From positions 1-59,145 of the IMG/VR virus record IMGVR_UViG_3300017722_002103: a DNA stretch of 59,145 nt. One strand, written 5' to 3'. The translations under genes and the position numbers were made by a program. This document shows positions 1-59,145 of the stretch, one piece after another. The notes beneath the pieces are model-generated. The model had not been told where the DNA came from. It saw only the letters and a program-made list of their open reading frames with translations, and did not search any database. The DNA comes from a virus. Lineage: Duplodnaviria; Caudoviricetes. Position 1 is the first letter of the stretch. Each line of letters starts with the position of its first letter.

Positions 1-255
1 GGGGGGGGGGGGGGGGGGTATACTAGAGTTAGACCCCTACCCCATTCCTAGAAAAAGCAAATCGCTCAAATTTGAGCAATGGTATTTCGCCAAAAATAAA
101 ATCGCTGTTGCGTTCCGTTTTGTGTTCGGGCTAGCAATTCGCCGCGACCTGAACCGACTGCGAACGACGCCCCGCCAAAAGCGGGAGCGGGCATTGCGAG
201 ACGATTTCGATCACCGGCCTATGCCGGGATACTTGCGTCAGCCGGGAGGCGGCGC

Positions 256-834
256 ATGAAGCGACACGCAACAGCCCCTGTCCGATCGCCAACGGCTAGG
301 GCCGTTCCCGTTCGGCAATCGCCGACGAAAAAGCCCGAGCCGATCCCGCAAGACCGGGAACGCCCTTGGACCGAAGCGGAGGTTCGAAACCTTCGGAAGC
401 ACATTGGCGACGGTCTGTCATACGGGCAGATTTGTCGCGAGCTTCCGGGCCGCACGCGGAACATGATCATCGGCAAATGCCGACGCCTTGGCATCCGCGA
501 AGTGATGACGCCAGAGGCTCGCCGGGCGCGAGCATCCCAACACATAAACGCAAAGAACTTCGCGGCGCGCATGCGTCGCGGCGCGGTCATCAGCACGGCG
601 CTGGATACGATCTTGCAGGCCAAGGCGACGCCGCTCGAAGCCTTGGGCGATCGCGGCTGCAAGTGGCCTATGGGCGATCCCAAGGCGACGGGCTTCGGGT
701 TCTGCGGATGCGAGCGCGTGAGAAAGGGCAACTATTGCGAGGCGCATATGCGCGTCGCATACGAGCCCGAAACGCCGCGCCGGAAGCGCGTCGAAAGGCT
801 CGCCGACGTGGTCGACGGCAAATGGGCAGCATAG
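256..834 (+). CDS. gcrA: GcrA-family cell-cycle/transcriptional regulator (phage homolog)
   Basis: N-terminal WTEAEVRNLRK..GLSYGQICRELPGRTRNMIIGKCRRLG matches the GcrA HTH (WTDERVE.LK.LW.EGLSASQIA..LGGVTRNAVIGKVHRLGL). C-terminal CKWPMGDP...FGFCG...YCEAHMRVAY matches the GcrA sigma-interacting domain. GGAGG RBS lies upstream. Confidence 0.9.
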   Translation: MKRHATAPVRSPTARAVPVRQSPTKKPEPIPQDRERPWTEAEVRNLRKHIGDGLSYGQICRELPGRTRNMIIGKCRRLGIREVMTPEARRARASQHINAKNFAARMRRGAVISTALDTILQAKATPLEALGDRGCKWPMGDPKATGFGFCGCERVRKGNYCEAHMRVAYEPETPRRKRVERLADVVDGKWAA

Positions 835-845
835 GGACAAGAGCG

Positions 846-1112
846 ATGATGGACGCACTAAACAAAAACCGGAAAATATACACCGAAGCGACGGCGGCTG
901 TTTCGCACCTGACGCTGAAGCGGATCGCGCACAAGGCGGAAGGCGCAAGGATCGACGCCGCGCTTGCCAAGGCGAGCGCGGACGCAGAAAAAGCCCTGTC
1001 CGCTATCGAAGCGGCGGAAAGCATGCCGATCGCGCCAGAGGCGCAGCCAGAGGCGATTGAACGGCATTTTCAGAATGGTCGACCGATCGACGAAGAGCAG
1101 CCGCAGCCGTAA
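846..1112 (+). CDS. hypothetical coiled-coil protein
   Basis: 3' part of ORF 366..1112 from ATG 846, directly after the gcrA stop; phage-like codon usage. Confidence 0.6.
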   Translation: MMDALNKNRKIYTEATAAVSHLTLKRIAHKAEGARIDAALAKASADAEKALSAIEAAESMPIAPEAQPEAIERHFQNGRPIDEEQPQP

Positions 1113-1244
1113 GCTTGCGCCAGTAGGCGAAACGGTTTCGAAATGCGGCGGCGGTGGTTCCGCGCAATCGACCGGGCGACAAGGCAACCCCCAACCCAGC
1201 CCGCCCCGCCCGGTCGATTGTCCAGCATTTCGGGGAGCCCGAAG

Positions 1245-1886
1245 TTGAGTAACCCAGTAACGACGGCGGGAAGCTCGCCGGGCGACAAGCCGAAGACGCC
1301 AAAATTCGACGCGCTGTCCGATCGACGGAAGCGTTTCGTCGAAGAATACATGATCACGCTCAACGCAACGCGGGCCGCGCTAGCGGCTGGCTATAGCCCT
1401 GACACCGCGCGGTCGCAGGGCTCGCGCCTGTTGACTTTTGTCGACATTGGCGAGGCCATTTCCGAACTTGCTTCCATACGCACGGGGCTGTCAAAGGTTT
1501 GGGTTCTGGATCAAATCGCGCAGGATGCGCAGACGGGCCTAGGCAATTTTGCGGAATGGGACGCCGCTGGAAATCTGACGATGAAGGCTTCGGATGAACT
1601 CACCGAAGAGCAACGCCTTCGTATAAATATCAAGCGGACTTGGGGTAAGTCGCCATCGCTCGAAGTGAAGCTTGTCGATCGTCAAGCGGCGCTGTTCAAG
1701 CTCGCCGAAGTCTTCGGCCTGACGAAGCAACCGGCGCAAGTCGGCGGCGACATCAATATCGGGCAAGCCGTCTTCGTTCGCGCGCCTGTCGCCTCTCGCG
1801 AAGATTGGGAAAAGCAAATGCGCGAACTCAACGAAGAGCGCGCGCGACAGGATGCGGGATTGATTGAGGGCAAGGTTATTAAGTGA
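1245..1886 (+). CDS. terS: terminase small subunit
   Basis: KRFVEEYMITLNATRAALAAGYSPDTARSQGSRLL is the Terminase_2 HTH motif, and the ORF overlaps the terL start. Start taken as TTG 1245 after GGGGAG; the ORF is open from 1143. Confidence 0.85.
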   Translation: MSNPVTTAGSSPGDKPKTPKFDALSDRRKRFVEEYMITLNATRAALAAGYSPDTARSQGSRLLTFVDIGEAISELASIRTGLSKVWVLDQIAQDAQTGLGNFAEWDAAGNLTMKASDELTEEQRLRINIKRTWGKSPSLEVKLVDRQAALFKLAEVFGLTKQPAQVGGDINIGQAVFVRAPVASREDWEKQMRELNEERARQDAGLIEGKVIK

Positions 1887-3457
1887 GCGCCGCAGTCACG
1901 AACCTTTCCGCGTGGAAGGCGTTCAAGGAAAAGCAGGCGAACAAGATCGCACCGGCTCCCGAGCCGAAGACGCTCGAAGCGCCGCGCGAAATCGTCCCGA
2001 TGTTCAAGACCGATACAGGCTTGATCGTTGACGAAGTCTGGACGCCGACCTTTGTGCAACTTCGATTGATTGGCTGTCCTGCGTTTGAGTTGCTCGCGTG
2101 GGGCAACCGTGGCGGCGGCAAATCCGATTGGCTTCTCGCCGACTTCTGCAACGATGTAAAAACGGGCCTAGGCGCAGATTGGCGCGGGCTTATCCTGCGT
2201 CGCGAATACAAAGACCTTGCAGACATCGTCGAGCGCTCAAAAAAGCGCATTCCGAAATTGTTCCCCGGCGCGAAATTCAACGGAAGCCCCGAGGCGCTAG
2301 GGTGGACCTTTCCCGATGGCGCGAAGCTTCTGTTCAGGCATGCGAAGCGCCCCGCCGATATTAGCCAGTATCTCGGGCAAGAATGGCCGTGGCTTGGCTT
2401 CGACGAATTGTGCAACTGGTCCGATCCGGGCCTTTACTTCGATATCATGTCTTGCGTTCGATCGTCGAACCCGAACGTTCGCCCGCGCGTTCGCGCCGCG
2501 ACTAACCCTTGGGGGCCGGGCGCATGGTGGGTGAAGGAGCGGTTCATAGATGCGGGCAAGCAGGGCGAGCTAATCGAGGAAAGCCGCGAAATCAATTTCG
2601 GCACGTTCTCGCGCACGTTCAAAATTTCGCGCACGCACCTTCGAATGGATTTCCGCGATAACGATTACATGATGCGGGCCGATCCCTCCTACCTCGCCCG
2701 GATCATGCCAAGCGACAAAGCCAAGCGCATGGCGTGGATCGAAGGCAAATGGGATTTGTCTGTCGGCGGTTTCTTCTCTGGCGTCTGGTCAAACGAAACG
2801 CACGTAATCAAACCGTTTCGAATTCCGCAGGGATGGCGCGTCGATCGCGCTCACGATTGGGGAGCGGCGTCGCCACATTGCACGCTCTATTTTGCCGAGA
2901 GCGACGGAAGCGAAGTCGAAATCGATGACGGCGTTTGGTATCGCTTCCCGAAAGGAACGCTCTTCGTCATCGCGGAAATTTACGGATGGAACGGCGAGCC
3001 GAACAAGGGTCGACGCGACACTGACGGCGAGATTGCGCGCGACATCAAAGCGATGGACAGAACCGTTCAGAACTTTCACGCGTGCAAGGTCATGCGCGGC
3101 CCTGCCGATACGCAGATTTTCAACGCACCGCAGGGCAAGGCGATTATCGACACGTATCGAAGCGAGCTTGTCGACTTCGACGAAGCGGACAAGTCGCCCG
3201 GCTCGCGCATCACTGGCGCGAAGAACGTGATCGACAGAATGGTTTCATCGGAACCGTTCGCCGAAGGTCGACCGATGGAAGCGCCGGGGCTGTTCGTGTT
3301 CTCCACATGCAAGCACGTTATACGAACTGTTCCGAAGCTTCAGCGCGACGAAAAGAAACCCGACGACGTTGACACGGACGGCGAAGATCATGCGTATGAC
3401 CCGATCAGGTATCGATGCCTTGCCGAGCGAAAAGGCTTGATGCTGGGGAAAATGTAG
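1883..3457 (+). CDS. terL: terminase large subunit
   Basis: Walker A GNRGGGKS, Walker B LGFDEL, ATNPWGPG coupling motif, RNase-H nuclease DWG and C-terminal EDHAYDPIRY. Confidence 0.95.
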   Translation: MSAAVTNLSAWKAFKEKQANKIAPAPEPKTLEAPREIVPMFKTDTGLIVDEVWTPTFVQLRLIGCPAFELLAWGNRGGGKSDWLLADFCNDVKTGLGADWRGLILRREYKDLADIVERSKKRIPKLFPGAKFNGSPEALGWTFPDGAKLLFRHAKRPADISQYLGQEWPWLGFDELCNWSDPGLYFDIMSCVRSSNPNVRPRVRAATNPWGPGAWWVKERFIDAGKQGELIEESREINFGTFSRTFKISRTHLRMDFRDNDYMMRADPSYLARIMPSDKAKRMAWIEGKWDLSVGGFFSGVWSNETHVIKPFRIPQGWRVDRAHDWGAASPHCTLYFAESDGSEVEIDDGVWYRFPKGTLFVIAEIYGWNGEPNKGRRDTDGEIARDIKAMDRTVQNFHACKVMRGPADTQIFNAPQGKAIIDTYRSELVDFDEADKSPGSRITGAKNVIDRMVSSEPFAEGRPMEAPGLFVFSTCKHVIRTVPKLQRDEKKPDDVDTDGEDHAYDPIRYRCLAERKGLMLGKM

Positions 3458-3466
3458 GGGGCTCGC

Positions 3467-3721
3467 ATGCCGCGCGAAATCGATTTTCGCTCGAAGGATA
3501 TTCTCTTCGATCCGCCTGACCTGACGAACCCGCTCGAATGGCCGACCCTGCTTAAGATCGCGCTGGATGGCGGATCGCTCGAAGTCAGGGAGGGGCTAGA
3601 CGGAAGCGTTTCAATCCGATCGGAAACAATCAACGGAGGGCGCGCGGATGTGACCTGCACGCTGAACCCGCATGAGCGATATGAACTCGCTCGCATGCTG
3701 TCGAAGGGGATACGCAAATGA
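3467..3721 (+). CDS. hypothetical protein
   Basis: 84-aa ORF tightly packed after terL. Confidence 0.6.
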   Translation: MPREIDFRSKDILFDPPDLTNPLEWPTLLKIALDGGSLEVREGLDGSVSIRSETINGGRADVTCTLNPHERYELARMLSKGIRK

Positions 3722-3903
3722 TCGCCGATCGCCTCGCCGAAGCTCACAAGATCGCAGCGGGCGCGACGGGTCGCCTGTCGATCGCCCTGTCGCGGCGCAA
3801 GTTGCAGCCTGATACGATCGACGCCGTCGCCGCTGATCTGCGTCGCGCGCTCGCGATCATCGAAACGCTCACGAACCCCAAGCGACCTTGGGAGCGCAAA
3901 TGA
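3718..3903 (+). CDS. hypothetical protein
   Basis: ATGA overlap with the previous gene. Confidence 0.55.
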   Translation: MIADRLAEAHKIAAGATGRLSIALSRRKLQPDTIDAVAADLRRALAIIETLTNPKRPWERK

Positions 3904-4040
3904 AGATCGCAAGGCAGGTTTTCGGTGCGATAGGCTTCGGGCTTGCGGGGCTATGGCTCTTCGGCGTCATGCTCAACCTCGCCATACTGGGCGCGACCTT
4001 GGGGGCCGCTGATCTATGGTCACTCTTTGAGCTTCACTAG
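3900..4040 (+). CDS. small membrane protein (46 aa)
   Basis: Hand-translated MKIARQVFGAIGFGLAGLWLFGVMLNLAILGATLGAADLWSLFELH; ATGA overlap; hydrophobic. Confidence 0.5.
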   Translation: MKIARQVFGAIGFGLAGLWLFGVMLNLAILGATLGAADLWSLFELH

Positions 4041-4102
4041 GGCCGGTTTGCGCGCCCGGCGAAACAGCCTAACCACTGTCCGCTAATCCCTAGAGGGCGC
4101 GC

Positions 4103-5659
4103 ATGGCAACCGGCGACAAGCTGAAAGACCCGACGAAGAAATCGGCTTACGCCGAAATGATGACGTCGCGATGGGCGCTCGCCGACGCGCTTATGGGCGG
4201 ATCGGAAGCGATGCGCGGCGCGGGCGACGAATTCCTTCCCCGCCACAAAAACGAAGACGATGACGAATACGCGAACCGCCTGTCGCGATCGTTCTTGTTG
4301 CCGGTCTTCGCGCAATCGGTCGAGAACCTTACGGATACGGTCTTCAGCCAGCCGATGAAATGGTCGGACGCGATCGACGACGATCTTTCGGACATGCTCG
4401 AAGAGATCGACGCCGAAGGGAACGACATCGAACTTTTCGCGAAGCAAATGCTCGCGCTCGCGATGGCGAAGGGCGAAGTTTATGTGATCTGCGACGCGCC
4501 TGAACTGCCTAAGCCGGAAGTCGATGGCGCTCCCGTGTCACTGGCTGACGTGCGTCGCACGATGGGCGGCGGGCGTCCCTACCTCGCCCTGATCAGCGCC
4601 GACAATATGCTCGACTACAAAGTAACGAAGCGAAACGGTCGCGTCTTCTGCACATATGCGCGATGGTATGAAACAGAATGGATCGAAGACGTCGACGATT
4701 TCGGCGACTTCATGGTCGAGCGTGTCTTCGAATGGCGGATCGAAGAGAACGCCGCAACGTGGAAGCGTTTCGAACGCGAAAGCGGCACGACGGAATGGCT
4801 CGAAGACGACGGCGTGCTCGACATCGCTTGGGAGGGTAAGCCGATCCTCCCGATCAGCAGATATCGGATCGGCGGCGTTGACAGTTATGGTCGTTTGCTC
4901 CCGCCATTAAACGGGCTCGCCGAAAAGAACGTCGAGCACTGGCAATCATCGTCTGATCAACGCGCGATCCTGACAGTGTCTCGCTTCCCGATGCTTGGCG
5001 GCTCTGGCGTCGACCCCGAGACGCTGGAAAAAGACCCGAGCGGAAAGCATGTCGTCATCGGGCCAAACGTCACGATGTTTTCGCGCGATCCCCAATCCGA
5101 ATTTTACTACATCGAACCGCAGGGAACGGCGATCGCGGCGGGCGAGAAGGATTTGGACCGGCTCGAAAAAGACATGTCGGTTCTCGCCTATCAACCGCTG
5201 ATGAGGCAGCAGGCGGGCGTTACCGCGACGAAGGATGCGCTTGGACAGAACAAGGCGAACTCTTCCCTGCAAGCATGGTCGATCGCCCTAGGGCTCGCGC
5301 TCGACGTCGCGGTCGAATTCCTGTCGATCTGGAAACGGCGCGAGCCTCCCGAGACAAGCTTCGCGCCTAACACCGAATTCGGGATCGACACCGTTGATCA
5401 GGTTCGCGTCACAGCGCTTCAAGCCATGCGCAACGGCGGTGATCTTTCTCGTCCGCAATTCATCGCACAGATGCGGGGCGAAGGAATTCTCGACGGCGAC
5501 TTCGACGCCGAAGCGAACGACGCGGAACTCGAAAGCGAGGGACCGGCGATCACAGCCGACCCGGCGACAGGGCTCCCGGTTCAGGTTCCGGGCCTGCCGA
5601 ATATGGACCCGCCTATTCCCGCGCCCGCTTCTCCGCCACCTAACCCGAGGGCCGCTTAA
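4103..5659 (+). CDS. portal protein (DUF4055/SPP1-like type)
   Basis: Position after terminase, 518 aa; motifs LMGGSEAMRGAG.EFLPR..NE..DEY.NRL and PPL.GLAEKNVEHWQSSSD. Confidence 0.9.
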   Translation: MATGDKLKDPTKKSAYAEMMTSRWALADALMGGSEAMRGAGDEFLPRHKNEDDDEYANRLSRSFLLPVFAQSVENLTDTVFSQPMKWSDAIDDDLSDMLEEIDAEGNDIELFAKQMLALAMAKGEVYVICDAPELPKPEVDGAPVSLADVRRTMGGGRPYLALISADNMLDYKVTKRNGRVFCTYARWYETEWIEDVDDFGDFMVERVFEWRIEENAATWKRFERESGTTEWLEDDGVLDIAWEGKPILPISRYRIGGVDSYGRLLPPLNGLAEKNVEHWQSSSDQRAILTVSRFPMLGGSGVDPETLEKDPSGKHVVIGPNVTMFSRDPQSEFYYIEPQGTAIAAGEKDLDRLEKDMSVLAYQPLMRQQAGVTATKDALGQNKANSSLQAWSIALGLALDVAVEFLSIWKRREPPETSFAPNTEFGIDTVDQVRVTALQAMRNGGDLSRPQFIAQMRGEGILDGDFDAEANDAELESEGPAITADPATGLPVQVPGLPNMDPPIPAPASPPPNPRAA

Positions 5660-6135
5660 TGCCGATGAAGCCAGCGATCAAAGCGCCGCCGCTTGAACTC
5701 TCAAAGCCGCTTACGCCGAAAGAGCGGATGAGGATCGAAAACGAAGAGGCCGCACGACGCGCCAGCGTGGGCGCTGATGCGGCTAGGGCCGAGACGGTAG
5801 CCAAGGGGCCGGGCAAGGGCGCGGGCGTCTTCAGCCGCTTGCGTGAGGTTCTGAAGGGGCCTGATAAAAGCTTCGAGGGATTGAGCCGGGCAGCGCACGA
5901 AGCGATCGCGGAAACGAAGTCGATCAAATGGGTTTCGGCAAGCGATATGTGCGAAGAGCTTGAACACCTCGTCATGCACAAGTTGAACGTACAGCACGGC
6001 GTGACGATCGCGTTCGTCGGATGTCATAGCGAAGACATGACGGCGCGGCTGTTGATCCGAACGGATTGGCATTGGCGTCTGGCGATCAAGGGGACAACGT
6101 CGTTCGGCGCGTGGCCCGCCCCGGCACGCAACTAA
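5659..6135 (+). CDS. hypothetical protein
   Basis: ORF abutting the portal stop. Confidence 0.6.
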   Translation: MPMKPAIKAPPLELSKPLTPKERMRIENEEAARRASVGADAARAETVAKGPGKGAGVFSRLREVLKGPDKSFEGLSRAAHEAIAETKSIKWVSASDMCEELEHLVMHKLNVQHGVTIAFVGCHSEDMTARLLIRTDWHWRLAIKGTTSFGAWPAPARN

Positions 6136-6163
6136 CCGGGGCCAATACGGAAGGGTTTCATCT

Positions 6164-6304
6164 ATGGGCGAGATTGTATTTCTGGCGATCGGCGTCGTAA
6201 TTGGCGCGGCGTTTTACGCCGTGATCAGGCCGACGATCCGCAAGCTTTCGGGCGGGACGTTCTTCACCGAAGGCGAAGGCAAGCCCCCGACGCCGGGCGC
6301 GTAG
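6164..6304 (+). CDS. small single-pass membrane protein (46 aa)
   Basis: Hand-translated MGEIVFLAIGVVIGAAFYAVIRPTIRKLSGG...; fills the gap before muF. Confidence 0.5.
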   Translation: MGEIVFLAIGVVIGAAFYAVIRPTIRKLSGGTFFTEGEGKPPTPGA

Positions 6305-6307
6305 TTC

Positions 6308-8212
6308 ATGGCTCGCGGGCCGCGCAAGACACAATCTAATCAGGAAGCCCGTGATGCGATCGCGCGAACCATTTCGCGCGATCGCTACGCTTCCGATGTG
6401 AACGCGCGCGTCTTGCGGCTCTTGCTTGATCTTGAGCGCGACACTGTCGCGAAGCTCGCCGACTTCGATCCGTCTGACGGGAAGCGCGTTCGCGAGCGCC
6501 TCGAAAAACTGAAAAAGGAAGTCGCCGACGAAATTACCGCCCGTTACGATCGCGTCCGCAAGGAAGCGACCGGCGAGCTTCCGAAGCTCGCCGAAAACGA
6601 AGCGCGCTGGAAAGAGGCGAGCTTGCAGCGATCAGTTGACGGGACTGGAGCCGATATCACGATCGCGCTCGCGCCGAATTCCGTTCTCGAAGCGCTTGTC
6701 GATCAGCCTGTCGTGCTTGGCGCGGTCGCCGCTGATTTCTGGAAGGCTGAAGGCCAAGCCCTGTCCGATAATTTCGCGCGTCAGATGCAAATCGGCGTAG
6801 CATCCGGCGAGAACATCGGACAGCTAATCGCGCGCGTGAAGGGGACGCGAGCGAAGAACTATTCTGACGGCATCATGGCCGTGTCGCGTCGCAACGCTGA
6901 AAGCCTTGTTCGAACGTCTGTCACGTCCGTCGCCAACGAAGCGCAAATGGCCGTGTTCAGGCAGAACGCCGACGTCGTCGAAGGCTTGCAGCATGTCGCC
7001 GTGCTCGACAGTCGCACGACGCTGATATGTTCAGGTCGGCATGGCCTGACGTGGCGGCTCGACAACTTCGATCCGGTCAATCACGCGACGCCGTTTCGCC
7101 AACCCGCTTTGCACTGGCGTTGTCGATCGATCATTTCGAGCGTGCTTGATCTTGAGAACCCGCCCGCCTTGTCGCCTGACTTCAAGACTTACTTCGACGG
7201 CATGCCTCCCGAAGAGCAAGGGAAGGTCTTCGGCGTTGGCCGGGCCGCGCTCTTTCGCGAAGGTCGCATCAGCCAGAAGGATTTGCTTTCGACGAACGGC
7301 TCGCCGCTTTCGCTAGAGCAGCTTGTTGATCAGCACGGCCCGCCATCAGGATCGAAGGGGCCGAACCTGAAAGAAATGCTCGACAAGGATTGGGGGAGCG
7401 TCACGATGGAAGACGTTTTGACAAACCGAGAATTCGTCCTAGCGGAGCGCCGCGCGCTCGCGATGAAGCAGACGATCGAAGACGAAGACAATTTCCCGGT
7501 TGATTACTTCTCGACGCGGCGATATGCGAAGATCGACCCCAAAGTCGGCAAACCGACGCCGGGCGATCCGTATGAAACGAACATCAATGAAACGCTTTCA
7601 AACATCAGGAAGCGGGGCGAGCATTTCGCCGGGCCGGAAGGTCCGCTATTCGAGCGCAAGGCAACGATCGTTATCGGCCCGCCTGCCGCTGGCAAGTCGA
7701 CACTCGCCGAAGCCTTGTCCGTGAAGACGCGGTCGGCGATCGTCGACGTCGACGAAGCGAAGTGGTTCATGAAAGAGAACAACGGCGGCTTAGGCGCGTC
7801 GGCGGTTCACAACGAAAGCGCCATCCTCACGAAAAAGGCGTTCAAGAATGTTTATGCGGAGGGCATGAACGTCGTGCTTCCCAAAGTGGGCGGCAGCGTC
7901 AAGAGTATCGAGAAGGCTATCAGGGAACTTAAAGAAGCCGGATACGACGTCGATATCGTGAACCTCGCCGTCACTCAGAACGAAGCCGCGCGACGCATGG
8001 GCGCGCGCTTCGTTCATACGGGTCGATTGATCCCGAGCGAATTTTATCGATCGATCGGCGATGCGCCGACGAAGACTTACAACGTGGTCAAGAAATCGCG
8101 CGATGTGCGCTCATATGCAGAGGTCGACGTAAATGGCTCGCAAGGCGAAGAAAAAATCACCGAAGGCGGCGGGGCCGTCCTCGAATGGCTCAGAAAGATT
8201 TACGGGGGCTAG
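6308..8212 (+). CDS. MuF/SPP1 gp7-like head morphogenesis protein fused to a C-terminal zeta-toxin-like P-loop kinase
   Basis: MuF motifs AESLVRTSV, AVLDSRTTLIC..RHG and PALHWRCRS. The C-terminal domain has GPPAAGKST, DVDEAK, VHNES and LKEAGYDV, typical of Zeta_toxin-family kinases. Confidence 0.85.
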   Translation: MARGPRKTQSNQEARDAIARTISRDRYASDVNARVLRLLLDLERDTVAKLADFDPSDGKRVRERLEKLKKEVADEITARYDRVRKEATGELPKLAENEARWKEASLQRSVDGTGADITIALAPNSVLEALVDQPVVLGAVAADFWKAEGQALSDNFARQMQIGVASGENIGQLIARVKGTRAKNYSDGIMAVSRRNAESLVRTSVTSVANEAQMAVFRQNADVVEGLQHVAVLDSRTTLICSGRHGLTWRLDNFDPVNHATPFRQPALHWRCRSIISSVLDLENPPALSPDFKTYFDGMPPEEQGKVFGVGRAALFREGRISQKDLLSTNGSPLSLEQLVDQHGPPSGSKGPNLKEMLDKDWGSVTMEDVLTNREFVLAERRALAMKQTIEDEDNFPVDYFSTRRYAKIDPKVGKPTPGDPYETNINETLSNIRKRGEHFAGPEGPLFERKATIVIGPPAAGKSTLAEALSVKTRSAIVDVDEAKWFMKENNGGLGASAVHNESAILTKKAFKNVYAEGMNVVLPKVGGSVKSIEKAIRELKEAGYDVDIVNLAVTQNEAARRMGARFVHTGRLIPSEFYRSIGDAPTKTYNVVKKSRDVRSYAEVDVNGSQGEEKITEGGGAVLEWLRKIYGG

Positions 8213-8339
8213 GACGCTCGAAGCGGTCGAGCGCGACGAAGAGGGCCTAGACCTTGCGATGGCCGGGAAGCCCTACCCCGGCGAAGACATGATGGACCGC
8301 GCTCTAGCTCACTTCAACGCCAACAATCCGAAGGTTTGA
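8133..8339 (+). CDS. small protein overlapping the muF 3' end; candidate immunity/antitoxin
   Basis: 68-aa ORF with GAGG upstream, between muF-toxin and scaffold. Function is inferred from position only. Confidence 0.45.
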   Translation: MARKAKKKSPKAAGPSSNGSERFTGARTLEAVERDEEGLDLAMAGKPYPGEDMMDRALAHFNANNPKV

Positions 8340-8408
8340 CGAAAAGCGCGAAACACCTTCGAACCCTTTGATCGCCCGGAAGCCGGGTTAATCAAATGGG
8401 AAGCCCAT

Positions 8409-9230
8409 ATGACACTTGCACAATTGCTCGCGGCCCTTGGCCTGACGTCGTCCGCCGAAATCGAGCAATCAATCGGAACCTACGTCGAAGCCCAAACGGC
8501 AGGGCTCAAAAGGAACCGGGACCAACTTTTCAACGATAACAAAAAACTCAAGGATCAAGTCGCCAAGCTTGGCGATCTGGACGTCGACGAATTCACGTCG
8601 ACGATTGCAGAGCTTGACCTAGACATGGCCGACGTCGTCGATCGCCTTCGACAGAAGCCTTCCGTTGATCCGAAGAACCCCGACGTCGCGAAGCAAATCG
8701 CGGACGCTGTCGCCGCAGCCGAAACCAAACTTCAACGCAAGATCACCGCAGCGGAGAAGAAAGCCGCCGACGCCGACATCGCGTTGCAGGCGGCGAACAA
8801 GGCTCGCGTCGATGAGACGATCGAACGCGCGCTGACGGGCGAACTCGCGACGCAGAAAGGCAACGTCGATCTTCTGTTGCCGATGCTGCGCGGGCGCGTG
8901 AAGGGCGAGATCGATCCCGATACGGGCAAAGTCAATTTGACGGTTCTCGCTGCGAACGGCGACGAAATGCAGGCCGCAGGCGGACAGGTGGCGAGCGTCA
9001 CGACGCTTGTTGAAACGATCAAGGCAGACGAACGCTTCGGCGCTGTCTTCGAGGCGGAAGGCGGCGGTTCTGGCGCGGGCGGATCGAAGACGCGCCCGAG
9101 CGCTAACACCGGCAAAAATCCGTATATCAAGGGCTCGCCTCACTACAGCCTGACGGAGCAAGCGAACTTGCGCGAGAAGAACCCCGCGCTCGCCGCTCAA
9201 TTGAAAGCTGCGGCAGAGCGCGCGGCATAG
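8409..9230 (+). CDS. capsid scaffolding protein
   Basis: Coiled-coil, GLKRNRDQL motif, GGGSGAGG linker and NPY..YSLTEQ C-terminus; directly upstream of the capsid gene. Confidence 0.8.
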   Translation: MTLAQLLAALGLTSSAEIEQSIGTYVEAQTAGLKRNRDQLFNDNKKLKDQVAKLGDLDVDEFTSTIAELDLDMADVVDRLRQKPSVDPKNPDVAKQIADAVAAAETKLQRKITAAEKKAADADIALQAANKARVDETIERALTGELATQKGNVDLLLPMLRGRVKGEIDPDTGKVNLTVLAANGDEMQAAGGQVASVTTLVETIKADERFGAVFEAEGGGSGAGGSKTRPSANTGKNPYIKGSPHYSLTEQANLREKNPALAAQLKAAAERAA

Positions 9231-9403
9231 GATCGAATACGCCGCTCTTGCAATAAGGCGAAACACCTTAGAGCGGGAGCAGCAAGGGCGGCGGGAAGCT
9301 CGCCGCCCGAAGACCTTCGAGCGCAAGGGGAGCCCTAGCGATCACCCGTCACGCCCCCGGTATGGGGCGCTTCGTTTGAAACGCTTTTGGAGCTTCGAGA
9401 AAC

Positions 9404-10447
9404 ATGCCCGTCACAGCATTGGCTGATCTGGTCTATGGCGCTGAATATACCGAATACTCGATGGAAAAAGCCATCGAGCTTAACGCGTTTATCGCGTCAG
9501 GCATTGCCGAACAAAATCCCAACCTGACAGCGCTCGCCGCTGGACAGGGCGGCGTCTACCTTCTGCCGTTCTTCAAACAACTGGCGAACGACGAAGCCAA
9601 CATTTCGACCGATAACGACGCCACGATCGGCACGGCTAAGAAGATCACCACGGGCAGGCAGAAAGCTCGCCTGCACATGTATAACCAGATTTGGGGCAGC
9701 GCCGATCTGACGACGGCGATGATCGCCCGCGACCCGCTGACGGCTATCGCTGATCAGACTGCGCAGTATTGGGCGACGTGGTCCGAAAAAATGATGCTGT
9801 CGACGGCGCTTGGCGTGCTCGCCGATAACATCGCCAACGATAGCGGAGACATGATCGTCAATATCGCGACGAACAATGATGCAGCGGTCACGGCTGGCAA
9901 CCCGCGCGACCTGAACGATAACACCCTTATCGATGCAGCGCAGACGATGGGCGATCACAAGGGCGATCTTGTCGCTATCGCTGTTCACTCAGCCGTTCAT
10001 GCCAAGCTTCAGAAGCGCGGCGCGCTGAAAGATCAGCACGACATGCAGACGGGACAACTTCTGTTTCAGACGTTCCAAGGCAAGCGCGTGATCATCGACG
10101 ATCTGATGCCCGTGCTCGTCGAGAGCATCAACGATGGCGGCGGCGCTGGAAACAAAAACGTCTATGTGTCGGCTGTCTTCGGCGCTGGCTGTTTCCAGCT
10201 TGGCACCGGCTCACCGCGCGTCCCGACCGAAGTGCAGCGTTCCGCCAAAGGCGGCAACGGCGGCGGTATCGAAGAGCTTGTCGAGCGTCGTCATCCGATC
10301 GTTCACCCGATGGGCTTCGAATGGACCGAAGCGTCAGTCGCGGGCGCGTCCGCAACGCGCGCCGAACTCGCAACGGCGGCGAACTGGAACCGCGTATATC
10401 AGCGCAAGAATATTAAGCTTGCGTTTATCAAGTCGCGCCTCGACTAA
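9404..10447 (+). CDS. major capsid protein
   Basis: 347 aa; AFIASGI, LPFFKQL, DAAQTMGD, AVHSAVHAKL, FQGKRVIIDD, IVHPMGFEW, ELATAANWNRVY..KNIKL are typical coat-protein motifs. Confidence 0.92.
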   Translation: MPVTALADLVYGAEYTEYSMEKAIELNAFIASGIAEQNPNLTALAAGQGGVYLLPFFKQLANDEANISTDNDATIGTAKKITTGRQKARLHMYNQIWGSADLTTAMIARDPLTAIADQTAQYWATWSEKMMLSTALGVLADNIANDSGDMIVNIATNNDAAVTAGNPRDLNDNTLIDAAQTMGDHKGDLVAIAVHSAVHAKLQKRGALKDQHDMQTGQLLFQTFQGKRVIIDDLMPVLVESINDGGGAGNKNVYVSAVFGAGCFQLGTGSPRVPTEVQRSAKGGNGGGIEELVERRHPIVHPMGFEWTEASVAGASATRAELATAANWNRVYQRKNIKLAFIKSRLD

Positions 10448-10459
10448 TCACCCGCGACG

Positions 10460-10501
10460 ATCGACCCGGCGAGCGCCCATGCTTGCCGGGTCGATGCTTT
10501 T
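10460..10501 (+). terminator. putative intrinsic terminator after the capsid gene
   Basis: 15-bp stem ATCGACCCGGCGAGC / GCTTGCCGGGTCGAT followed by GCTTTT. Confidence 0.6.
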
Positions 10502-10515
10502 GAAAAGGGACGAAG

Positions 10516-11217
10516 ATGAGCGATCAAGACGCAAGCTTGCTGATGGAAGAGCGGAAACTTCACTACCTGAACCGATCCGCGAACGCTCAAACGAAAGAGC
10601 AGCGCGCCGCGATCGAAAAGGAATTCGCGGACGTCATCGCCTTCATGGTCGGCGAAACTGCAACCCTGTCCGCTCTGGTTCGCGCCCCTAAGCCGAAAGC
10701 GACAGCATCAAATGAGCCCCGCGACGCAGCAGAGGCCGCAGCCTCTTACGGCGCGCTTGCTGTCGCTCTTGCCGGGCTCGAAGCGTCAACCGCCGAAGAG
10801 CTAGCGACGATCATCGGCGAAGCCGGGACGCTGTTCATTCAACGCAACCCGAACGCCACGCCCGCCGACTTCGTTGCGATGCTTGGCCTTCCCGCCCCCG
10901 CCCCCGCCGAAGCGCCTGTCGTCGAGAAGGTCGGCGAGGAATTCTTTCTGGCCGAAGAGGCCGGGGCCTATCAGAACCCCGATCAGTCGATCGTGAAATT
11001 CGCGACCGGCGACAAGCTGTTTCTCAACGCTGACGGCGTCATGACGGTTTCGCCCTACATCCCCGACGACGTCATGTCGATCAAGTGGACGGAGCGGTCA
11101 AAGATCGCGAAGGCGCTTGGAAGCGACGCCAAGTCGAAGGCGGAAGTCGAAGCGTTCTGCGCCGCGAAACTTGCAGAGCGTAAAGAGATCATCGCAAACA
11201 TTGCTGATCCCGAGTAA
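10516..11217 (+). CDS. hypothetical protein in head module
   Basis: 233-aa ORF with AGGGA RBS between capsid and adaptor. Confidence 0.65.
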   Translation: MSDQDASLLMEERKLHYLNRSANAQTKEQRAAIEKEFADVIAFMVGETATLSALVRAPKPKATASNEPRDAAEAAASYGALAVALAGLEASTAEELATIIGEAGTLFIQRNPNATPADFVAMLGLPAPAPAEAPVVEKVGEEFFLAEEAGAYQNPDQSIVKFATGDKLFLNADGVMTVSPYIPDDVMSIKWTERSKIAKALGSDAKSKAEVEAFCAAKLAERKEIIANIADPE

Positions 11218-11220
11218 CCA

Positions 11221-11733
11221 ATGCCAGTAGCCGCGCTTATCGTCGAAGATGGGACCGGGCTCGAATACGCCGACGCTTACTGCGACGTCGATTTCGTTCG
11301 GACCTATTTCGAAGATCGCGGCGACGCGGTCTTCGCGTCCGAAACCGACACGATCCTGACGACGTGCATTCGTCGCGCGACGCAATTCTTCGACATCGAA
11401 TGGGGTCCGCGCGCGAGCGGGGTTCCGACGAACCTGACGCAAGCGCTGGTCTTCCCGCTCGACGAAGAGGCGCTTCCGCCGAAGCTCTTGCAGGCGATTG
11501 CTGAACTCGCGAAGCTGGCGTTCGCCGGGCCGCTCGCTGGCGTCGGCGCTGCGGTTCAATCGCCGTCGAGCGCGAGCGTCAAAAAGCTCAAGGCCGGATC
11601 GGTCGAAATCGAATATGGCGACATCGTCAAGGATCGGATCGAAACCGACGCCGCCGATCGCTTTTACCTTATCGAGAAGCTCGCCGCTTCGTTCCTAGGC
11701 GCGAAGACGATCAACGGAGGCTCTTCGCGGTGA
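11221..11733 (+). CDS. head-tail adaptor (DnaT-like domain family)
   Basis: LIVEDGTG..ADAY, QALVFP and KKLKAGSVEIEY motifs; position. Confidence 0.8.
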   Translation: MPVAALIVEDGTGLEYADAYCDVDFVRTYFEDRGDAVFASETDTILTTCIRRATQFFDIEWGPRASGVPTNLTQALVFPLDEEALPPKLLQAIAELAKLAFAGPLAGVGAAVQSPSSASVKKLKAGSVEIEYGDIVKDRIETDAADRFYLIEKLAASFLGAKTINGGSSR

Positions 11734-12038
11734 ACTCTACCGTTGTGCAGTTTCGGCCTAGGGAGGCTGACGACAGGCAAACGCGCGGCCCGCTGATCTG
11801 TGAACTTTGCGATCACCGAGAACACGACGCCGTTGTTCCGTGCGGTCGAAAGCATTTTGAGTGCGCCAATTGCGGTCGCATGAGCGCTGTTCGCGCCGGG
11901 CCTGTCCTGCCCGAAGACGGCGTCGTTCGTCAGTCTTGTGCGACGTGCGGCGATCAATCCTTCGCGGTCATGCTCGACGCGCTGATGTGTTCTTCATGCG
12001 GGACGATCCACAAAGAGGATTGGCAGGGGGCGGCTTAA
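11730..12038 (+). CDS. small zinc-ribbon protein
   Basis: Four CxxC pairs (CELC, CANC, CATC, CSSC). Confidence 0.6.
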   Translation: MNSTVVQFRPREADDRQTRGPLICELCDHREHDAVVPCGRKHFECANCGRMSAVRAGPVLPEDGVVRQSCATCGDQSFAVMLDALMCSSCGTIHKEDWQGAA

Positions 12039-12101
12039 GCACGGATTAGGCGGAACCGCGAAACACCTTAAGCAACTCGAAACCCTTGCGGAGAAGATCA
12101 C

Positions 12102-12509
12102 ATGGCCTTGCAGTTTTCCGACGCCGTTCGCAACGCTCGCCTAGACGCGATCGAAACCGCGATCGGCACAACCGCTGTTCTCGAAATTCGATCGGGCGCG
12201 GTTCCCGCCAACTGCGCAGCCGCGCGAACCGGAACTGTCGGCGTTGTAATGACGCTCCCGGCTGACTACATGGCCGCAGCGGCGGGCGGCACTAAGGCCA
12301 AGCTTGGAACATGGGAAGACGCGTCGGCTGATGCTTCGATCACCGCAGGTTACTTCACCCTGTATGCCTCGAACGGCACGACGGTTCACGCGCAAGGGAC
12401 CGTGACGGCGACAGGCGGCGGCGGCGATCTTCAGTTGACGACGACGACGATCGTTGCAGGCCAGCCCGTCACGATCACGTCGTTCACGATCACCGAAGGC
12501 AACGCCTAA
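12102..12509 (+). CDS. virion structural protein (appendage/fiber-associated)
   Basis: Thr/Ala/Gly-rich beta protein MALQFSDAVRNARLDAI...QGTVTATGGGGDL...GQPVTITSFTIT; GGAGA RBS; late motif upstream. Confidence 0.65.
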   Translation: MALQFSDAVRNARLDAIETAIGTTAVLEIRSGAVPANCAAARTGTVGVVMTLPADYMAAAAGGTKAKLGTWEDASADASITAGYFTLYASNGTTVHAQGTVTATGGGGDLQLTTTTIVAGQPVTITSFTITEGNA

Positions 12510-12540
12510 CCCCTTCCCTCGCTGATGGAAGGCGCGCGCG

Positions 12541-15500
12541 TTGTCCCTGCTTGGCAGTCTGCCGAAGCTAATTGCCGAAGCGATGGGGCAAAGCCTCTTC
12601 CGGTCGGCGACGCTTCACGCGAAAGCGCCGCGATCGCCTGACGGTCGCGGCGGCTGGAACGGCGGACAGGCTGTCCGCCTACCCTGCCGCGCGCTTGTCG
12701 TCGAATACACCGATCGACAGCGCGCCAGTGGCGGCATTCCGTCGTCCGAACGAAACGCAATTATTCTCGCCGCGACTATCAGCCAGAAGCCCCAAGCGGG
12801 GGACGTTCTGGTTCTGGATGGGGCGGCATGGGCGATCGCCAAGGTCAGGGTCGATCCGGCTAACGCTTCGTATGAAGCTCAGGCGACGCGCGCGCCTATG
12901 CCTTCGGGCGACACGACGGCGGCGACGGGCGCGAACATTCTCGACGTCATGCCTTCGACCGTCGCCGCAGCGATGGGGCCGTCGCTCTTCGACGACGCAA
13001 TTTTTTACAGCGCGACGGAGCGCGTCGCCGATGGCCGGGGCGGCACGGTCGCGACATACGCCGAACTCCCCTGCAAGGCGCTTGTCGTCGACTACAGCGA
13101 TTTTCAGCGCGGGGTCGACGAAATCCCGGCGAAGGATCGCCGGTTGATGATGCTCGCCGCGACGCTGACGTCGCGCACGCCGAAGCCGGGCGACATCGTC
13201 GTGATCGATGGCAAGGCTTGGACGCTTGTCGAAGTCGGGGCGGACCCCGCGCGCGCGACCTTCGAGGGGCAGGCAACGCCGGGCGTGGTTCCGTCGATCG
13301 GGCGGACAGGAACCCTTGCGGCGACATTGGGCGGCGCGACCCTTACCGCGATCGGGCGGGCGACGATCCTTTCGGCTGGCGCTGTCACGCTGGCCGGGGC
13401 GTCGCTGGCCGGGGCGGGATCGCCTAGGATCGGCGGCGCTGCGGTCGTCAGCTTGGCCGGGGCTTCGCTGGCGGGCCTAGGGAGCCCCGTCATAGGGGGC
13501 GCGGCGACTTTGGCGCTCAGTGGCGCAACTCTGGCCGGAACCGCATCCCCGACGATCCTAGGCGTTTCTGCGCCCGCCTTGGCCGGGGCGAGCGCGGTCG
13601 GTGACGGATATCAGCGCAATGCGGGCGCACTGGCGATCACGACAGCAGGCGCGACGCTTTCATCGACCGGACAGGGTTCAGCCCTAGGAAGCGCCGCGAT
13701 CACCCTCGCCGGGGCTGGCGTGGCCGCTGGGGGCTATCAGCGCAACGCCGGGGCGCTGACTGCCTCGCTCGCCGCAAGCTTCCTGACGGGCTCTGGATCG
13801 CCAAGGATCGTCGGCGCGGGGGCGGGCTCCCTCGCGAGCGCGATCGTCACCGGGGCCGGGTATCAGCGGAACGCAGGCGCGGGGGCCTTCACCCTCGCCC
13901 CCGCCACGATCGCCGCGACCGGATCGCCGGTCATGCAGGGCGCGGCGGCTCCCTCGCTCGCCGGGGCGACGATCGCCGGGGCGGGCTATCAGCGGAACGC
14001 CGGGGCGCTCGCAAGCGCCCTGACGCCTTCGACATTGGCCGGGGCCGGATCGCCGCGCATCCTTGCGACCGGAGCGCCAGCGCTCGCCGGGGCGACAGTG
14101 GCCGGGGCGGGCTATCAGCGCAACGCAGGCGCGGCGGCGATCACCCTTGCCGGGGCGAGCCTCTTCGCAAGCTCTTCGAGCAACGTTCAAGGATCAGCGG
14201 CGATCACGCTCGACCATTCGATCGCGCAATCGAACGGAACGATCACGAACCCCGGCCAACTGTCGGCGGCGCTTGTCGGCGGATCGCTTATCGCGAACGG
14301 CTATCAGCGCAACGCGGGCGCTCTGGCGATCACGGCGGCAGGGGCAACGATTGCCGCAGCCGGATCGCCGCGCATCGTCGCCGCTCTGGCTGCAACCCTC
14401 ACGCCTTCGACCGTCGCCGCCGATGGATACCAACGGAATGCGGGAGCGCTCGCAAGCGCGCTGACGCCGTCGACGCTGGCTGGCGCTGGCTCGCTGACGA
14501 TCCTTGGCGTGGGCGCTGCGACGCTCGCCGGGCCGATAGTTGCGGGCGCTGGATATCAACGCAACGCGGGCGCTCTGGCGATCACGGCGGCAGGCGCAAG
14601 CGTCGCCGGTTCTGGTTCGCCCGTCATACAGGGCGCGGGCGCGGCGACGCTGGCGACATCGATCGTCGCCGGAAATGGTTACCAGAGGAACGCTGGCGCA
14701 TTAACGGTCACGCTCGCGAGCGCAACCCTGTCCGCCTCTTCTGTTCCGGTTGTTAACGGATCGCTTGCGGCAACGCTCACGCCTTCGACGGTCGCCGCCG
14801 ATGGATATCAGCGCAATGCGGGCGCGCTCGCGATTACTGCGGCGGGCGCGACAGTGGCGGCGGCAGGATCGCCGCGCATCGTCGCGACGCTGGCGTCGAC
14901 TGCGGCTGGCGCAACTGTCATCGCCGATGGGTATCAGCGCAACGCGGGAGCGCTCGCCGTTACGCTCGCGGGCGGCTCCCTGTCCGCCGCAGGAACGTCA
15001 AGGATCAACGGAACGTCAGCACTCACGACGGCGGGCGCTTTGGTTGCTGGCGCGGGATATCAGCGGATCGCGGGCGACCTTGCCGTGTCACTTGCGGGCG
15101 GAACGGTTTCGTCCGCTGGAACGGTCGGCGGCGTCACCGGGAACGACGGCACGCTTGCGGCGACACTCGACGGGGCTTCGGTCGTCGCGACCGGAATTCC
15201 GATCGGGATTTTCTATGTCGGCGGCAAAACGGGAGCGGTCGCCGGATCGACTGCGACGACAACCGTCGTCGACCTTACGACGGGCCTGACAGGCGGCGAG
15301 CGTTCGGGCGTCGCGGCTGGCGATCTTGTCATCGTGAACTATACGGTCGGCACCGCTGGAACGCGGACGATGACGATCAACGCGCCGGGTTCGGTCCCCT
15401 ATGCGCTTCCGTCTGGCGCGCAAGCGCAGGGTTCTGACAACTTCGACGCAATGGTTAGGGTCGGCGCTAGGTTCATGCCCGCGTCGCCGGATGCCAACGT

Positions 15501-15963
15501 CACGCTAGGCGCGACAGGCGCGGTCGCGGATGGCGGCGCGTATACCATTCAAGTCTGGCGCGGCGTCAGCCCGACGCAGCCTTACGACATCACGCCGGTC
15601 AACACGACGGGCGGAAACAGCGCGCAACCGAACCCGCCTTCGGTCACGCCGCGAAGCGCTGGCGCGGTCGTCACGATCCATTCCGGCGCCGCGGCTGCGA
15701 CTTCGATCGTCGCCTTCACATTCACGGGCGTCGCGAACCTTATTCAGTCGTCGCAAAGCGCGACGAACGCCGCGCGAGCCGCCGCGATGTCTGTCAATTG
15801 GGTTTCAGGCGCGGTCGACATTGCCGTTTCGACAACGCCGACAGCAAACAACGCTGACAGTTGGGCGGTCACGACAGTTGTTCTCAGGCCGATAGGCCGA
15901 GAATTGGTTTCGCCGCCGCCGCCAAATCGCCGACAGATATTCCGTCACCTGCTAACGAGGTAA
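12541..15963 (+). CDS. tandem head-closure-like domains fused to a long Ala/Gly repeat fiber and a C-terminal globular domain
   Basis: Two ~120-aa repeats (DGRGG...PCRALVVEY/PCKALVVDY...P..GD..V.DG..W...V..DPA.A..E.QAT), then 12 GYQRNAG-type repeats, then a non-repetitive C-terminus. Confidence 0.7.
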   Translation: MSLLGSLPKLIAEAMGQSLFRSATLHAKAPRSPDGRGGWNGGQAVRLPCRALVVEYTDRQRASGGIPSSERNAIILAATISQKPQAGDVLVLDGAAWAIAKVRVDPANASYEAQATRAPMPSGDTTAATGANILDVMPSTVAAAMGPSLFDDAIFYSATERVADGRGGTVATYAELPCKALVVDYSDFQRGVDEIPAKDRRLMMLAATLTSRTPKPGDIVVIDGKAWTLVEVGADPARATFEGQATPGVVPSIGRTGTLAATLGGATLTAIGRATILSAGAVTLAGASLAGAGSPRIGGAAVVSLAGASLAGLGSPVIGGAATLALSGATLAGTASPTILGVSAPALAGASAVGDGYQRNAGALAITTAGATLSSTGQGSALGSAAITLAGAGVAAGGYQRNAGALTASLAASFLTGSGSPRIVGAGAGSLASAIVTGAGYQRNAGAGAFTLAPATIAATGSPVMQGAAAPSLAGATIAGAGYQRNAGALASALTPSTLAGAGSPRILATGAPALAGATVAGAGYQRNAGAAAITLAGASLFASSSSNVQGSAAITLDHSIAQSNGTITNPGQLSAALVGGSLIANGYQRNAGALAITAAGATIAAAGSPRIVAALAATLTPSTVAADGYQRNAGALASALTPSTLAGAGSLTILGVGAATLAGPIVAGAGYQRNAGALAITAAGASVAGSGSPVIQGAGAATLATSIVAGNGYQRNAGALTVTLASATLSASSVPVVNGSLAATLTPSTVAADGYQRNAGALAITAAGATVAAAGSPRIVATLASTAAGATVIADGYQRNAGALAVTLAGGSLSAAGTSRINGTSALTTAGALVAGAGYQRIAGDLAVSLAGGTVSSAGTVGGVTGNDGTLAATLDGASVVATGIPIGIFYVGGKTGAVAGSTATTTVVDLTTGLTGGERSGVAAGDLVIVNYTVGTAGTRTMTINAPGSVPYALPSGAQAQGSDNFDAMVRVGARFMPASPDANVTLGATGAVADGGAYTIQVWRGVSPTQPYDITPVNTTGGNSAQPNPPSVTPRSAGAVVTIHSGAAAATSIVAFTFTGVANLIQSSQSATNAARAAAMSVNWVSGAVDIAVSTTPTANNADSWAVTTVVLRPIGRELVSPPPPNRRQIFRHLLTR

Positions 15964-15967
15964 TAAC

Positions 15968-16435
15968 ATGCCAAGGATTTACAGCGCAGTTTTCAAAAAC
16001 ATCAGCGTCACGGCGCTACAGGATTTTTACGAAATCCTTGCGGGCGCGAACAAGTCGATCAAAATCCACGCGTGGCAGTTGGCGCAGTCGACGGAAATCG
16101 GCGATGCGATGGAAGAGGGGCTTTTGATCACCTGCAACCGTGGTGTCGGATCGACAACGGGAAACGGAACCGCGACAACCGCCGCGCCCTTGGGCGTCGA
16201 TAACACGGCATGCGGCGCGACCGTGAAGATCAACGGAACAACCCGGATGACGGCGGGGACGATTACCGAACTTGAGACGCACGTTTGGAACGTTCGCGCG
16301 CCTTATACGATGATCTACACGCCAGAGCTTCGACCGTTTGTCAAAGCTGGCGATCGATGGACGCTTGAACTCGAAACAGCACCGCTCGACGTCATCAGCA
16401 TGAGCGGGACGATCTGGTTCGAAGAGATGGATTGA
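15968..16435 (+). CDS. putative structural protein of the appendage module
   Basis: 155-aa beta-rich ORF with GAGG RBS, packed between fiber-like genes. Confidence 0.6.
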   Translation: MPRIYSAVFKNISVTALQDFYEILAGANKSIKIHAWQLAQSTEIGDAMEEGLLITCNRGVGSTTGNGTATTAAPLGVDNTACGATVKINGTTRMTAGTITELETHVWNVRAPYTMIYTPELRPFVKAGDRWTLELETAPLDVISMSGTIWFEEMD

Positions 16436-16436
16436 A

Positions 16437-17684
16437 ATGAGTACGGGCGTATTTCGTAAAAGACCGCTTCTGCAATCGTTGCCTTCGGCGCGAGAGCGGC
16501 AGGCGCTTTTGCTCAACGCTTTGTCCGTTGTCGCGTCGCTTCCGCCATCGGGCGGAACGCCTCCCATTCTCGACGCCGCATCGGTCACGACGTTTGCTGC
16601 GACGGCGCAGACGTCGCAGACGCAAGCGATCCCGATCGCGGTCAACACCAATCGACTGCTTCTGGTTACGATTGGCGTCGGCGGGCCGGGAAGCGTTGGC
16701 GTTTCGAGCGTTCAATTCAACGGCGTCGGCATGACGCTGGTCGCATCTTCGAACGATGGCGATCAGCATCACGCGACCTATGCGCTGATAAATCCGCCGA
16801 CAGGGACTTCGAACCTAACTTTCAACATAACGCCAAGCGCTGCGGATGTTTGCGGCTTGGCTCTATGCCTGCACAACGCCGATCAGGTTCAGCCCTACGC
16901 GACAGCGCTGACGAGCACGACGGCCCTGCCTAGCACTGACGTCGGCGTTTCGGCGTTTGGATACTCTAACGCATATCCGATCGTCTTCCGGCACGATCGC
17001 GCATTTGGCAGCAATCCCGATAACGTTTCACTTGCCGGTCAAACGCGCGTGGCGACTTCGCCGAATGCGGTCAACGTCGGATCGCAAAACGTACTTGCTG
17101 ACACCGCGACAGTTGACGTCGGCAACAGCAACGTCAGGGGCTTCACATCCGACAACGATAGCGGATACATGTCCGTTCATTTCGCGATGATCCGCGCAAG
17201 ATCGAGTTGGGTTATCGGCGCACCGAATGGTGCTGCGGGCGGCTTCTGGTCGAACGTCAACGGATCGTTTTCGACGGGGCCGCCGGTCGACGGTCTTCCC
17301 GCTCCCGCAGTATTCACGGCGACGACGGCAACGGGGCGTCGATCGACAAGCCTCGACACGGATTGGCGAAACGGGAACACCTATTATTTTCGATTGAGGC
17401 TTGCTTTCGCTGGCGGCGCTTTTGTTTATTTCCATCTCGATGACGGGGTGGGAACGACAACCATTCAATACAACGCAGGAACCGAAACCATAGAAAGCAG
17501 TACTTCGGGAGCGGGGACGATCGGGTCGGTGACTATAACCTATCCGACCGCGAACTATGGCGAACTGATTATTCCGATCACGGCGATCAGGAATGCGGGT
17601 TCGATAGTATTCGGCTTTGGGCCGGGCGAAACAGTCAACCCGCGCAACCTGTATGAATACGGGCTTTTCACTTATCTCCCATAG
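16437..17684 (+). CDS. putative fiber/receptor-binding structural protein
   Basis: Thr/Ser/Gly-rich; NRLLLVTIG...VSSVQFNGVGMT beta-sandwich-like segment; somewhat lower GC. Confidence 0.55.
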   Translation: MSTGVFRKRPLLQSLPSARERQALLLNALSVVASLPPSGGTPPILDAASVTTFAATAQTSQTQAIPIAVNTNRLLLVTIGVGGPGSVGVSSVQFNGVGMTLVASSNDGDQHHATYALINPPTGTSNLTFNITPSAADVCGLALCLHNADQVQPYATALTSTTALPSTDVGVSAFGYSNAYPIVFRHDRAFGSNPDNVSLAGQTRVATSPNAVNVGSQNVLADTATVDVGNSNVRGFTSDNDSGYMSVHFAMIRARSSWVIGAPNGAAGGFWSNVNGSFSTGPPVDGLPAPAVFTATTATGRRSTSLDTDWRNGNTYYFRLRLAFAGGAFVYFHLDDGVGTTTIQYNAGTETIESSTSGAGTIGSVTITYPTANYGELIIPITAIRNAGSIVFGFGPGETVNPRNLYEYGLFTYLP

Positions 17685-17692
17685 GCGAACGA

Positions 17693-18124
17693 ATGGCGCG
17701 CGGACCGAAGGTATATTTCGACATCAAGCTCGCGAACGATCTTGTTCGGAAGGCAGCGGTTCGCGGCGTTCGCGCGACCACGATCGAAGCGCTTCGCATC
17801 GTTCAAGTCGACATCCTGTCGAGCGATCCGCAGCGAACGGGCAGGCTCTACAAACGCGGCAAGACAAAGCTTCATCAGGCGTCAGCGCCGGGCGAAGCGC
17901 CCGCACCGGACACGGGGCAGTTGCGAAACATGACAAAGGCCGAATTCCTGTCCGACGTCACTTCCGGTTACGCGCTTGGCAAGGTCGTTAACAACCTCGC
18001 GAAAGCCGCCGATCTGGAAATCGGAACCGACAAGATCGAGCCGCGCCCTTGGATTTCGCGCCTTCTGCGGGCGGAATACCGGGCGCGACTTATGGCGGTT
18101 TTCGCGAGCAAAGCCCGGCTCTAG
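17693..18124 (+). CDS. HK97 gp10-like tail completion/neck protein
   Basis: HQASAPGEAPAPDTGQLR and LEIGTDKIEPRPW motifs. Confidence 0.85.
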   Translation: MARGPKVYFDIKLANDLVRKAAVRGVRATTIEALRIVQVDILSSDPQRTGRLYKRGKTKLHQASAPGEAPAPDTGQLRNMTKAEFLSDVTSGYALGKVVNNLAKAADLEIGTDKIEPRPWISRLLRAEYRARLMAVFASKARL

Positions 18125-18173
18125 CCTTTCGGCGAAACACCTTAGAAGCGCTGCAAGCTCTTAAGGTTCCGCA

Positions 18174-18605
18174 ATGGGTATCGACGCAACAGCGGGGGTT
18201 AGAACACGCTTGGCGGGCAACGCTCCCTTGTGCGCCGCGCTTGCGCTTTACGAAGGCGCTCCGGCGATCCTGACAGAGCCAATGCCTGCCGACTATGAAG
18301 TCGAAAGCCTTCCTTCGATCATCGTCGGCGAACCGATCCTGAATGACGCTGACGACACGTTCACCGATAACGGGCGCGACGTTCAGCTTCGCGTAAGGAT
18401 TTATTCCAAGCACAACGGATCGTCGATCGCGATCAATGCTGTCGCGGAAGCCGCGCGCGCGTTGCTGCATAACTGGTTCACGCCGACATTCCCCGGAGGG
18501 AATTTGTTAGCGTCACTAGTGTCGGGGCCGGTCGCCGGGCCGACGTCCGACCCTTCGATCGAGGGTCGACTTTTGACCGTGTCCCTCAAAATCAAGGAAG
18601 CCTGA
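18174..18605 (+). CDS. tail terminator (DUF3168-like)
   Basis: Position before the tail tube; PSIIVGE...DDTFT..GRDVQLRVRIYS motif. Confidence 0.75.
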   Translation: MGIDATAGVRTRLAGNAPLCAALALYEGAPAILTEPMPADYEVESLPSIIVGEPILNDADDTFTDNGRDVQLRVRIYSKHNGSSIAINAVAEAARALLHNWFTPTFPGGNLLASLVSGPVAGPTSDPSIEGRLLTVSLKIKEA

Positions 18606-18607
18606 TT

Positions 18608-19018
18608 ATGGCCGTCTCACTACCGAGCAACACCGCGTTTTCGATCCGCACCGCGACCGGGCCGGATGTCTATACGGAAATTCCGGGCGTCTTCGAATTC
18701 AATCCGGGCGAGCGCGCCGCCGACGTCATCGATACGACGGACTTCGACAGCGCGGGCAACAGCGAAGAAAGCGAAGCCGGGATTATCCGCGCGTCGAATG
18801 GTTCGTTCTCGTTCAATTGGGAGCCGGGCCAAGTCACGCAGGAAGTCGTTCGCGCTGCGAAGGGAACGATCAGGCGTTTTCGTTCTGTCGACGGAACTTG
18901 GCAGTCGACTTTCGATGCGCTCATTCTCGGGGTTTCGAACCCGCGTTCGGTCGGAACGAAACTGGTCTGCACCGTGACGCTGAAGCTGTCGGGCGATATC
19001 ACGGAAGTGACTGTCTAA
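18608..19018 (+). CDS. major tail tube protein
   Basis: DVIDTTDFDS....E..AGI....GSFSFNWEPG and TVTLKLSG motifs. Confidence 0.8.
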   Translation: MAVSLPSNTAFSIRTATGPDVYTEIPGVFEFNPGERAADVIDTTDFDSAGNSEESEAGIIRASNGSFSFNWEPGQVTQEVVRAAKGTIRRFRSVDGTWQSTFDALILGVSNPRSVGTKLVCTVTLKLSGDITEVTV

Positions 19019-19021
19019 CCG

Positions 19022-19516
19022 ATGCTTGTCGCGCTCAAAAAGGAACTCGCGAAAGCTGGCGTCGACGACGAACCGTCGACGCCAGTGTTCAGGATCAAAG
19101 ACCCGAACGCGGGCATCGTGTCGCTGCATCACAACGGCGTCACGGTCGACCTCATGTTCAGCTTTCGGGTCATATCGTTTTTGCAGCGCGATTTCGGCAA
19201 GCCCGGATACCTTCGAACCGTCGCAACCTACCTCGAAGAGCGCGACGTTGACGGGCTCGCCGATCTGATCAGTCGCGCGTCTGGACGCGACACAAAGGAT
19301 CGCGGCGCCAAGGCGATGTCGCTCGAAGACGCGATCGATTGGTCGCCGCCCGTTGTGCCGCTGACTGAAGCGCTCAATCGCGCATGGCTTCTCGCCCTGT
19401 TCGGGCCGGGCATGCGACCTGAAGAGGGGGCAGGCGACAAACCGAGCGAGGGAAAGTTGAGGCGAATGGCGACTTTCTGGAAGTCGCTGTTCGCGAAGCA
19501 CTCAGGGCGGGCATAA
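19022..19516 (+). CDS. tail assembly chaperone (gpG equivalent)
   Basis: Between tube and tape measure; contains in-frame slippery G GGA AAG at 19450-19456. Confidence 0.75.
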   Translation: MLVALKKELAKAGVDDEPSTPVFRIKDPNAGIVSLHHNGVTVDLMFSFRVISFLQRDFGKPGYLRTVATYLEERDVDGLADLISRASGRDTKDRGAKAMSLEDAIDWSPPVVPLTEALNRAWLLALFGPGMRPEEGAGDKPSEGKLRRMATFWKSLFAKHSGRA

Positions 19517-19800
19517 GCTGGGAAGACCTTTGGGAAATGACGCCGTATGCGGCGCTCAAGATAATAGAAGGATATCGCGAGCGCTTATACGATCAACGCG
19601 ATACGGCGACGATCGCGGCATATCAGGGCGAGTATCTGGCACGCGTTAAACAAATGCCAAGCATCGAAGAGCTTCTGGTCGACAGGAAGAACAAGGGACG
19701 AAGGGAACAATCGCCGCTCGAAATTTCGATGAACATAAAAGCTTGGCTCCATAGCAGCGGACACCGCATCGTCGTGGTTCCGAAAGAAGAGGTTAATTAG
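19450..19800 (+). CDS. tail assembly chaperone gpGT C-terminal part, via -1 frameshift
   Basis: The -1 frame is open from 19450 (GKVEANGDFLEVAVREALRAGISWEDLWEMTPY...) and continues into ORF 19537..19800. Confidence 0.75.
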   Translation, partial: GKVEANGDFLEVAVREALRAGISWEDLWEMTPYAALKIIEGYRERLYDQRDTATIAAYQGEYLARVKQMPSIEELLVDRKNKGRREQSPLEISMNIKAWLHSSGHRIVVVPKEEVN

Positions 19801-22694
19801 TGACGGGTCGCGTCAATATCGGCGGCGTTGAAATCGACATCCGGGCCGACGGATCGTTGCTTGTTGCTGATCTGAAGCGCGCCGAAGCGCAGGCCAAGGC
19901 GTTTGCGAATTCCGCATCGGCGAGCATGGGCGCGGTCGGCGCTTCCGTCGGCGGGCTTATGCAGAACGTCAAGCTTCTAGGCGCGTCGCTTCTGACGCTT
20001 GGCGTCGGCGCTGGCTTCGCGTCTAGCATAAAGTTGCTTGCCGACTTCGGGCAGACGATGTCGACCGTTCGTGCGATCACTGGCGCGACCGGCGCGGAAT
20101 TCGCAGCGCTCGAAGCGAGTGCGAAACAGCTTGGCGCGACGACGCGCTTCAGCGCGACGCAGGCGGCGGAAGGCATGGCGCTTCTAGGCCAAGCCGGTTT
20201 CACGACGAATGAAATCCTTTCGGCGATCGGGCCGACGCTCGACCTTGCGCAAGCGGGCGGGCTGGGGCTGGCGCAAGCGGCGGAAATTTCAAGCAGCACG
20301 CTTCGCGGCTTCGGGCTCGAAGTCAGCCAGACGGCGCGCGTGATGGATGTACTCGCGAAGGCGTCCGTCATTTCAAACGCCGACGTCACGTCGCTGGGCG
20401 AGGGCATGAAGTTTGCCGCTCCAACTGCGAAGGCGCTTGGCATCGAACTCGAAGAGGCGACGGCGATTATCGCCAAGCTCGCCGACGCGGGCCTGACAGG
20501 CGGTCTAGGCGGTCGCGGCTTTCAGTCAGTGGCGACGCAGCTTGTTTCGCAGCGCGACAAGATCAAGGCGATCATCGGCGATTATGATCTAGCGACCGAA
20601 GGCATTTCGCAGGTTATCCGCCGACTGACGCAAGCGGGCATCACGACGCAACAGGTTATCGATATTTTTCGCGGCGAAAACCTCGACGTCTTTTCGGTCT
20701 TGCAGGAAGCGACGCGCGAAGCCGGGAAGGGCGTCGACGCTTACCGCGTCGCGCTTGAGAACTCGGAAGGAACCGCGCGCGAAATCTCGAAGGTGATGGA
20801 CGAAAACCTGAACGGCGCGATCTTGCAGGCGTCGTCGTCCTTCGAGGCTCTGGTTCTGGCGATCGGCGAGGCTGGCGCGACCGAAATCCTTATCGGGCTT
20901 TTCCGTTCGCTTGGCGATGCGCTGTCATACGTCGCTGGCTTGATTGGCGATGTCACGAATTCGGTTTCCGAAGGTATTTCGCAAACGGCTGACGAAGCGA
21001 AAGCGTCGATCGACAAGATGGTCGAAACGCAAAACAAGATCGTCAGCGATATCGCCGATCTTACGATCGCGAACGAAACCCTGAACGAAGCGATCAAGGA
21101 TGGCGGGGAAGCCGCGATCATCGCCGCTCAACAGGACGTCAACGCGATCAACTCGCGCATCGTGAAGAACAAGGAACTTTTGAACGTTCTTCGCGCGCAA
21201 GCTCAGATGAAACTGAGGGACGCCGAAGACGCGCTCGCGAAGACGCAGAAGCCGGGCGACGAACTTGATCGCCTGCTATTCAACGTCCCGCAATCCGCCC
21301 CGAAGAAAGTGACTTACCCCGCTGGCGCGCTTGGCAACGGGAGCCCGGAATTCAGCCGGGTCGAACCCGGTCGCGTCCCGAGAAATGACGCCGTCCTTTT
21401 CGGACGCACGACGGCGGGCGCGGTCAACTTTCGCAGCGCGCTCAATCCCGACGGAACCATTTCATCAGACGGAGCGAGGCGCATTGAAGGCGCATACGGC
21501 ACGCGCGAAATGCAAATGGCGAACGCAAAGGCGGCGATCGACGAACAACTGAAGCAGCGAATTCCGCTCACTGATACGCAGCGCTTGCTACAGGATTACA
21601 TCTTCGCGAAGACGACAACGGAAGGAACGATCAAGGGAGCGCTAGACACGCTTGACGCGATCGACGCCGCTGTCGCTGGCGAGACAAGCGTCGTCCTGCC
21701 GGGCGGGACTGCATCGCCAACGAAGGCGGCGTCGAAGCCGGGCGGCGGCGAAAAGCCGAAAAAGGAGCCGCTCGAATTCCAGATTTACACTTCGGCGCTC
21801 GAAGACTACAGGGCCGCGCTCGACGCTATCAACGCGGCGGCGGGAACCGAAGAGGAAAAATCGCGCGGTCGTCTCGCAGCGCTGATCGCGTATAACGACG
21901 CCGTCGAAGACAGCTTGTTGGTTCTAAATGAACTCGCCGCGCTAAACGCTAGCGGCGATCTGCTACCCGATCAAAACCGGGTCATCCAAAAAATTCTCGA
22001 CGACAAGCTTCAAGAGCAACTTAACGACAGGCTCAATCTCGACTTTTCCGAAAGCGACGCAGCCTTCGAGGCAGACGCCGCGAACGCTGCGGACCGCATT
22101 TCGGCGCTAGGCAATCAGGGCGACGGGCGCGAAGGATATTGGGACACCTACGCGAACGACGTCGCCAACGCGACGAAGCGCGGGCTATACGATGCAATCT
22201 CGACGGGCGATTATGGCGACTTGCTCGAAAACGTTATCGGCGATGCTGCGGCGGACGGACTGTCGCGCGCGGTCGATCAGATGGTCGATCTTCTGTTTCA
22301 GCTTCTGTCCGATCAGGACGTCTGGAAAAGCGTATTCGGAAGCGGCGAGCTTGCAAGCGGGATCGGCTCGTTCTTCTCTTCGATCTTCGGCGGCAACAAA
22401 GCGAGCGGCGGCGACATGCGCGCCGGGCGCGCGTATCGCGTCGGCGAAATGGGCGCGGAATTGTTCGTTCCGCGAACTGACGGTTTCATGATCCCCAATC
22501 AGGCGGCGATGACGATCGGCGGCGGAAGCGATCGAAATATCGTGCAGGTCGGCGACACGATCATTCACGTCGGATCGATGGGCGCGGGCGTCACGCTTGA
22601 GCAGCTAGAGCGCACGCTTGCCGCGCACCGTCGCGAGCTTCCGCAGGCGATCGACGCAAGGATCGCGAACCGTCGCATCGTGGGGGCTTACTGA
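19800..22694 (+). CDS. tape measure protein (TP901-type core)
   Basis: 964 aa, Ala-rich helical; LGATTRFSATQAAEGM..LGQAGF and C-terminal ASGG....GRAYRVGEMGAELFVP. Confidence 0.93.
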   Translation: MTGRVNIGGVEIDIRADGSLLVADLKRAEAQAKAFANSASASMGAVGASVGGLMQNVKLLGASLLTLGVGAGFASSIKLLADFGQTMSTVRAITGATGAEFAALEASAKQLGATTRFSATQAAEGMALLGQAGFTTNEILSAIGPTLDLAQAGGLGLAQAAEISSSTLRGFGLEVSQTARVMDVLAKASVISNADVTSLGEGMKFAAPTAKALGIELEEATAIIAKLADAGLTGGLGGRGFQSVATQLVSQRDKIKAIIGDYDLATEGISQVIRRLTQAGITTQQVIDIFRGENLDVFSVLQEATREAGKGVDAYRVALENSEGTAREISKVMDENLNGAILQASSSFEALVLAIGEAGATEILIGLFRSLGDALSYVAGLIGDVTNSVSEGISQTADEAKASIDKMVETQNKIVSDIADLTIANETLNEAIKDGGEAAIIAAQQDVNAINSRIVKNKELLNVLRAQAQMKLRDAEDALAKTQKPGDELDRLLFNVPQSAPKKVTYPAGALGNGSPEFSRVEPGRVPRNDAVLFGRTTAGAVNFRSALNPDGTISSDGARRIEGAYGTREMQMANAKAAIDEQLKQRIPLTDTQRLLQDYIFAKTTTEGTIKGALDTLDAIDAAVAGETSVVLPGGTASPTKAASKPGGGEKPKKEPLEFQIYTSALEDYRAALDAINAAAGTEEEKSRGRLAALIAYNDAVEDSLLVLNELAALNASGDLLPDQNRVIQKILDDKLQEQLNDRLNLDFSESDAAFEADAANAADRISALGNQGDGREGYWDTYANDVANATKRGLYDAISTGDYGDLLENVIGDAAADGLSRAVDQMVDLLFQLLSDQDVWKSVFGSGELASGIGSFFSSIFGGNKASGGDMRAGRAYRVGEMGAELFVPRTDGFMIPNQAAMTIGGGSDRNIVQVGDTIIHVGSMGAGVTLEQLERTLAAHRRELPQAIDARIANRRIVGAY

Positions 22695-23305
22695 TGAGCG
22701 CGGGCGAATTCATTATCACCGATAAACTGAAGTCGATCGTCTGGCCTTCGCCGTCGGAAAGGCAAAGCGCTTACACCGTGCGGGGCGGCAATGATGACGT
22801 GATCACGCTGGGGCGTCCTTATTGGGGGCCGATCAGCTTCGTTTACGAGAACCTAGACAAGACCACGTATCGCGCCCTGACGGCATGGCTCGCCCGGCGC
22901 AAGGGCGCGCGCGTGAGCTTCACGGCGGCTCGCATTTCGCGGCGCGCGCCATTGCTCGCCCCTAACATGACGAATGCCGGGCTTGGCGTGGCGTCTGTGA
23001 ACATTTCAGCGGGGACCGTGAACCTTACCGGCCTAGGATCGAATACCCTCTCACCGGGCGACATGGTGGGTTTCTCGACAGCGGCGAGCGGCTACTGGCT
23101 TGGCGAAACCCTTGCGACGGCGGTTCCGTCAGGCGGCAACGCGACTGTGTCGGTCTGGCCTTACCCGCAAACCCCGCACGCGACGCCGAACGTCAGGCTC
23201 TTCGAGGCGCTGGGCGAATTCAAACTTGCATCGCTACCCCGAAACAGTGAACGAGCAGAAGGGCGCGCAAGCGTTTCATTCGACGCCGTTCAAGTTGTCA
23301 GGTAG
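22694..23305 (+). CDS. distal tail protein
   Basis: Immediately after the tape measure gene; AWLARRKG motif. Confidence 0.65.
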   Translation: MSAGEFIITDKLKSIVWPSPSERQSAYTVRGGNDDVITLGRPYWGPISFVYENLDKTTYRALTAWLARRKGARVSFTAARISRRAPLLAPNMTNAGLGVASVNISAGTVNLTGLGSNTLSPGDMVGFSTAASGYWLGETLATAVPSGGNATVSVWPYPQTPHATPNVRLFEALGEFKLASLPRNSERAEGRASVSFDAVQVVR

Positions 23306-23307
23306 GA

Positions 23308-23979
23308 ATGCCGATCCCTCTAACGACAGACGTCAGGAACGCAGCAGCAGCGCGGGAAAAAGCTTCCGCGTGGTTCTTCGAACTGTTCTGCGATGAGGGG
23401 ACGTTGCGCGCATGGGATCAGAACGAAACGATCACATTCGACGGGCAGAGCTTCGAGCCGATCGGCACGACGGGCAGGATCGAAGGCGAAATTCGGTCAA
23501 GCTCAAATCTGGTCGCCGAACCCCTGATGATCGTTCTCGACGGCGGCAAGCAATTCGACGACGCAAGCTTCGTCGGGCGCTTGCTCGACCGAAGCTGGCA
23601 TCGTCGCGAAGTGCGCGTTCGGCAAGTCTTGTTCAACATATCGACGAACTTCGTCACGTCGATCGGAACCGCGTTCGATTGGCTGGGCCATATGGACACG
23701 ATACAAGCGCCGCTAGGCGTCGGCGCTGAACCGAACGTTATTCTCACCTGCTATTCTGGAACCTTCCTTGCGCGCTCGCGCACGCTTCGCACCGTGTCCG
23801 ATATTGATCAGAAGATGCGCGACGCAACCGACGCGAGCTTTCGCAACATCGCCGTTAAGCCAAGGCAAGACATCCCGTTCGGCACAAGCTGGTCAACCGT
23901 TCCGGGCGTCAACACTGGCGCGGGCGGACAGGTAAGCGGCGACACAACCGGGAGCAAATACGGCGGGGTCAACCGATGA
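23308..23979 (+). CDS. minor tail (hub/gpL-like) protein
   Basis: Synteny; TITFDGQSFEPIG and SDIDQKMR...D..F motifs. Confidence 0.65.
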   Translation: MPIPLTTDVRNAAAAREKASAWFFELFCDEGTLRAWDQNETITFDGQSFEPIGTTGRIEGEIRSSSNLVAEPLMIVLDGGKQFDDASFVGRLLDRSWHRREVRVRQVLFNISTNFVTSIGTAFDWLGHMDTIQAPLGVGAEPNVILTCYSGTFLARSRTLRTVSDIDQKMRDATDASFRNIAVKPRQDIPFGTSWSTVPGVNTGAGGQVSGDTTGSKYGGVNR

Positions 23980-24386
23980 GCCGCGTACAGGGATGGGAGC
24001 AAGCCCTTGTCCGTTGCACGATCGCGAAGATGCGCGAGCCGTGGCGCTGGGGCTGGCATGATTGCGCGATCTTCGCGGCTGACTGCATTCTCGCCGTGAC
24101 GGGCGACGACATGGCTGAAGAGTTTCGCGGCAAGTATGAAACCGAAAGCGAGGCTTGGCATTTTCTGGCTTCGCTTGGATACGAAGACCTAGGCCAGCTT
24201 GCGTCGGCGCGGCTTCCCGAGATCAAGCCGCGCGACGCCGGTCGCGGCGATGTCGTGCTAGCCAAGGGCGAGCTTGGCGACTTTCTCGCGATCTGCGATG
24301 GGCCGACCATTATCGGGCCGGTCGCGCCGCGCGGAATTCGTCACTCGCCGATCAACATCGCCTTGCGCGCTTGGAGGGTCGGATAA
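23976..24386 (+). CDS. tail-tip NlpC/P60-like assembly protein (DUF6950-like)
   Basis: PWRWGWHDCAIFAADCILAVTG.D and AGRGDVV motifs. Confidence 0.8.
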   Translation: MSRVQGWEQALVRCTIAKMREPWRWGWHDCAIFAADCILAVTGDDMAEEFRGKYETESEAWHFLASLGYEDLGQLASARLPEIKPRDAGRGDVVLAKGELGDFLAICDGPTIIGPVAPRGIRHSPINIALRAWRVG

Positions 24387-27300
24387 ATGCCGCAGGCAAT
24401 TCCCGCAATTGCGGCTCTGGCCCTTCACGCGGTCGAGGGCGTCGCTTGGGTAAACAAACTCGCGCAAGCGCTGACGGTCGTCGCGGCTTCGCAGGCCGTC
24501 GACGCGGTCGTGAAGAACAACTCGAAGCCGCGCGAACAAGGCGGACTGATCAACCTCGAACTCAATCCCTCGCCGCCTCGCCGCCTCGTCATCGGGAAGC
24601 GCGCGGTCGGCGGGACGCTTGTCGATTGGTATCTCGGCAGCACGAACAACACGAAGCTTTACTTGCCGATCTACATCAGCGAGGGGCCTTGCGGAACGAT
24701 CACGAAAGTATGGGCGGGCGGTCGCGTGGTCTGGTCGACGCCGCTTGTGCATGGCGTGCGAACCGCGATCCCTGACTTCCGGTCGGGCGGCGATCGCGTT
24801 TGGCTGACGTATTACGACGGGCGCGTCGGGCAAACAGCAGACGCGACGCTTGTCGCCTTGGGGCAGGGATGGACGTCCGCGAACAAGATGACGGGATGCG
24901 CTTACGTCGTCGTCGAACTGCAATGGGATAGCGACAACCTTCGCACGCCTCCCGCGTTCGTCTTCGAGCATGAGGGCGCGAAACTTTACGATCGCCGGAA
25001 GGACAGCACGGCGGGCGGGAGCGGACTGCATCGCCTCACCGATCCGTCGACTTGGGAGCTTGGCGACAGTGAAGGCGCAAACCCGATGGTTTCGCTTGAT
25101 CACTTTCAGCTAGGCCGCTTCTGGAACGGGCAACGCGTCTTCGGCATCGGCATGCCGTCGAAGTTTGTCCCTTACGATAAATTCGCAGCGCAAGCGAACG
25201 TCTGCGATGAGAACGTCGCGAAGAAAGCGGGCGGGACGCAGAAGCGATATAGGGCAAACGGCGTCATCACCGCTAACGAAGCTTGGGATGAAATCGTCAA
25301 GCGGCATTGCACCGCGATGTGCGCTCAACCGGCTGACTTCGGCGGACGCGTCGGCGTGATCGGTATCGAAGCGAGAACGCCGGTTATGGACATCAGCGAC
25401 GACGAAGTCGTCGACATGGCGTCAGAAGTCTACATCCCGAAGCGCACGTTCGGAAATCTGGTCGGCGTCGTGCGGGGCAAGTATCAGGAACCGGAACAAG
25501 TCTATCAGCCCGTTCCCTATGCCGAAGTGAATGATCCCGCATGGGATACGCAAGACGCAGCCGAGCCGCGCGAATTCAACTTCGACTTGGACTTTGAGAC
25601 GAATAGCGAAAGGGCCGAACGGCTCGCGACGCTGAAAGCCAAGTATGAGCGGCGGCAAGCGACGCTGACGGGCGTCTATCCTTACAATACGATCGAGCTA
25701 GAGCGCGGCGATTGGTTCGTTCGCTCTGGCGCGGCGGGCTCGCGCTTCGGCGTCACCGGAAAAACGTTCGAAGTGATGGAACGAATTTTCGACCCCGAAA
25801 CTTTCACGGTCACGATCAACGCACAGGAAGTAGACCCCGCCGACAGCGCTTGGAACGAAAGCCTTGCAGCCGATCCGCCTCCCGCGCCGCTGTCATCAAC
25901 GGCGGCGCTGTCCGCTATTCAGGTTCCGGCGATCACGGTCACGGCGATATCTTTGACCGGAACGCTTTCATCGGTTCCCGCGCTTCGCGTCGCTTGGACA
26001 GCGCCAACCGATCCGCGCGTTCGCTTCCTGTATGTCGAAGTCGAGAACACCGACGGCACGACGCCGAAGACGGCGAAGACGGTCGCGATCCCGAGCGATG
26101 CAAACTTCATCGTGATTTCGGAGGGCGTCGCCGACGGCGAAGAGTATGGAGTTTCCGCGAAGTTTCTTTCGGACACTTTGCAATCCGAATGGTGCATCGC
26201 CGCGATCGTCTTCAGTAGTGGCGCGTTTGCGACCGGCGCTGCGTCTTCGGTTCCGTGGTCGGGCGTCACTGGCGCGGGCAAGCCGGAAGACAACGCGACA
26301 GTCGGCGGAACCTTCGGCGTCAACATCAGAGAAACCGCAGGCGGCGCGACGGCGCTTCTGTCGGCGTTCAAAACGATCCTAGGCCAAGCCGCGACGATCA
26401 CGTCGCAAGGCGCGTTTGCGACCGTCAACACTGCCGCTTATGGCTCTGGATTGTTGACCGGCTTCGGATCGCTTGCCGCGCTCGCCTTCACGACGTTCGG
26501 AACGAACGTTCGTCGCGCGGACGGAACCACGATCGTGACGGACGCGCTCGCGATCACATCGCTTGGACAGGCGGCGACGATCGCGGGGCAAGGGGCGCTA
26601 GCTACGCTCGCGCAAGTCAACCTTGGAGTATCGGGGCGCGTTTATCGCGACGACGGCGTGACGCGCCTTACTGATGCAATCGCCGTCACATCTCTAGGGC
26701 AGGCCGCGACGATAGCGTCGCAGGGGGCGCTTGCCACATTGGGCCAAGTCAACCTTGGCGTATCTGGAAGGGTTTATCGGGACGACGGAACAACGCGCCT
26801 GACTGATGCAATCGCCGTCACGTCGCTTGGACAGGCGGCGACGATCGCGGGTCAGGGCGCGTTCGCGACGATCAGCAGCGCCGCTTATGGCTCTGGATTG
26901 TTGACCGGCTTCGGATCGCTTGCCGCGCTCGCCTTCACGACGTTCGGAACGAACGTTCGCAGGGCTGACGGAACAACGATCGTGACGGATGCGCTAGCGA
27001 TCACGTCGCTTGGGCAAGCGGCGACGATCGCGGGTCAAGGAAGCTTGGCGACGCAAAACCTTGTGTCGAGCGCACTGCTTGCGGCGGGCGTCGGCAAAAA
27101 CGCGATGTATGATACGCGCTTCGCGCTCGACTTCGCGAACAACTTTCGCGGTACCGCTCAGTCGGGAACACCTACCTTCACAACCGCGACAAGCGCTTCG
27201 GGCGTGGAATATCTTCAACTCACTGGCGCGGGCGTCACGGTCGGGAACATAATCACGATCGACGATTATCCGCGTCGCGCGCTCTTCCCGGTCAAGGCTG

Positions 27301-30300
27301 GCGAGATTGTCGAAGCTCACGGGCTTATCGGCGGCGCGAACTGTTCAGCGTTCTTTGCGCGCATAACTTGGCGCGATGCGGCGAGCGTATTTCTTAGCGT
27401 CTCGACGGGCTCTTCGGTTGCATCGCCGGGCGCGGGCGGCGGCGACGTTTCGACATATACGAAGGTCGGCGTTATCGCGGCAGCGCCAGCGAACGCCGTT
27501 TATGCGCAAGTCGAATTCATCGGGACGGCTTCGACAGCCGCGCCGCAAATTCGCGTCGCGCGTCCATTCAAGACGCTCGCGAAAGCAGGGCAAACGGAAT
27601 TCTCGGAATGGGGGCCGGGCATCGAAGCCGAAGTCGGGGCCGACGTCACTTCAGCAAACCAAGCCGCGACGATCACCGGGCAAGGCGCGCTCGCCACATT
27701 GGGCCAAGTCAACCTTGGCGCCTCTGGCCGGGTCTATCGCGATGACGGAACGACGCGCTTGACGGATGCGCTCGCGGTCACATCGTTGGGCCAAGCGGCG
27801 ACGATCGCGGGGCAAGGGGCATTCGCAACCGTTAGCAGCGTCGCGAACGGCAGCGCATTTTTGACCGGCTTCGGCGGATTGTCTTCGCTCGCCTTCACGA
27901 CGCTTGGAACCAACGTTCGCCAATCGAACCAAATTACGATCGTAACCGATGCGACTGCGATCACGTCGCTAGGCCAAGCGGCGACGATCAGCGGACAAGG
28001 AACCGGCGCGACTGCGAACAACCTCGCCGGATTGAACGCGACGGATAATGCGAACCTGAATTCGGCGCTCGCAGGCATTCGTCGGATCGGCGACGTCAGC
28101 AATTTCGCGAATGACGGATTGCATTGGACGACGACGTTCGGCGGGACACCCGACGCCGCAGCCGATCCCGTCGCCGATGGATATTTCGACGTCCCCGACA
28201 TTGGGCGCGTCATCAGGCTTTCGGCGACGGCGTATCTCACGAAAAAATCCGTCTTCAAGCCTATCGAGGGTCGGCGCTATCTGCAAATCGTCAGGCTTCG
28301 CGCGCACACGAACCCGTCGTCGGGCGTGATGACTGCGGCGCTTTCGAATATCAACGGTCTGGATATAAATTACGCTCACGGGCCGGGCGTTGCTTCGGCA
28401 ACGATCACGCCGCCGAACGCGATCTTTCAGAAAGCGAGCTTCGTCACCGCTGACGGATGGATCACGCTGGCGCGCGTTTGGGTAGCGGGCGCGGCGTCGA
28501 CATATAACGCTTACTGGCGTCTTCGCCTCGACATCACGCAAACCGGCGCGGGCGGGAAAGTGGAAGTCGCCGCCTTCGACGTTCTCGACGTAACCGACAT
28601 GCCGGTCGGGCGTTCGCTCGCCGATCTTTTCCGCGCCGATGGAACGACGGCGCTAACCGACGCGACTGTCGTCACGTCGCTAGGCCAAGCGGCGACGATC
28701 AGCGGACAGGGCGCGCTAGCGACGCTGAACCAAACGAACCTAGGCGCGAGCGGTCGCGTCTATCGCGACGACGGCGTCACACGCCTGACGGATGCGCTCG
28801 CGGTCACGTCGCTTGGACAGGCAGCGACGATCGCCGGTCAAGGCGCACTTGCGACGAAAGCGACGATCGACAGCACGGCGTTGATGGGAAGCCAAGTCGT
28901 CAGCTACACCGCATTAACGACAACCGCTGTCCGACTTGGGACGAACATCACGCGCGCTGACGGCACGACGTCCGTCACGGATGCGACTGCGATCACATCG
29001 CTTGGACAGGCAGCAACGATAGCGGGCCAAGGATCGTTCGCGACACTCAGTAGCGCGTCACGAACGGGCGGATTGCTGACGGACTTCGGATCGCTTGCGG
29101 GACTTAGCAACGCCCTTGGCCTGCAAGCCGGATCGATCACGGGGCAGGGATGGGGCGCAACGGCGAGCGAAGCCAACGCGTCGAACGCGCAAATTCCGCT
29201 TGGCGAAAACCTTCTCGTCAACACCGATTGGCAAGAGGGAATTGACGGATGGGCGCAAGGCTGGACAGGGGATAGCGGACTTGGCGTCACTCAGGGCATG
29301 GCGCTTTCCGGCTGGACCGGCTTCGTAAGAACTAGTTACGTCACGATCGCAGGAACGCCCGCGATCAATACCGTCGCCGACAGCTTGACGCAAAAGACAT
29401 ACGCAAACCTCGCCGACTTGCGTCGATACTCGCCGCGCGTCCGGGTCGGCGATCGCTTATGGGTCGGAAGCTACGCGGCGGGGCATCGTTGTCGCTGCGT
29501 CGTTATCGTTTGCTGGTTCGATGAAAACGGCGCGATCATTTCCAGCATCGAAGTCGGGAGAACAACTAGCGACAATACGCCGGGCGGCTTTGCAAACGGT
29601 CGCCTAGAAAATGCGGAGCGCATCGGCAGCTTTATAACCGTTCCCGCCTCCACATGTTACATGCAGATCATTCACCGGCTGGTTTCGGTCGGCGGCGTCG
29701 CCGATCCTTATGCGTTCTTCGGCTTCCCGATGGTCGCGAAGGTTTCGTCGGTTCAGACTGTCGCGCCCGCATACGTGACGGGCAAGGCCGATCGATACGT
29801 CGACTACACGCCAGAAAATCAGGCCGCGTCTTTCTCCGGGCAAGCGGCGCTCGCAACGCTTTCATTCGTTCAACTGTCTTCGAACGTGCGACTTGCAGAC
29901 GGAACGACAATCGCAACAAATGCTTTGCTAGTTACATCGCAGGGCCAAGCGGCAACGATAGCGGGGCAGGGCGCGCTTGCGACGAAGAACCAAGCCGCAG
30001 CGGACGACATCAACGTTTCGAGCCTATCCGCCATCAGCGCCAATCTAGGCAACATCACATCAGGCGCGATCGATCTTACAGCGAATAACTACGTTGTCAG
30101 GCATGGGGCTGGATTTGGGGCGTCGTCTGACCTTGTGATGTGGTACGGTCTTGCGTCGATCGCACGATCGTCCGCAACAAAAACAAACGGCGTCTTCACG
30201 CTCGCGACAGACGGAAAGGTTTATTTCGGGGCATCCGAGCTAACAAGTTCATCGCCGTTAAACGCGACAATGACTGAAGATTACTTGGCCTACCATAACA

Positions 30301-30581
30301 CTACGATCAATCCGACGCTTGATAACTTAACAGCGTCAGTAAGCAGCATCACCAACGGCACCGCCCCTTATTCGTATCTTTGGGCGTTCGAGGTACTTGA
30401 GGAAGGCGTGGGAGAACCGACGCTTTCTGGAACGACAACCTCAACCTGCACAATTAACAAGTCGGGCGCGCTTGGCGCAAACCAGTCGTATATTGGCTTC
30501 GTTTCCTGCACCATTACCGACGCCAACAACAAACAGGTGACCAAGTATTTCAAATTTTCTCGAATTTCTAACTCGCAATAA
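24387..30581 (+). CDS. central tail tip / host-specificity protein (gpJ-like) with repeat-rich fiber extension
   Basis: N-terminal hub (GAKLYDRRKDST, ANVCDE, QKRYRANG, ELERGD); about 14 SLGQAATIAGQG repeats interleaved with three globular inserts; VSSLSAISANLG triple-beta motif near the C-terminus. Confidence 0.85.
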   Translation: MPQAIPAIAALALHAVEGVAWVNKLAQALTVVAASQAVDAVVKNNSKPREQGGLINLELNPSPPRRLVIGKRAVGGTLVDWYLGSTNNTKLYLPIYISEGPCGTITKVWAGGRVVWSTPLVHGVRTAIPDFRSGGDRVWLTYYDGRVGQTADATLVALGQGWTSANKMTGCAYVVVELQWDSDNLRTPPAFVFEHEGAKLYDRRKDSTAGGSGLHRLTDPSTWELGDSEGANPMVSLDHFQLGRFWNGQRVFGIGMPSKFVPYDKFAAQANVCDENVAKKAGGTQKRYRANGVITANEAWDEIVKRHCTAMCAQPADFGGRVGVIGIEARTPVMDISDDEVVDMASEVYIPKRTFGNLVGVVRGKYQEPEQVYQPVPYAEVNDPAWDTQDAAEPREFNFDLDFETNSERAERLATLKAKYERRQATLTGVYPYNTIELERGDWFVRSGAAGSRFGVTGKTFEVMERIFDPETFTVTINAQEVDPADSAWNESLAADPPPAPLSSTAALSAIQVPAITVTAISLTGTLSSVPALRVAWTAPTDPRVRFLYVEVENTDGTTPKTAKTVAIPSDANFIVISEGVADGEEYGVSAKFLSDTLQSEWCIAAIVFSSGAFATGAASSVPWSGVTGAGKPEDNATVGGTFGVNIRETAGGATALLSAFKTILGQAATITSQGAFATVNTAAYGSGLLTGFGSLAALAFTTFGTNVRRADGTTIVTDALAITSLGQAATIAGQGALATLAQVNLGVSGRVYRDDGVTRLTDAIAVTSLGQAATIASQGALATLGQVNLGVSGRVYRDDGTTRLTDAIAVTSLGQAATIAGQGAFATISSAAYGSGLLTGFGSLAALAFTTFGTNVRRADGTTIVTDALAITSLGQAATIAGQGSLATQNLVSSALLAAGVGKNAMYDTRFALDFANNFRGTAQSGTPTFTTATSASGVEYLQLTGAGVTVGNIITIDDYPRRALFPVKAGEIVEAHGLIGGANCSAFFARITWRDAASVFLSVSTGSSVASPGAGGGDVSTYTKVGVIAAAPANAVYAQVEFIGTASTAAPQIRVARPFKTLAKAGQTEFSEWGPGIEAEVGADVTSANQAATITGQGALATLGQVNLGASGRVYRDDGTTRLTDALAVTSLGQAATIAGQGAFATVSSVANGSAFLTGFGGLSSLAFTTLGTNVRQSNQITIVTDATAITSLGQAATISGQGTGATANNLAGLNATDNANLNSALAGIRRIGDVSNFANDGLHWTTTFGGTPDAAADPVADGYFDVPDIGRVIRLSATAYLTKKSVFKPIEGRRYLQIVRLRAHTNPSSGVMTAALSNINGLDINYAHGPGVASATITPPNAIFQKASFVTADGWITLARVWVAGAASTYNAYWRLRLDITQTGAGGKVEVAAFDVLDVTDMPVGRSLADLFRADGTTALTDATVVTSLGQAATISGQGALATLNQTNLGASGRVYRDDGVTRLTDALAVTSLGQAATIAGQGALATKATIDSTALMGSQVVSYTALTTTAVRLGTNITRADGTTSVTDATAITSLGQAATIAGQGSFATLSSASRTGGLLTDFGSLAGLSNALGLQAGSITGQGWGATASEANASNAQIPLGENLLVNTDWQEGIDGWAQGWTGDSGLGVTQGMALSGWTGFVRTSYVTIAGTPAINTVADSLTQKTYANLADLRRYSPRVRVGDRLWVGSYAAGHRCRCVVIVCWFDENGAIISSIEVGRTTSDNTPGGFANGRLENAERIGSFITVPASTCYMQIIHRLVSVGGVADPYAFFGFPMVAKVSSVQTVAPAYVTGKADRYVDYTPENQAASFSGQAALATLSFVQLSSNVRLADGTTIATNALLVTSQGQAATIAGQGALATKNQAAADDINVSSLSAISANLGNITSGAIDLTANNYVVRHGAGFGASSDLVMWYGLASIARSSATKTNGVFTLATDGKVYFGASELTSSSPLNATMTEDYLAYHNTTINPTLDNLTASVSSITNGTAPYSYLWAFEVLEEGVGEPTLSGTTTSTCTINKSGALGANQSYIGFVSCTITDANNKQVTKYFKFSRISNSQ
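26433..26959 (+). repeat. 80-bp identical direct repeat pair (26433-26512 and 26880-26959) inside the tail-tip gene
   Basis: GCCGCTTATGGCTCTGGATTGTTGACCGGCTTCGG...GAACGAACGTTCG is read twice, 447 bp apart. Confidence 0.85.
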
Positions 30582-30671
30582 GGATTTCAGGGGCTGGCAA
30601 TCGAAACGCTTCTAGGCACGGGCGAAACACTTTAGCTCGTCATCAAACCAAAACCGAAAGAGGGCTTACCA

Positions 30672-30989
30672 ATGCCGAGTTATCCTACCGAAATCTGGCC
30701 GACGGCTAACAACGCGGGGAGCTACGTCCTGCCCGCGCGTCCGACCGAAATCCCCGAGGTCGAGTGGGCGGCGCTTGGCGAAAAACTTCTAGCGGCCCAT
30801 CTTCGCCCCTCTCCGGTCGATAAGATCGTCGGAACTTTTGACATTCTTCGGACGATCATCGATCACCTCGACGAAGACGGCTTGAACGTGCTGGCGTCGT
30901 GCGCGGAACAAATCACCGTCAATAGCTGGCATGGGAAGGCCATCGAAGCGCTGACGGTTCGCGACGCGGCCATCGCTCTTCTGGCCTAA
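30672..30989 (+). CDS. hypothetical protein (possible fiber chaperone)
   Basis: 105-aa ORF with GAGGG RBS and late motif upstream. Confidence 0.6.
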   Translation: MPSYPTEIWPTANNAGSYVLPARPTEIPEVEWAALGEKLLAAHLRPSPVDKIVGTFDILRTIIDHLDEDGLNVLASCAEQITVNSWHGKAIEALTVRDAAIALLA

Positions 30990-31054
30990 ACCCCTGCGAT
31001 TTGTGGACTAAAAAACGCTCTATCAGCATGGCGAAACACCTTACAGGTTTCGCC

Positions 31055-31798
31055 ATGCCTATGCTCAACATCCTTTCAGCAAGCACACAATTCGCAACCC
31101 GCGTCACGGTCGGCAACGCCCTGTCCGCTAAACAGGATCGCGCCGAAAATGCGCGACGCCTCGCCGATCTTATCAGCCTTCGCGCGGGCGACCCGCGTCC
31201 GCTCACGCGCGCCGATTATGTTCGCGTCGCCGAACGCTATGACGTCGAGCCTTGGAAAATTCACGGGGTCGTCGATCAGGAAGTGCCGAACGGAAGCGGC
31301 TTCGACACTGAAGGGCGAATGATCTGTGTCCCTGAATTGCATCAATGGTCGAAGCGAACGGCGTTTGCCTACGCGAAGAAATGTCCCGATCTACATCAGG
31401 ACAAATTCATTCAGCCTTCGCGCGTCCCGAAGGGGCATCCCTATCGGCTTGGCAATACCGATCGATGGGACGTGCTCGCGCGTATGGCCGCGCTCGACTT
31501 CGATCGCGCGCTTGAAAGCTCTTCGTTCGGCGCGTTTCAATTCATGGGATTTAACTGGAAGAAACTCTCCGGGCCTTCATACGAAAGCGTCTTCGATCTT
31601 GTGAAATACCTCTACACGGGACACCGCGCGCAACTCGACGTTATCGTTCGGCTATGGATCGCCGATGGCGGCTTCGAGCCGTTGCGTCGTGGCGATTGGG
31701 TTTCGTTCGCCAAGGTTCAGAATGGACCGGCTCGCGCTATCGCCTACGCTGGGGAGCTTCGCGAGAAAGCAGAAAGCCGAAGGAGCGTTTACGCATGA
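31055..31798 (+). CDS. endolysin, N-acetylmuramidase (DUF3380-like)
   Basis: VVDQE...SGF, ELH, ALESSSFGAFQFMGFNW, DWVSFAKVQNGP motifs. Start is uncertain (31055/31061). Confidence 0.85.
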   Translation: MPMLNILSASTQFATRVTVGNALSAKQDRAENARRLADLISLRAGDPRPLTRADYVRVAERYDVEPWKIHGVVDQEVPNGSGFDTEGRMICVPELHQWSKRTAFAYAKKCPDLHQDKFIQPSRVPKGHPYRLGNTDRWDVLARMAALDFDRALESSSFGAFQFMGFNWKKLSGPSYESVFDLVKYLYTGHRAQLDVIVRLWIADGGFEPLRRGDWVSFAKVQNGPARAIAYAGELREKAESRRSVYA

Positions 31799-32340
31799 TT
31801 TCGAAGATCGGAATTGTCGCGACAGTGACGGCGGTCGCCGCCTCTTTCACGATCGGACTGTCGATCGGCTGGAAGTTTCTAGGATGGCCGCAGGGCTTCG
31901 CAGCCGGGCAGGAAGCCTTGAAGGCGCATTACGAAGCGTTGCACAAGGTCGCCGTGACGACGATGCGAGACAAGCAGCAATGCGTGCAACAGGTCGACAA
32001 AGTGAACGATGAGGTCGTCAGGCAGCGCGAAGAAAATCGGATAATCCTTGTCGAAGATCGCGCGGCGACAAAGGTCGCGATCGAAAAATTCGAGAAGGCG
32101 GCAGAGCGCGCGGCGGTCAACGCTCAAACGACGCAAATCAACATTTCGGAGGCTCGACTTGAACTTGTCAAAATCAAAGATGCTTGCCTTAGCGCTGGCG
32201 TTCCTGCCGATTATTTCAGCTTGCTCAACCGCGCCTTGGGAACCGACGCCGCTCCCGCCCTTGCCAGTGATAGCGCAATGCCCGGAGGCGAGGCCGATCG
32301 TGGATCGCAGTTTCAAAGTGCAGCCGCCCCTATGCGTTAA
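31795..32340 (+). CDS. inner-membrane spanin (Rz-like)
   Basis: N-terminal TM followed by coiled coil; ATGA overlap with the endolysin. Confidence 0.7.
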   Translation: MISKIGIVATVTAVAASFTIGLSIGWKFLGWPQGFAAGQEALKAHYEALHKVAVTTMRDKQQCVQQVDKVNDEVVRQREENRIILVEDRAATKVAIEKFEKAAERAAVNAQTTQINISEARLELVKIKDACLSAGVPADYFSLLNRALGTDAAPALASDSAMPGGEADRGSQFQSAAAPMR

Positions 32341-32512
32341 GGCGCGTCAGGTTTTCCGCTTCACATGCACGCCCGACCCGGCGCGCGCGGGATACTGCAA
32401 GCAGACATATGCGGACTTGGGTTTGTCGTCTGTCGAGAAGATCGCCGACGATCGGACTTGTCTGAAGTTGCTCGACGAATGGATCGCGGGCGAGCGGGCG
32501 GCGCGAGAGTAG
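32180..32512 (+). CDS. outer-membrane spanin lipoprotein (Rz1-like), overlapping the i-spanin
   Basis: MLALALAFLPIISA-C lipobox followed by a Pro-rich segment, in an alternative frame inside the i-spanin 3' end. Confidence 0.75.
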   Translation: MLALALAFLPIISACSTAPWEPTPLPPLPVIAQCPEARPIVDRSFKVQPPLCVKARQVFRFTCTPDPARAGYCKQTYADLGLSSVEKIADDRTCLKLLDEWIAGERAARE

Positions 32513-32521
32513 GGGGGTACT

Positions 32522-33604
32522 ATGGACGGGAATAACATGCTTGCGGATGCAGCGGCGCGCAAGGCAGCGGATCGCGCTGCGGCGGCGACGTTCCCGGCCA
32601 AGGTCAAACGCTTTTGCGGATCGGTCTGGAACGGCACGCCGTCAGCTATCCGCGCGCTCTTCCTGTTCGTTTTCTACAGTGTCGCGCTTGGCTTCCTAGG
32701 CGTGCTGACCTTTTGGGAATTGCGCAACGCGGGATCTGGTTACTCGCTGATTTTCGCGGGCTGGGGCGGGCCGCTCGCATTCTGGGGCGGCGTCGCGGTC
32801 GCGGGCTGGTACATGTTCAGCCATCGTCAGCACAAGGAAAGCGACGAACACATCGAAGAGCTTCAGACGGCAGAGGCGATAGCCCTGCACGAACAAAACG
32901 CGATGAAGCTCGACGACATCCGGCGCAAGTCAAAGAAGGCGCGCGAGCAATCGCGGCGCTGGCTGGCGTCGACATTTCTTTGCGGTCTGGTCACGCTCTT
33001 CGGCGTCTTCTCTAACCTCGTTTCGCACGCGTCTATGGACACCGCAGCGGCGATCGAAATCGATGAAAACCGCGCCGAGCTTCGCCGCGAAATCTCGCGC
33101 ATGAAGCGCGAGCACGGCGTCATGCCGAAGCCCGAAGGCGTCGAGTTTACGAGAGAAACTTTGGCCGCATACGAAGCCGAAGCGGCTGGCTGGAAAATGT
33201 CGGACCTTAAACCGGACGGCGCTTGTCTCGCCGATCTGCGAAAGCGTCAGCGCGACTTGTGCAACCTCGCCGCCGACATCCGCGCCGAACTTATCGAGGC
33301 GGACGAAATGCAGGCGGCGGTCGACGCGAAGCTCGCCGAAATCGCCAAGGCTGAAAAAGAACTCGAAGCAATGCAGCCGGTCGCGGGCTCTAAGCACTAT
33401 GAAAAAATGTCTGAACTTGTGATGTCGATCCCCGGCACGCCTGCCGATTGGGATCGCGCGAGCGTGGCTTCGTCAATTCAGGTTTGGGGCGTGCTGATCT
33501 TGGCGATCGTCGGGCTCTACATTTGCGCTGTCGGCTGGCACAGCGTCGGCGAGAAAATTCAAGAGCTTCAAAAACCGAAACCGGCTATCATCGGCAAACC
33601 ATGA
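32522..33604 (+). CDS. multi-pass membrane protein with long coiled coil
   Basis: Three N-terminal hydrophobic segments, coiled coil and a C-terminal TM. Confidence 0.65.
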   Translation: MDGNNMLADAAARKAADRAAAATFPAKVKRFCGSVWNGTPSAIRALFLFVFYSVALGFLGVLTFWELRNAGSGYSLIFAGWGGPLAFWGGVAVAGWYMFSHRQHKESDEHIEELQTAEAIALHEQNAMKLDDIRRKSKKAREQSRRWLASTFLCGLVTLFGVFSNLVSHASMDTAAAIEIDENRAELRREISRMKREHGVMPKPEGVEFTRETLAAYEAEAAGWKMSDLKPDGACLADLRKRQRDLCNLAADIRAELIEADEMQAAVDAKLAEIAKAEKELEAMQPVAGSKHYEKMSELVMSIPGTPADWDRASVASSIQVWGVLILAIVGLYICAVGWHSVGEKIQELQKPKPAIIGKP

Positions 33605-33638
33605 TGCGGCTAGGGGCGAAGTCGAAGGAGCGAAAACG

Positions 33639-33944
33639 ATGATCGACGGAATTTCGATTATGACGATTGCAGCCGCAGCCATTGTCGGCTGGCTTTTGTG
33701 CGTCGTGAACAAGCGTGTCTTTTGGGGCTGGAAAATCATCGCCCCGCTCGCGGTCATGTACCTGTCGGGCTACCTGTTCTTTGCGTTGATCGGGCCGGGC
33801 TCAAGCATGGTTCTATGGTCTGGTATCGAAATGGATCGCGTGACGCTCGCGCTTTCGCTGTTGCCCGTTTTCGTCTGGCCTATGGAATTCCGATCGATCC
33901 GCCTGTTTCGTGATGGCGGGAGCGGGGGCGTCAGTGCGATATGA
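33639..33944 (+). CDS. small multi-TM protein, holin candidate
   Basis: About three hydrophobic segments, near the lysis genes. Confidence 0.5.
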   Translation: MIDGISIMTIAAAAIVGWLLCVVNKRVFWGWKIIAPLAVMYLSGYLFFALIGPGSSMVLWSGIEMDRVTLALSLLPVFVWPMEFRSIRLFRDGGSGGVSAI

Positions 33945-34339
33945 GGGCGAACTTTCTTGCACTGGCAGGCGTTACCGGAGGGCTTGCGCTAATGGTTACT
34001 GACGATCCCGCAATCGCGGCTGTTCAGGCCGAACTTGAACGCGCCCTTCCGATGATCAAGGGGGCGCAAGCCAGCATCGAAGGGATCGTCGGCGGGCCGG
34101 TCGGCGCTCAAACCGTTCTAATCGCGTTGTTCATTGTTTTCTGCGGTCGGGGCTTGCTCACGATCGCCGACAAGCTTCTGACGTTCTACCTCGAAGAGAA
34201 GCGAGCGGCTCGCGTTGAGCGCCAGAGGGTCGCTGACGATCAACGCGCCTATTTGCAGGGGCAGACTACCCGCGCACAAGAAATCGCCGCCACGGGGCTC
34301 CGCAGCGGCGCTATCAGGCCATTAGGCAGGATGGGTTAG
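33941..34339 (+). CDS. membrane protein, holin/antiholin candidate
   Basis: Two hydrophobic segments and a charged C-terminus; last late gene. Confidence 0.5.
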   Translation: MRANFLALAGVTGGLALMVTDDPAIAAVQAELERALPMIKGAQASIEGIVGGPVGAQTVLIALFIVFCGRGLLTIADKLLTFYLEEKRAARVERQRVADDQRAYLQGQTTRAQEIAATGLRSGAIRPLGRMG

Positions 34340-34701
34340 GGCGATCGCCCGGCGTGCTGGCGTTTGAACTCTTGCAGGGCGGCGGGCGTGAGCCGGGCTC
34401 CCCACGCTTGCGCCCCGAAGGGGCCGACCATGCAGACTTCGGAATTCAACTCGACGACGCCGCCCGCGACAAGCGCTTCGGCGATGCCTCTATTTTCGCT
34501 CCACGTCTTCAGCCATACGCATCCCGGCGCAGGCCGGGGGTAGCCTGCCTCGACAAGCGCCGTCGTCGCCACGCCTAGGCGCTCGCCCGGAAACGAATTC
34601 GGGTCTTCGTCGCCTTCGCGATCGACGATCATGATTGCGATTTCCCCGGAGGGGTACAGGGCGAAGTCGATCGCGGACAGGGGGATTGGCGCGCGCGTCA
34701 T
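34336..34701 (-). CDS. hypothetical phage protein
   Basis: ATG 34701 with GGGG RBS; ...VWLKTWSENRGIAEALVAGGVV motif. Confidence 0.65.
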   Translation of the reverse strand: MTRAPIPLSAIDFALYPSGEIAIMIVDREGDEDPNSFPGERLGVATTALVEAGYPRPAPGCVWLKTWSENRGIAEALVAGGVVELNSEVCMVGPFGAQAWGARLTPAALQEFKRQHAGRSP

Positions 34702-34865
34702 GACTTCGCCCCCCGGAGCTTTATGCACGTCGAGCGGACAAGATTGATGGTCTGGCGCGGGCGAAGATGCGACGTCAGGTCGAACGCCGCTACCTCCGCA
34801 GAGCGCGACAGGTGGGCGGTCAGGTCGAACGCCGGGCGCGTAAGGGCGATGGCTTCGCGGATCAT
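34698..34865 (-). CDS. small hypothetical protein with internal AFDLT.HL duplication
   Basis: Overlaps both neighbours by ATGA; GAGG RBS. Confidence 0.45.
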   Translation of the reverse strand: MIREAIALTRPAFDLTAHLSRSAEVAAFDLTSHLRPRQTINLVRSTCIKLRGAKS

Positions 34866-35053
34866 GATTGAGCCTCGCCGGTCAGCGTGACGCGGTAAGT
34901 TCGCCCGTCGATCGTGGCGAAGAACCCGTCGCCGCGCGGGACGCAAACGCGCCAGCGTTTGTCGAACCGGAAGATCACGCGCCCCCGGATATCGCGTCGG
35001 GCTTGGCAGGTCGTCGGCGGTTCACGTCCGCCCCATTCGATCGTCGCTTTCAT
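34862..35053 (-). CDS. small early protein
   Basis: AAGGAAGCTCAA directly before the ATG. Confidence 0.65.
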   Translation of the reverse strand: MKATIEWGGREPPTTCQARRDIRGRVIFRFDKRWRVCVPRGDGFFATIDGRTYRVTLTGEAQS

Positions 35054-35111
35054 TTGAGCTTCCTTCGTTGTGAGAGTTGACCCGGCGCACGAAGCGCCGG
35101 GTCTGTTCTTC

Positions 35112-35399
35112 CTAGTCGCGTCCGAAAAATTCGAGATTGAACCAGTGACCGCTGTCGCTGCATTCGACGAAGCCGCTGTTATCGCCGACGCAAAAGATCA
35201 CTTCCTTTTCATTCCAGAAAACTTCAGAGCGCTTGGCGTCGCCGCAAAGGCGAGCAAGCATATTGTTCAACAGGCGGCAAGTTTCGTTCGCCGCTTCGTT
35301 CCGGGCTTCCGGGGTTTTAAAATCCTTGATCGAAGGGTATTCCCATTCGATCCATACGCGACGTTGCGCGCCGGGCTTGAGAGGGTAGGTTTTCGACAT
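35112..35399 (-). CDS. early cassette protein
   Basis: Preceded by palindrome 35456-35471 and AGGAAGCTCAA. Confidence 0.7.
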   Translation of the reverse strand: MSKTYPLKPGAQRRVWIEWEYPSIKDFKTPEARNEAANETCRLLNNMLARLCGDAKRSEVFWNEKEVIFCVGDNSGFVECSDSGHWFNLEFFGRD

Positions 35400-35480
35400 T
35401 TGAGCTTCCTTTTCTGCATCGATCGAACTTCGACCGATGAAAGCATTTTATCACATGCTCAAAAATAAGCAAGGCCGTTT

Positions 35481-35783
35481 TTAGAAGGGGATGTCGGTGT
35501 CGACGTCATAAGCGATCTTGAAAGGGCTTGCCGCTTCATCGGCTTCGACTTGCGTGACGTCGTCACCTTCGACCGGCTGTCCGTCGCCGTAGCAATCGCC
35601 GTCGTCTTCGGGATGGCGCTGGGGCGGGCCGGAATAAAACGGGTTCGGATACCAGACATCCCGATCCGTCAGAACCCAAGCGCAACCGGGGCGGGCCGAT
35701 CCTAGTTCGTAAGCGGCGTGACGATCCAATTCGGCTTCGGACGGGATGTAAAAATCGCGCTCTTCCTGTTCTTGAATATACAC
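35481..35783 (-). CDS. acidic early protein
   Basis: GTG start after AGGAAGCTCG; AWVLTDRDVWYPNPFYSGPPQRHPE; ends in DIPF. Confidence 0.7.
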   Translation of the reverse strand: MYIQEQEERDFYIPSEAELDRHAAYELGSARPGCAWVLTDRDVWYPNPFYSGPPQRHPEDDGDCYGDGQPVEGDDVTQVEADEAASPFKIAYDVDTDIPF

Positions 35784-35807
35784 TTTCGAGCTTCCTTTTT
35801 TCTGAGG

Positions 35808-36020
35808 TTAGAGGCGGACGACAAAGCCGGGCTTGCCTTCGAAGTAGCGCGCCTCGCGTTCAGCGGCTTCGCGGCTCCCGTGCTTGCGACTGTCGCCGAC
35901 GATGTGACCGTTGAAAGTGATTTGCCATTGCTCCCAACGGCTCGCGACTTTCACGACGCTCACGACATCGGGCGCGGCCCGGTCGGCATACATGGCAAGG
36001 ATTTGATCTGCGGTTTTCAT
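35808..36020 (-). CDS. small early protein
   Basis: ATG 36020 after AGGAAGCTCG. Confidence 0.65.
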   Translation of the reverse strand: MKTADQILAMYADRAAPDVVSVVKVASRWEQWQITFNGHIVGDSRKHGSREAAEREARYFEGKPGFVVRL

Positions 36021-36031
36021 CTTCGAGCTTC

Positions 36032-36196
36032 CTATTTGCTGTTGAGTTTTTCGAACGTGCGAACGATTTCGCGGCGCATGCCGGGCGAGAGGCTTTCCCA
36101 TTCCGCCGACGTTCCCTTGAACGCGCTGGCCGGAACCGCCGAAAGCGGGGCGGGAGCCGGGGCCTTGTAAGACCAGAAATTCGCGGGCGTTTTCAT
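36032..36196 (-). CDS. small early protein (54 aa; not in the ORF track)
   Basis: Hand-translated MKTPANFWSYKAPAPAPLSAVPASAFKGTSAEWESLSPGMRREIVRTFEKLNSK; follows palindrome 36241-36256 and AGGAAGCTCAA. Confidence 0.65.
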   Translation of the reverse strand: MKTPANFWSYKAPAPAPLSAVPASAFKGTSAEWESLSPGMRREIVRTFEKLNSK

Positions 36197-36294
36197 TTGA
36201 GCTTCCTGTTTTCGTCTTTCGATGAAACCGTTCTAAAGCATGCTCAAATTTAAGCAAGGGGGTCGTCGAAGGTTTTTTCGCCGACCCTTTCGCC

Positions 36295-36582
36295 CTAGGC
36301 GGCGAGCGCCAAGGCTTCATCGATGTCGGCGAGAATTTGCGCATTCACTTCCGGCTGAATGCAGCCGCAGATGAAGTTTTGCGAATTCTTGTAAGCGTTC
36401 ACGCTCACATAGTTCGGGCCGACGTTGATATAAACTTGCCAGCCTTCGACGTCTTCGACGGCGATCCGTCCGCTGTCAGCTTCGGACCATTCGCGGAGCT
36501 TCGTCAGGACAAGGGCGGGGCGGGCGGCGACGATCTGGCGCTTGACGCCATCAGTCGAAAGAAGAAAAGCGATGTCGGACAT
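36295..36582 (-). CDS. early cassette protein
   Basis: ATG 36582 after palindrome 36641-36656 and AGGAAGCTCAAAA. Confidence 0.7.
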   Translation of the reverse strand: MSDIAFLLSTDGVKRQIVAARPALVLTKLREWSEADSGRIAVEDVEGWQVYINVGPNYVSVNAYKNSQNFICGCIQPEVNAQILADIDEALALAA

Positions 36583-36694
36583 TTTTGAGCTTCCTGTTTT
36601 TTTCGATCGATCGTCGATCGATGAAACCGTTCTAAACGGCTGTTCAAATTTAAGCAATAGGGGCAGCGAAACTTTTTTCGCCGCCCCGATCGCC

Positions 36695-37729
36695 TTAAGC
36701 GGCCATCGCCATAACCGCGCGGGTCGCTAACAGCTTGCGGTGAGCGCCCGCACCGAAGAGCCCGGAGGCTTGGCGGGCATCATTGCTGCGGCCCGAAACG
36801 TGGTCTTCGTAGTGCGTCACCGCGTTGAGCAAGCCCCAAGCCGTTCCGGGTTCCGCGCCGGGGGCGAGGTTCAAACTTTCGAGCAGCTTTTGCAGCGTCG
36901 GCGTTTTGTGTTTCTCGAAGTCGGCTTTCAGGTCTTTCACTTCGATTTTCGGGGCGTAGATCGGCGCGATCACGTTCAAGACGATGTCGTTCGTGATCCC
37001 GATTTTTTTCAGTTGGTTCGCGATCTTCGCAAACCTGCCGAACCTGTCGCGAGCGAGCCCGATCATTTCTTGAGCTTCGTCCATCGCCGCTTCGTCAAAC
37101 TCGCGATAATGCGTCATCTTGAAGGTTCCCGCCTCATCTTTCGCGTTCGTCGATCCCCAATCCGCACCGAGCGCGATCGACAGCTTGTTCGCGCATTCGA
37201 CCCGCACGTTCGTCTGTTTCAAGACGAAGGCGTTTCCGACTTCATGAGCGTTCGCCGCCATCACGTAAGACTTCAGCACGTCGCCGTCCGCTAGCGTGTG
37301 ATCAGACTTCGCGCCCAAGTGAGCGAGGGCGAACACGATCTTCCCGCCGCGAAGAGCGCCCGCCGCCTCCATCTTCATGTCGCCCGCTTTCACGAACTGA
37401 TCGAAGAACTTGAAGACGTCGCGGTTCTGGACGGGCTTCCACTGCTTCGAACTGAAATCGAAGAAAGCCTGATCCGTCGTGCGAACGAGCGCTTGGCGCT
37501 CAGGGACTTCGACGAACTCGCCCTTCGAATTCTTTGTGTAAGCCTGTTGCAACTCGACTTCCCAATCGAGCCCGGCGACCTTCATCATTTCATCGGCTGA
37601 AAGGTCGTCGCCGACGAACGTGCCAAGGCCATGCCACGGAACCTTACCAACTTCGTCGCCCCAATACGCGCCGCGTTCTGCGCCAGCTTTGCTGACGTGG
37701 AACGCAGCCGTTTCAATTGCGTGAGCCAT
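36695..37729 (-). CDS. DUF932 family protein (phage/plasmid-like)
   Basis: MAHAIE...PWHGLG...AGLDWEV, PVQN...F.FF, GALRGG, TNVRVECAN, GTAWGLLNAVT.Y.DH motifs; GGGAAGCTC RBS. Confidence 0.85.
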   Translation of the reverse strand: MAHAIETAAFHVSKAGAERGAYWGDEVGKVPWHGLGTFVGDDLSADEMMKVAGLDWEVELQQAYTKNSKGEFVEVPERQALVRTTDQAFFDFSSKQWKPVQNRDVFKFFDQFVKAGDMKMEAAGALRGGKIVFALAHLGAKSDHTLADGDVLKSYVMAANAHEVGNAFVLKQTNVRVECANKLSIALGADWGSTNAKDEAGTFKMTHYREFDEAAMDEAQEMIGLARDRFGRFAKIANQLKKIGITNDIVLNVIAPIYAPKIEVKDLKADFEKHKTPTLQKLLESLNLAPGAEPGTAWGLLNAVTHYEDHVSGRSNDARQASGLFGAGAHRKLLATRAVMAMAA

Positions 37730-38092
37730 TCTAGAGCTTCCCTTGTTTAGACGAAACCATTTCGTCTCTTGACCACGGTATGAACGAAACCGTTTCGGGA
37801 TGCAAGTGGTGGGTCGTATAAATTTATACGATTTTTTCAGGCGACATAAATGAACCAGAGAAACGGAAGCAGGAATTCGAGGATCGCGAAAACAACTGCG
37901 ACGCCCATCAACAGGCCAATTCCCACGCAAAGCGGAAGCCGCTGGTTAAGCCATTCCGACATGTTAGAAGCCTCCCAAGCTTGAGCCGAAGCTATACGGA
38001 TTTCTTTCGTATGAAAGCGGCGACGGCTCAAGCTTGTGGAAAACTTTCCGGGTCGGTTGACGGCTCGCCCTTATTCGTATGGAGCTACGCGA

Positions 38093-38377
38093 ATGGAAAA
38101 GACGAAGACGAAGACGACGACGAAGAAAAAAGCGACGAAGCCGGTTAAAAGCGACAAGCGCAATTTTCGGGACAACGCAATCACTCACGTTGCCATTCAC
38201 TTCGGAGGCATCAACGGGCTTGCACGCGCGATCGAGGAAGCTCCCAATACTGTGCAGTATTGGATTGAAGCCGGTCGCATCCCCGAAGCTCACGCGAAGA
38301 AGATCGTCGCCGCCATGAAGGCGCGTTGCGGCGAAGTCGTTCGCGCGGCGACTGTCGGGGAAGTGCTTAGGCCATGA
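38093..38377 (+). CDS. Cro/YdaS-like HTH regulator
   Basis: HFGGINGLARAI...PNTVQYW...GRIP; first gene of the rightward replication operon, divergent from DUF932. Confidence 0.7.
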   Translation: MEKTKTKTTTKKKATKPVKSDKRNFRDNAITHVAIHFGGINGLARAIEEAPNTVQYWIEAGRIPEAHAKKIVAAMKARCGEVVRAATVGEVLRP

Positions 38378-38988
38378 CAAAAAAGGCGCAAGCCAAGGCA
38401 ACCTCTCCCAATCAGGCAAAAGTTAAACCGGGCCGATTGACGCGCGCCGCGAATGCCGCGAAGCGTGTCGCATTGGGTACTACCGGGGCTTCGGGAGCCG
38501 TTGCATCGGGTCGCAAAGATAGCGGCGGGACGGCGTTGCCGTTGGCCGTCTCGCCGTTATCCCTTTTGATCCCTACGCCCCCCAGCATCGATCGCGCATT
38601 CGGCAATCAAGCCGGGCGCGGCAAAGGCAGGTATCCAACCGTCGCTTACAAGAATTGGCAGGCGTCCGCCCTATGGCGGATCGCCAGCCAGAACCCGACC
38701 CGTTTTGCCGGGCCGTGCGTGGTCCTAGCGAGCGTCGGACGCGCCTCCCTGTCCGCTGACATAGACAACCGCGCGAAGCTGTTGCTCGACGTCCTGACGG
38801 TCGCTGGCGTGTATCCTGACGACAGCATGGCGACGGGCATCGCCTTAGTTTGGGGGCCGATCGAAGCGACGCGTCGCGACGAAGAAACGCGCGTTCTTAT
38901 CCTGTCTGCGGAAGCGCCTTTCAGAATTCAGTTTCAACCGATCGGCGCGGGACGCGTCGGCGGATGGTTTTTAGAAGAGGAAGAGTGA
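38374..38988 (+). CDS. rusA: RusA-like Holliday junction resolvase
   Basis: PTPPS, YKNW and DIDNRAKLLLDVL..AGVYPDDS catalytic motifs. Confidence 0.8.
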   Translation: MTKKAQAKATSPNQAKVKPGRLTRAANAAKRVALGTTGASGAVASGRKDSGGTALPLAVSPLSLLIPTPPSIDRAFGNQAGRGKGRYPTVAYKNWQASALWRIASQNPTRFAGPCVVLASVGRASLSADIDNRAKLLLDVLTVAGVYPDDSMATGIALVWGPIEATRRDEETRVLILSAEAPFRIQFQPIGAGRVGGWFLEEEE

Positions 38989-38992
38989 AGCA

Positions 38993-39820
38993 ATGGCAAT
39001 CAGGTTCAACGAACTACGGCAGTCGTCAGCGGATACCCCGCCCCGCCTGTTGATCTATGGTCCCGAAGGGATCGGCAAGAATACTTTAGGCTTGGAATTC
39101 CCGTCGCCTTTTACTTTTGACTTCGAGCGCGGCACGCCTCCGGGCTGGCCCGTTGCGAACGATGAAGACGTCCCGAATTTTGCGACGCTGATGGAAGCGA
39201 TCGGCGATCTTTGCACGGAAGATCACGAGTTTAAGACGATCATCTTCGACAGTCTGGATCGCATCGAGGCGATGATATTCGACGATCTATGCCAGCAAGA
39301 AAATTGGGTTTCAATCGAGCAGCCCGGCTACGGCAAAGGCTACAAAATGGCGCTCGAAAAATGGCGCGAGTTTATCGCGGCGGTTCGCTACCTCAACCGG
39401 ACGCGCAACGTCTGCACGATCTTCATCGCGCATTCTGAAGCGTCGCGCTTCGACGATCCGACGACGTCGAGTTATTCCCGCTATGATTTGCGATTGAACG
39501 ACAAGGCGGGAGGCATAGTGAAAGACGATTGCGACGCGATCTTTTTTCTGAACATGCGCGTCAGCATCAAGGAACAGGAAGCGGGCATGAACAAGAAAAT
39601 CGCAAAGGCTTCCGGCGAGGCGCGCTTCATTTATACGGAAGCTCGCCCGTCATACGCCGCCAAAAATCGGTATGGCATCCCCGAAAGTTTTATGTATCAG
39701 AAAGGCAAGGGCTTCGACGTTCTGTCGGGCTACCTTCCCGCGATGGACACGCCGCCGACGCGCATCGATGTCGACGGCGTGGGCGAAGAAATCGCCGAAG
39801 AACAAGTCGCAGCCGAATAA
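38993..39820 (+). CDS. AAA_24 ATPase, Sak4-like single-strand annealing protein
   Basis: LLIYGPEGIGKNT, FKTIIFDSLD, GYGKGY, IAH and AKNRYG motifs; adjacent DUF669 SSB. Confidence 0.85.
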   Translation: MAIRFNELRQSSADTPPRLLIYGPEGIGKNTLGLEFPSPFTFDFERGTPPGWPVANDEDVPNFATLMEAIGDLCTEDHEFKTIIFDSLDRIEAMIFDDLCQQENWVSIEQPGYGKGYKMALEKWREFIAAVRYLNRTRNVCTIFIAHSEASRFDDPTTSSYSRYDLRLNDKAGGIVKDDCDAIFFLNMRVSIKEQEAGMNKKIAKASGEARFIYTEARPSYAAKNRYGIPESFMYQKGKGFDVLSGYLPAMDTPPTRIDVDGVGEEIAEEQVAAE

Positions 39821-39850
39821 CTTTTAACAGCAGCAAGAGGAACTAACACA

Positions 39851-40366
39851 ATGGCAAAGCTACCCGGTCAAGGGCTCGACGGAAACGAAGCCGAAGAGCG
39901 TCAGAGCTTCATCGATCCCGGCACGTATAATGTCGAGATCATCAATTCGAACGGAAAGGAAAACGAAAAGTCGGGCGTGTATCGCATCGGCTTGCAGCTT
40001 CAGGTTCTCGATGGGCCGAAAGCGAAGTCGACGTTCTGGCTTTCGTTCAATTATTTGCACCCCGGATCGGCGCAGGCTCAGGACATCAGCCAGAACCAAT
40101 TGCGCCTGATCGCCAAGGCGTGCGGCGTCGGGCTCTTCGAAGACACCGAAAGCCTGCATAACAAACCCTTCAGCGTCAGCGTGAAGACGTCCGAAAGCAA
40201 CGGATACACAAACAACGATATGACGTCGGCGCGCGAGTATGCGACGCCGGGAGGATCGGGCGCGAAGGGCGCGACAGCTTCATCGTCGAAGACATCGTCG
40301 AGCGCTCCCGCGAAGGCGACGGAGAAGGGCGGCGGCAAGCCTTGGGAAAAGAAAAAGGGGGCTTGA
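39851..40366 (+). CDS. DUF669 single-stranded DNA-binding protein
   Basis: PGTYNVEI, L..IAKACG and C-terminal KPW motifs. Confidence 0.8.
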   Translation: MAKLPGQGLDGNEAEERQSFIDPGTYNVEIINSNGKENEKSGVYRIGLQLQVLDGPKAKSTFWLSFNYLHPGSAQAQDISQNQLRLIAKACGVGLFEDTESLHNKPFSVSVKTSESNGYTNNDMTSAREYATPGGSGAKGATASSSKTSSSAPAKATEKGGGKPWEKKKGA

Positions 40367-40374
40367 GTTAGGTC

Positions 40375-41334
40375 GTGGTCGCCCTTCCTGAAAGCGTTTC
40401 AAAGACTGTCGCCGCGATCGATGCGGCGATCGAAGCCGATCAGGAAGGGCGTCACGGTTACCGCATCCCGGCAGGCGGCGCGGGCAATGCCTGTGACCGA
40501 AAGCTCTGGTATGATTTTCGATGGGCGACCATGCCCGAAGTTTTCGACGCTCAGAAGCTCCGAATTTTCGAGACGGGCAAAATATACGAAACGCGCCTGC
40601 TCGCCTACCTTCGGAAAAGCGGACAGGAAGTCGTCGAGTTTGACGGCGTGAAAGACGACGGGACGCCGAAGCAAATCGGCATCAGCTTCGCGCGCGGGCA
40701 TGGCTTCGGATATCTGGACGCAGAAACGTTCAACATTCCCGAAGCGCCGACCGTCTGGCATGTCGCCGAACTTAAGACGCACAAGGCCAAGTCTTTTGCC
40801 TATCTCTTGTCGCAGGGCGTGCGGAAGTCGAAGCCCGAACACTTCGCGCAATTCCAACTCTACATGCACAAGCGCGGGAGATCGCGGGCGCAATACGTGG
40901 CGGTCAACAAAGATACCGACGAAATAAAAACGTGGAGGTTCGATTACGATTTCGAATTTTGCGCGCAACTCGAAGCGCGATGCGAGCGGATCGCTTTCAG
41001 CGATTGGGCTCCCCCGCGCATCAGCGAGAAGCCGATTAACTTCCCGTGCGGGTTCTGTCGCCACGCCGACAAATGCCACGGAACGGAATGGCCCGAAATC
41101 AACTGCCGCACCTGTCTGCACGCGGACGTCCGCGATGAAGGGGTTTGGCATTGCGTGCGACACGCTGTTGACTTGTCGCGCGAAGATCAGAACCGGGGCT
41201 GCGGCTCCCATTTGTTTTTACCCGACCTTGTTCCCGGCGAGCAAATCGACGCCAATGAAGCGGGGGAATGGGTCGACTACATTTTACACGACGACGGCAA
41301 ACGCTGGCGCGATGAGGCAGGGGGCAAGGCATGA
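40375..41334 (+). CDS. Cas4-like PD-(D/E)XK exonuclease
   Basis: CDRKLWYDFRW, GYLD, ELKT, Q.QLYM and C-terminal CGFC...C, NCRTC Fe-S ligands. Confidence 0.85.
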   Translation: MVALPESVSKTVAAIDAAIEADQEGRHGYRIPAGGAGNACDRKLWYDFRWATMPEVFDAQKLRIFETGKIYETRLLAYLRKSGQEVVEFDGVKDDGTPKQIGISFARGHGFGYLDAETFNIPEAPTVWHVAELKTHKAKSFAYLLSQGVRKSKPEHFAQFQLYMHKRGRSRAQYVAVNKDTDEIKTWRFDYDFEFCAQLEARCERIAFSDWAPPRISEKPINFPCGFCRHADKCHGTEWPEINCRTCLHADVRDEGVWHCVRHAVDLSREDQNRGCGSHLFLPDLVPGEQIDANEAGEWVDYILHDDGKRWRDEAGGKA

Positions 41335-41594
41335 GTGTAGAAAAATTCGCCGACTTCGTTCGCGGTATGACGCGGCTCGACGGGCAACGATTGCGGGACG
41401 CGATCGGCGACGACAACGTCCAGAGGTTCGCCGACCTTCTCGGGGTCGACATCGAAGACCGGGAAGAGCGCAAAGATTATGAGGCGATCGCCGACGCAGC
41501 GATGAAGCGTTGTCGCGAACTCGAAACCGAAAACAAGAGGCTTCGCAAGCAACTTGCCGAGCCTGTCGGCGCGAAGGCGAGGGCCGCAGAATGA
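41331..41594 (+). CDS. hypothetical protein
   Basis: Overlaps both neighbours by ATGA. Confidence 0.6.
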   Translation: MSVEKFADFVRGMTRLDGQRLRDAIGDDNVQRFADLLGVDIEDREERKDYEAIADAAMKRCRELETENKRLRKQLAEPVGAKARAAE

Positions 41595-43459
41595 AGCTTC
41601 GAGATTATCAGCGCGGCGCGGTCGACGCGATCTTCGATTATTGGGGCAATGGCGGCGAAGCCGCAGGGAACCCGCTCGTCAACATGGCGACGGGGCTTGG
41701 AAAGTCGGCGACTGTCGGCGAGGTCGCGCGCATCTTGTGCGAAGACTATTCCGACCTTCGCGTGCTGATGCTGGTTCACGTTCGCGAACTTGTATCGCAG
41801 AACTTCGAAACGCTTTTGAGAATTTGGCCGAGCGCTCCCGTTGGCATCTATTCGGCTGGTTTGGGTAAGCGCCAGCTTGGACGGCGCATCACTTACGCGG
41901 GCATTCAGTCGGTCTATGGCAAGGGCGACAGCCTAGGGCCGATCGATGTCGTGCTTGTCGACGAAGCGCACCTGATCCCGCCCGGCAGCGAAGGCATGTA
42001 TCGGACACTCTTCGACGCGTTGCGAAAGTATCGCCCGAACATGCGCGTCGTCGGCTTCACTGCGACGCCGTATCGAACCGGAAGCGGGCGACTTGATCAG
42101 GGACCGGGGCGGCTCTTCGATGAAGTCGTTTTCAATTACAACGTGGGCGACGGCGTTCGCGACGGCTGGCTTGCGCCCCTGTCCGGTTATAAGGGGGCCG
42201 TTGAATTCGACGTCACCGGCATCGGCAAGCGCGGCGGCGAATTCATTCAGTCGGAACTGGACGACGCCTTCAACGCGCAAGAGGCGGTGTTGCAGAAAGC
42301 CTGCGACGAAATCGTCGTCGCCGGGGCCGATCGCCGGTCATGGCTCTTGTTCGGATCGGGCGTGAAGCACGCGTTCAGGATCGCCGAATGTCTTCGCGAG
42401 CGCGGGATAACGAACGTCGAAACGGTTACGGGCGACACGCCGAAGGATGAGCGCGACAAGCTGATCGCGGCTTGCAAGCGCGGCGACATTCACCTGACGA
42501 ATGCAAACGTTCTGACGACAGGTTTTGACGCCCCCGGCATCGATCTGATCTGCCTGCTACGCTCGACCCTCTCGACCGTCCTGTATGTTCAAATGATGGG
42601 GCGAGGGACGCGCGCTGATGGCGTTGATCTGAACTCGCTACCGGATGCAGCGGCGAGGCGCGCGGCGATCGCAGCGTCGCGCAAGCCCGACTGTCGAATA
42701 CTGGATTACGGCGGCAACATCCGTCGACACGGTCCGGTCGACGCGATCTGGATCAAGCGCAAGGAAGAAACGACAGGCGACGACGAAGCGAAGGTCAGCG
42801 TTCAGAGCGTCAGGGCTCGCGAATGCCCGTCGTGCGAGCAACTGATACCGGCGCAATCCGTGATCTGCCCGATGTGCGGATACGAAGACCCGGCGATGAT
42901 CAAGCCGAAGCACAAAGCGGAAGCGGAGAGGGATATAAACCCGCTCGCGATGAACGCGCCGAAGATCGAACCGCAGCGCGCTAACGTCATGGCGTGGTCG
43001 TTCAAGTCTCACACGAAGTATGGGGCCGATCCGGCGACGACGCCGCCGACATTGCGCGTCGACTTCATGGCGGGCATGTCGAAGGTTAGCGAATACCTCG
43101 CCTTGCAGCACGACGGGCCGGGGCGCGCGCGGGCGGTCAAGTGGTGGACGACGCACGGCGGCGAGACGCCAGCGCCAGCGACCGTCGAAGACGCGCTGAC
43201 GCGGATCGGCGAGCTTCGCAAGCCGCTCGAAATTGTCGTCGAGCGCGACGCGAATAATTACTTGCGGATTATCGATCGCGCCTTCGTTGAAACGGGAAAG
43301 CCGATCGCGGTCGGGCTTCCTGACAAGACGAAGGGCAGGCCGTCGAAGCCGAAGCCGATCGTCGCGAAAGAGCTTCACGACACAGTCAGGAAGGAACTCG
43401 AAGCGGCATTGCCGAAGCAATACTTTCGCGCCGAATTCGACGACGACATTCCATTTTGA
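41591..43459 (+). CDS. SF2 DEAH helicase (RadD/YejH-like) with Zn finger
   Basis: LRDYQ, ATGLGKS, DEAH, TATP, LTTGFDAP, QMMGRGTR, CPSC..CPMC; ends DDDIPF. Confidence 0.92.
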   Translation: MKLRDYQRGAVDAIFDYWGNGGEAAGNPLVNMATGLGKSATVGEVARILCEDYSDLRVLMLVHVRELVSQNFETLLRIWPSAPVGIYSAGLGKRQLGRRITYAGIQSVYGKGDSLGPIDVVLVDEAHLIPPGSEGMYRTLFDALRKYRPNMRVVGFTATPYRTGSGRLDQGPGRLFDEVVFNYNVGDGVRDGWLAPLSGYKGAVEFDVTGIGKRGGEFIQSELDDAFNAQEAVLQKACDEIVVAGADRRSWLLFGSGVKHAFRIAECLRERGITNVETVTGDTPKDERDKLIAACKRGDIHLTNANVLTTGFDAPGIDLICLLRSTLSTVLYVQMMGRGTRADGVDLNSLPDAAARRAAIAASRKPDCRILDYGGNIRRHGPVDAIWIKRKEETTGDDEAKVSVQSVRARECPSCEQLIPAQSVICPMCGYEDPAMIKPKHKAEAERDINPLAMNAPKIEPQRANVMAWSFKSHTKYGADPATTPPTLRVDFMAGMSKVSEYLALQHDGPGRARAVKWWTTHGGETPAPATVEDALTRIGELRKPLEIVVERDANNYLRIIDRAFVETGKPIAVGLPDKTKGRPSKPKPIVAKELHDTVRKELEAALPKQYFRAEFDDDIPF

Positions 43460-43474
43460 GAGGCGGGGCTCGCA

Positions 43475-43753
43475 ATGATTTATCACAAGGTCGACGACGC
43501 AAGTCGGGCGGTGCAGGCAATGCAGCTTCCCGATCTTTGGGACATCGAAGGGCGGACGTCGTTATCGTTCTGGCTTCAGTCGATCATCGGACGTCGTCAA
43601 TTCAAGTGGACCGGGCGCGATATCACCTTCGCGGTAACGCGATGGAAGCCCGGCGATTGGATCGTCGCCGAAGTCGACACGAACACCGGCGATATGATTT
43701 TCGCAGCATGGGAAGGCGCTGAATTCGGCGAAGCCTTCACGCGGGTCGGCTGA
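43475..43753 (+). CDS. hypothetical protein
   Basis: ORF in operon context. Confidence 0.6.
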   Translation: MIYHKVDDASRAVQAMQLPDLWDIEGRTSLSFWLQSIIGRRQFKWTGRDITFAVTRWKPGDWIVAEVDTNTGDMIFAAWEGAEFGEAFTRVG

Positions 43754-44292
43754 TGGCAAAGCGGCGGCGGAAGAAACGGACAGGGCCGAAGCGCGTCACG
43801 AAATGGACGGCGGAAGAGAAGGCGGCTTGGCTGGATTTCTTGCAGGGCCGATCGTGGTTCCCGCCTAATCACCGATCGATCGCATCCGTCGTCGCGCGCC
43901 TTCGCGGCTTCGAGGGGACGCGCCGCGCGAAGTCGGCGTCGATCGCCCCGAAGCTCGAAGACCTTCCCGAACACGTTCGCCACGCCGCAGGCGTCACGGC
44001 TCTTGCGATGCTTCGCGACCTTCCGCACAAGCGCGAAAATCAGCTTCGCGAATTGTCTGAAGCGATCTGCCGGATCGCGTGCGGGGACGTCGGCTTCATC
44101 GTCAGTGTCGAGACTACGGAAAGTAATTCGAAGCCGATCGACCCCGCCCCGGACTTGTTCGGACTTCCTAGGACTTCCCCGCAACGCCTCGCAATCTTCG
44201 ATCTGCCCGACGACGCATTGCACGCGATCGTCATTTCGACCCGGATTGCGATCCGTGCTGCATACGAACGCGGGGCGCGCAAGCGGGCTTAG
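43753..44292 (+). CDS. hypothetical basic protein
   Basis: TGATG coupling with the previous gene. Confidence 0.55.
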   Translation: MAKRRRKKRTGPKRVTKWTAEEKAAWLDFLQGRSWFPPNHRSIASVVARLRGFEGTRRAKSASIAPKLEDLPEHVRHAAGVTALAMLRDLPHKRENQLRELSEAICRIACGDVGFIVSVETTESNSKPIDPAPDLFGLPRTSPQRLAIFDLPDDALHAIVISTRIAIRAAYERGARKRA

Positions 44293-44366
44293 TCTGTGAG
44301 TATCTTTCGCGCCTGATGGACAGGGCGCGCGGGTCGATATTCAGTCACAAAAAAGGAAGCTCAAAA

Positions 44367-44774
44367 ATGGCGAAGCCAAGTCGCGCCGCGACGATCGACG
44401 AATACAAGCGCTTACCGGAAGAAGCGCAGATGGCGCTCCCGTTCGCAGCGGGCAACGTTCCGGCGAGCGCTTGGCCGGAAGCGGTCTTGTCGGCTGGCGT
44501 GTCGTGGGGGTTCATTATCACGAACGGCGACAGCGTAGCGCTAACACGCTTCGGGTCGGACATGCTCGACGCCGTGATTTTGTATAAGGACGAACTCGCC
44601 GCCGCGATGGAAGCAGACTGCCGCATGGCAGGCGGCGCGGCGGGCGGCGCGTATCTGGACAAGATTGATATCTCCGACATGGCGAAGTTGTCGGGCGAGC
44701 AATGGGACGAATTCGTCAAGCGGGTTTGCGACGCGTATCTGTCGGCTCGCATCAAGGCGGCGGTTCGGAAATGA
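44367..44774 (+). CDS. hypothetical protein (DUF6511-like C-terminus)
   Basis: AGGAAGGAYLDKI...DMAKLS.EQW.EF motif, commonly upstream of primases; AGGAAGCTC RBS. Confidence 0.6.
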   Translation: MAKPSRAATIDEYKRLPEEAQMALPFAAGNVPASAWPEAVLSAGVSWGFIITNGDSVALTRFGSDMLDAVILYKDELAAAMEADCRMAGGAAGGAYLDKIDISDMAKLSGEQWDEFVKRVCDAYLSARIKAAVRK

Positions 44775-47317
44775 GCGCGCCGAAAACCTCACCGCTTACC
44801 GACGCCGTCGGCGACTTCCTGTCGCTTGGCTATCATGTCGTCCCGATCATGCCGAACCAGAAGAGGCCGGGCGAGTATGTCGCCGGGCGCTGGAAAGCGA
44901 TGGACAGTTGGCAGCGCTACAGGCTGCACAAGCCAACGCCCTTCGAGCTAGGCAATTGGGCGAAGTGGCCCGACGCGAATATCGGCATCGTCCTAGGATC
45001 GCCGACCGGCGACGGGACGGTTTTGATCGCGATCGATCTGGACATGCGCGACCGGGCGCAAGTCGCGAAGGTCGTCGCAGCGCTCCCGAAAACGCCGATG
45101 TCGAAGACAGGCGCGAAGGGCGAAACGCTGTTCTTCCGCGCGTCGCCCGATGTGAAGACCCGCGTCTTCGATAAGGTTCTCGACGATCTTGACGACAAGG
45201 GCCGCAGGAAGCGCGAGAGGCTCGCCGACTTTTTGACGGGCAATCAAACGCGCCAGACGGTCGCGCCGCCTTCGCAACATCCTGACGGCTTCGCGTACCG
45301 CTGGCTACGCGGTCCCGTTCCCGCGACCGATCTTCCGTTATTCGACGACGCCGCCCTTCTGAAATTCGAAGCGGCGATGAGGGCGCTTGGCTGGTCTAGC
45401 GATCCGCAGGCGAGCGCACCGGCTGGCGTCACGCGATCGGCAAAGCCGAAGCCGGAACCGGCGACGGCGAACGTTATCGACTTTTCGTCGAGCGTGCATA
45501 AGCAACTCAACGCCGCAGCCCTGTCCGCTCTGGATGATTGGGTTCCCGAGCTTGATCTTTACAAATGCCAGAAGGCGCGCGGCGGATATGAGGCGGTCGC
45601 GACGTGGCGTCCGTCGTCGACAGGACAGCCCGACGAAAAGCGCAAACGAAACCTCTCCATTCAACCGAACGGTATCGAGGATTTCGGGGCGGCTCAAAAG
45701 TATAGCCCGATCGATCTGGTAATGTGCTGCAAGGGGCTGACGTTCAACGAGGCTTATAACTGGCTGCGGTTCTACATCACGCCGCCGAACGATACGGGCG
45801 TCGTGCTGGCGTTCGATCCGTCGCGGGCTCCCAAGTCAGCCGGGGCGGGCGATCGCGATCCTGCCCCCATAGAAATCGATCCTAGCCCTATTTCTGGCGA
45901 CGCAATTCCCCCGCCCGTTCGATCCGTCGATATGGCTCCCGCGTTCTTCGATGCGGATGTCGGCTTAGTCGAATGGCCCGACGAACTATGTTTCGGCGGC
46001 GGGCTGGTCGGGCAGATAGCGCAATGGATCACGGACACGGCGTCGGCTCCCTCGCCGATCCTGTCTTATGGGGCGGCGCTGACGATGGTCGGCACGGTCG
46101 CCGGGCGACAGTTTCAAAGCCCGACCGGAACCGGGACGCATTTGTATACGATCGGGGCCGCGCCGACCGGGGTCGGAAAGGATCACCCGTTGAAGTGTAT
46201 CAGCATTGCGTTGCACGACGCCGGGATGTCGAACCTAGTCGGCTCGCCTGACTTTACCGCCGACAGCGCCGTTATGCGGACGCTTCTGGAGCAACCGGCG
46301 AGCGTGTCCCTGATGGACGAATTCGGCTCATTCTGGAAACGGATCAACGGCAAGAAGAGCGGGACATGGGAAACCGCGATCACGCGCGCGTTGCGTGAGG
46401 CGTGGGGCCGATCGTTCGCGCTGATGCGGACGAAGCAGTACTCAGGCGCGGGGCCGTCGTCGCAAGACATATGGTGGCCCGCGTTGAGCATCTTTGGCGT
46501 GACGACGCCGGGCGAACTCTTCGCGCACCTGTCCGCCGCCGACGTCGAAAACGGGATGGTCAACCGCTTTCTGTTGCTCGCGACAGGGCGACGGATGACG
46601 GACAGGCGCACGCGCGATGAAATGAAAAAAGCTTACTTCTCTCGCGCGGCGGTCAACATGAAGACGCCGCAGATGATCGTTGAGGGCTTGCAGGCAATAC
46701 GCGATTGGCAAGGGCCGATCATGGGGCCGCAATTCTATTGGCCGTCTCCCGCGCGCCCGACGAACCCGACGATCGATTGCACGATCGCCGACGACGCCGC
46801 CGAGCTTCTCTTCTCCTATCGAATGTGGGCGATGGAGCGGTCGGCGGAAGACGAACAATTCGGACGCTTCTATTCGCGAGCGGCGGAAAGCGCGCAACGC
46901 GTCGCGCTCATTCACGCGATCGGGCGATCGGCAATGCGCGCGCATCGTGACAAGACCCCGCCGCAGATTGAGCACGCCGACGTCGAGCACGCCGTCAGGC
47001 TTATCGATTGGTCACTTCGAACGATGTGGCTTCGGATTTCTGCGCAGGAAGCGCCGGTCACTCTTCGCGATACGGTTCAAGCGATCTTCCGCGCGATCGA
47101 TCGTCGCGGCGGGCAGGCGTCGCGATCCGAACTCAGGCAGAGCTTGCACGGGTCGGCGCGTCGCGAACTCGAAGAGGCGATCGAAGAACTCGAAGAGGCT
47201 GGATACATCGACAGCGTGTCGACGCGCGAAAGCCCGAAGTCGAAAAAGGTTCTGACGGTTTATAAAATTTTACGTCGCCCATCGTGGGCGGAAACGAGAG
47301 GGGCGGAAAATGGCTAG
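44771..47317 (+). CDS. bifunctional primase-polymerase fused to a DUF3987-type helicase/ATPase
   Basis: N-terminal LGY.VVPI, ANIGIVLG, AIDLD, QTVAPPSQHPDG.Y.W; C-terminal Walker A APTGVGKD and Walker B MDEFG. Confidence 0.88.
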   Translation: MSAPKTSPLTDAVGDFLSLGYHVVPIMPNQKRPGEYVAGRWKAMDSWQRYRLHKPTPFELGNWAKWPDANIGIVLGSPTGDGTVLIAIDLDMRDRAQVAKVVAALPKTPMSKTGAKGETLFFRASPDVKTRVFDKVLDDLDDKGRRKRERLADFLTGNQTRQTVAPPSQHPDGFAYRWLRGPVPATDLPLFDDAALLKFEAAMRALGWSSDPQASAPAGVTRSAKPKPEPATANVIDFSSSVHKQLNAAALSALDDWVPELDLYKCQKARGGYEAVATWRPSSTGQPDEKRKRNLSIQPNGIEDFGAAQKYSPIDLVMCCKGLTFNEAYNWLRFYITPPNDTGVVLAFDPSRAPKSAGAGDRDPAPIEIDPSPISGDAIPPPVRSVDMAPAFFDADVGLVEWPDELCFGGGLVGQIAQWITDTASAPSPILSYGAALTMVGTVAGRQFQSPTGTGTHLYTIGAAPTGVGKDHPLKCISIALHDAGMSNLVGSPDFTADSAVMRTLLEQPASVSLMDEFGSFWKRINGKKSGTWETAITRALREAWGRSFALMRTKQYSGAGPSSQDIWWPALSIFGVTTPGELFAHLSAADVENGMVNRFLLLATGRRMTDRRTRDEMKKAYFSRAAVNMKTPQMIVEGLQAIRDWQGPIMGPQFYWPSPARPTNPTIDCTIADDAAELLFSYRMWAMERSAEDEQFGRFYSRAAESAQRVALIHAIGRSAMRAHRDKTPPQIEHADVEHAVRLIDWSLRTMWLRISAQEAPVTLRDTVQAIFRAIDRRGGQASRSELRQSLHGSARRELEEAIEELEEAGYIDSVSTRESPKSKKVLTVYKILRRPSWAETRGAENG

Positions 47318-48125
47318 GGCGACGAAGGCGAGTATGATCGACGTCGAGACGGGGAAGAAAATCGCGTCGGTCGAAATCCGCAAGCGTGGCGCTTCTAGGG
47401 CGAAAGCCGCGAAGGGAAAACAATCCACTGCAAAAGATTGTGGAAACGTTTCGCCGACAAAAAGTGAGCGAAACAGAAACCCGAAAAAAAAGTCGGCGCG
47501 GTCAACACCCGCGCCGCCGAAGTCGGCAACTGATGCACCGGAGAAACGAAAAGATAAACAGGCCGAGACGCCGCAGCCGGTCGGCGCGCGAATGGCGATC
47601 GACACGCCGCTTTCCGAACTTGTTTCGATCATCGCCCCGCCCCGGATCGCCTTTGGCAAGCATCGCGGCAAGACATGGCAGGATGTGCCGCGCGAGTACC
47701 TTCAATGGATGGTCGACAATGGTCACACGGCGGTCGCTGATGCGCGCGCCGAACTAAGCCGCAGGGATGCGCCCCCGCCGATCGCAATCGTTATAGCGCC
47801 CGCTGCAATCGACGAAGCATCGCTGAAGCTTCGCGACTATTGGGACGCGAACCGGGGGACATGGGAGGGCTTGCATAGCTGGCTGACAAAGCTCGCGACG
47901 GAAGCGTTTCGATCGGTCGACTTTTGGCGCGCTCTGGAAGCCGATAGCCCGGTCGAATTCAAAGGCATCCTTTTCGAATTCAGCGCCAACGTAAACGGCG
48001 CGATCAATCTCGACGCGATACGCAATCCGAAAGCGGGCATTGCGTGGCGCAGCGATGCGCGCGCCGGGATGGCGCGCGCCGATCATGCGGACAGGCAGCG
48101 AGACAAGGGGCGCGGCGTATGGTGA
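47310..48125 (+). CDS. protein with Lys-rich N-terminus and DUF3820-like domain
   Basis: IAFGKHRGKTWQDVPREYLQWM motif. Confidence 0.7.
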   Translation: MARATKASMIDVETGKKIASVEIRKRGASRAKAAKGKQSTAKDCGNVSPTKSERNRNPKKKSARSTPAPPKSATDAPEKRKDKQAETPQPVGARMAIDTPLSELVSIIAPPRIAFGKHRGKTWQDVPREYLQWMVDNGHTAVADARAELSRRDAPPPIAIVIAPAAIDEASLKLRDYWDANRGTWEGLHSWLTKLATEAFRSVDFWRALEADSPVEFKGILFEFSANVNGAINLDAIRNPKAGIAWRSDARAGMARADHADRQRDKGRGVW

Positions 48126-48403
48126 CGGATGTCCTGTCGCCCGAAGAGCTTGCGACTTATGCCGAGCGCCGGGCGGTCTTTCACGCGCTCGAAAAAGCGG
48201 TCGATGACGGAACCGGGCTTATGATGCTTCGACAGGTCGTCGCGCATCCGCTCAACGTCGGGCCGGTCGAAACGGTTCTGATCTTCTATCATGTCGCCGA
48301 TCGATCCGACGCGCCTTGGCCTGCGACGGATTGCGGAACGTTCTTTCACCCGCGCGAAGTCGCGGATTGTATGGCTGATGCATGGGGGCCGTGGGTAGGA
48401 TGA
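48119..48403 (+). CDS. hypothetical protein
   Basis: ORF in operon context, ATG 48119. Confidence 0.55.
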   Translation: MVTDVLSPEELATYAERRAVFHALEKAVDDGTGLMMLRQVVAHPLNVGPVETVLIFYHVADRSDAPWPATDCGTFFHPREVADCMADAWGPWVG

Positions 48404-48735
48404 TAAAGATCGATCCGATTGAACGCCGCGCCGAATGCCACGACGCATTGCGCGCCGCTGTCCGGGCTGTCGCGCGAAAGGCCGACGCCGACGCGCATCC
48501 GAACGAATGGGCCGACGCCATAATCGAGCATATGGAGGCGAGAGGATTTCGCGTTCATCATCGCCGAACCTTCAACGTCAGGCGATCAAGCGAGCGAAGA
48601 GGCAAGCCGACCGAAAGGCAAATTCGCGAGGTTCATCGCCTCTGGAAAACCGGGAAGTATGACTATCAGGAAATAGCAAACCGAACCGGACTGACGACGG
48701 CTGACGTTAGCTGGATCAAGGGGGCCAAGCGATGA
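48400..48735 (+). CDS. protein with C-terminal HTH
   Basis: TERQIREVHRLWKTGKYDYQEIANRTGLTTADVSWI. Confidence 0.65.
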   Translation: MIKIDPIERRAECHDALRAAVRAVARKADADAHPNEWADAIIEHMEARGFRVHHRRTFNVRRSSERRGKPTERQIREVHRLWKTGKYDYQEIANRTGLTTADVSWIKGAKR

Positions 48736-49019
48736 CGATCAAGGCCGGGAAGAAAACCGACGCCAAGCCGACGCCGATCGTTCCGCAGGTTTGGGCGATC
48801 GTCTGGTATCTCAATTCAGACAGGATCGCCGACCCGGAAGGGATGACGCTGGTCGGGCCGGAAGAATGGCTAGATCACTCGCGGCTTTTCCCAACTGAAG
48901 AAATAGCAGAGCAAGCCGCGCTGAACATCTTGAGCGACGCGAACGGCGGCTGTCCCGAATGCCTGTTTCTGATCCTGTTCGGTCATATCGCATTCCTGCG
49001 ATCGGAGCGGCTGGAATAA
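48732..49019 (+). CDS. hypothetical protein
   Basis: ATGA overlap; last gene before the AT-rich intergenic region. Confidence 0.55.
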   Translation: MTIKAGKKTDAKPTPIVPQVWAIVWYLNSDRIADPEGMTLVGPEEWLDHSRLFPTEEIAEQAALNILSDANGGCPECLFLILFGHIAFLRSERLE

Positions 49020-49195
49020 ACCGGGCGGGGGGCGCGAAAAAACGCGCATCTTCCCCCATCCGCATTTGCTCAGATTTGAGCAAGAGCGTCAAGCGTCTTT
49101 TTGTCGAAAACTTTTTTCCGATGAAACGGTTTTATCGCTTGCTCAAATTTGAGCATGTGCTAAACCTGTCTTCATCAGGAACGAAGGAACGGCAA

Positions 49196-49822
49196 ATGAA
49201 CAATCAACTTCGCGGCCATTGCCAGATTTGCGGACGTCAGCAGGCGGTCCCTAACGGTCACATGTCTCACCACGGCTACCGGGTTCGGAACGGCTGGTTC
49301 GAAGGGGTCTGCAACGGTCACAGCTTCGCCCCGATCGAAAAAGATCGCGACGTTCTGGATCGCATGTGCGACGGGATTTCGAAAGATTGCGCCAAGCTCG
49401 AAGCCGAAGTCGCGGCACTCGAAGCCGGATCGATCGATCCCGACTATATCGGATGCTCGCGCCGGGAAGTGGTGGGCGGTCGCTGGCAGGAAGTGCAGTA
49501 TCCGGTTCCCTACTGCTACGGCGACGCATACGAACAAAGGGTCGCACGGGCTCGCCTGATAAGCTCGAAGAGATACCGGGCCGAACAGGGCCGCTCGTTC
49601 GTCGCCTTCATGGTGAACCTCGCTGACGCCGTTAACGGCAAGCCCCTGATGGAAGTCGAGCGGAAAGAAGCTCCCGCCCCGCTGGCGAGCCGGGTCATCG
49701 GCGCTCGCGGCGTGATGCGGATGAAATACGCGGAGCGGGGCCGGGTTTACTGGCAGGACGAGCGCGGGTTCTCAAGCTGGATGGGCGCTCAATCGTGGCG
49801 CAAAATGCCAAAGGCGGACTAG
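49196..49822 (+). CDS. early protein with Cys/His metal-binding motif
   Basis: GHCQICGRQQ...SHHGY...WFEGVC; ATG after promoter element 49140. Confidence 0.75.
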   Translation: MNNQLRGHCQICGRQQAVPNGHMSHHGYRVRNGWFEGVCNGHSFAPIEKDRDVLDRMCDGISKDCAKLEAEVAALEAGSIDPDYIGCSRREVVGGRWQEVQYPVPYCYGDAYEQRVARARLISSKRYRAEQGRSFVAFMVNLADAVNGKPLMEVERKEAPAPLASRVIGARGVMRMKYAERGRVYWQDERGFSSWMGAQSWRKMPKAD

Positions 49823-49861
49823 GCCGGACAGGGAGGCAAAAAAAAGCCTCCCTGTCCGGTC
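49822..49861. terminator. strong hairpin with A8 loop
   Basis: CCGGACAGGGAGGC-A8-GCCTCCCTGTCCGG, a perfect 14-bp stem. Confidence 0.55.
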
Positions 49862-50060
49862 TTGAGAACGGGTCGCAAAGATTTTTCGTATAAAAGCATT
49901 TTACCCTCTTGCTCAATTTTGAGCACGTCCCTATATTGTCTGTATCAGGAACGGAGAAATCAGATGCGGTTCGAAATTTTGGTGTCGGGAATTATGGCGG
50001 CGGTTTCGCTCTTCGCGCTCGCCTCGCTCGTTGTGATGATGTGGATTTAAGGGGAACCCG

Positions 50061-50345
50061 ATGAACGTCGAAGCAATCAAGGCAGCGTGGGCGGAATGGG
50101 ATGCGGCGAGCGCCGCGACCGAAGCCGCTTGGGGAATGGTCAAGGCAGCCGAGCGCGGGCTTCTGAACGGCTCCAAGCGCGCGGCGATCGCGCGGGAGCG
50201 CAAGGTATGGGCGGCGACGCTCGATCGCACTGACGCGGCCCGGAGCGCCTTGGCGGGGCTCCCCGATCTTGACGAAGTCGCGGCATGGGAAGCCGAGCAA
50301 GTGGCGATCGCCGAAGCCGAAGAAAAGCAGGGCAAACTTTTTTGA
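50061..50345 (+). CDS. helical early protein
   Basis: AAGGGG RBS; stop runs into the next cassette head. Confidence 0.65.
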   Translation: MNVEAIKAAWAEWDAASAATEAAWGMVKAAERGLLNGSKRAAIARERKVWAATLDRTDAARSALAGLPDLDEVAAWEAEQVAIAEAEEKQGKLF

Positions 50346-50420
50346 AAAAAATCGAAAAAAGCTCTTGCTCAATTTTGAGCATGCTATAAAACGGTTTCAT
50401 CAGGAACGAAGGAACGAGAC

Positions 50421-50606
50421 ATGACGAACGCCCCCGCCCCCGAATTCAAGACTTTCTTCGCCACGAAGGAAGAGGCGATCACCGCCGCGAAAAACTGGAT
50501 CGCCGACGATCCGTGCGATTTCAGCTACAAACTCGCGCCGCAAGCCGATGGCCGCTTCGCGGTTTCGATCGTCGACTTTTTCGATAACTCGCTAATCCCG
50601 CTCTAA
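50421..50606 (+). CDS. early cassette protein
   Basis: After element 50366 and AAGGAAC RBS. Confidence 0.7.
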   Translation: MTNAPAPEFKTFFATKEEAITAAKNWIADDPCDFSYKLAPQADGRFAVSIVDFFDNSLIPL

Positions 50607-50620
50607 GGAAGGAAGCTCGA

Positions 50621-50923
50621 ATGTCTAGCGCTCAAAATTTTACGGAAGCTTGGAACGCTGCGGCGGGGGCTTCGGCCCTTGGCGGGTTCCGGTCATGCGG
50701 TCGCGCTTATGTCGTGATCGTTAACAAGGCGGACAGGGCTCAGGCTCGCGCGTGGTGTAAGGCGAACCGCAAAATCTGGACGGGCGCTCAAGGCCACGTC
50801 CCGAACGCGATTTATTGCGGTTATGACAACGCGAGCGGCGTCGAGCTTGGCAGGGCGGAAGCCTTCGCCTTGGAACTGAAAGCGCGCGGCGTGGTCGCGT
50901 ATATGGACGCAATGGGGGATTGA
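50621..50923 (+). CDS. early protein
   Basis: AGGAAGCTC RBS; SCGRAYV, IYCGYDNASG motifs. Confidence 0.7.
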   Translation: MSSAQNFTEAWNAAAGASALGGFRSCGRAYVVIVNKADRAQARAWCKANRKIWTGAQGHVPNAIYCGYDNASGVELGRAEAFALELKARGVVAYMDAMGD

Positions 50924-50925
50924 AC

Positions 50926-51156
50926 ATGCGCAACGACATTGATCGCCAGCTTGACGCGCGACAGGGCCGCAGGATGGCCGCAGAGGGGCGCATGCTCGAC
51001 CGGCTGGATATCCTAGAGCGCCGGGCCGAAGCCCTTATCGGCGAGCTTGTCAGGGCCGGGAAGCCCGCGTTCTACATCAACCTTCGGAACGGAAAGACCC
51101 GCGAAGGCTCGCGGGCGGACCTGATCGGCTTCCTTGTCCGCAATCGGTACGTTTGA
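50926..51156 (+). CDS. early protein
   Basis: GGGGG RBS; ORF 50920..51156. Confidence 0.6.
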   Translation: MRNDIDRQLDARQGRRMAAEGRMLDRLDILERRAEALIGELVRAGKPAFYINLRNGKTREGSRADLIGFLVRNRYV

Positions 51157-51244
51157 AAATAATTCGAAGAAAAATGAAAAAAGGACTTGCTCAATTTTGA
51201 GCAAGGGTTTAAGCCTGTCTTCATCAGGAACGAAGGAAGCTCAC

Positions 51245-51499
51245 ATGACGAACCCGGCTCAAGTCTCGCAATTCGTCCGCGACGTGGTCGAAATCAACGG
51301 TCGCATCGCCCTTGATCGCCTCTTCGTCCGCACCCGCAAACTTTCCGATCGCCTCGAAACTCGCGAGCTTCGGACTAAGAAAAACACGTTTCAGGCTTAC
51401 CACTGGCAAGCCGATATCGGGATGGTCGTCGTCCTGACGGCGCGCGGGAACGTGCTGCAACTGACGATCGAAGAATTCTGGGCGGCTCACGCAAAATAA
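51245..51499 (+). CDS. early cassette protein
   Basis: After element 51188 and AGGAAGCTCAC. Confidence 0.7.
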   Translation: MTNPAQVSQFVRDVVEINGRIALDRLFVRTRKLSDRLETRELRTKKNTFQAYHWQADIGMVVVLTARGNVLQLTIEEFWAAHAK

Positions 51500-51591
51500 T
51501 TGAAAAAAGGGCTTGCTCAATTTTGAGCAAGCGTTTAAGACAGGTTCATCGGCGGCGGCGGTCGCAGCCGGGCAGGAAACAGGAAGCTCAC

Positions 51592-51834
51592 ATGACCACG
51601 GAAATCAAAACCTTCGAAGTCGGCAAATCCTACTGGACCCGTTCGGCTTGCGATTATGACTGCATAATCCGCATGACCGTCATTTCCCGCACGGCGAAAT
51701 TCATCACCGCCGAAGTCGGCGGCAAGACGAAGCGCCTTGGCGTCAAAGTCTGCAAATACGACAACGCCGAACGCTGCGACCCGTGGGGCCGCTTCAGCAT
51801 GTCGCCGGTTATCAGCGCCGATCGTCAAGGCTAA
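51592..51834 (+). CDS. conserved-looking small phage protein
   Basis: FEVGKSYWTRSACDYDC...RTAK...GRFSMSPVISA; after element 51514. Confidence 0.7.
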   Translation: MTTEIKTFEVGKSYWTRSACDYDCIIRMTVISRTAKFITAEVGGKTKRLGVKVCKYDNAERCDPWGRFSMSPVISADRQG

Positions 51835-51892
51835 CCCCGAAACCCCTAACCCGGCGCAAGCCGGGGCCATTCGCACCACAAAGGAAGCTCAC

Positions 51893-52306
51893 ATGACCCG
51901 CAAGAAAACCCAGCTCGAACCGATCGTTCGCACGCCCGAAGAGCGCGAAAAAGAACATCGCGACTTTCTGGCCCGCGTCGCCGAAAGCGAACTCGAAAGG
52001 CTGAACAAGGAAATCGCCGAATTCGCGGCGGACCTGATGAAGAACCCGGCGCGCGCGCTGGAATGGTCGCAGTCCGTTTTTGAGAAGGCAGCCGATCAGG
52101 CGATCGTCGCCCGCCTAGGGCGGCAACTCGAAGCCGGGACCACGCGCCAATCGCTGAACGATTGGGCGAGGCAGGAAGCCGAAGGGGCGATGAGCGAAGC
52201 GCTTTCGACGCGATCGACGTCGCCGCAGGTTAACGAAATGGCCCTGATGCGCGGGCGCGCTTGGCGGAAATGGCTCCCGATAATTGTCTTCGAAATCGAA
52301 AAATAA
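51893..52306 (+). CDS. helical early protein
   Basis: AGGAAGCTCAC RBS. Confidence 0.7.
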   Translation: MTRKKTQLEPIVRTPEEREKEHRDFLARVAESELERLNKEIAEFAADLMKNPARALEWSQSVFEKAADQAIVARLGRQLEAGTTRQSLNDWARQEAEGAMSEALSTRSTSPQVNEMALMRGRAWRKWLPIIVFEIEK

Positions 52307-52386
52307 CGCTTGCTCAATTCTGAGCATGCTATAAAACGGTTTCATCGGGGGCGGCGATCGCCCCCGGCAGAAAAAGGGAAGCTCAA

Positions 52387-52695
52387 ATGTCAGTTGCCGA
52401 AATCATTCTGGAACAGCTTGGCGGAAATCAGTTTCGCGTCATGACGGGCGCGAAAAACTTCGTCGCCGGTAGCCGCGATCTTTTCTTCGCCCTGCCGAGA
52501 ATGCCGGGCCTGAACTTTCACCGCGTCAAAGTCTGCCTGATGCCCGATGATGTCTATGTCGTGATGTTCTACCGCATCAGCGGCGGTCATCTGAAATGCT
52601 TGAAGTCGATCGGCAACGTTTACGCCGAAGACCTTCGCGGCGTCTTCGAGCGCGAGACGGGCCTGCGGACGTCCCTGACAGCGATTTACGCCTGA
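52387..52695 (+). CDS. conserved-looking small phage protein
   Basis: AEIILEQLGGNQFRVMTGAKNF...DDVY...NVYAEDL..VFE.ETGL.TSL; after element 52311. Confidence 0.75.
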   Translation: MSVAEIILEQLGGNQFRVMTGAKNFVAGSRDLFFALPRMPGLNFHRVKVCLMPDDVYVVMFYRISGGHLKCLKSIGNVYAEDLRGVFERETGLRTSLTAIYA

Positions 52696-52753
52696 CGGAC
52701 AGGGGAGCGCCAGCCGCTCCCCAAACCCTCACCACGGATCAAAGGAAGCTCAA

Positions 52754-52954
52754 ATGAAGACCACAATGCGCCTGATCGATAACACGCCGCCCGAAGTTGT
52801 CCCGAAGGGCAAGCGGACCATTCGCGAAACCGTATGGGGAAACACAAAGGGATACATCGGCGGTCGCTTCTGGAAAATCATAGGCGTGACCTACGCCGTA
52901 GGAACGAAAGAAGCGGTCGCCGACTTTCTTGCGGGGAGGGATGAAGAAAATTGA
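52754..52954 (+). CDS. early protein
   Basis: AGGAAGCTCAA RBS; RETVWGN..GYIGGR. Confidence 0.7.
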   Translation: MKTTMRLIDNTPPEVVPKGKRTIRETVWGNTKGYIGGRFWKIIGVTYAVGTKEAVADFLAGRDEEN

Positions 52955-53041
52955 AAAGGGGGCTTGCTCAATTCTGAGCATGGTATAAAACCGTTTCATC
53001 GGCGGGGCGGTTCCCGGCGAAACAATTCAGGAAGCTCAAAA

Positions 53042-53248
53042 ATGGCGACGAACTGGAAAGAACTCGAAGACAAGATCAGCCTCGCGCTCGAAGACAACGA
53101 AGGCGTTTGGGTCGTCAACTCGCCCGCGTTCTTCGCGGCCTGCGACAAATATGAAATCGAGCCCGGCGACTTAGAAGACGCGATCGGCGAAGTCGCCTGT
53201 CAGCAAGCCGAAGACCGGGCGCATGATCACTGGGGCGCATATGACTGA
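53042..53248 (+). CDS. small, strongly acidic early protein
   Basis: 68 aa, D/E-rich; after element 52965. Confidence 0.7.
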   Translation: MATNWKELEDKISLALEDNEGVWVVNSPAFFAACDKYEIEPGDLEDAIGEVACQQAEDRAHDHWGAYD

Positions 53249-53321
53249 AAAACTTGAAAAAGGGGCTTGCTCATTTTTGAGCAGTCGTTTAAGCCTGTCT
53301 TCATCAACGAAGGAACACGCC

Positions 53322-53582
53322 ATGACGAACGCACAAATCAACGCCGAAGCGGTCCGCCTGATGGCTCGCGCTGGCCGCGCCGCCCCGAACAACTCAGGCG
53401 CGATGAAGCAGGCGAAGGAATTCTTCGACGCCAACTTCGCGGCGATGGAAGCCGACACGCGCGTTTCCGCACGCTGGATCGGCATTTGGACCCCGAAAGC
53501 CGATCGGGTCGAATTCGGCGGCGCTTACGTCGTTGCCTGCGACGAAGGTCTTTTCGTCAACGGTCGCCGGGTAGCAAAATAA
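53322..53582 (+). CDS. early cassette protein
   Basis: After element 53268. Confidence 0.7.
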   Translation: MTNAQINAEAVRLMARAGRAAPNNSGAMKQAKEFFDANFAAMEADTRVSARWIGIWTPKADRVEFGGAYVVACDEGLFVNGRRVAK

Positions 53583-53673
53583 TTCAGAAAGGCTCTTGCT
53601 CAATTCTGAGCATCGTATAAAACGGTTTCATCGGTCGGGACGGTCCCGCCGAAACAATTTGAAGGAAGCTCAC

Positions 53674-54306
53674 ATGACCCGCTCTTACCCCGAAATCAAC
53701 GTTCCCGATCACATCGACAATCAAGCAGCGTATATCCGCGCGGCACATCGCCGGATCGACGACATGCGCGCCAAGGCGGCGGCAAAAAAGCTCCACGCTT
53801 GGCTGATGGAAGACCCGACGCGGTCGGACATGATGGCCGCGATGCGCCCCATGATCGATTTCGAGAACCGCCGCAGCGAGAACGGCGAACCCGGCTTCAT
53901 GGGCAAGATGATGAAGGCCATTCACGAATGGGGTTCGCTGTCCGCCAATCAGGAACGCGCGGTTCGCGAAAGCCTCGCCCGGTCGGCGGCTCGCAAAGCC
54001 GAGCGCCAAGCGGCGAAGGTCGAGCAAGCGGCAGTCGACGTCGAGCGCTCGCAATACATCGGGATCGTCGGCGCTCGTTCGGTCTACTCGCTCACGATCC
54101 GTCGCACGGTCGACTTTGTCGGCGCGTTCGGACCGGGCGTGGTGAACGAAATGGTCGACGTGGACGGGAACGTGTTCGTCTACATCGGCGCGCGCCTTGG
54201 CGATGTCGGGCAAGCGATCAAGATCAAGGCCACTGTGAAGCGCCACAACGAGCGGGAGGGCGTGAAGCAAACCGCCCTGTCGCGCCCCGCGATCGTGAAG
54301 GAGTAG
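53674..54306 (+). CDS. early protein with probable C-terminal OB-fold
   Basis: WGSLSANQ and SQYIG.VG.R...D.DGNVFVY...IKATVK.H.E.EGVKQT.L.RP; after element 53597. Confidence 0.7.
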   Translation: MTRSYPEINVPDHIDNQAAYIRAAHRRIDDMRAKAAAKKLHAWLMEDPTRSDMMAAMRPMIDFENRRSENGEPGFMGKMMKAIHEWGSLSANQERAVRESLARSAARKAERQAAKVEQAAVDVERSQYIGIVGARSVYSLTIRRTVDFVGAFGPGVVNEMVDVDGNVFVYIGARLGDVGQAIKIKATVKRHNEREGVKQTALSRPAIVKE

Positions 54307-54311
54307 GGAGC

Positions 54312-54578
54312 ATGGGAAAGGTCAACAGCGAAACCCCGATGACGGCGCAGCAAGAGGAAACCATGCGGGCGCTTGAGGGGTACGCGGGGCAAGGGCCGGT
54401 CACGGTCCAAACCTCTTACTATGATCAGAGCGGGCGTGGCGTCGCGTTCTTCCCCGATGATTGGAAGCCAGTGGCGATCGGCCTGAAGATGACGACGCTG
54501 CGGGGGCTGGAGAAGCGCGGCAAGATCAGGATCGTCGCCGCGTACTGGCGCGGCGCGACGGTCGAGGTTCTCTCATGA
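54312..54578 (+). CDS. winged-helix-like protein, paralog A
   Basis: MTAQQEETM...WKPV...TLRGLEKRG.I.I...YWRGA.VEVL. Confidence 0.65.
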   Translation: MGKVNSETPMTAQQEETMRALEGYAGQGPVTVQTSYYDQSGRGVAFFPDDWKPVAIGLKMTTLRGLEKRGKIRIVAAYWRGATVEVLS

Positions 54579-54829
54579 CGAAGCTGATCGGGAGGCACTC
54601 GCCGCTAACGATGCATCAGACGGAAACGATGTCGTTTCTGTCTAAGCATGTCGGGCAGATTGTCGACGTCCAGACAGCGGAGGCGCACCGCGACGGGATA
54701 CCGGCTTGGCCGCAGAACTGGCGTCCTGTCGGGCGATCGTCGCAGCAGACTTTGCGCGGGCTGGAAAAGCGCGGGCTGATCACGATCCTAGACACCTACT
54801 GGCAAGGCGCGCGCATACAGGTTTTGTGA
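54575..54829 (+). CDS. winged-helix-like protein, paralog B
   Basis: LTMHQTETM...WRPV...TLRGLEKRGLITI..YWQGA.IQVL. Confidence 0.65.
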   Translation: MTKLIGRHSPLTMHQTETMSFLSKHVGQIVDVQTAEAHRDGIPAWPQNWRPVGRSSQQTLRGLEKRGLITILDTYWQGARIQVL

Positions 54830-54921
54830 CCGGCTCAAAATTAAACGTTTGACCCGATGTTCAAAATCGAGCATACGGGGGATGCAGCAAGAGGCTGCGA
54901 TTTGGAAAAGGAAGCTCGAAA

Positions 54922-55221
54922 ATGAACAAGCAACGCAGGAAGGCAATCGAGGCTCTTCGCGCCCGGTTCGACGCGATTAATTACGCGGACATGAAAGGCG
55001 AACTCGAAAACATCAAGGAAGAACTCGACGCTCTGAAAGACGAAGAGCAGGAATATAAGGACGCCATGCCCGAGAACATGCAGGGCGGCGAGAAGGGCGA
55101 AATCGCCGACGCCTGCATCGATGCGATGGACAGCATCGTGAACGCGATCGACGCGGTCGTCGAAGCGCTCGACGGTCTGGACAACGAAGTCAACTTCGAC
55201 GGCGCGATGGGGGATGGCTAA
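54922..55221 (+). CDS. acidic helical-hairpin phage protein
   Basis: MNKQRRK...DEEQEYKDAMPENMQGGEKGE motif; AGGAAGCTC RBS. Confidence 0.75.
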   Translation: MNKQRRKAIEALRARFDAINYADMKGELENIKEELDALKDEEQEYKDAMPENMQGGEKGEIADACIDAMDSIVNAIDAVVEALDGLDNEVNFDGAMGDG

Positions 55222-55508
55222 TGTCCAAGCCAGAGAAACAGCCCGGCGATTACGTCGCCTACTGCGACGCGAATGGACGGATTGCCTTCGGGCAATCCGT
55301 ACCTTCGGGGCAACTGATGATTGCATCAGGGCCGCGCGAGAAGCTTGTTGAAATGGTTTCGGGCGCGGCGCGTCACGCCTATGACGGCGAGACTTTGCTT
55401 GTGCCGGGAGTGCCTGAAGCCGAGAGCCTGACTGACGGTCTGGAAGCGCTCTTGCGGTTTCGCGATCGCATACGGGCTTACTTCGAGCGAAACGGATTGA
55501 AGGCATGA
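55221..55508 (+). CDS. protein resembling those annotated 'host nuclease inhibitor' in Mu-like/alphaproteobacterial phages
   Basis: AYC.ANGRIAFG..VP.G...IASGP...ARHAYDGETLLVPGVPEA, recognised from memory. Confidence 0.55.
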   Translation: MSKPEKQPGDYVAYCDANGRIAFGQSVPSGQLMIASGPREKLVEMVSGAARHAYDGETLLVPGVPEAESLTDGLEALLRFRDRIRAYFERNGLKA

Positions 55509-56068
55509 AGGCGTCGGAAATTCGGATCGTCGACCTTGCAATAACCGCTCGCTATCAAGGCGAGCGGCGCTTGCAATGGCGCGTCGAAGGGTCGGGCGAT
55601 CGGTACTTCGTCAAGATCAGCGCGAACCCTGTAGCGGTCGACCTGTCCGCTATCGACGTCCTGTTCAGGCTCCCGCCTCAAGAGGCGCAGCGCGGCGATC
55701 CCGATTGGTTCGAAGTCGAGCGCCTGACGACGTCGCGATGGATGCGCTTTGTTCGCGCGGCTTGGAAAGCCGCCGAAGCGCAAGACCTGTTCAGCGCGGA
55801 AGCGTTCGCGCGAGCGGATGCGAAGCGAAGGATCGAAGCGGAAATTCAGCGCCGGGCCGTCGACCTTTACGCAAGGCTTTCGAACGTGGTCGTCGAGTAT
55901 GACGGGACGTCTTCGGGCGATGACTTCTACCTGACGACGATCGACGAAGCGCGAGCCCTGCTTCGGGGCATCGAAGCCGAAGCGGCGGAAACATACGAAA
56001 GCGTTTTGAAGGCGCTGCAAGGCGCGCTCAAAAAAGCTCAGACATCAAAATCGAAGAGGAAGGCATAA
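55505..56068 (+). CDS. hypothetical protein
   Basis: ATGA overlap in operon. Confidence 0.6.
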   Translation: MKASEIRIVDLAITARYQGERRLQWRVEGSGDRYFVKISANPVAVDLSAIDVLFRLPPQEAQRGDPDWFEVERLTTSRWMRFVRAAWKAAEAQDLFSAEAFARADAKRRIEAEIQRRAVDLYARLSNVVVEYDGTSSGDDFYLTTIDEARALLRGIEAEAAETYESVLKALQGALKKAQTSKSKRKA

Positions 56069-56565
56069 TGTTCGGGCCTACAGGGGAGCGCCTAGCGAGG
56101 CGCGCAAGGCGGGGCGACGTCGAAGCCGAAGACATGATCGCAAGCGAGGCGGTCGGCGCTGGCGTTCTGCATATGGGCTGCGGCGATGGCTCGATGATCA
56201 TCGAAGAGCTTTACGATCTTTCGATGTATGCGATCGGGGTCGACGACAACGCGAAGAAAATCACGACGGCGATGCGCGCGAGCGCTGGCAAGGGGCGTTG
56301 CGAATTCGTCTGTCGCCCGCTCGAAGTCACCGGCCTGTCAGGGTCGAGCTTCGATCTGGTCTTCGGATACAACCTCGCCCGGCGCGGGCTGATGGCGATC
56401 GACGAAGCGCGTCGCCTGCTTCGTCATCGTGGCGTCTTCATTAACGTCGAGCAGAACGAGCGCCGGGGCGATGCGCAGAATATCGGCACCGTGTTCCCGA
56501 ATGTCGACGCGACACGCTTCGGCATCCTGTCGCGCCTGACGATCTTCCGGGCGGTGAAGTCGTGA
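56068..56565 (+). CDS. class I SAM-dependent methyltransferase-like protein (compact/degenerate)
   Basis: VLHMGCGDG motif I, IGVD motif II, SFDLVF and RRLLRHRGVF. Confidence 0.65.
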   Translation: MFGPTGERLARRARRGDVEAEDMIASEAVGAGVLHMGCGDGSMIIEELYDLSMYAIGVDDNAKKITTAMRASAGKGRCEFVCRPLEVTGLSGSSFDLVFGYNLARRGLMAIDEARRLLRHRGVFINVEQNERRGDAQNIGTVFPNVDATRFGILSRLTIFRAVKS

Positions 56566-56603
56566 CTAACATTCAACAGCAAGCACAACGGAGAACTTAC
56601 AAA

Positions 56604-56843
56604 ATGACTACGAAGAAAAAACCAACGAAGACCACGAAGGCCAAGGCCAAGCCGAAGGCAGCGCCGAAGCGTTCATCGCTCGCGCTCTGGCAAGAGAAGC
56701 GCGCGCTGACGGACACCGAAGCCGCAGCCGCGATCGGGCTCGCGCGCAATACGTTCGTGAAGCACCGCGACGCCAGCGAAGCGCCGCTGACGACACGCCT
56801 CGCCCTTGCGGCCCTGATGATGGATTTAGAGCCGCTGGCATGA
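56604..56843 (+). CDS. small XRE-like HTH protein with Lys-rich N-terminus
   Basis: LALWQEKRALTDTEAAAAIGLARNTF; GGAGA RBS. Confidence 0.7.
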   Translation: MTTKKKPTKTTKAKAKPKAAPKRSSLALWQEKRALTDTEAAAAIGLARNTFVKHRDASEAPLTTRLALAALMMDLEPLA

Positions 56844-57028
56844 TGAAGGCGGACAAGGGAGAATTGCCGAAGGGCTTCACTTGCTCTTGCGGCGAGTATC
56901 ATCGGTATACGGAGTATGTATACGCGCATTGGCGCGAGGCGCTCCACGTCACATGCGAAGCGTGCAAAACGGTCTGGCATGTTTACGCGGGCGTCCCGTC
57001 AATCCTGAAGGGCAAGGGCAAGCGCTGA
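56840..57028 (+). CDS. small zinc-ribbon protein
   Basis: FTCSCG.YH...VYAHW...TCEAC. Confidence 0.6.
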   Translation: MMKADKGELPKGFTCSCGEYHRYTEYVYAHWREALHVTCEACKTVWHVYAGVPSILKGKGKR

Positions 57029-57234
57029 TGTCGACATGGTTCGCAACGCACCGGATCGCGTGGATAGTGGAAACGCTTTCGATCTTTGGATACATCAACC
57101 GGGCGCACGTCATGCGCAAGTTTGATGTGTCCGAAGCGCAGGCGGCGAAAGACCTTCGCGATGTGCTTCAGCAGTATCCGGGGCTGATGACTTACGACAC
57201 GTCGGCGAAGCGCTACGTTTCGCGCGCGTGGTGA
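57028..57234 (+). CDS. stand-alone CapW/BrxR-type winged-helix domain
   Basis: RIAWI...L..FGYINRAHVM.KFDVSEAQAAKDL..V....PG.M.YD.SAKRYV resembles the N-terminal wHTH of WYL regulators; no WYL domain follows. Confidence 0.65.
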   Translation: MSTWFATHRIAWIVETLSIFGYINRAHVMRKFDVSEAQAAKDLRDVLQQYPGLMTYDTSAKRYVSRAW

Positions 57235-57435
57235 CGCCTGCTTAAAATTGAGCTTTGGTAATCTTTATCACGCTTTGTTGATTTTTGAGCACGCATGTAA
57301 CGCTTGCCAGTAACCTTTCGCTATGGGGTGGCGTGCGTATGTTTGTCATGCGCTTCGGCGCTGATGTTTGAAAATCAAGCGGGCGGGACACGGCCCTAAA
57401 CCGTTCCCGCCCATCACTTAGAGGATACCTAAGCA

Positions 57436-57951
57436 ATGAACTATCTTACGCAAGATCGCGCGATGTTCGCAAGCTCTGGCCTGATGTGGCTGGCAATCGG
57501 TTTCGGTTGTCTGTCGTTCTGGTCTGATCCTGTCGCCGGGATGTTTGCCGGGAAGTCGATCGTCGAGATAACGCCCGACTTCATCGTCGCCGGGATGCTG
57601 ACTGCGGCGATCGTGTTCGTGTCCTATCTTCTCTCGGGAAGTGTCACGCGCTTTGCCGAGGCGAAAGAGAAGGGCTTTCGGTTCACCGCTGGCCTGACGA
57701 TCGCCCTAGGGCTCGTTCTCGTCGGGATCGAAGCCGGGATGACCCATCAGGGTTTGGCGTGGCTCGATGCACGGAAAGAGCTTGCCGATGATTGGGCGCT
57801 CTGGACGGCTTCGTTTGGTCTGTCCGCCTTCAACGTCTTCAGCCTCTACACCTTCGCCAGAGATTTGAAGATGAAGGTCGACCCGATGACAAGCGCCGCG
57901 AAGATGCTCGCCTTTAAGAGCGTCGAGAAACGGCAAGCGAATAAAGCCTGA
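57436..57951 (+). CDS. four-TM membrane protein
   Basis: Four hydrophobic segments; AGAGGA RBS; own intergenic region with degenerate palindromes at 57239 and 57276. Confidence 0.7.
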   Translation: MNYLTQDRAMFASSGLMWLAIGFGCLSFWSDPVAGMFAGKSIVEITPDFIVAGMLTAAIVFVSYLLSGSVTRFAEAKEKGFRFTAGLTIALGLVLVGIEAGMTHQGLAWLDARKELADDWALWTASFGLSAFNVFSLYTFARDLKMKVDPMTSAAKMLAFKSVEKRQANKA

Positions 57952-57964
57952 TCCAAAAAAAACG

Positions 57965-58059
57965 AAACGCCGCTCCGAAAGGGGCGGCGTTTTGCGTTGC
58001 TCAAAATTGAAAACGGCGCGGGTAGGAAGCTCAACTCTTCCCCGCGCCGTTTTCTTTTT
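57965..58059. terminator. two tandem hairpins, bidirectional terminator between convergent genes
   Basis: AAACGCCGCTCC-GAAA-GGGGCGGCGTTT (57965-57992) and AAAACGGCGCGGG...CCCGCGCCGTTTT followed by CTTTTT. Confidence 0.75.
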
Positions 58060-58195
58060 GCGCCCCTGCCTTGGGGACGGGGGACGCTGCGAACCGATCA
58101 GCAATCGGACTTCCGTTATTGCCGATCTTCCGCGCCTTAGCAACTGGCTTTTGCCGCGCCTAGGATGCGTCAGGATCGCGATCGGGGCGGACAGG

Positions 58196-58333
58196 CTATC
58201 GAATGACAGCCAGCGCACCGAAGAGCCCTAGGACGACGCCTAGGGCCGCGCACCCTATCAAGGCGGCGGCGATCAGGCCGTCGATCCCGACTTGCATCAG
58301 GCGATCGAAACCGTTTCGTCGATCGTCGCTCAT
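58196..58333 (-). CDS. small membrane protein
   Basis: MSDDRRNGFDRLMQVGIDGLIAAALIGCAALGVVLGLFGALAVIR. Confidence 0.45.
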   Translation of the reverse strand: MSDDRRNGFDRLMQVGIDGLIAAALIGCAALGVVLGLFGALAVIR

Positions 58334-58424
58334 TGGGCGATCGGGATGAAGATGAAGATCGCGACCATGACGACGCCGCCGATCGCGAGCGCCGCGCAAA
58401 GCTGCATGAGGTCTTGCGATTTCA

Positions 58425-59075
58425 TCAGCACTTATCCCAATCGTCAGCGTCGCCACGGATCGCGGCCATGATTTCTTCGAGCGCAGCCCCGGTCGGCGGG
58501 CGCTTCGCGGCTACGCGCCGAATGGGAATTTTCTTCTCCCGAAGCCTGACGGTCATCAGGCCGCGCACGAACCTCTTGCCTTCTTCAGTCAGCCAGTAGC
58601 GGCATTGGTGGGGATGGTCTTCGATGTCTTCCTGATAGCACTGGCGCAAATTGAAATTGCATTCCCAATCGACTAGGCGGTGACGCGCGTCCGCCCGGCA
58701 GAGCCCTTGCAGGCTCGCCATTTCGGTAGGGTCGAACAGGTAGCCAAGCATAGGGCGCGGCAGCGTGGGGCCATGCATGCGATGCAGGATCGCGACCTGA
58801 TACTGACTGATCGCGAAGTGATCGGATATCGAGACACGGGGCGCGGGCTTGCGCCCTAGCGCGCGCTCGCCGTCTTCAGTCAGGCGGACGCGATGCGCGA
58901 CAAGCGCATCGATCGTCGCGTCGGAACCCATCAGCCTGATCAGTGGCGGTTCGGCTTCGATCCATTCGCGAACGCGCTTCCGCTGCGGCTTGGAAAGATC
59001 GCGTCCGGCGACGCCAGCGCCGCCCGCGTCCGCGATCAATTGAAGGGTTTCGATTTGGGGATTTGTGAGCTTCAT
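58425..59075 (-). CDS. protein with two tandem winged-helix-like repeats
   Basis: LTNPQIETLQLI...RLTEDGERAL and ISQYQVAILHRM...WLTEEGKRFV. Confidence 0.6.
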   Translation of the reverse strand: MKLTNPQIETLQLIADAGGAGVAGRDLSKPQRKRVREWIEAEPPLIRLMGSDATIDALVAHRVRLTEDGERALGRKPAPRVSISDHFAISQYQVAILHRMHGPTLPRPMLGYLFDPTEMASLQGLCRADARHRLVDWECNFNLRQCYQEDIEDHPHQCRYWLTEEGKRFVRGLMTVRLREKKIPIRRVAAKRPPTGAALEEIMAAIRGDADDWDKC

Positions 59076-59145
59076 GCGGGCGAAGATGCACGATCGATCG
59101 CGTCGCGGCAAACAATCAGGCTCTAACTTTATACGAACTCAAAAC

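Follow-up and report, generated by a model that had tools for sequence, protein, structure and literature searches.

Nearly every small early gene in the window (the whole 59,145 bp stretch analysed here, a freshwater siphovirus record that is about 95% complete) appears to be placed under one promoter unit with a palindromic switch site, which would make these genes portable cassettes if true. We assign a probability of roughly one half to the composite reading, in which portable early cassettes share an operator and are shuffled via their promoter modules, with no binding protein named. The record encodes GcrA (256-834, Pfam E 9.3e-29), whose relatives in isolated phages come from Caulobacter or Brevundimonas phages only (10 of 10 records), and the host is probably a Caulobacter-like alphaproteobacterium.

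The modules (60-100 bp) consist, in this order, of an A-tract, a 16-bp palindrome (TGCTCA-N4-TGAGCA), a -10-like box, TTCATC, an optional GC hairpin and the AGGAAGCTCA ribosome site, followed by the ATG. A search of the whole window for TTGCTCAANNTTGAGCA with up to two mismatches gave 27 strand hits at 15 sites, against a shuffle expectation of 0.13 (sd 0.42, largest 2; 27 reached in 0 of 100 shuffles), confirming that the repeated module noticed before small genes in the preliminary description is real. The shorter core TGCTCA-N4-TGAGCA (12 positions, up to two mismatches) was found at 18 sites (63, 35456, 36241, 36641, 49067, 49140, 49910, 50366, 51188, 51514, 52311, 52965, 53268, 53597, 54858, 57239, 57276 and 57998), and exactly three mismatches added 28 hits dispersed in coding DNA that were taken as noise (46 in total). 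Repeat analysis also returned a 26-nt family of 11 copies (49066-57300), longer families of 84 nt (4 copies) and 57 nt (5 copies) with identities of 60-88%, and a 25-nt ribosome-site family of 9 copies.

Altogether, 14 full modules, one orphan perfect palindrome and four degenerate palindromes were counted (Table 1). All full modules are intergenic and oriented to the downstream gene, the leftward one at 49118..49160 having no evident gene; the structural (34 kb) and replication (10.5 kb) regions have none, and modules account for about 11% of the array length. An nhmmer profile trained on 13 modules detected this full minus-strand module (49160-49118), which was outside the training set, with an E of 2.4e-10; it also picked up the orphan palindrome (49066) and, in the relative L128, the module ahead of gcrA. 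Three minus-strand copies at 35.4-36.7 kb, the copy before gcrA and the degenerate copies at 57239, 57276 and 57998, all listed previously, were recovered, with 54858 added, and the former count of at least 11 copies in the array holds only if degenerate copies are included with the 10 strong ones. Downstream of the modules are small genes of unknown function and, in one case, gcrA. The anti-defence roles suggested earlier for these genes are putative: just 2 of the 22 array proteins scanned received a functional label, and no array gene matches known anti-CRISPR or Aca families in the libraries used. The only paralogues among the array genes are g15 and g16; modules otherwise flank unrelated genes.

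Table 1 Modules, palindromes and associated genes in the window.
Feature	Position	Strand	Remarks
Module before gcrA	43..85	+	palindrome 62-79, one mismatch
Module driving 35112-35399 (95 aa)	35433..35485	-	palindrome search and profile
Module driving 36032-36196 and 35808-36020	36219..36279	-	palindrome search and profile
Module driving 36295-36582 (95 aa)	36618..36679	-	palindrome search and profile
Cro-like small DNA-binding protein	38093..38377	+	first gene of replication operon; alternative candidate regulator
Recombination genes	38374..41334	+	RusA-like resolvase, Sak4-like annealase, SSB, Cas4-domain exonuclease
Orphan perfect palindrome	49066..49083		flanked by neither a -10 box nor TTCATC
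Leftward full module	49118..49160	-	profile E 2.4e-10; no evident gene downstream
Module 1	49122..49198	+	drives g1 (49196-49822, 208 aa)
Long GC hairpin	about 49824-49860		after g1
Module 2	49888..49966	+	drives g2 (49964-50050, hydrophobic peptide, 28 aa) and g3 (50061-50345)
Module 3	50342..50423	+	class A, short leader; drives g4 (50421-50606, DUF5633), g5 (50621-50923) and g6 (50926-51156)
Module 4	51164..51247	+	class B, short leader; drives g7 (51245-51499)
Module 5	51491..51594	+	class B, hairpin leader; drives g8 (51592-51834) and g9 (51893-52306)
Module 6	52291..52389	+	class A, hairpin leader; drives g10 (52387-52695) and g11 (52754-52954)
Module 7	52943..53044	+	class A, hairpin leader; drives g12 (53042-53248)
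Module 8	53245..53324	+	class B, short leader; drives g13 (53322-53582)
Module 9	53573..53676	+	class A, hairpin leader; drives long operon g14-g23 (53674-57234)
Degenerate palindrome	54858..54873		two mismatches; before g17
g18	55221..55508	+	PHROG 'host nuclease inhibitor' family (phrog_1518, E 1e-20)
g21	56604..56843	+	small, lysine-rich, HTH-like stretch; candidate regulator
g23	57028..57234	+	stand-alone CapW/BrxR-type winged helix, 68 residues; candidate binder
Two degenerate palindromes (57239, 57276)	57239..57291		directly after g23, before g24
Degenerate palindrome	57998..58013		flanked by two terminator-like hairpins

The modules very probably act as promoters for the host housekeeping RNA polymerase. 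Compared with the Caulobacter RpoD consensus given in an excerpt of PMC8144410 (TTGaCgS / GCtANAWC), the -10 part of class A modules (TTGCTCA-N11-GCTATAAA) matches at 7 of 8 positions and the class B -10 box, GGTTTAAG, at 5 of 8, the latter with the customary A missing from hexamer position 2; the -35 box (TTGCTC) agrees at TTG only. The sequence is in keeping with the promoter-operator-RBS unit with a Caulobacter-type promoter that had been proposed. An E. coli-type sigma-70 scan (16-18 nt spacer) called none of the modules because their spacer is 14-15 nt, and called 3 sites elsewhere (2.9 expected). The large genes that were scanned include no phage RNA polymerase, and host polymerase must therefore start transcription. 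None of the RNA runs searched contained the window's sequence, and we infer promoter activity and the start site at the modules from their letters. Each module would thus be an early promoter with an A-rich UP-like stretch overlapping the end of the upstream gene, a weak -35 and a Caulobacter-type -10, 3' of which TTCATC would provide a conserved start region, followed by the leader and a fixed ribosome site. Indeed, the six stop codons previously named as running into the next module lie 3-19 nt ahead of its palindrome, inside the A-rich stretch.

The weak -35 box and the short spacer could also indicate that the palindrome is an activator site, where a phage protein bound around -28 would replace the poor -35 contact, the modules then being delayed-early or middle promoters, and its placement does resemble that of the MotA box of T4 middle promoters, at about -30. 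However, with an A-rich UP-like stretch and, in class A, a near-consensus -10, the modules seem able to work unaided, and the genes expressed first need promoters that use host polymerase only, no other repeated promoter type being seen in the region; an activator site is therefore unlikely.

We lean towards the palindrome being a protein-binding site, given its sequence and position. It overlies the -35 box and spacer with half-site centres 10 bp apart, a spacing suited to a dimeric phage DNA-binding protein; seated there, such a protein would exclude polymerase, and one protein could thus silence all early units together. Repression at this site, as well as the identity of the binding protein, is what we infer from this arrangement. 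The half-sites are nearly invariant, whereas the 4 bp between them differ among copies, as do the -10 segments and leaders; the gcrA palindrome and -10 box are kept in L128, where the upstream flank has diverged, and the X4 contigs carry different -10 segments between palindrome and TTCATC. Module similarity could in part reflect gene conversion instead of selection. The leftward module and module 1 are arranged head-to-head with the palindrome at 49139-49156 common to both, and the orphan palindrome, 73 bp from the next one, is a possible auxiliary operator.

It is rather improbable that the palindrome is a structural stem-loop only, of the sort put forward for the PeSLs of T4-type phages (an attenuator or insulator separating adjacent units, or an antisense terminator with the minus-strand T-run), that doubles as recombination homology with no dedicated repressor. 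Four palindromes with T-runs were called as minus-strand terminator-like sites and the RNA hairpins fold as predicted, but the stem is short and AT-rich, folding energies of whole 61-nt modules are no stronger than -11 to -17 kcal/mol, the sense strand lacks a U-run after the hairpin, and ten consecutive antisense terminators would have no evident use. Moreover, the sequence itself is nearly invariant beyond pairing, degenerate copies carry stem changes that are not compensated on the opposite arm, and the orphan palindrome is not bordered by a T-run with which it could act as terminator for a nearby gene.

With the palindrome read as an operator, g23 may possibly encode the binding protein, a tentative assignment suggested by structural modelling that makes it the leading candidate. 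The top match of the g23 model (pLDDT 91.5) is the CapW wHTH domain 7tb6 (E 1.7e-5, TM 0.92, rmsd 0.7 A; 33% identity over 64 columns), with BrxR ranking next; according to an excerpt of PMC11662680, CapW and BrxR dimers use this domain on palindromes of about 20 bp. A g23 homodimer model scored 0.66 (best control 0.00), with 100% of contacts shared between runs and a partner pLDDT of 92. Among proteins of known structure, 20 of 30 solved as one-chain pairs attain this mark, compared with 1 of 23 solved as single chains, and the pass of g23 may mirror likeness to related dimers, since such dimers have already been solved. The closest homologue that could be placed (51% identity) belongs to an unrelated phage of 46% GC without such a palindrome. 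Encoded at the distal end of the longest and final operon, g23 would give delayed negative feedback, for which Aca proteins, described in the literature excerpts drawn on here as small HTH repressors ending strongly promoted operons, are a precedent. Two other candidates are g21, with an Xre-like HTH below the cut-off (E 0.018) and a poor fold model (pLDDT 65), and the Cro-like protein at 38093..38377, with an NCBIfam carph-isopro domain above the cut-off (E 2.9e-11) and P22_Cro below it (E 0.0027).

With the phage binder being a candidate only, and with the GcrA copy, a host cell-cycle regulator, tying the phage to host regulation, a host regulator might instead bind the palindrome and be used by the phage as a sensor of the cell's state. 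We consider this very unlikely, as the full module pattern, including TTCATC, occurred at just 86 single scattered loci in the genomes of 185,579 species, none of them clustered and none related by tblastx; the palindrome is also, to our knowledge, unlike CtrA or alphaproteobacterial LexA boxes.

Gene shuffling through the modules is likely on the sequence evidence. Both -10 classes occur with both leader types (short and GC-hairpin-headed), all four combinations being present in the window, which suggests that exchange has taken place within modules. The breakpoint comparison suggested in the preliminary description was run on contigs of a relative, X3, from an independent metagenome, which has a flank identity of roughly 90-95% as estimated from other-letter counts, is without cassette 1 and shows further gene losses and relocations; these are de Bruijn contigs from one run, which for most joints do not display the intervening letters. 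Of the four large X3 joints that are well anchored, three touch a module, which supports shuffling at modules. The first (49092->49908, side 212) removes module 1, g1 and the hairpin and stops one nucleotide short of the palindrome at 49909, the second connects the stop codon of g5 (50923) to 52943, where module 7 begins with its A-rich stretch (side 103), and the third leads from the module 6 TTCATC at 52346 back to the g6 start at 50934 (side 55). The proposed recombination-shuffled array is thus supported for cassette loss and re-ordering; the fourth well-anchored difference, the loss of g18 (55214->55506, side 151), lies away from modules at both ends. Four further X3 joints are anchored on one side by just 21-40 letters, and module likeness may suffice to explain them. 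In another relative, G001 (60% identical), 9.3 kb of unrelated DNA stands in place of the minus-strand cassette region (34.2-38.2 kb).

Cassette exchange is best explained by homologous recombination, in which the 60-100 bp repeats would serve as homology for the gain, loss and re-ordering of promoter-plus-gene units. The Sak4-like annealase, Cas4-domain exonuclease and RusA invoked earlier are indeed encoded, together with an SSB, and would be the proteins presumed to act on the modules. True integron-like, site-specific exchange at attC-like repeats, the other part of the earlier proposal, would agree with palindromic sites at cassette borders and with relatives that differ in cassettes. Yet six-frame searches of the 95%-complete genome found no tyrosine or serine recombinase (control genomes were positive), each cassette has its own promoter rather than one common promoter, and joints fall at varied module points (A-tract, palindrome edge, TTCATC) instead of a single crossover point, so the integron-like label fails and such exchange is extremely improbable.

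Integron arrays are similar in being rows of small exchangeable, mostly unknown genes between imperfect palindromic repeats, and differ in having an integrase, a single common promoter and a fixed crossover point. Many dispersed sites under one phage protein are also known from the temperate-phage immunity repressors P1 C1 and mycobacteriophage L5 gp71 ('stoperators'), whose sites are asymmetric, unlike the symmetric site at a constant promoter position here, in a phage genome where no integrase or CI-type repressor was seen. Aca-controlled anti-CRISPR operons, as far as the accounts drawn on here describe them, likewise combine a strong early promoter and an inverted repeat with a gene order that opens with small uncharacterised genes and closes with a small helix-turn-helix gene, but with one operator, compared to a putative operator on at least 14 promoters genome-wide in this phage. 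A close fit in anatomy, as recognised earlier, is to the promoter-early stem-loops (PeSLs) of T4-type myoviruses, as portrayed in excerpts of Arbiol et al. 2010 (PMC2839356) and Comeau et al. 2014 (PMC4122927). PeSLs also have the upstream stop codon inside an AT-rich stretch and a host-type early promoter containing a stem-loop sequence, then a Shine-Dalgarno and the start codon, are dense in variable regions ahead of small genes of unknown function, and bound insertions, deletions and replacements between close relatives. Unlike these, the modules here occur in a 59-kb siphovirus of a probably Caulobacter-like alphaproteobacterial host, and whereas the PeSL stem-loop is described in those excerpts as a variable G/C-rich hairpin at five positions, the near-invariant AT-centred palindrome is fixed over the -35 and spacer, a difference that favours protein binding over termination as its role.

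The record is a linear genome of 59,145 bp (59.9% G+C, rated 95% complete) from a siphovirus, with a tape-measure protein present and T4-like genes absent. The gcrA gene is followed by the small and large terminase, portal, head genes, the tape-measure protein, a 2,064-residue tail fibre and endolysin, and the replication block encodes a Cro-like protein (P0001), a RusA-like resolvase, a Sak4-like annealase, SSB, a Cas4-domain exonuclease, helicase and primase. All ten isolate records with GcrA relatives were Caulobacter or Brevundimonas phages, and the two sequencing runs containing the window sequence are both labelled freshwater. Scans of the window for tRNAs and against Rfam were both empty. 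The window starts with 18 G followed by TATA (1-20) and its relative L128 begins at the same point with five G followed by TATA (1-10); together with Logan contigs stopping near the right end, these poly-G starts suggest fixed physical genome ends and a poly-G sequencing artefact. The gcrA leader (86-255, ~170 nt) has conserved blocks in L128 and no Rfam match, and may act as a structured regulatory element of the phage copy of this cell-cycle regulator.

A search for the palindrome in the window gave 27 strand hits at 15 sites, compared with 0.13 expected, and none of 100 shuffles came near this number. Allowing up to two mismatches in the 12-position core, TGCTCA-N4-TGAGCA, gave 18 sites, and 28 extra core matches with three mismatches are scattered through coding DNA. 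The repeat families reach far past the palindrome (57-84 nt at 60-88% identity), and 14 full modules were found, consisting of nine rightward copies in the array of small early genes, one leftward copy, three on the minus strand and one before gcrA. All 14 are intergenic and stand ahead of small genes, the nine rightward modules serving 23 genes (g1-g23) within 8.1 kb and the last of them heading a 3.6-kb operon, g14-g23. The stop codons of upstream genes fall 3-19 nt before the next palindrome, within the A-rich stretch. Both the repetition of one module before small genes and the abutment of upstream stop codons on its A-tract, as proposed in the preliminary description, were confirmed. A profile of 13 modules also recovered the gcrA module of L128, and gave no matches in three more distant relatives. 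The leftward module uses the same palindrome (49139-49156) as its rightward neighbour; it has no gene, and its transcript would run antisense into the last part of the replication block; either a small RNA or the remnant of an inversion could explain it. The orphan palindrome lies 73 bp from this palindrome, which carries complete promoter-like halves on both strands.

Coordinates of features in the window and of the large, well-anchored joints in relative contig set X3
Feature	Position	Strand	Details
gcrA	256-834		Pfam GcrA, E 9.3e-29
Small minus-strand genes	34.3-38.0 kb	-	
Three minus-strand modules	35.4-36.7 kb	-	
Replication and recombination block	38.1-48 kb	rightward	
P0001, Cro-like protein	38093-38377		carph-isopro domain, E 2.9e-11
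Array under study	49-57.3 kb		
Orphan perfect palindrome	49066-49083		without promoter parts
Leftward full module	49118-49160	-	found with the profile of 13 modules, not trained on it, E 2.4e-10
Degenerate palindromes (n=4)	54858, 57239, 57276, 57998		
g23	57028-57234		68 residues, fold model pLDDT 91.5
X3 joint 1	49092->49908		side 212; removes module 1, g1 and the g1 hairpin
X3 joint 2	50923->52943		side 103; g5 stop codon joined to A-rich start of module 7
X3 joint 3	52346->50934		side 55; module 6 TTCATC, then g6 start
X3 joint 4	55214->55506		side 151; 12 letters in place of g18; neither end in a module

Alignment on the palindrome revealed nearly invariant half-sites, TGCTCA and TGAGCA, around four central bases that vary (AATT, ATTT, TTTT or TTCT). 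On the 5' side lies GAAAAAAG-like A-rich DNA that extends into the final codons of the gene before it. The 16-bp palindrome of every full module aligned covers both the -35 box and the spacer. A -10 segment follows, which is either GCTATAAAACGG and its close variants (class A) or GGTTTAAGCCTGTC and its variants (class B), then TTCATC and one of two leaders: a short one, CAGGAACGAAGGAA-like, or a long one starting with a GC hairpin whose sequence differs between copies with the pairing retained. The module ends with the ribosome site AGGAAGCTCA and ATG. All four pairings of -10 class and leader type occur, which points to exchange within the module. The word AGGAAGCTCA with its fixed spacer was also observed at 44347-44373, 50603, 51875, 52736 and 54902, heading internal genes without a promoter module and one replication-block gene (families D4 and D17), and could be a second, shorter repeat usable as a recombination point.

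On this anatomy the reading of the modules as predicted promoter cassettes is well founded. Class A, TTGCTCA-N11-GCTATAAA, was set against the Caulobacter RpoD consensus, given as TTGaCgS and GCtANAWC in the extract of PMC8144410. The earlier claim of a promoter and ribosome-site module agrees with the anatomy and with the -10 box, which fits this consensus, but less so with the -35 box, whose match goes little beyond TTG, and an E. coli-type promoter scan of the window called zero modules, which were missed because their hexamers are spaced 14-15 nt apart. Class B has a poor -10 box, and in some copies a TG stands one base ahead of the -10 hexamer. The A-rich stretch sits in the position occupied by UP elements. 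No phage RNA polymerase was found among the large genes of the window, and early transcription must rely on the host polymerase; no RNA sequencing runs were listed as carrying the stretch. Three other assignments were rejected: N4-type hairpin promoters for a virion polymerase, as none was detected; TTCATC in the role of a -10 box, as the key bases are absent; and a CtrA box in class B modules, as the spacing is inconsistent.

The palindrome occupies the classical place for a dimeric repressor. Its sequence is conserved beyond what pairing demands, and the departures in degenerate copies lack compensating changes. L128 (~70-82% DNA identity) has kept the palindrome before gcrA with a diverged upstream flank, and in the X4 contigs, a second set from relatives, the palindrome and TTCATC enclose -10 segments absent from the window. 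The palindrome could instead act in RNA, as a stem-loop terminating or attenuating transcription; a hairpin does form in prediction and four copies look like terminators on the antisense strand, but this role seems doubtful because the stem is weak and the sense strand has no following U-run. Control of all modules by one putative repressor is a reasonable reading. A host regulon on the palindrome gains no support from a genome search, in which the full module pattern, as opposed to the bare palindrome, formed no clusters in 185,579 species genomes. Two further repeats were noted near P0001: an 18-bp perfect palindrome with a T-run (TCGTATAAATTTATACGA, 37814-37837) 3' of a small membrane-protein gene, and, 5' of the Cro-like gene, a 9-bp inverted repeat (GCTTGAGCC ... 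GGCTCAAGC, 37979-38033) with 37 nt between its arms, which hold the module half-site hexamers in the opposite arrangement.

Among the candidate binders, g23 is a small winged-helix protein, whose fold model matched the N-terminal winged helix of CapW (7tb6) with E 1.7e-5, TM 0.92, rmsd 0.7 A and 33% identity, and superposes on the BrxR winged helix too; at the sequence level, the E-value to the CapW/BrxR winged helix was 0.0013. According to the extract of PMC11662680, residues 1-70 of CapW/BrxR form the winged-helix domain and the dimer binds a ~20-bp palindrome. g23 ends after the wing, without the linker, WYL and WCX domains; it carries the CapW/BrxR family domain and is not a full member. 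Modelled as a homodimer, g23 scored 0.66 versus 0.00 for the best control, passing a mark attained by 20 of 30 proteins whose solved structures are same-chain pairs and by 1 of 23 whose solved structures are single chains, a pass that may reflect likeness to related dimers already solved; the runs agreed in 100% of contacts, with a partner pLDDT of 92. Only five g23 homologues were found among 5.8 billion proteins, one of which (51% identity) belongs to an unrelated phage without the palindrome and was the outcome of the g23-seeded search for array-bearing relatives. CapW and BrxR, both WYL regulators, control defence operons of the CBASS and BREX systems, and g23 lacks their ssDNA-sensing WYL and WCX parts. 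This sensorless phage-borne version could be a decoy repressor of host defence islands. For g21, a lysine-rich candidate, a weak Xre-like match and a poor fold model were obtained, and no relationship was detectable to P0001, the third small candidate. PDB sequence searches with g21 and with the 216-aa right-end protein gave nothing usable, nor did a protein atlas search with the latter.

Four runs were compared over 45000-59145, of which two match the window as is and may be its source, and two from another study contain relatives. The X3 evidence comprises k-mer contigs of one run, in which the letters between most joints are not given; the contigs have a depth of ~160-170 and, judged from other-letter counts, roughly 90-95% identity to the window. 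X3 follows the window through the primase end and g14-g24, and differs in the array. Joint 1 stops 1 nt short of the palindrome at 49909 on its right and starts 9 nt beyond the orphan palindrome on its left, with zero X3 depth over g1, and g6, which follows a module part at joint 3, is without a promoter of its own in the window. Modules hold four of the eight ends of these well-anchored joints and make up ~11% of the array. The expectation that breakpoints in relatives fall at modules was borne out at three of the four large joints, but not at the g18 deletion. Shuffling through modules is supported directly, if to a limited extent. Four further joints (50413->51893, 50415->53340, 51597->52292 and 53252->53588) are weakly anchored, with 21-40 letters on one side, and may reflect no more than the likeness of a short end to one module or another. 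Five of the remaining, smaller joints are diverged patches within genes. Read depth suggests that g7, perhaps also g8, is missing or too diverged in X3.

Three separate observations, on G001, on the genes flanked by modules and on g1, hint at shuffling as well. A second variable region was observed in G001, an otherwise syntenic relative, in which 9.3 kb of unrelated DNA (11100-20400) replaces window 34.2-38.2 kb. The lost region contains the minus-strand cassettes and a DUF932 gene, and the replacement has its own repeated AACCTGTATTGCC-like motif. The genes flanked by modules are mutually unrelated, with g15/g16 as the sole paralogue pair among 34 small proteins compared; this tandem pair (54312-54829) has no module between its members, which are 42% identical across 84 residues (E 7e-18). 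Homologues of g1 (30-44% identity, 26 records) occur in phages of Pseudomonas, Burkholderia, Xanthomonas, Stenotrophomonas and other hosts. A 6,623-nt contig (P0003/P0008/P0009 set) encodes g23 at 99% identity and g21 at only 72%, suggesting mosaicism of neighbouring genes in relatives. Another contig, of 59,397 nt, carries a g21 homologue (79% identity) and probably represents a relative in full length.

No match to near-identical DNA was found among 50,697 phage records, and protein identity to the nearest isolated phages does not exceed 35-44%. The exact palindrome occurs at no fewer than 119 IMG/VR loci, almost all single chance matches. The longer module pattern gave two single matches in IMG/VR, at least 109 in metagenome contigs and 86 in genome contigs, none of the last related to this phage. 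One contig, L183, surfaced only through a pattern match and was rejected as a relative; it is unrelated, AT-rich metagenome DNA with four TTGCTCAGTACTGAGCA-like palindromes within 450 bp (2221-2680). Searches seeded by the g1 protein found no array-bearing relative, those seeded by g14 gave only 35%-identical loci without the repeats, and the primase yielded one 60% relative, whose contig stops 1.9 kb past the primase with no such palindrome. The close relatives L128 and L129 cover gcrA and structural genes only.

PHROG families were assigned to 8 of the 22 array proteins scanned, and a functional label to two of these 22: g18, which falls in a 'host nuclease inhibitor' family at E 1e-20, and one protein with a methyltransferase domain. 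All NCBIfam matches of array proteins fell far under the family cut-offs, and anti-defence roles for these genes are a guess. Functions in host takeover and anti-defence tend to be encoded by variable small early genes. The array provides a short list of ~30 small early genes varying between near-identical phages, and its modules might find use in Caulobacter-type bacteria as promoters that are compact, strong and switchable.

It was speculated, at a probability of roughly 15%, that the module is both an on/off switch of a genome-wide early regulon and a recombination handle, with the candidate g23 as the shut-off protein, which may act on host defence operators as well. Because the module would combine both roles, a gene captured between two modules would join the phage early programme at once, being strongly expressed by the host polymerase and then shut off by a single small dimeric protein. 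The proposal for this role is g23, as a CapW/BrxR winged helix minus the DNA-damage sensor. It might also occupy the host defence-island operators that full-length WYL regulators normally vacate during infection, and would thereby hold those defences off.

The symmetric 16-bp site overlapping core promoter elements resembles an Aca/Cro-like regulon, and excerpts on the Aca proteins of anti-CRISPR operons describe a precedent for a small repressor gene ending a strongly promoted operon. The term 'integron-like' used in the preliminary description was dropped. Unlike integrons, the window has no IntI-type tyrosine recombinase, with zero matches in six frames to PF00589 (positive controls in 14 of 14 genomes) and likewise to the serine recombinase/resolvase family PF00239, and its 23 genes are served by nine promoter-like modules instead of one common promoter with promoterless cassettes. 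The likeness to the promoter-early stem-loops (PeSLs) of T4-type phages, in contrast, was sustained in both anatomy and behaviour. According to PMC2839356, PeSLs have the upstream stop codon inside an AT-rich stretch. PMC2839356 and PMC4122927 describe them as crowded ahead of ORFans in hyperplastic regions and as bounding indels between close relatives. Similarly, the module is a repeated intergenic motif in variable regions just before small genes of unknown function, has an A-rich stretch with upstream stop codons and a stem-loop-forming palindrome over the -35 box and spacer, and bounds three of the four well-anchored large X3 joints. The differences are that PeSLs belong to T4-like myoviruses, whereas this is a siphovirus of another host, and that one invariant palindrome here keeps one fixed place, which adds the idea that regulation travels with the cassette. 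A narrow full-text search found no siphovirus report of the PeSL design, the PeSL papers concerning T4-like phages. Its presence in an unrelated siphovirus of another host group suggests a general phage way to trade accessory genes. A hint of such generality comes from G005 (L352-L355; 33% terminase identity), because this distant relative repeats a promoter of its own, in which another palindrome is embedded: six minus-strand units between 27467 and 38866, each with a TTGACA box, a short ACCC...GGGT palindrome between TTGACA and the -10 region, TACCATCTAAGTGGAGGTGATGA and ATG. Alike in architecture and different in palindrome, these units indicate that the design may be widespread.

Follow-up and report, generated by a model that had tools for sequence, protein, structure and literature searches.

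The window analysed here is the single IMG/VR virus record IMGVR_UViG_3300017722_002103 in its full length (59,145 bases, estimated to be about 95% complete). Annotation of the scanned open reading frames (ORFs) reveals a siphovirus-like layout, and no integrase was identified among them. GcrA is specific to alphaproteobacteria, and a homologue of this cell-cycle regulator encoded near the start of the record hints, on the strength of a profile match, at an alphaproteobacterial host. The gene considered below, encoding a 68-aa protein denoted P0001, lies near the opposite end, within the following arrangement:

First 31 kb: terminase, portal, capsid, tape measure and tail fibre genes
38-48 kb: recombination and replication genes
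48-58 kb: many small genes
256-834, + strand: homologue of the cell-cycle regulator GcrA (PF07750, E 9.3e-29)
54922-55221, + strand: phrog_4068 gene (PHROGs)
55221-55508, + strand: Gam-like host nuclease inhibitor (phrog_1518, E 1e-20)
55505-56068, + strand: ORF upstream of P0001 in the same run
56068-56565, + strand: stand-alone SAM methyltransferase domain (PF13649, E 5.6e-7)
56562-56843, + strand: weak Xre-like helix-turn-helix (HTH) protein
56840-57028, + strand: 62-aa ORF with a CxC...CxxC pattern (zinc-ribbon-like), directly upstream of P0001
57014..57028, + strand: AAGGG ribosome-binding-like stretch and TGA of the upstream gene, read from the sequence
57028..57234, + strand: P0001 gene, a 68-aa stand-alone CapW/BrxR-type winged helix-turn-helix (ORF translation, profile and model)

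The translation of ORF 57028..57234 (+) contains the exact strings quoted in an earlier, sequence-only reading of this DNA, which had placed the gene at the end of an operon. In agreement with that placement, the P0001 gene closes a co-oriented, tightly packed run (54922..57234) in which stops and starts overlap or abut, and is followed by a 200-nt gap. The ATG of P0001 overlaps by one base with the TGA that ends ORF 56840..57028, with AAGGG located 10 nt upstream, an arrangement that by its sequence is one of translational coupling. The third-position GC content of the gene (0.74 vs 0.60 for the genome) is, by the same kind of evidence, coding-like. Within the phage operon, P0001 is flanked by the zinc-ribbon-like ORF and a membrane-protein ORF; in this annotation, no defence system is apparent beside the gene. 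The presence of the Gam-like inhibitor and the methyltransferase lends this gene run a host-takeover flavour.

Relationship of P0001 to CapW and BrxR

Searches of local family libraries with P0001 yield no significant match (best E-value 0.11-0.12 in a copy of Pfam that lacks the PF26109 model, with HTH_DeoR at 0.12; 0.28 in PHROGs; no match in PADLOC or NCBIfam). However, precomputed Pfam 38.1 labels assign PF26109, WHD_BrxR, to 96-98% of the members of the two nearest ESM Atlas clusters (68-69 aa, mostly viral) and to all five of five close homologues. Searches against the PDB point to the same family. A single-sequence phmmer search identifies similarity to residues 11-71 of CapW (7tb6) with an E-value of 1.3e-3, a 6-sequence profile detects CapW with an E-value of 1.1e-7, and a 130-sequence profile retrieves three CapW structures (E 1.4e-15, 8.3e-15 and 5.5e-14) and two BrxR structures (E 4.9e-6 and 2.3e-5). 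All five distinct CapW/BrxR sequences are matched in the profile search, and the sole other match is a Fab, with an E-value of 0.9. The AlphaFold model of P0001 (pLDDT 94.5, pTM 0.81) consists of three helices and a two-strand wing:

Residues 3-20: helix 1
Residues 25-32: helix 2
Residues 36-49: helix 3, the recognition helix
Residues 54-57 and 62-65: wing strands

In a Foldseek search started with this model, CapW and BrxR chains fill the first 12 places of the list (TMq 0.84-0.93), whereas the next best reach a TMq of at most 0.72. The resemblance to the N-terminal winged HTH (wHTH) of WYL repressors proposed in the sequence-only reading, with profile E-values down to 1.4e-15, is thus far beyond chance, and the structural match to CapW and BrxR on which that proposal depended is found in the predicted model (TMq 0.84-0.93). 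Together, profile and model comparisons confirm that P0001 is a true homologue of the N-terminal winged helix of CapW/BrxR. The viral structures that match best belong to uncharacterised or generic HTH proteins. In a collection of cultured phages, P0001 has only a weak match, in Paracoccus phage Shpa (E 0.3), and the DNA of the 7-kb right end has three trivial matches.

The closest characterised relative is CapW (PDB 7TB6, 7TB5 and 9C5G), a CBASS-associated protein with the wHTH-WYL-WCX architecture, on which P0001 superposes with a TMq of 0.86-0.93 and an rmsd of 0.8-1.7 Å. P0001 retains the recognition-helix motif S-x-x-Q-A-S/A-x-D-L and the arginine that precedes helix 2. It differs from CapW in the low sequence identity (28-31%), with surface positions 5, 12, 15, 18-20, 27, 30 and 31 replaced, in the absence of the linker, WYL and WCX and hence of single-stranded DNA (ssDNA) sensing, and in being encoded in a phage early operon rather than beside a defence system. 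BrxR (PDB 7QFZ and 7T8K/7T8L), the repressor of BREX and defence islands, has the same fold (TMq 0.84-0.91) and the same Pfam domain name but is more distant from P0001 in sequence than CapW. According to PMC9122588, mutations at R32 or at S42/Q45/S47 of Sm CapW abolish DNA binding. These residues align to R25, S35, Q38 and A40 of P0001, three of the four being identical, and in the short family the respective positions are occupied by R in 125/130, S in 115/130, Q in 109/130 and S in 90/130 sequences. All four published DNA-contact residues are therefore kept in the family consensus, a pattern compatible with putative DNA binding by P0001. Within the short family, the recognition helix is highly variable at its specificity positions (36, 37, 41, 44 and 45).

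A short, mostly viral family without the WYL sensor

The winged helix had also been described as standing alone, without its WYL sensor, and this holds for the record as a whole: the WYL domain (PF13280) is absent throughout the 59 kb, and P0001 ends at residue 68, with nothing after the wing that could correspond to a WCX domain or support a domain-swapped dimer. Neither is WYL present in any of the 18 other virus records that carry relatives, among them six IMG/VR records that are at least 90% complete and the complete genome of phage Sonora. A HMMER search against 1.84 billion representatives identifies 411 clusters at E <=1e-3, including 84 at E <=1e-10. Among the best 150 of the 411 representatives, 128 are no longer than 110 aa and 147 no longer than 150 aa; WYL is present in none of the 15 longer representatives (0/15), and a search restricted to longer proteins yielded none. 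Of the 19 viral loci identified in a search with a 6-sequence alignment, 16 encode proteins of 66-78 aa, so that both length and stop position are conserved, and twelve positions are conserved in at least 90% of 130 short sequences. Viruses account for 50-81% of the ESM Atlas cluster members that have a record. An even sample of 301 alphaproteobacterial genomes presents a different picture: the profile matches 20 of them, 21 of the 22 matches are in frames of 285-400 aa, and each of the 17 full-length proteins extracted carries WYL. Given that the chromosomal matches are nearly all long and WYL-bearing, the short form appears to be essentially viral. The possibility that P0001 is one part of a split gene was considered and rejected, because WYL is missing from this record and the 18 others, the search restricted to longer proteins yielded none, and the length is conserved. 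Collectively, these sequence comparisons support the placement of P0001 in a widespread, mainly viral, sensor-less family, as opposed to a truncation.

One relative of the short family, P0022 (271 aa), contains a C-terminal SH3 domain similar to R67 dihydrofolate reductase (PF06442, E 1.6e-17), which may serve as an alternative oligomerisation module. Short chromosomal copies were detected in two Bradyrhizobium genomes, one inside the 301-genome sample and its twin outside it (L145:347-1062 and L146:1126-1791); both show an apparent frameshift between helix 1 and the FGFINR motif and are probably decayed prophage remnants.

Comparison of the alignment columns in 130 short domains and 17 alphaproteobacterial full-length domains shows that the fold core is common to both groups, whereas a set of positions separates them:

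Position 5: F/Y in 111/130 short, 0/17 full-length
Position 12: W in 119/130 short, 0/17 full-length
Position 15: E in 110/130 short, 0/17 full-length
Position 19: I/V in 119/130 short, 0/17 full-length
Position 20: F/Y in 116/130 short, 0/17 full-length
Position 27: H in 110/130 short, 0/17 full-length
Position 30: R/K in 102/130 short, 1/17 full-length
Position 31: K in 116/130 short, 1/17 full-length

In a maximum-likelihood tree built from about 70 alignment columns, the 17 full-length domains, all of them alphaproteobacterial, form a clade that excludes all 130 short ones, with a support of 0.996. This well-supported split from the sampled host regulators suggests that the short family is not a recent copy of one of them. 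The positions that set the short family apart coincide with a predicted dimer interface. The homodimer prediction for P0001 yields an ipSAE of 0.65, compared to 0.00 for the best control, with 100% contact agreement across three runs and a partner pLDDT of at least 91. Of the proteins solved as pairs, 20 of 30 attain this mark, as does 1 of 23 solved as single chains; these counts hold only roughly here because a custom alignment was supplied, and the pass may partly reflect memory given that CapW/BrxR dimers have already been solved. The predicted interface is formed by residues 18-20, 27 and 30-31 (end of helix 1, turn and helix 2), which are family-specific positions. Thus, as far as the modelling goes, P0001 most likely forms a homodimer via a surface that was rebuilt in the short phage family.

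A relative retrieved in the search for the P0001 family led to a second group of stand-alone heads:

Stenotrophomonas phage Sonora MZ326860.1, 59853-60080 (L171:3480-3707): gp088, a 75-aa stand-alone CapW-type winged helix

This gene lies in a series of small genes close to the end of the complete 63.8-kb genome. Similarly to P0001, gp088 is a stand-alone winged helix of the CapW type encoded in a small-gene run near a genome end, without WYL and with an aromatic residue at position 20. It differs, however, in belonging to a separate lineage with another signature (Y4, A5, L12, F15, D30 and Y31) and in being much closer to solved CapW: a search with the single sequence of gp088 detects CapW of P. 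aeruginosa with an E-value of 4.9e-15 and that of S. maltophilia with an E-value of 3.7e-13. Relatives of gp088 comprise 77 further clusters (78 with its own) of 54-115 aa, some of them from Stenotrophomonas, Luteimonas and Frateuria records. In the tree, they form a clade of their own (0.976), which is placed with the full-length proteins at a support of 0.996 and apart from the P0001 family; hence, stand-alone heads form at least two lineages, and by cluster counts P0001 is a member of the larger one. Position 20 is Y in 74/77 members of the gp088 lineage and is aromatic in both short lineages, as opposed to E, Q or R in the 17 sampled full-length proteins and D, E or K in the solved ones.

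Among the switches by which bacteria step up immunity in response to DNA damage or infection, WYL repressors such as CapW and BrxR are understood best. An extensive family that consists of their heads alone and is found mostly in viruses appears not to be described in the searchable literature: no account of stand-alone phage copies was found in open full-text articles (that is, outside subscription journals), including the accessible portions of PMC9122588, PMC9122589, PMC9122601, PMC11662680, PMC12839542 and bioRxiv 10.1101/2025.11.13.688357, and the databases label the domain automatically.

Palindromic promoter-like units as a candidate target

The phage DNA contains ten perfect copies of the palindrome TGCTCA-N4-TGAGCA, compared to 0.03 expected, and 18 sites with at most two mismatches, compared to 1.5 expected:

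49067, 49140, 49910, 50366, 51188, 51514, 52311, 52965, 53268 and 53597 (span 49067..53612): ten perfect palindromes
63-78: near-perfect palindrome before the GcrA gene
35456-35471, 36241-36256 and 36641-36656: palindromes at 35.4-36.7 kb
54858..54873: near-palindrome with two mismatches, in the gap before the gene at 54922
57239-57254 and 57276-57291: two degenerate palindromes (two mismatches in each) in the gap that immediately follows the P0001 gene, a candidate target
57998-58013: palindrome site

All 18 sites are located in regions without structural or replication genes, namely, the genome start, 35-37 kb and 49-58 kb. Nine of the ten perfect copies are embedded in a promoter-like unit, which consists of an A-rich stretch, a TTG at the beginning of the palindrome's left arm and, further downstream, an A/T-rich box followed by a ribosome-binding site and a start codon, and each of these nine units precedes a small gene on the + strand; the copy at 49067, which has no such unit, lies just upstream of that at 49140. 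Two copies extend to a 20-bp palindrome. A consensus promoter scanner did not call the palindromic units. The near-palindrome at 54858..54873 is, from its position in the sequence, a possible promoter-operator of the run that ends in the P0001 gene. In viral contigs, a search for the palindrome identifies at least 118 stretches with a single match each, which is the chance level for the pattern, and a search for closer relatives of the phage via the protein encoded at 53674-54306 finds only three loci, at 35% identity. By eye, four of the units (51530-51590, 52327-52385, 52981-53040 and 53613-53672) differ from the others in having a GC-rich inverted repeat, situated after the promoter-like part and before the ribosome-binding site.

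The interpretation that accounts for these observations best, with a probability of about 40%, is that P0001 is a dimeric, sensor-less repressor of the phage's own TGCTCA-N4-TGAGCA promoter palindromes. The sequence-only reading had named these palindromes as an alternative to its first choice, host defence islands; the present analysis suggests that the palindromes are at least as likely a target. Under this scenario, the P0001 dimer would bind a palindrome of about 20 bp. PMC9122588 and PMC11662680 indicate that CapW/BrxR dimers bind sites of about 20 bp; both CapW (PMC9122588) and BrxR (PMC9122601) target palindromic sites in the promoters of the operons that encode them, and BrxR recognises inverted repeats of 10-11 bp separated by 5 bp (PMC9122601), compared to arms of 6-8 bp separated by 4 bp in the phage palindrome. 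The 18 sites would overlap the -35-like TTG and the spacer of early promoters, where P0001 would act as a repressor. PMC11662680 describes the release of CapW by ssDNA through WYL. With neither WYL nor WCX, P0001 would not be releasable by ssDNA, and accordingly a constitutive repressor is proposed. The 'uninducible repressor' function suggested earlier is in this respect reasonable by analogy, and the protein is probably a switch that cannot be turned off, as judged from the sequence and the model, with DNA binding being putative.

The P0001 gene is the last one in a transcription unit of this kind, so that its product would accumulate and eventually shut down early transcription by negative feedback. 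It is this simple feedback circuit, in which a small dimeric repressor is produced from a palindromic unit, that places regulation of the phage's own promoters first among the explanations considered. Repressors of the Cro/Aca type are small constitutive dimers that bind palindromes over promoter elements and feed back on their own operon. P0001 would work in a similar manner, although no relationship in sequence or fold was found between P0001 and these proteins. If P0001 indeed runs the phage's own promoters, it would be the regulator behind the 18 palindromic early promoters, which form an unusually regular set, and the case would reveal the source or the destination of the winged helix of defence regulators. 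The phage encodes other candidate DNA binders that could be matched to the palindromes, and the pairing with P0001 is therefore unproven:

38036-38377: weak Cro-like protein (E 0.004) adjoining three palindrome sites, a rival binder
54312-54578 and 54575-54829, + strand: two paralogous small proteins (88 and 84 aa) with a common TLRGLEKRG stretch and no family match, possible rival binders
256-834 and 56562-56843: the GcrA homologue and the weak Xre-like protein listed above, further rival binders

Among 40 deduplicated loci of at least 5 kb with a homologue, multi-copy palindromes are present in only two phage types; their sequences are not the same, and they resemble iteron or repeat arrays. 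In 47 loci, no common palindrome near the gene was detected beyond the GC-rich background (with mononucleotide shuffling as the control), and across 20 loci there is no conserved neighbour gene, the PHROG annotation of 149 neighbouring ORFs being mostly blank. This distribution, patchy and moron-like among small accessory genes, is more in line with a function directed at the host than with that of a core phage regulator. In one of the two phage types (L005:5220-5800, and likewise in L006), a repeat of about 38 nt with TGCATC-N5-GATGCA occurs nine times at 71-72-bp intervals in a stretch that lies 2.3 kb downstream of the winged-helix gene; these copies could represent an iteron array or a CRISPR-like array. 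In the other (L014:7926-8081), a 156-bp segment located 2 kb upstream of the winged-helix gene of that phage contains the 16-bp palindrome ACTTGTGATCACAAGT in five perfect copies.

Host-directed and other functions

The strongest competing explanation, although a doubtful one, is that P0001 occupies the operators of host repressors of the CapW/BrxR type or of the same fold, so that defence stays repressed even when the host regulator is released by ssDNA. This possibility draws on several observations: the only solved relatives of P0001 are defence regulators; the short form is essentially viral whereas the long, WYL-bearing form is chromosomal in the 301-genome sample; sensor-less copies, aromatic at position 20 in both cases, exist in at least two lineages; the P0001 gene is located among genes of the host-takeover type (Gam-like nuclease inhibitor, methyltransferase), and methyltransferases are encoded within about 2.5 kb in 3 of 17 annotated viral loci; and the family is widely variable at the specificity positions in the recognition helix (36, 37, 41, 44 and 45). 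However, the putative operators of the 17 alphaproteobacterial full-length genes share no common motif, and none resembles the phage palindrome; the split from the sampled host regulators (0.996) shows that the P0001 family is no recent mimic; and only 20 of the 301 sampled genomes carry such a regulator. Furthermore, induction driven by CapW is slow and dispensable against lytic lambda but matters for prophage induction, according to PMC11662680. Given this slow induction, its dispensability in lytic infection, and the lack of a detected integrase, what this phage would gain from blocking host operators is questionable.

The evolutionary counterpart of this explanation, under which phages at least twice split off the CapW/BrxR head, dropped the sensor, and rebuilt a self-dimerising head that locks host defence operators off, is rather unlikely. 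Should P0001 nevertheless bind host operators, it would represent a new counter-defence class that acts at the level of transcription by blinding the alarm for infection and DNA damage, and proteins of this type would be ready-made 'uninducible' controls for studies of WYL regulation. Sonora provides a handle for the anti-defence idea, being a cultured phage with a host species that is also the source of a biochemically studied CapW.

Small winged-helix proteins are common phage regulators, and P0001 might instead be a phage transcription factor with another target, such as an activator or repressor of middle or late genes or of non-defence host genes, or a DNA-binding accessory factor in replication or packaging. 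This is an unlikely alternative to repression of the phage's own palindromes. It is compatible with the uncharacterised or generic HTH proteins found as the nearest viral structure matches, with the location of homologues downstream of a terminase-like gene in two phages and near recombination genes or integrases in others, and with the R67-DHFR-like SH3 domain that P0022 has in place of the sensor, but there is no positive evidence for any specific target and no motif common across the loci.

It is very improbable that P0001 disables a host CapW/BrxR regulator by pairing with the winged helix of one of its protomers, the dominant-negative variant of the earlier proposal. The surface of the P0001 family is basic and hydrophobic (R18, F20, H27, R30 and K31) whereas the same positions in the full-length proteins are acidic and aromatic (F18, W19, E20, D27 and E30), so that the charges would be complementary. 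Nevertheless, disabling a repressor would raise defence expression, to the detriment of the phage, and the homodimer prediction for P0001 passes by itself. Full-length dimers are held together mainly by domain-swapped WYL and WCX contacts, as PMC9122588 describes, and a 68-aa head could not replace these contacts, which makes this the least likely of the variants that had been put forward. Finally, the notion of an inactive remnant of a captured full-length regulator, which would fit a protein that corresponds to no more than the N-terminal quarter of a full-length regulator and has decayed, frameshifted counterparts in two Bradyrhizobium genomes, is hardly tenable in view of the conserved length (16/19 loci at 66-78 aa; 128 of the best 150 representatives at <=110 aa), the twelve positions conserved at 90% or more, the family's own signature and the coding-like third-position GC content.

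Among the full-length regulators, one Bradyrhizobium genome contains two matches in frames of about 300 aa, located 17 kb apart (G001:C1:758881-759078 and 775906-776031), with WYL confirmed in the first; this pair may mark a defence island with two such regulators.
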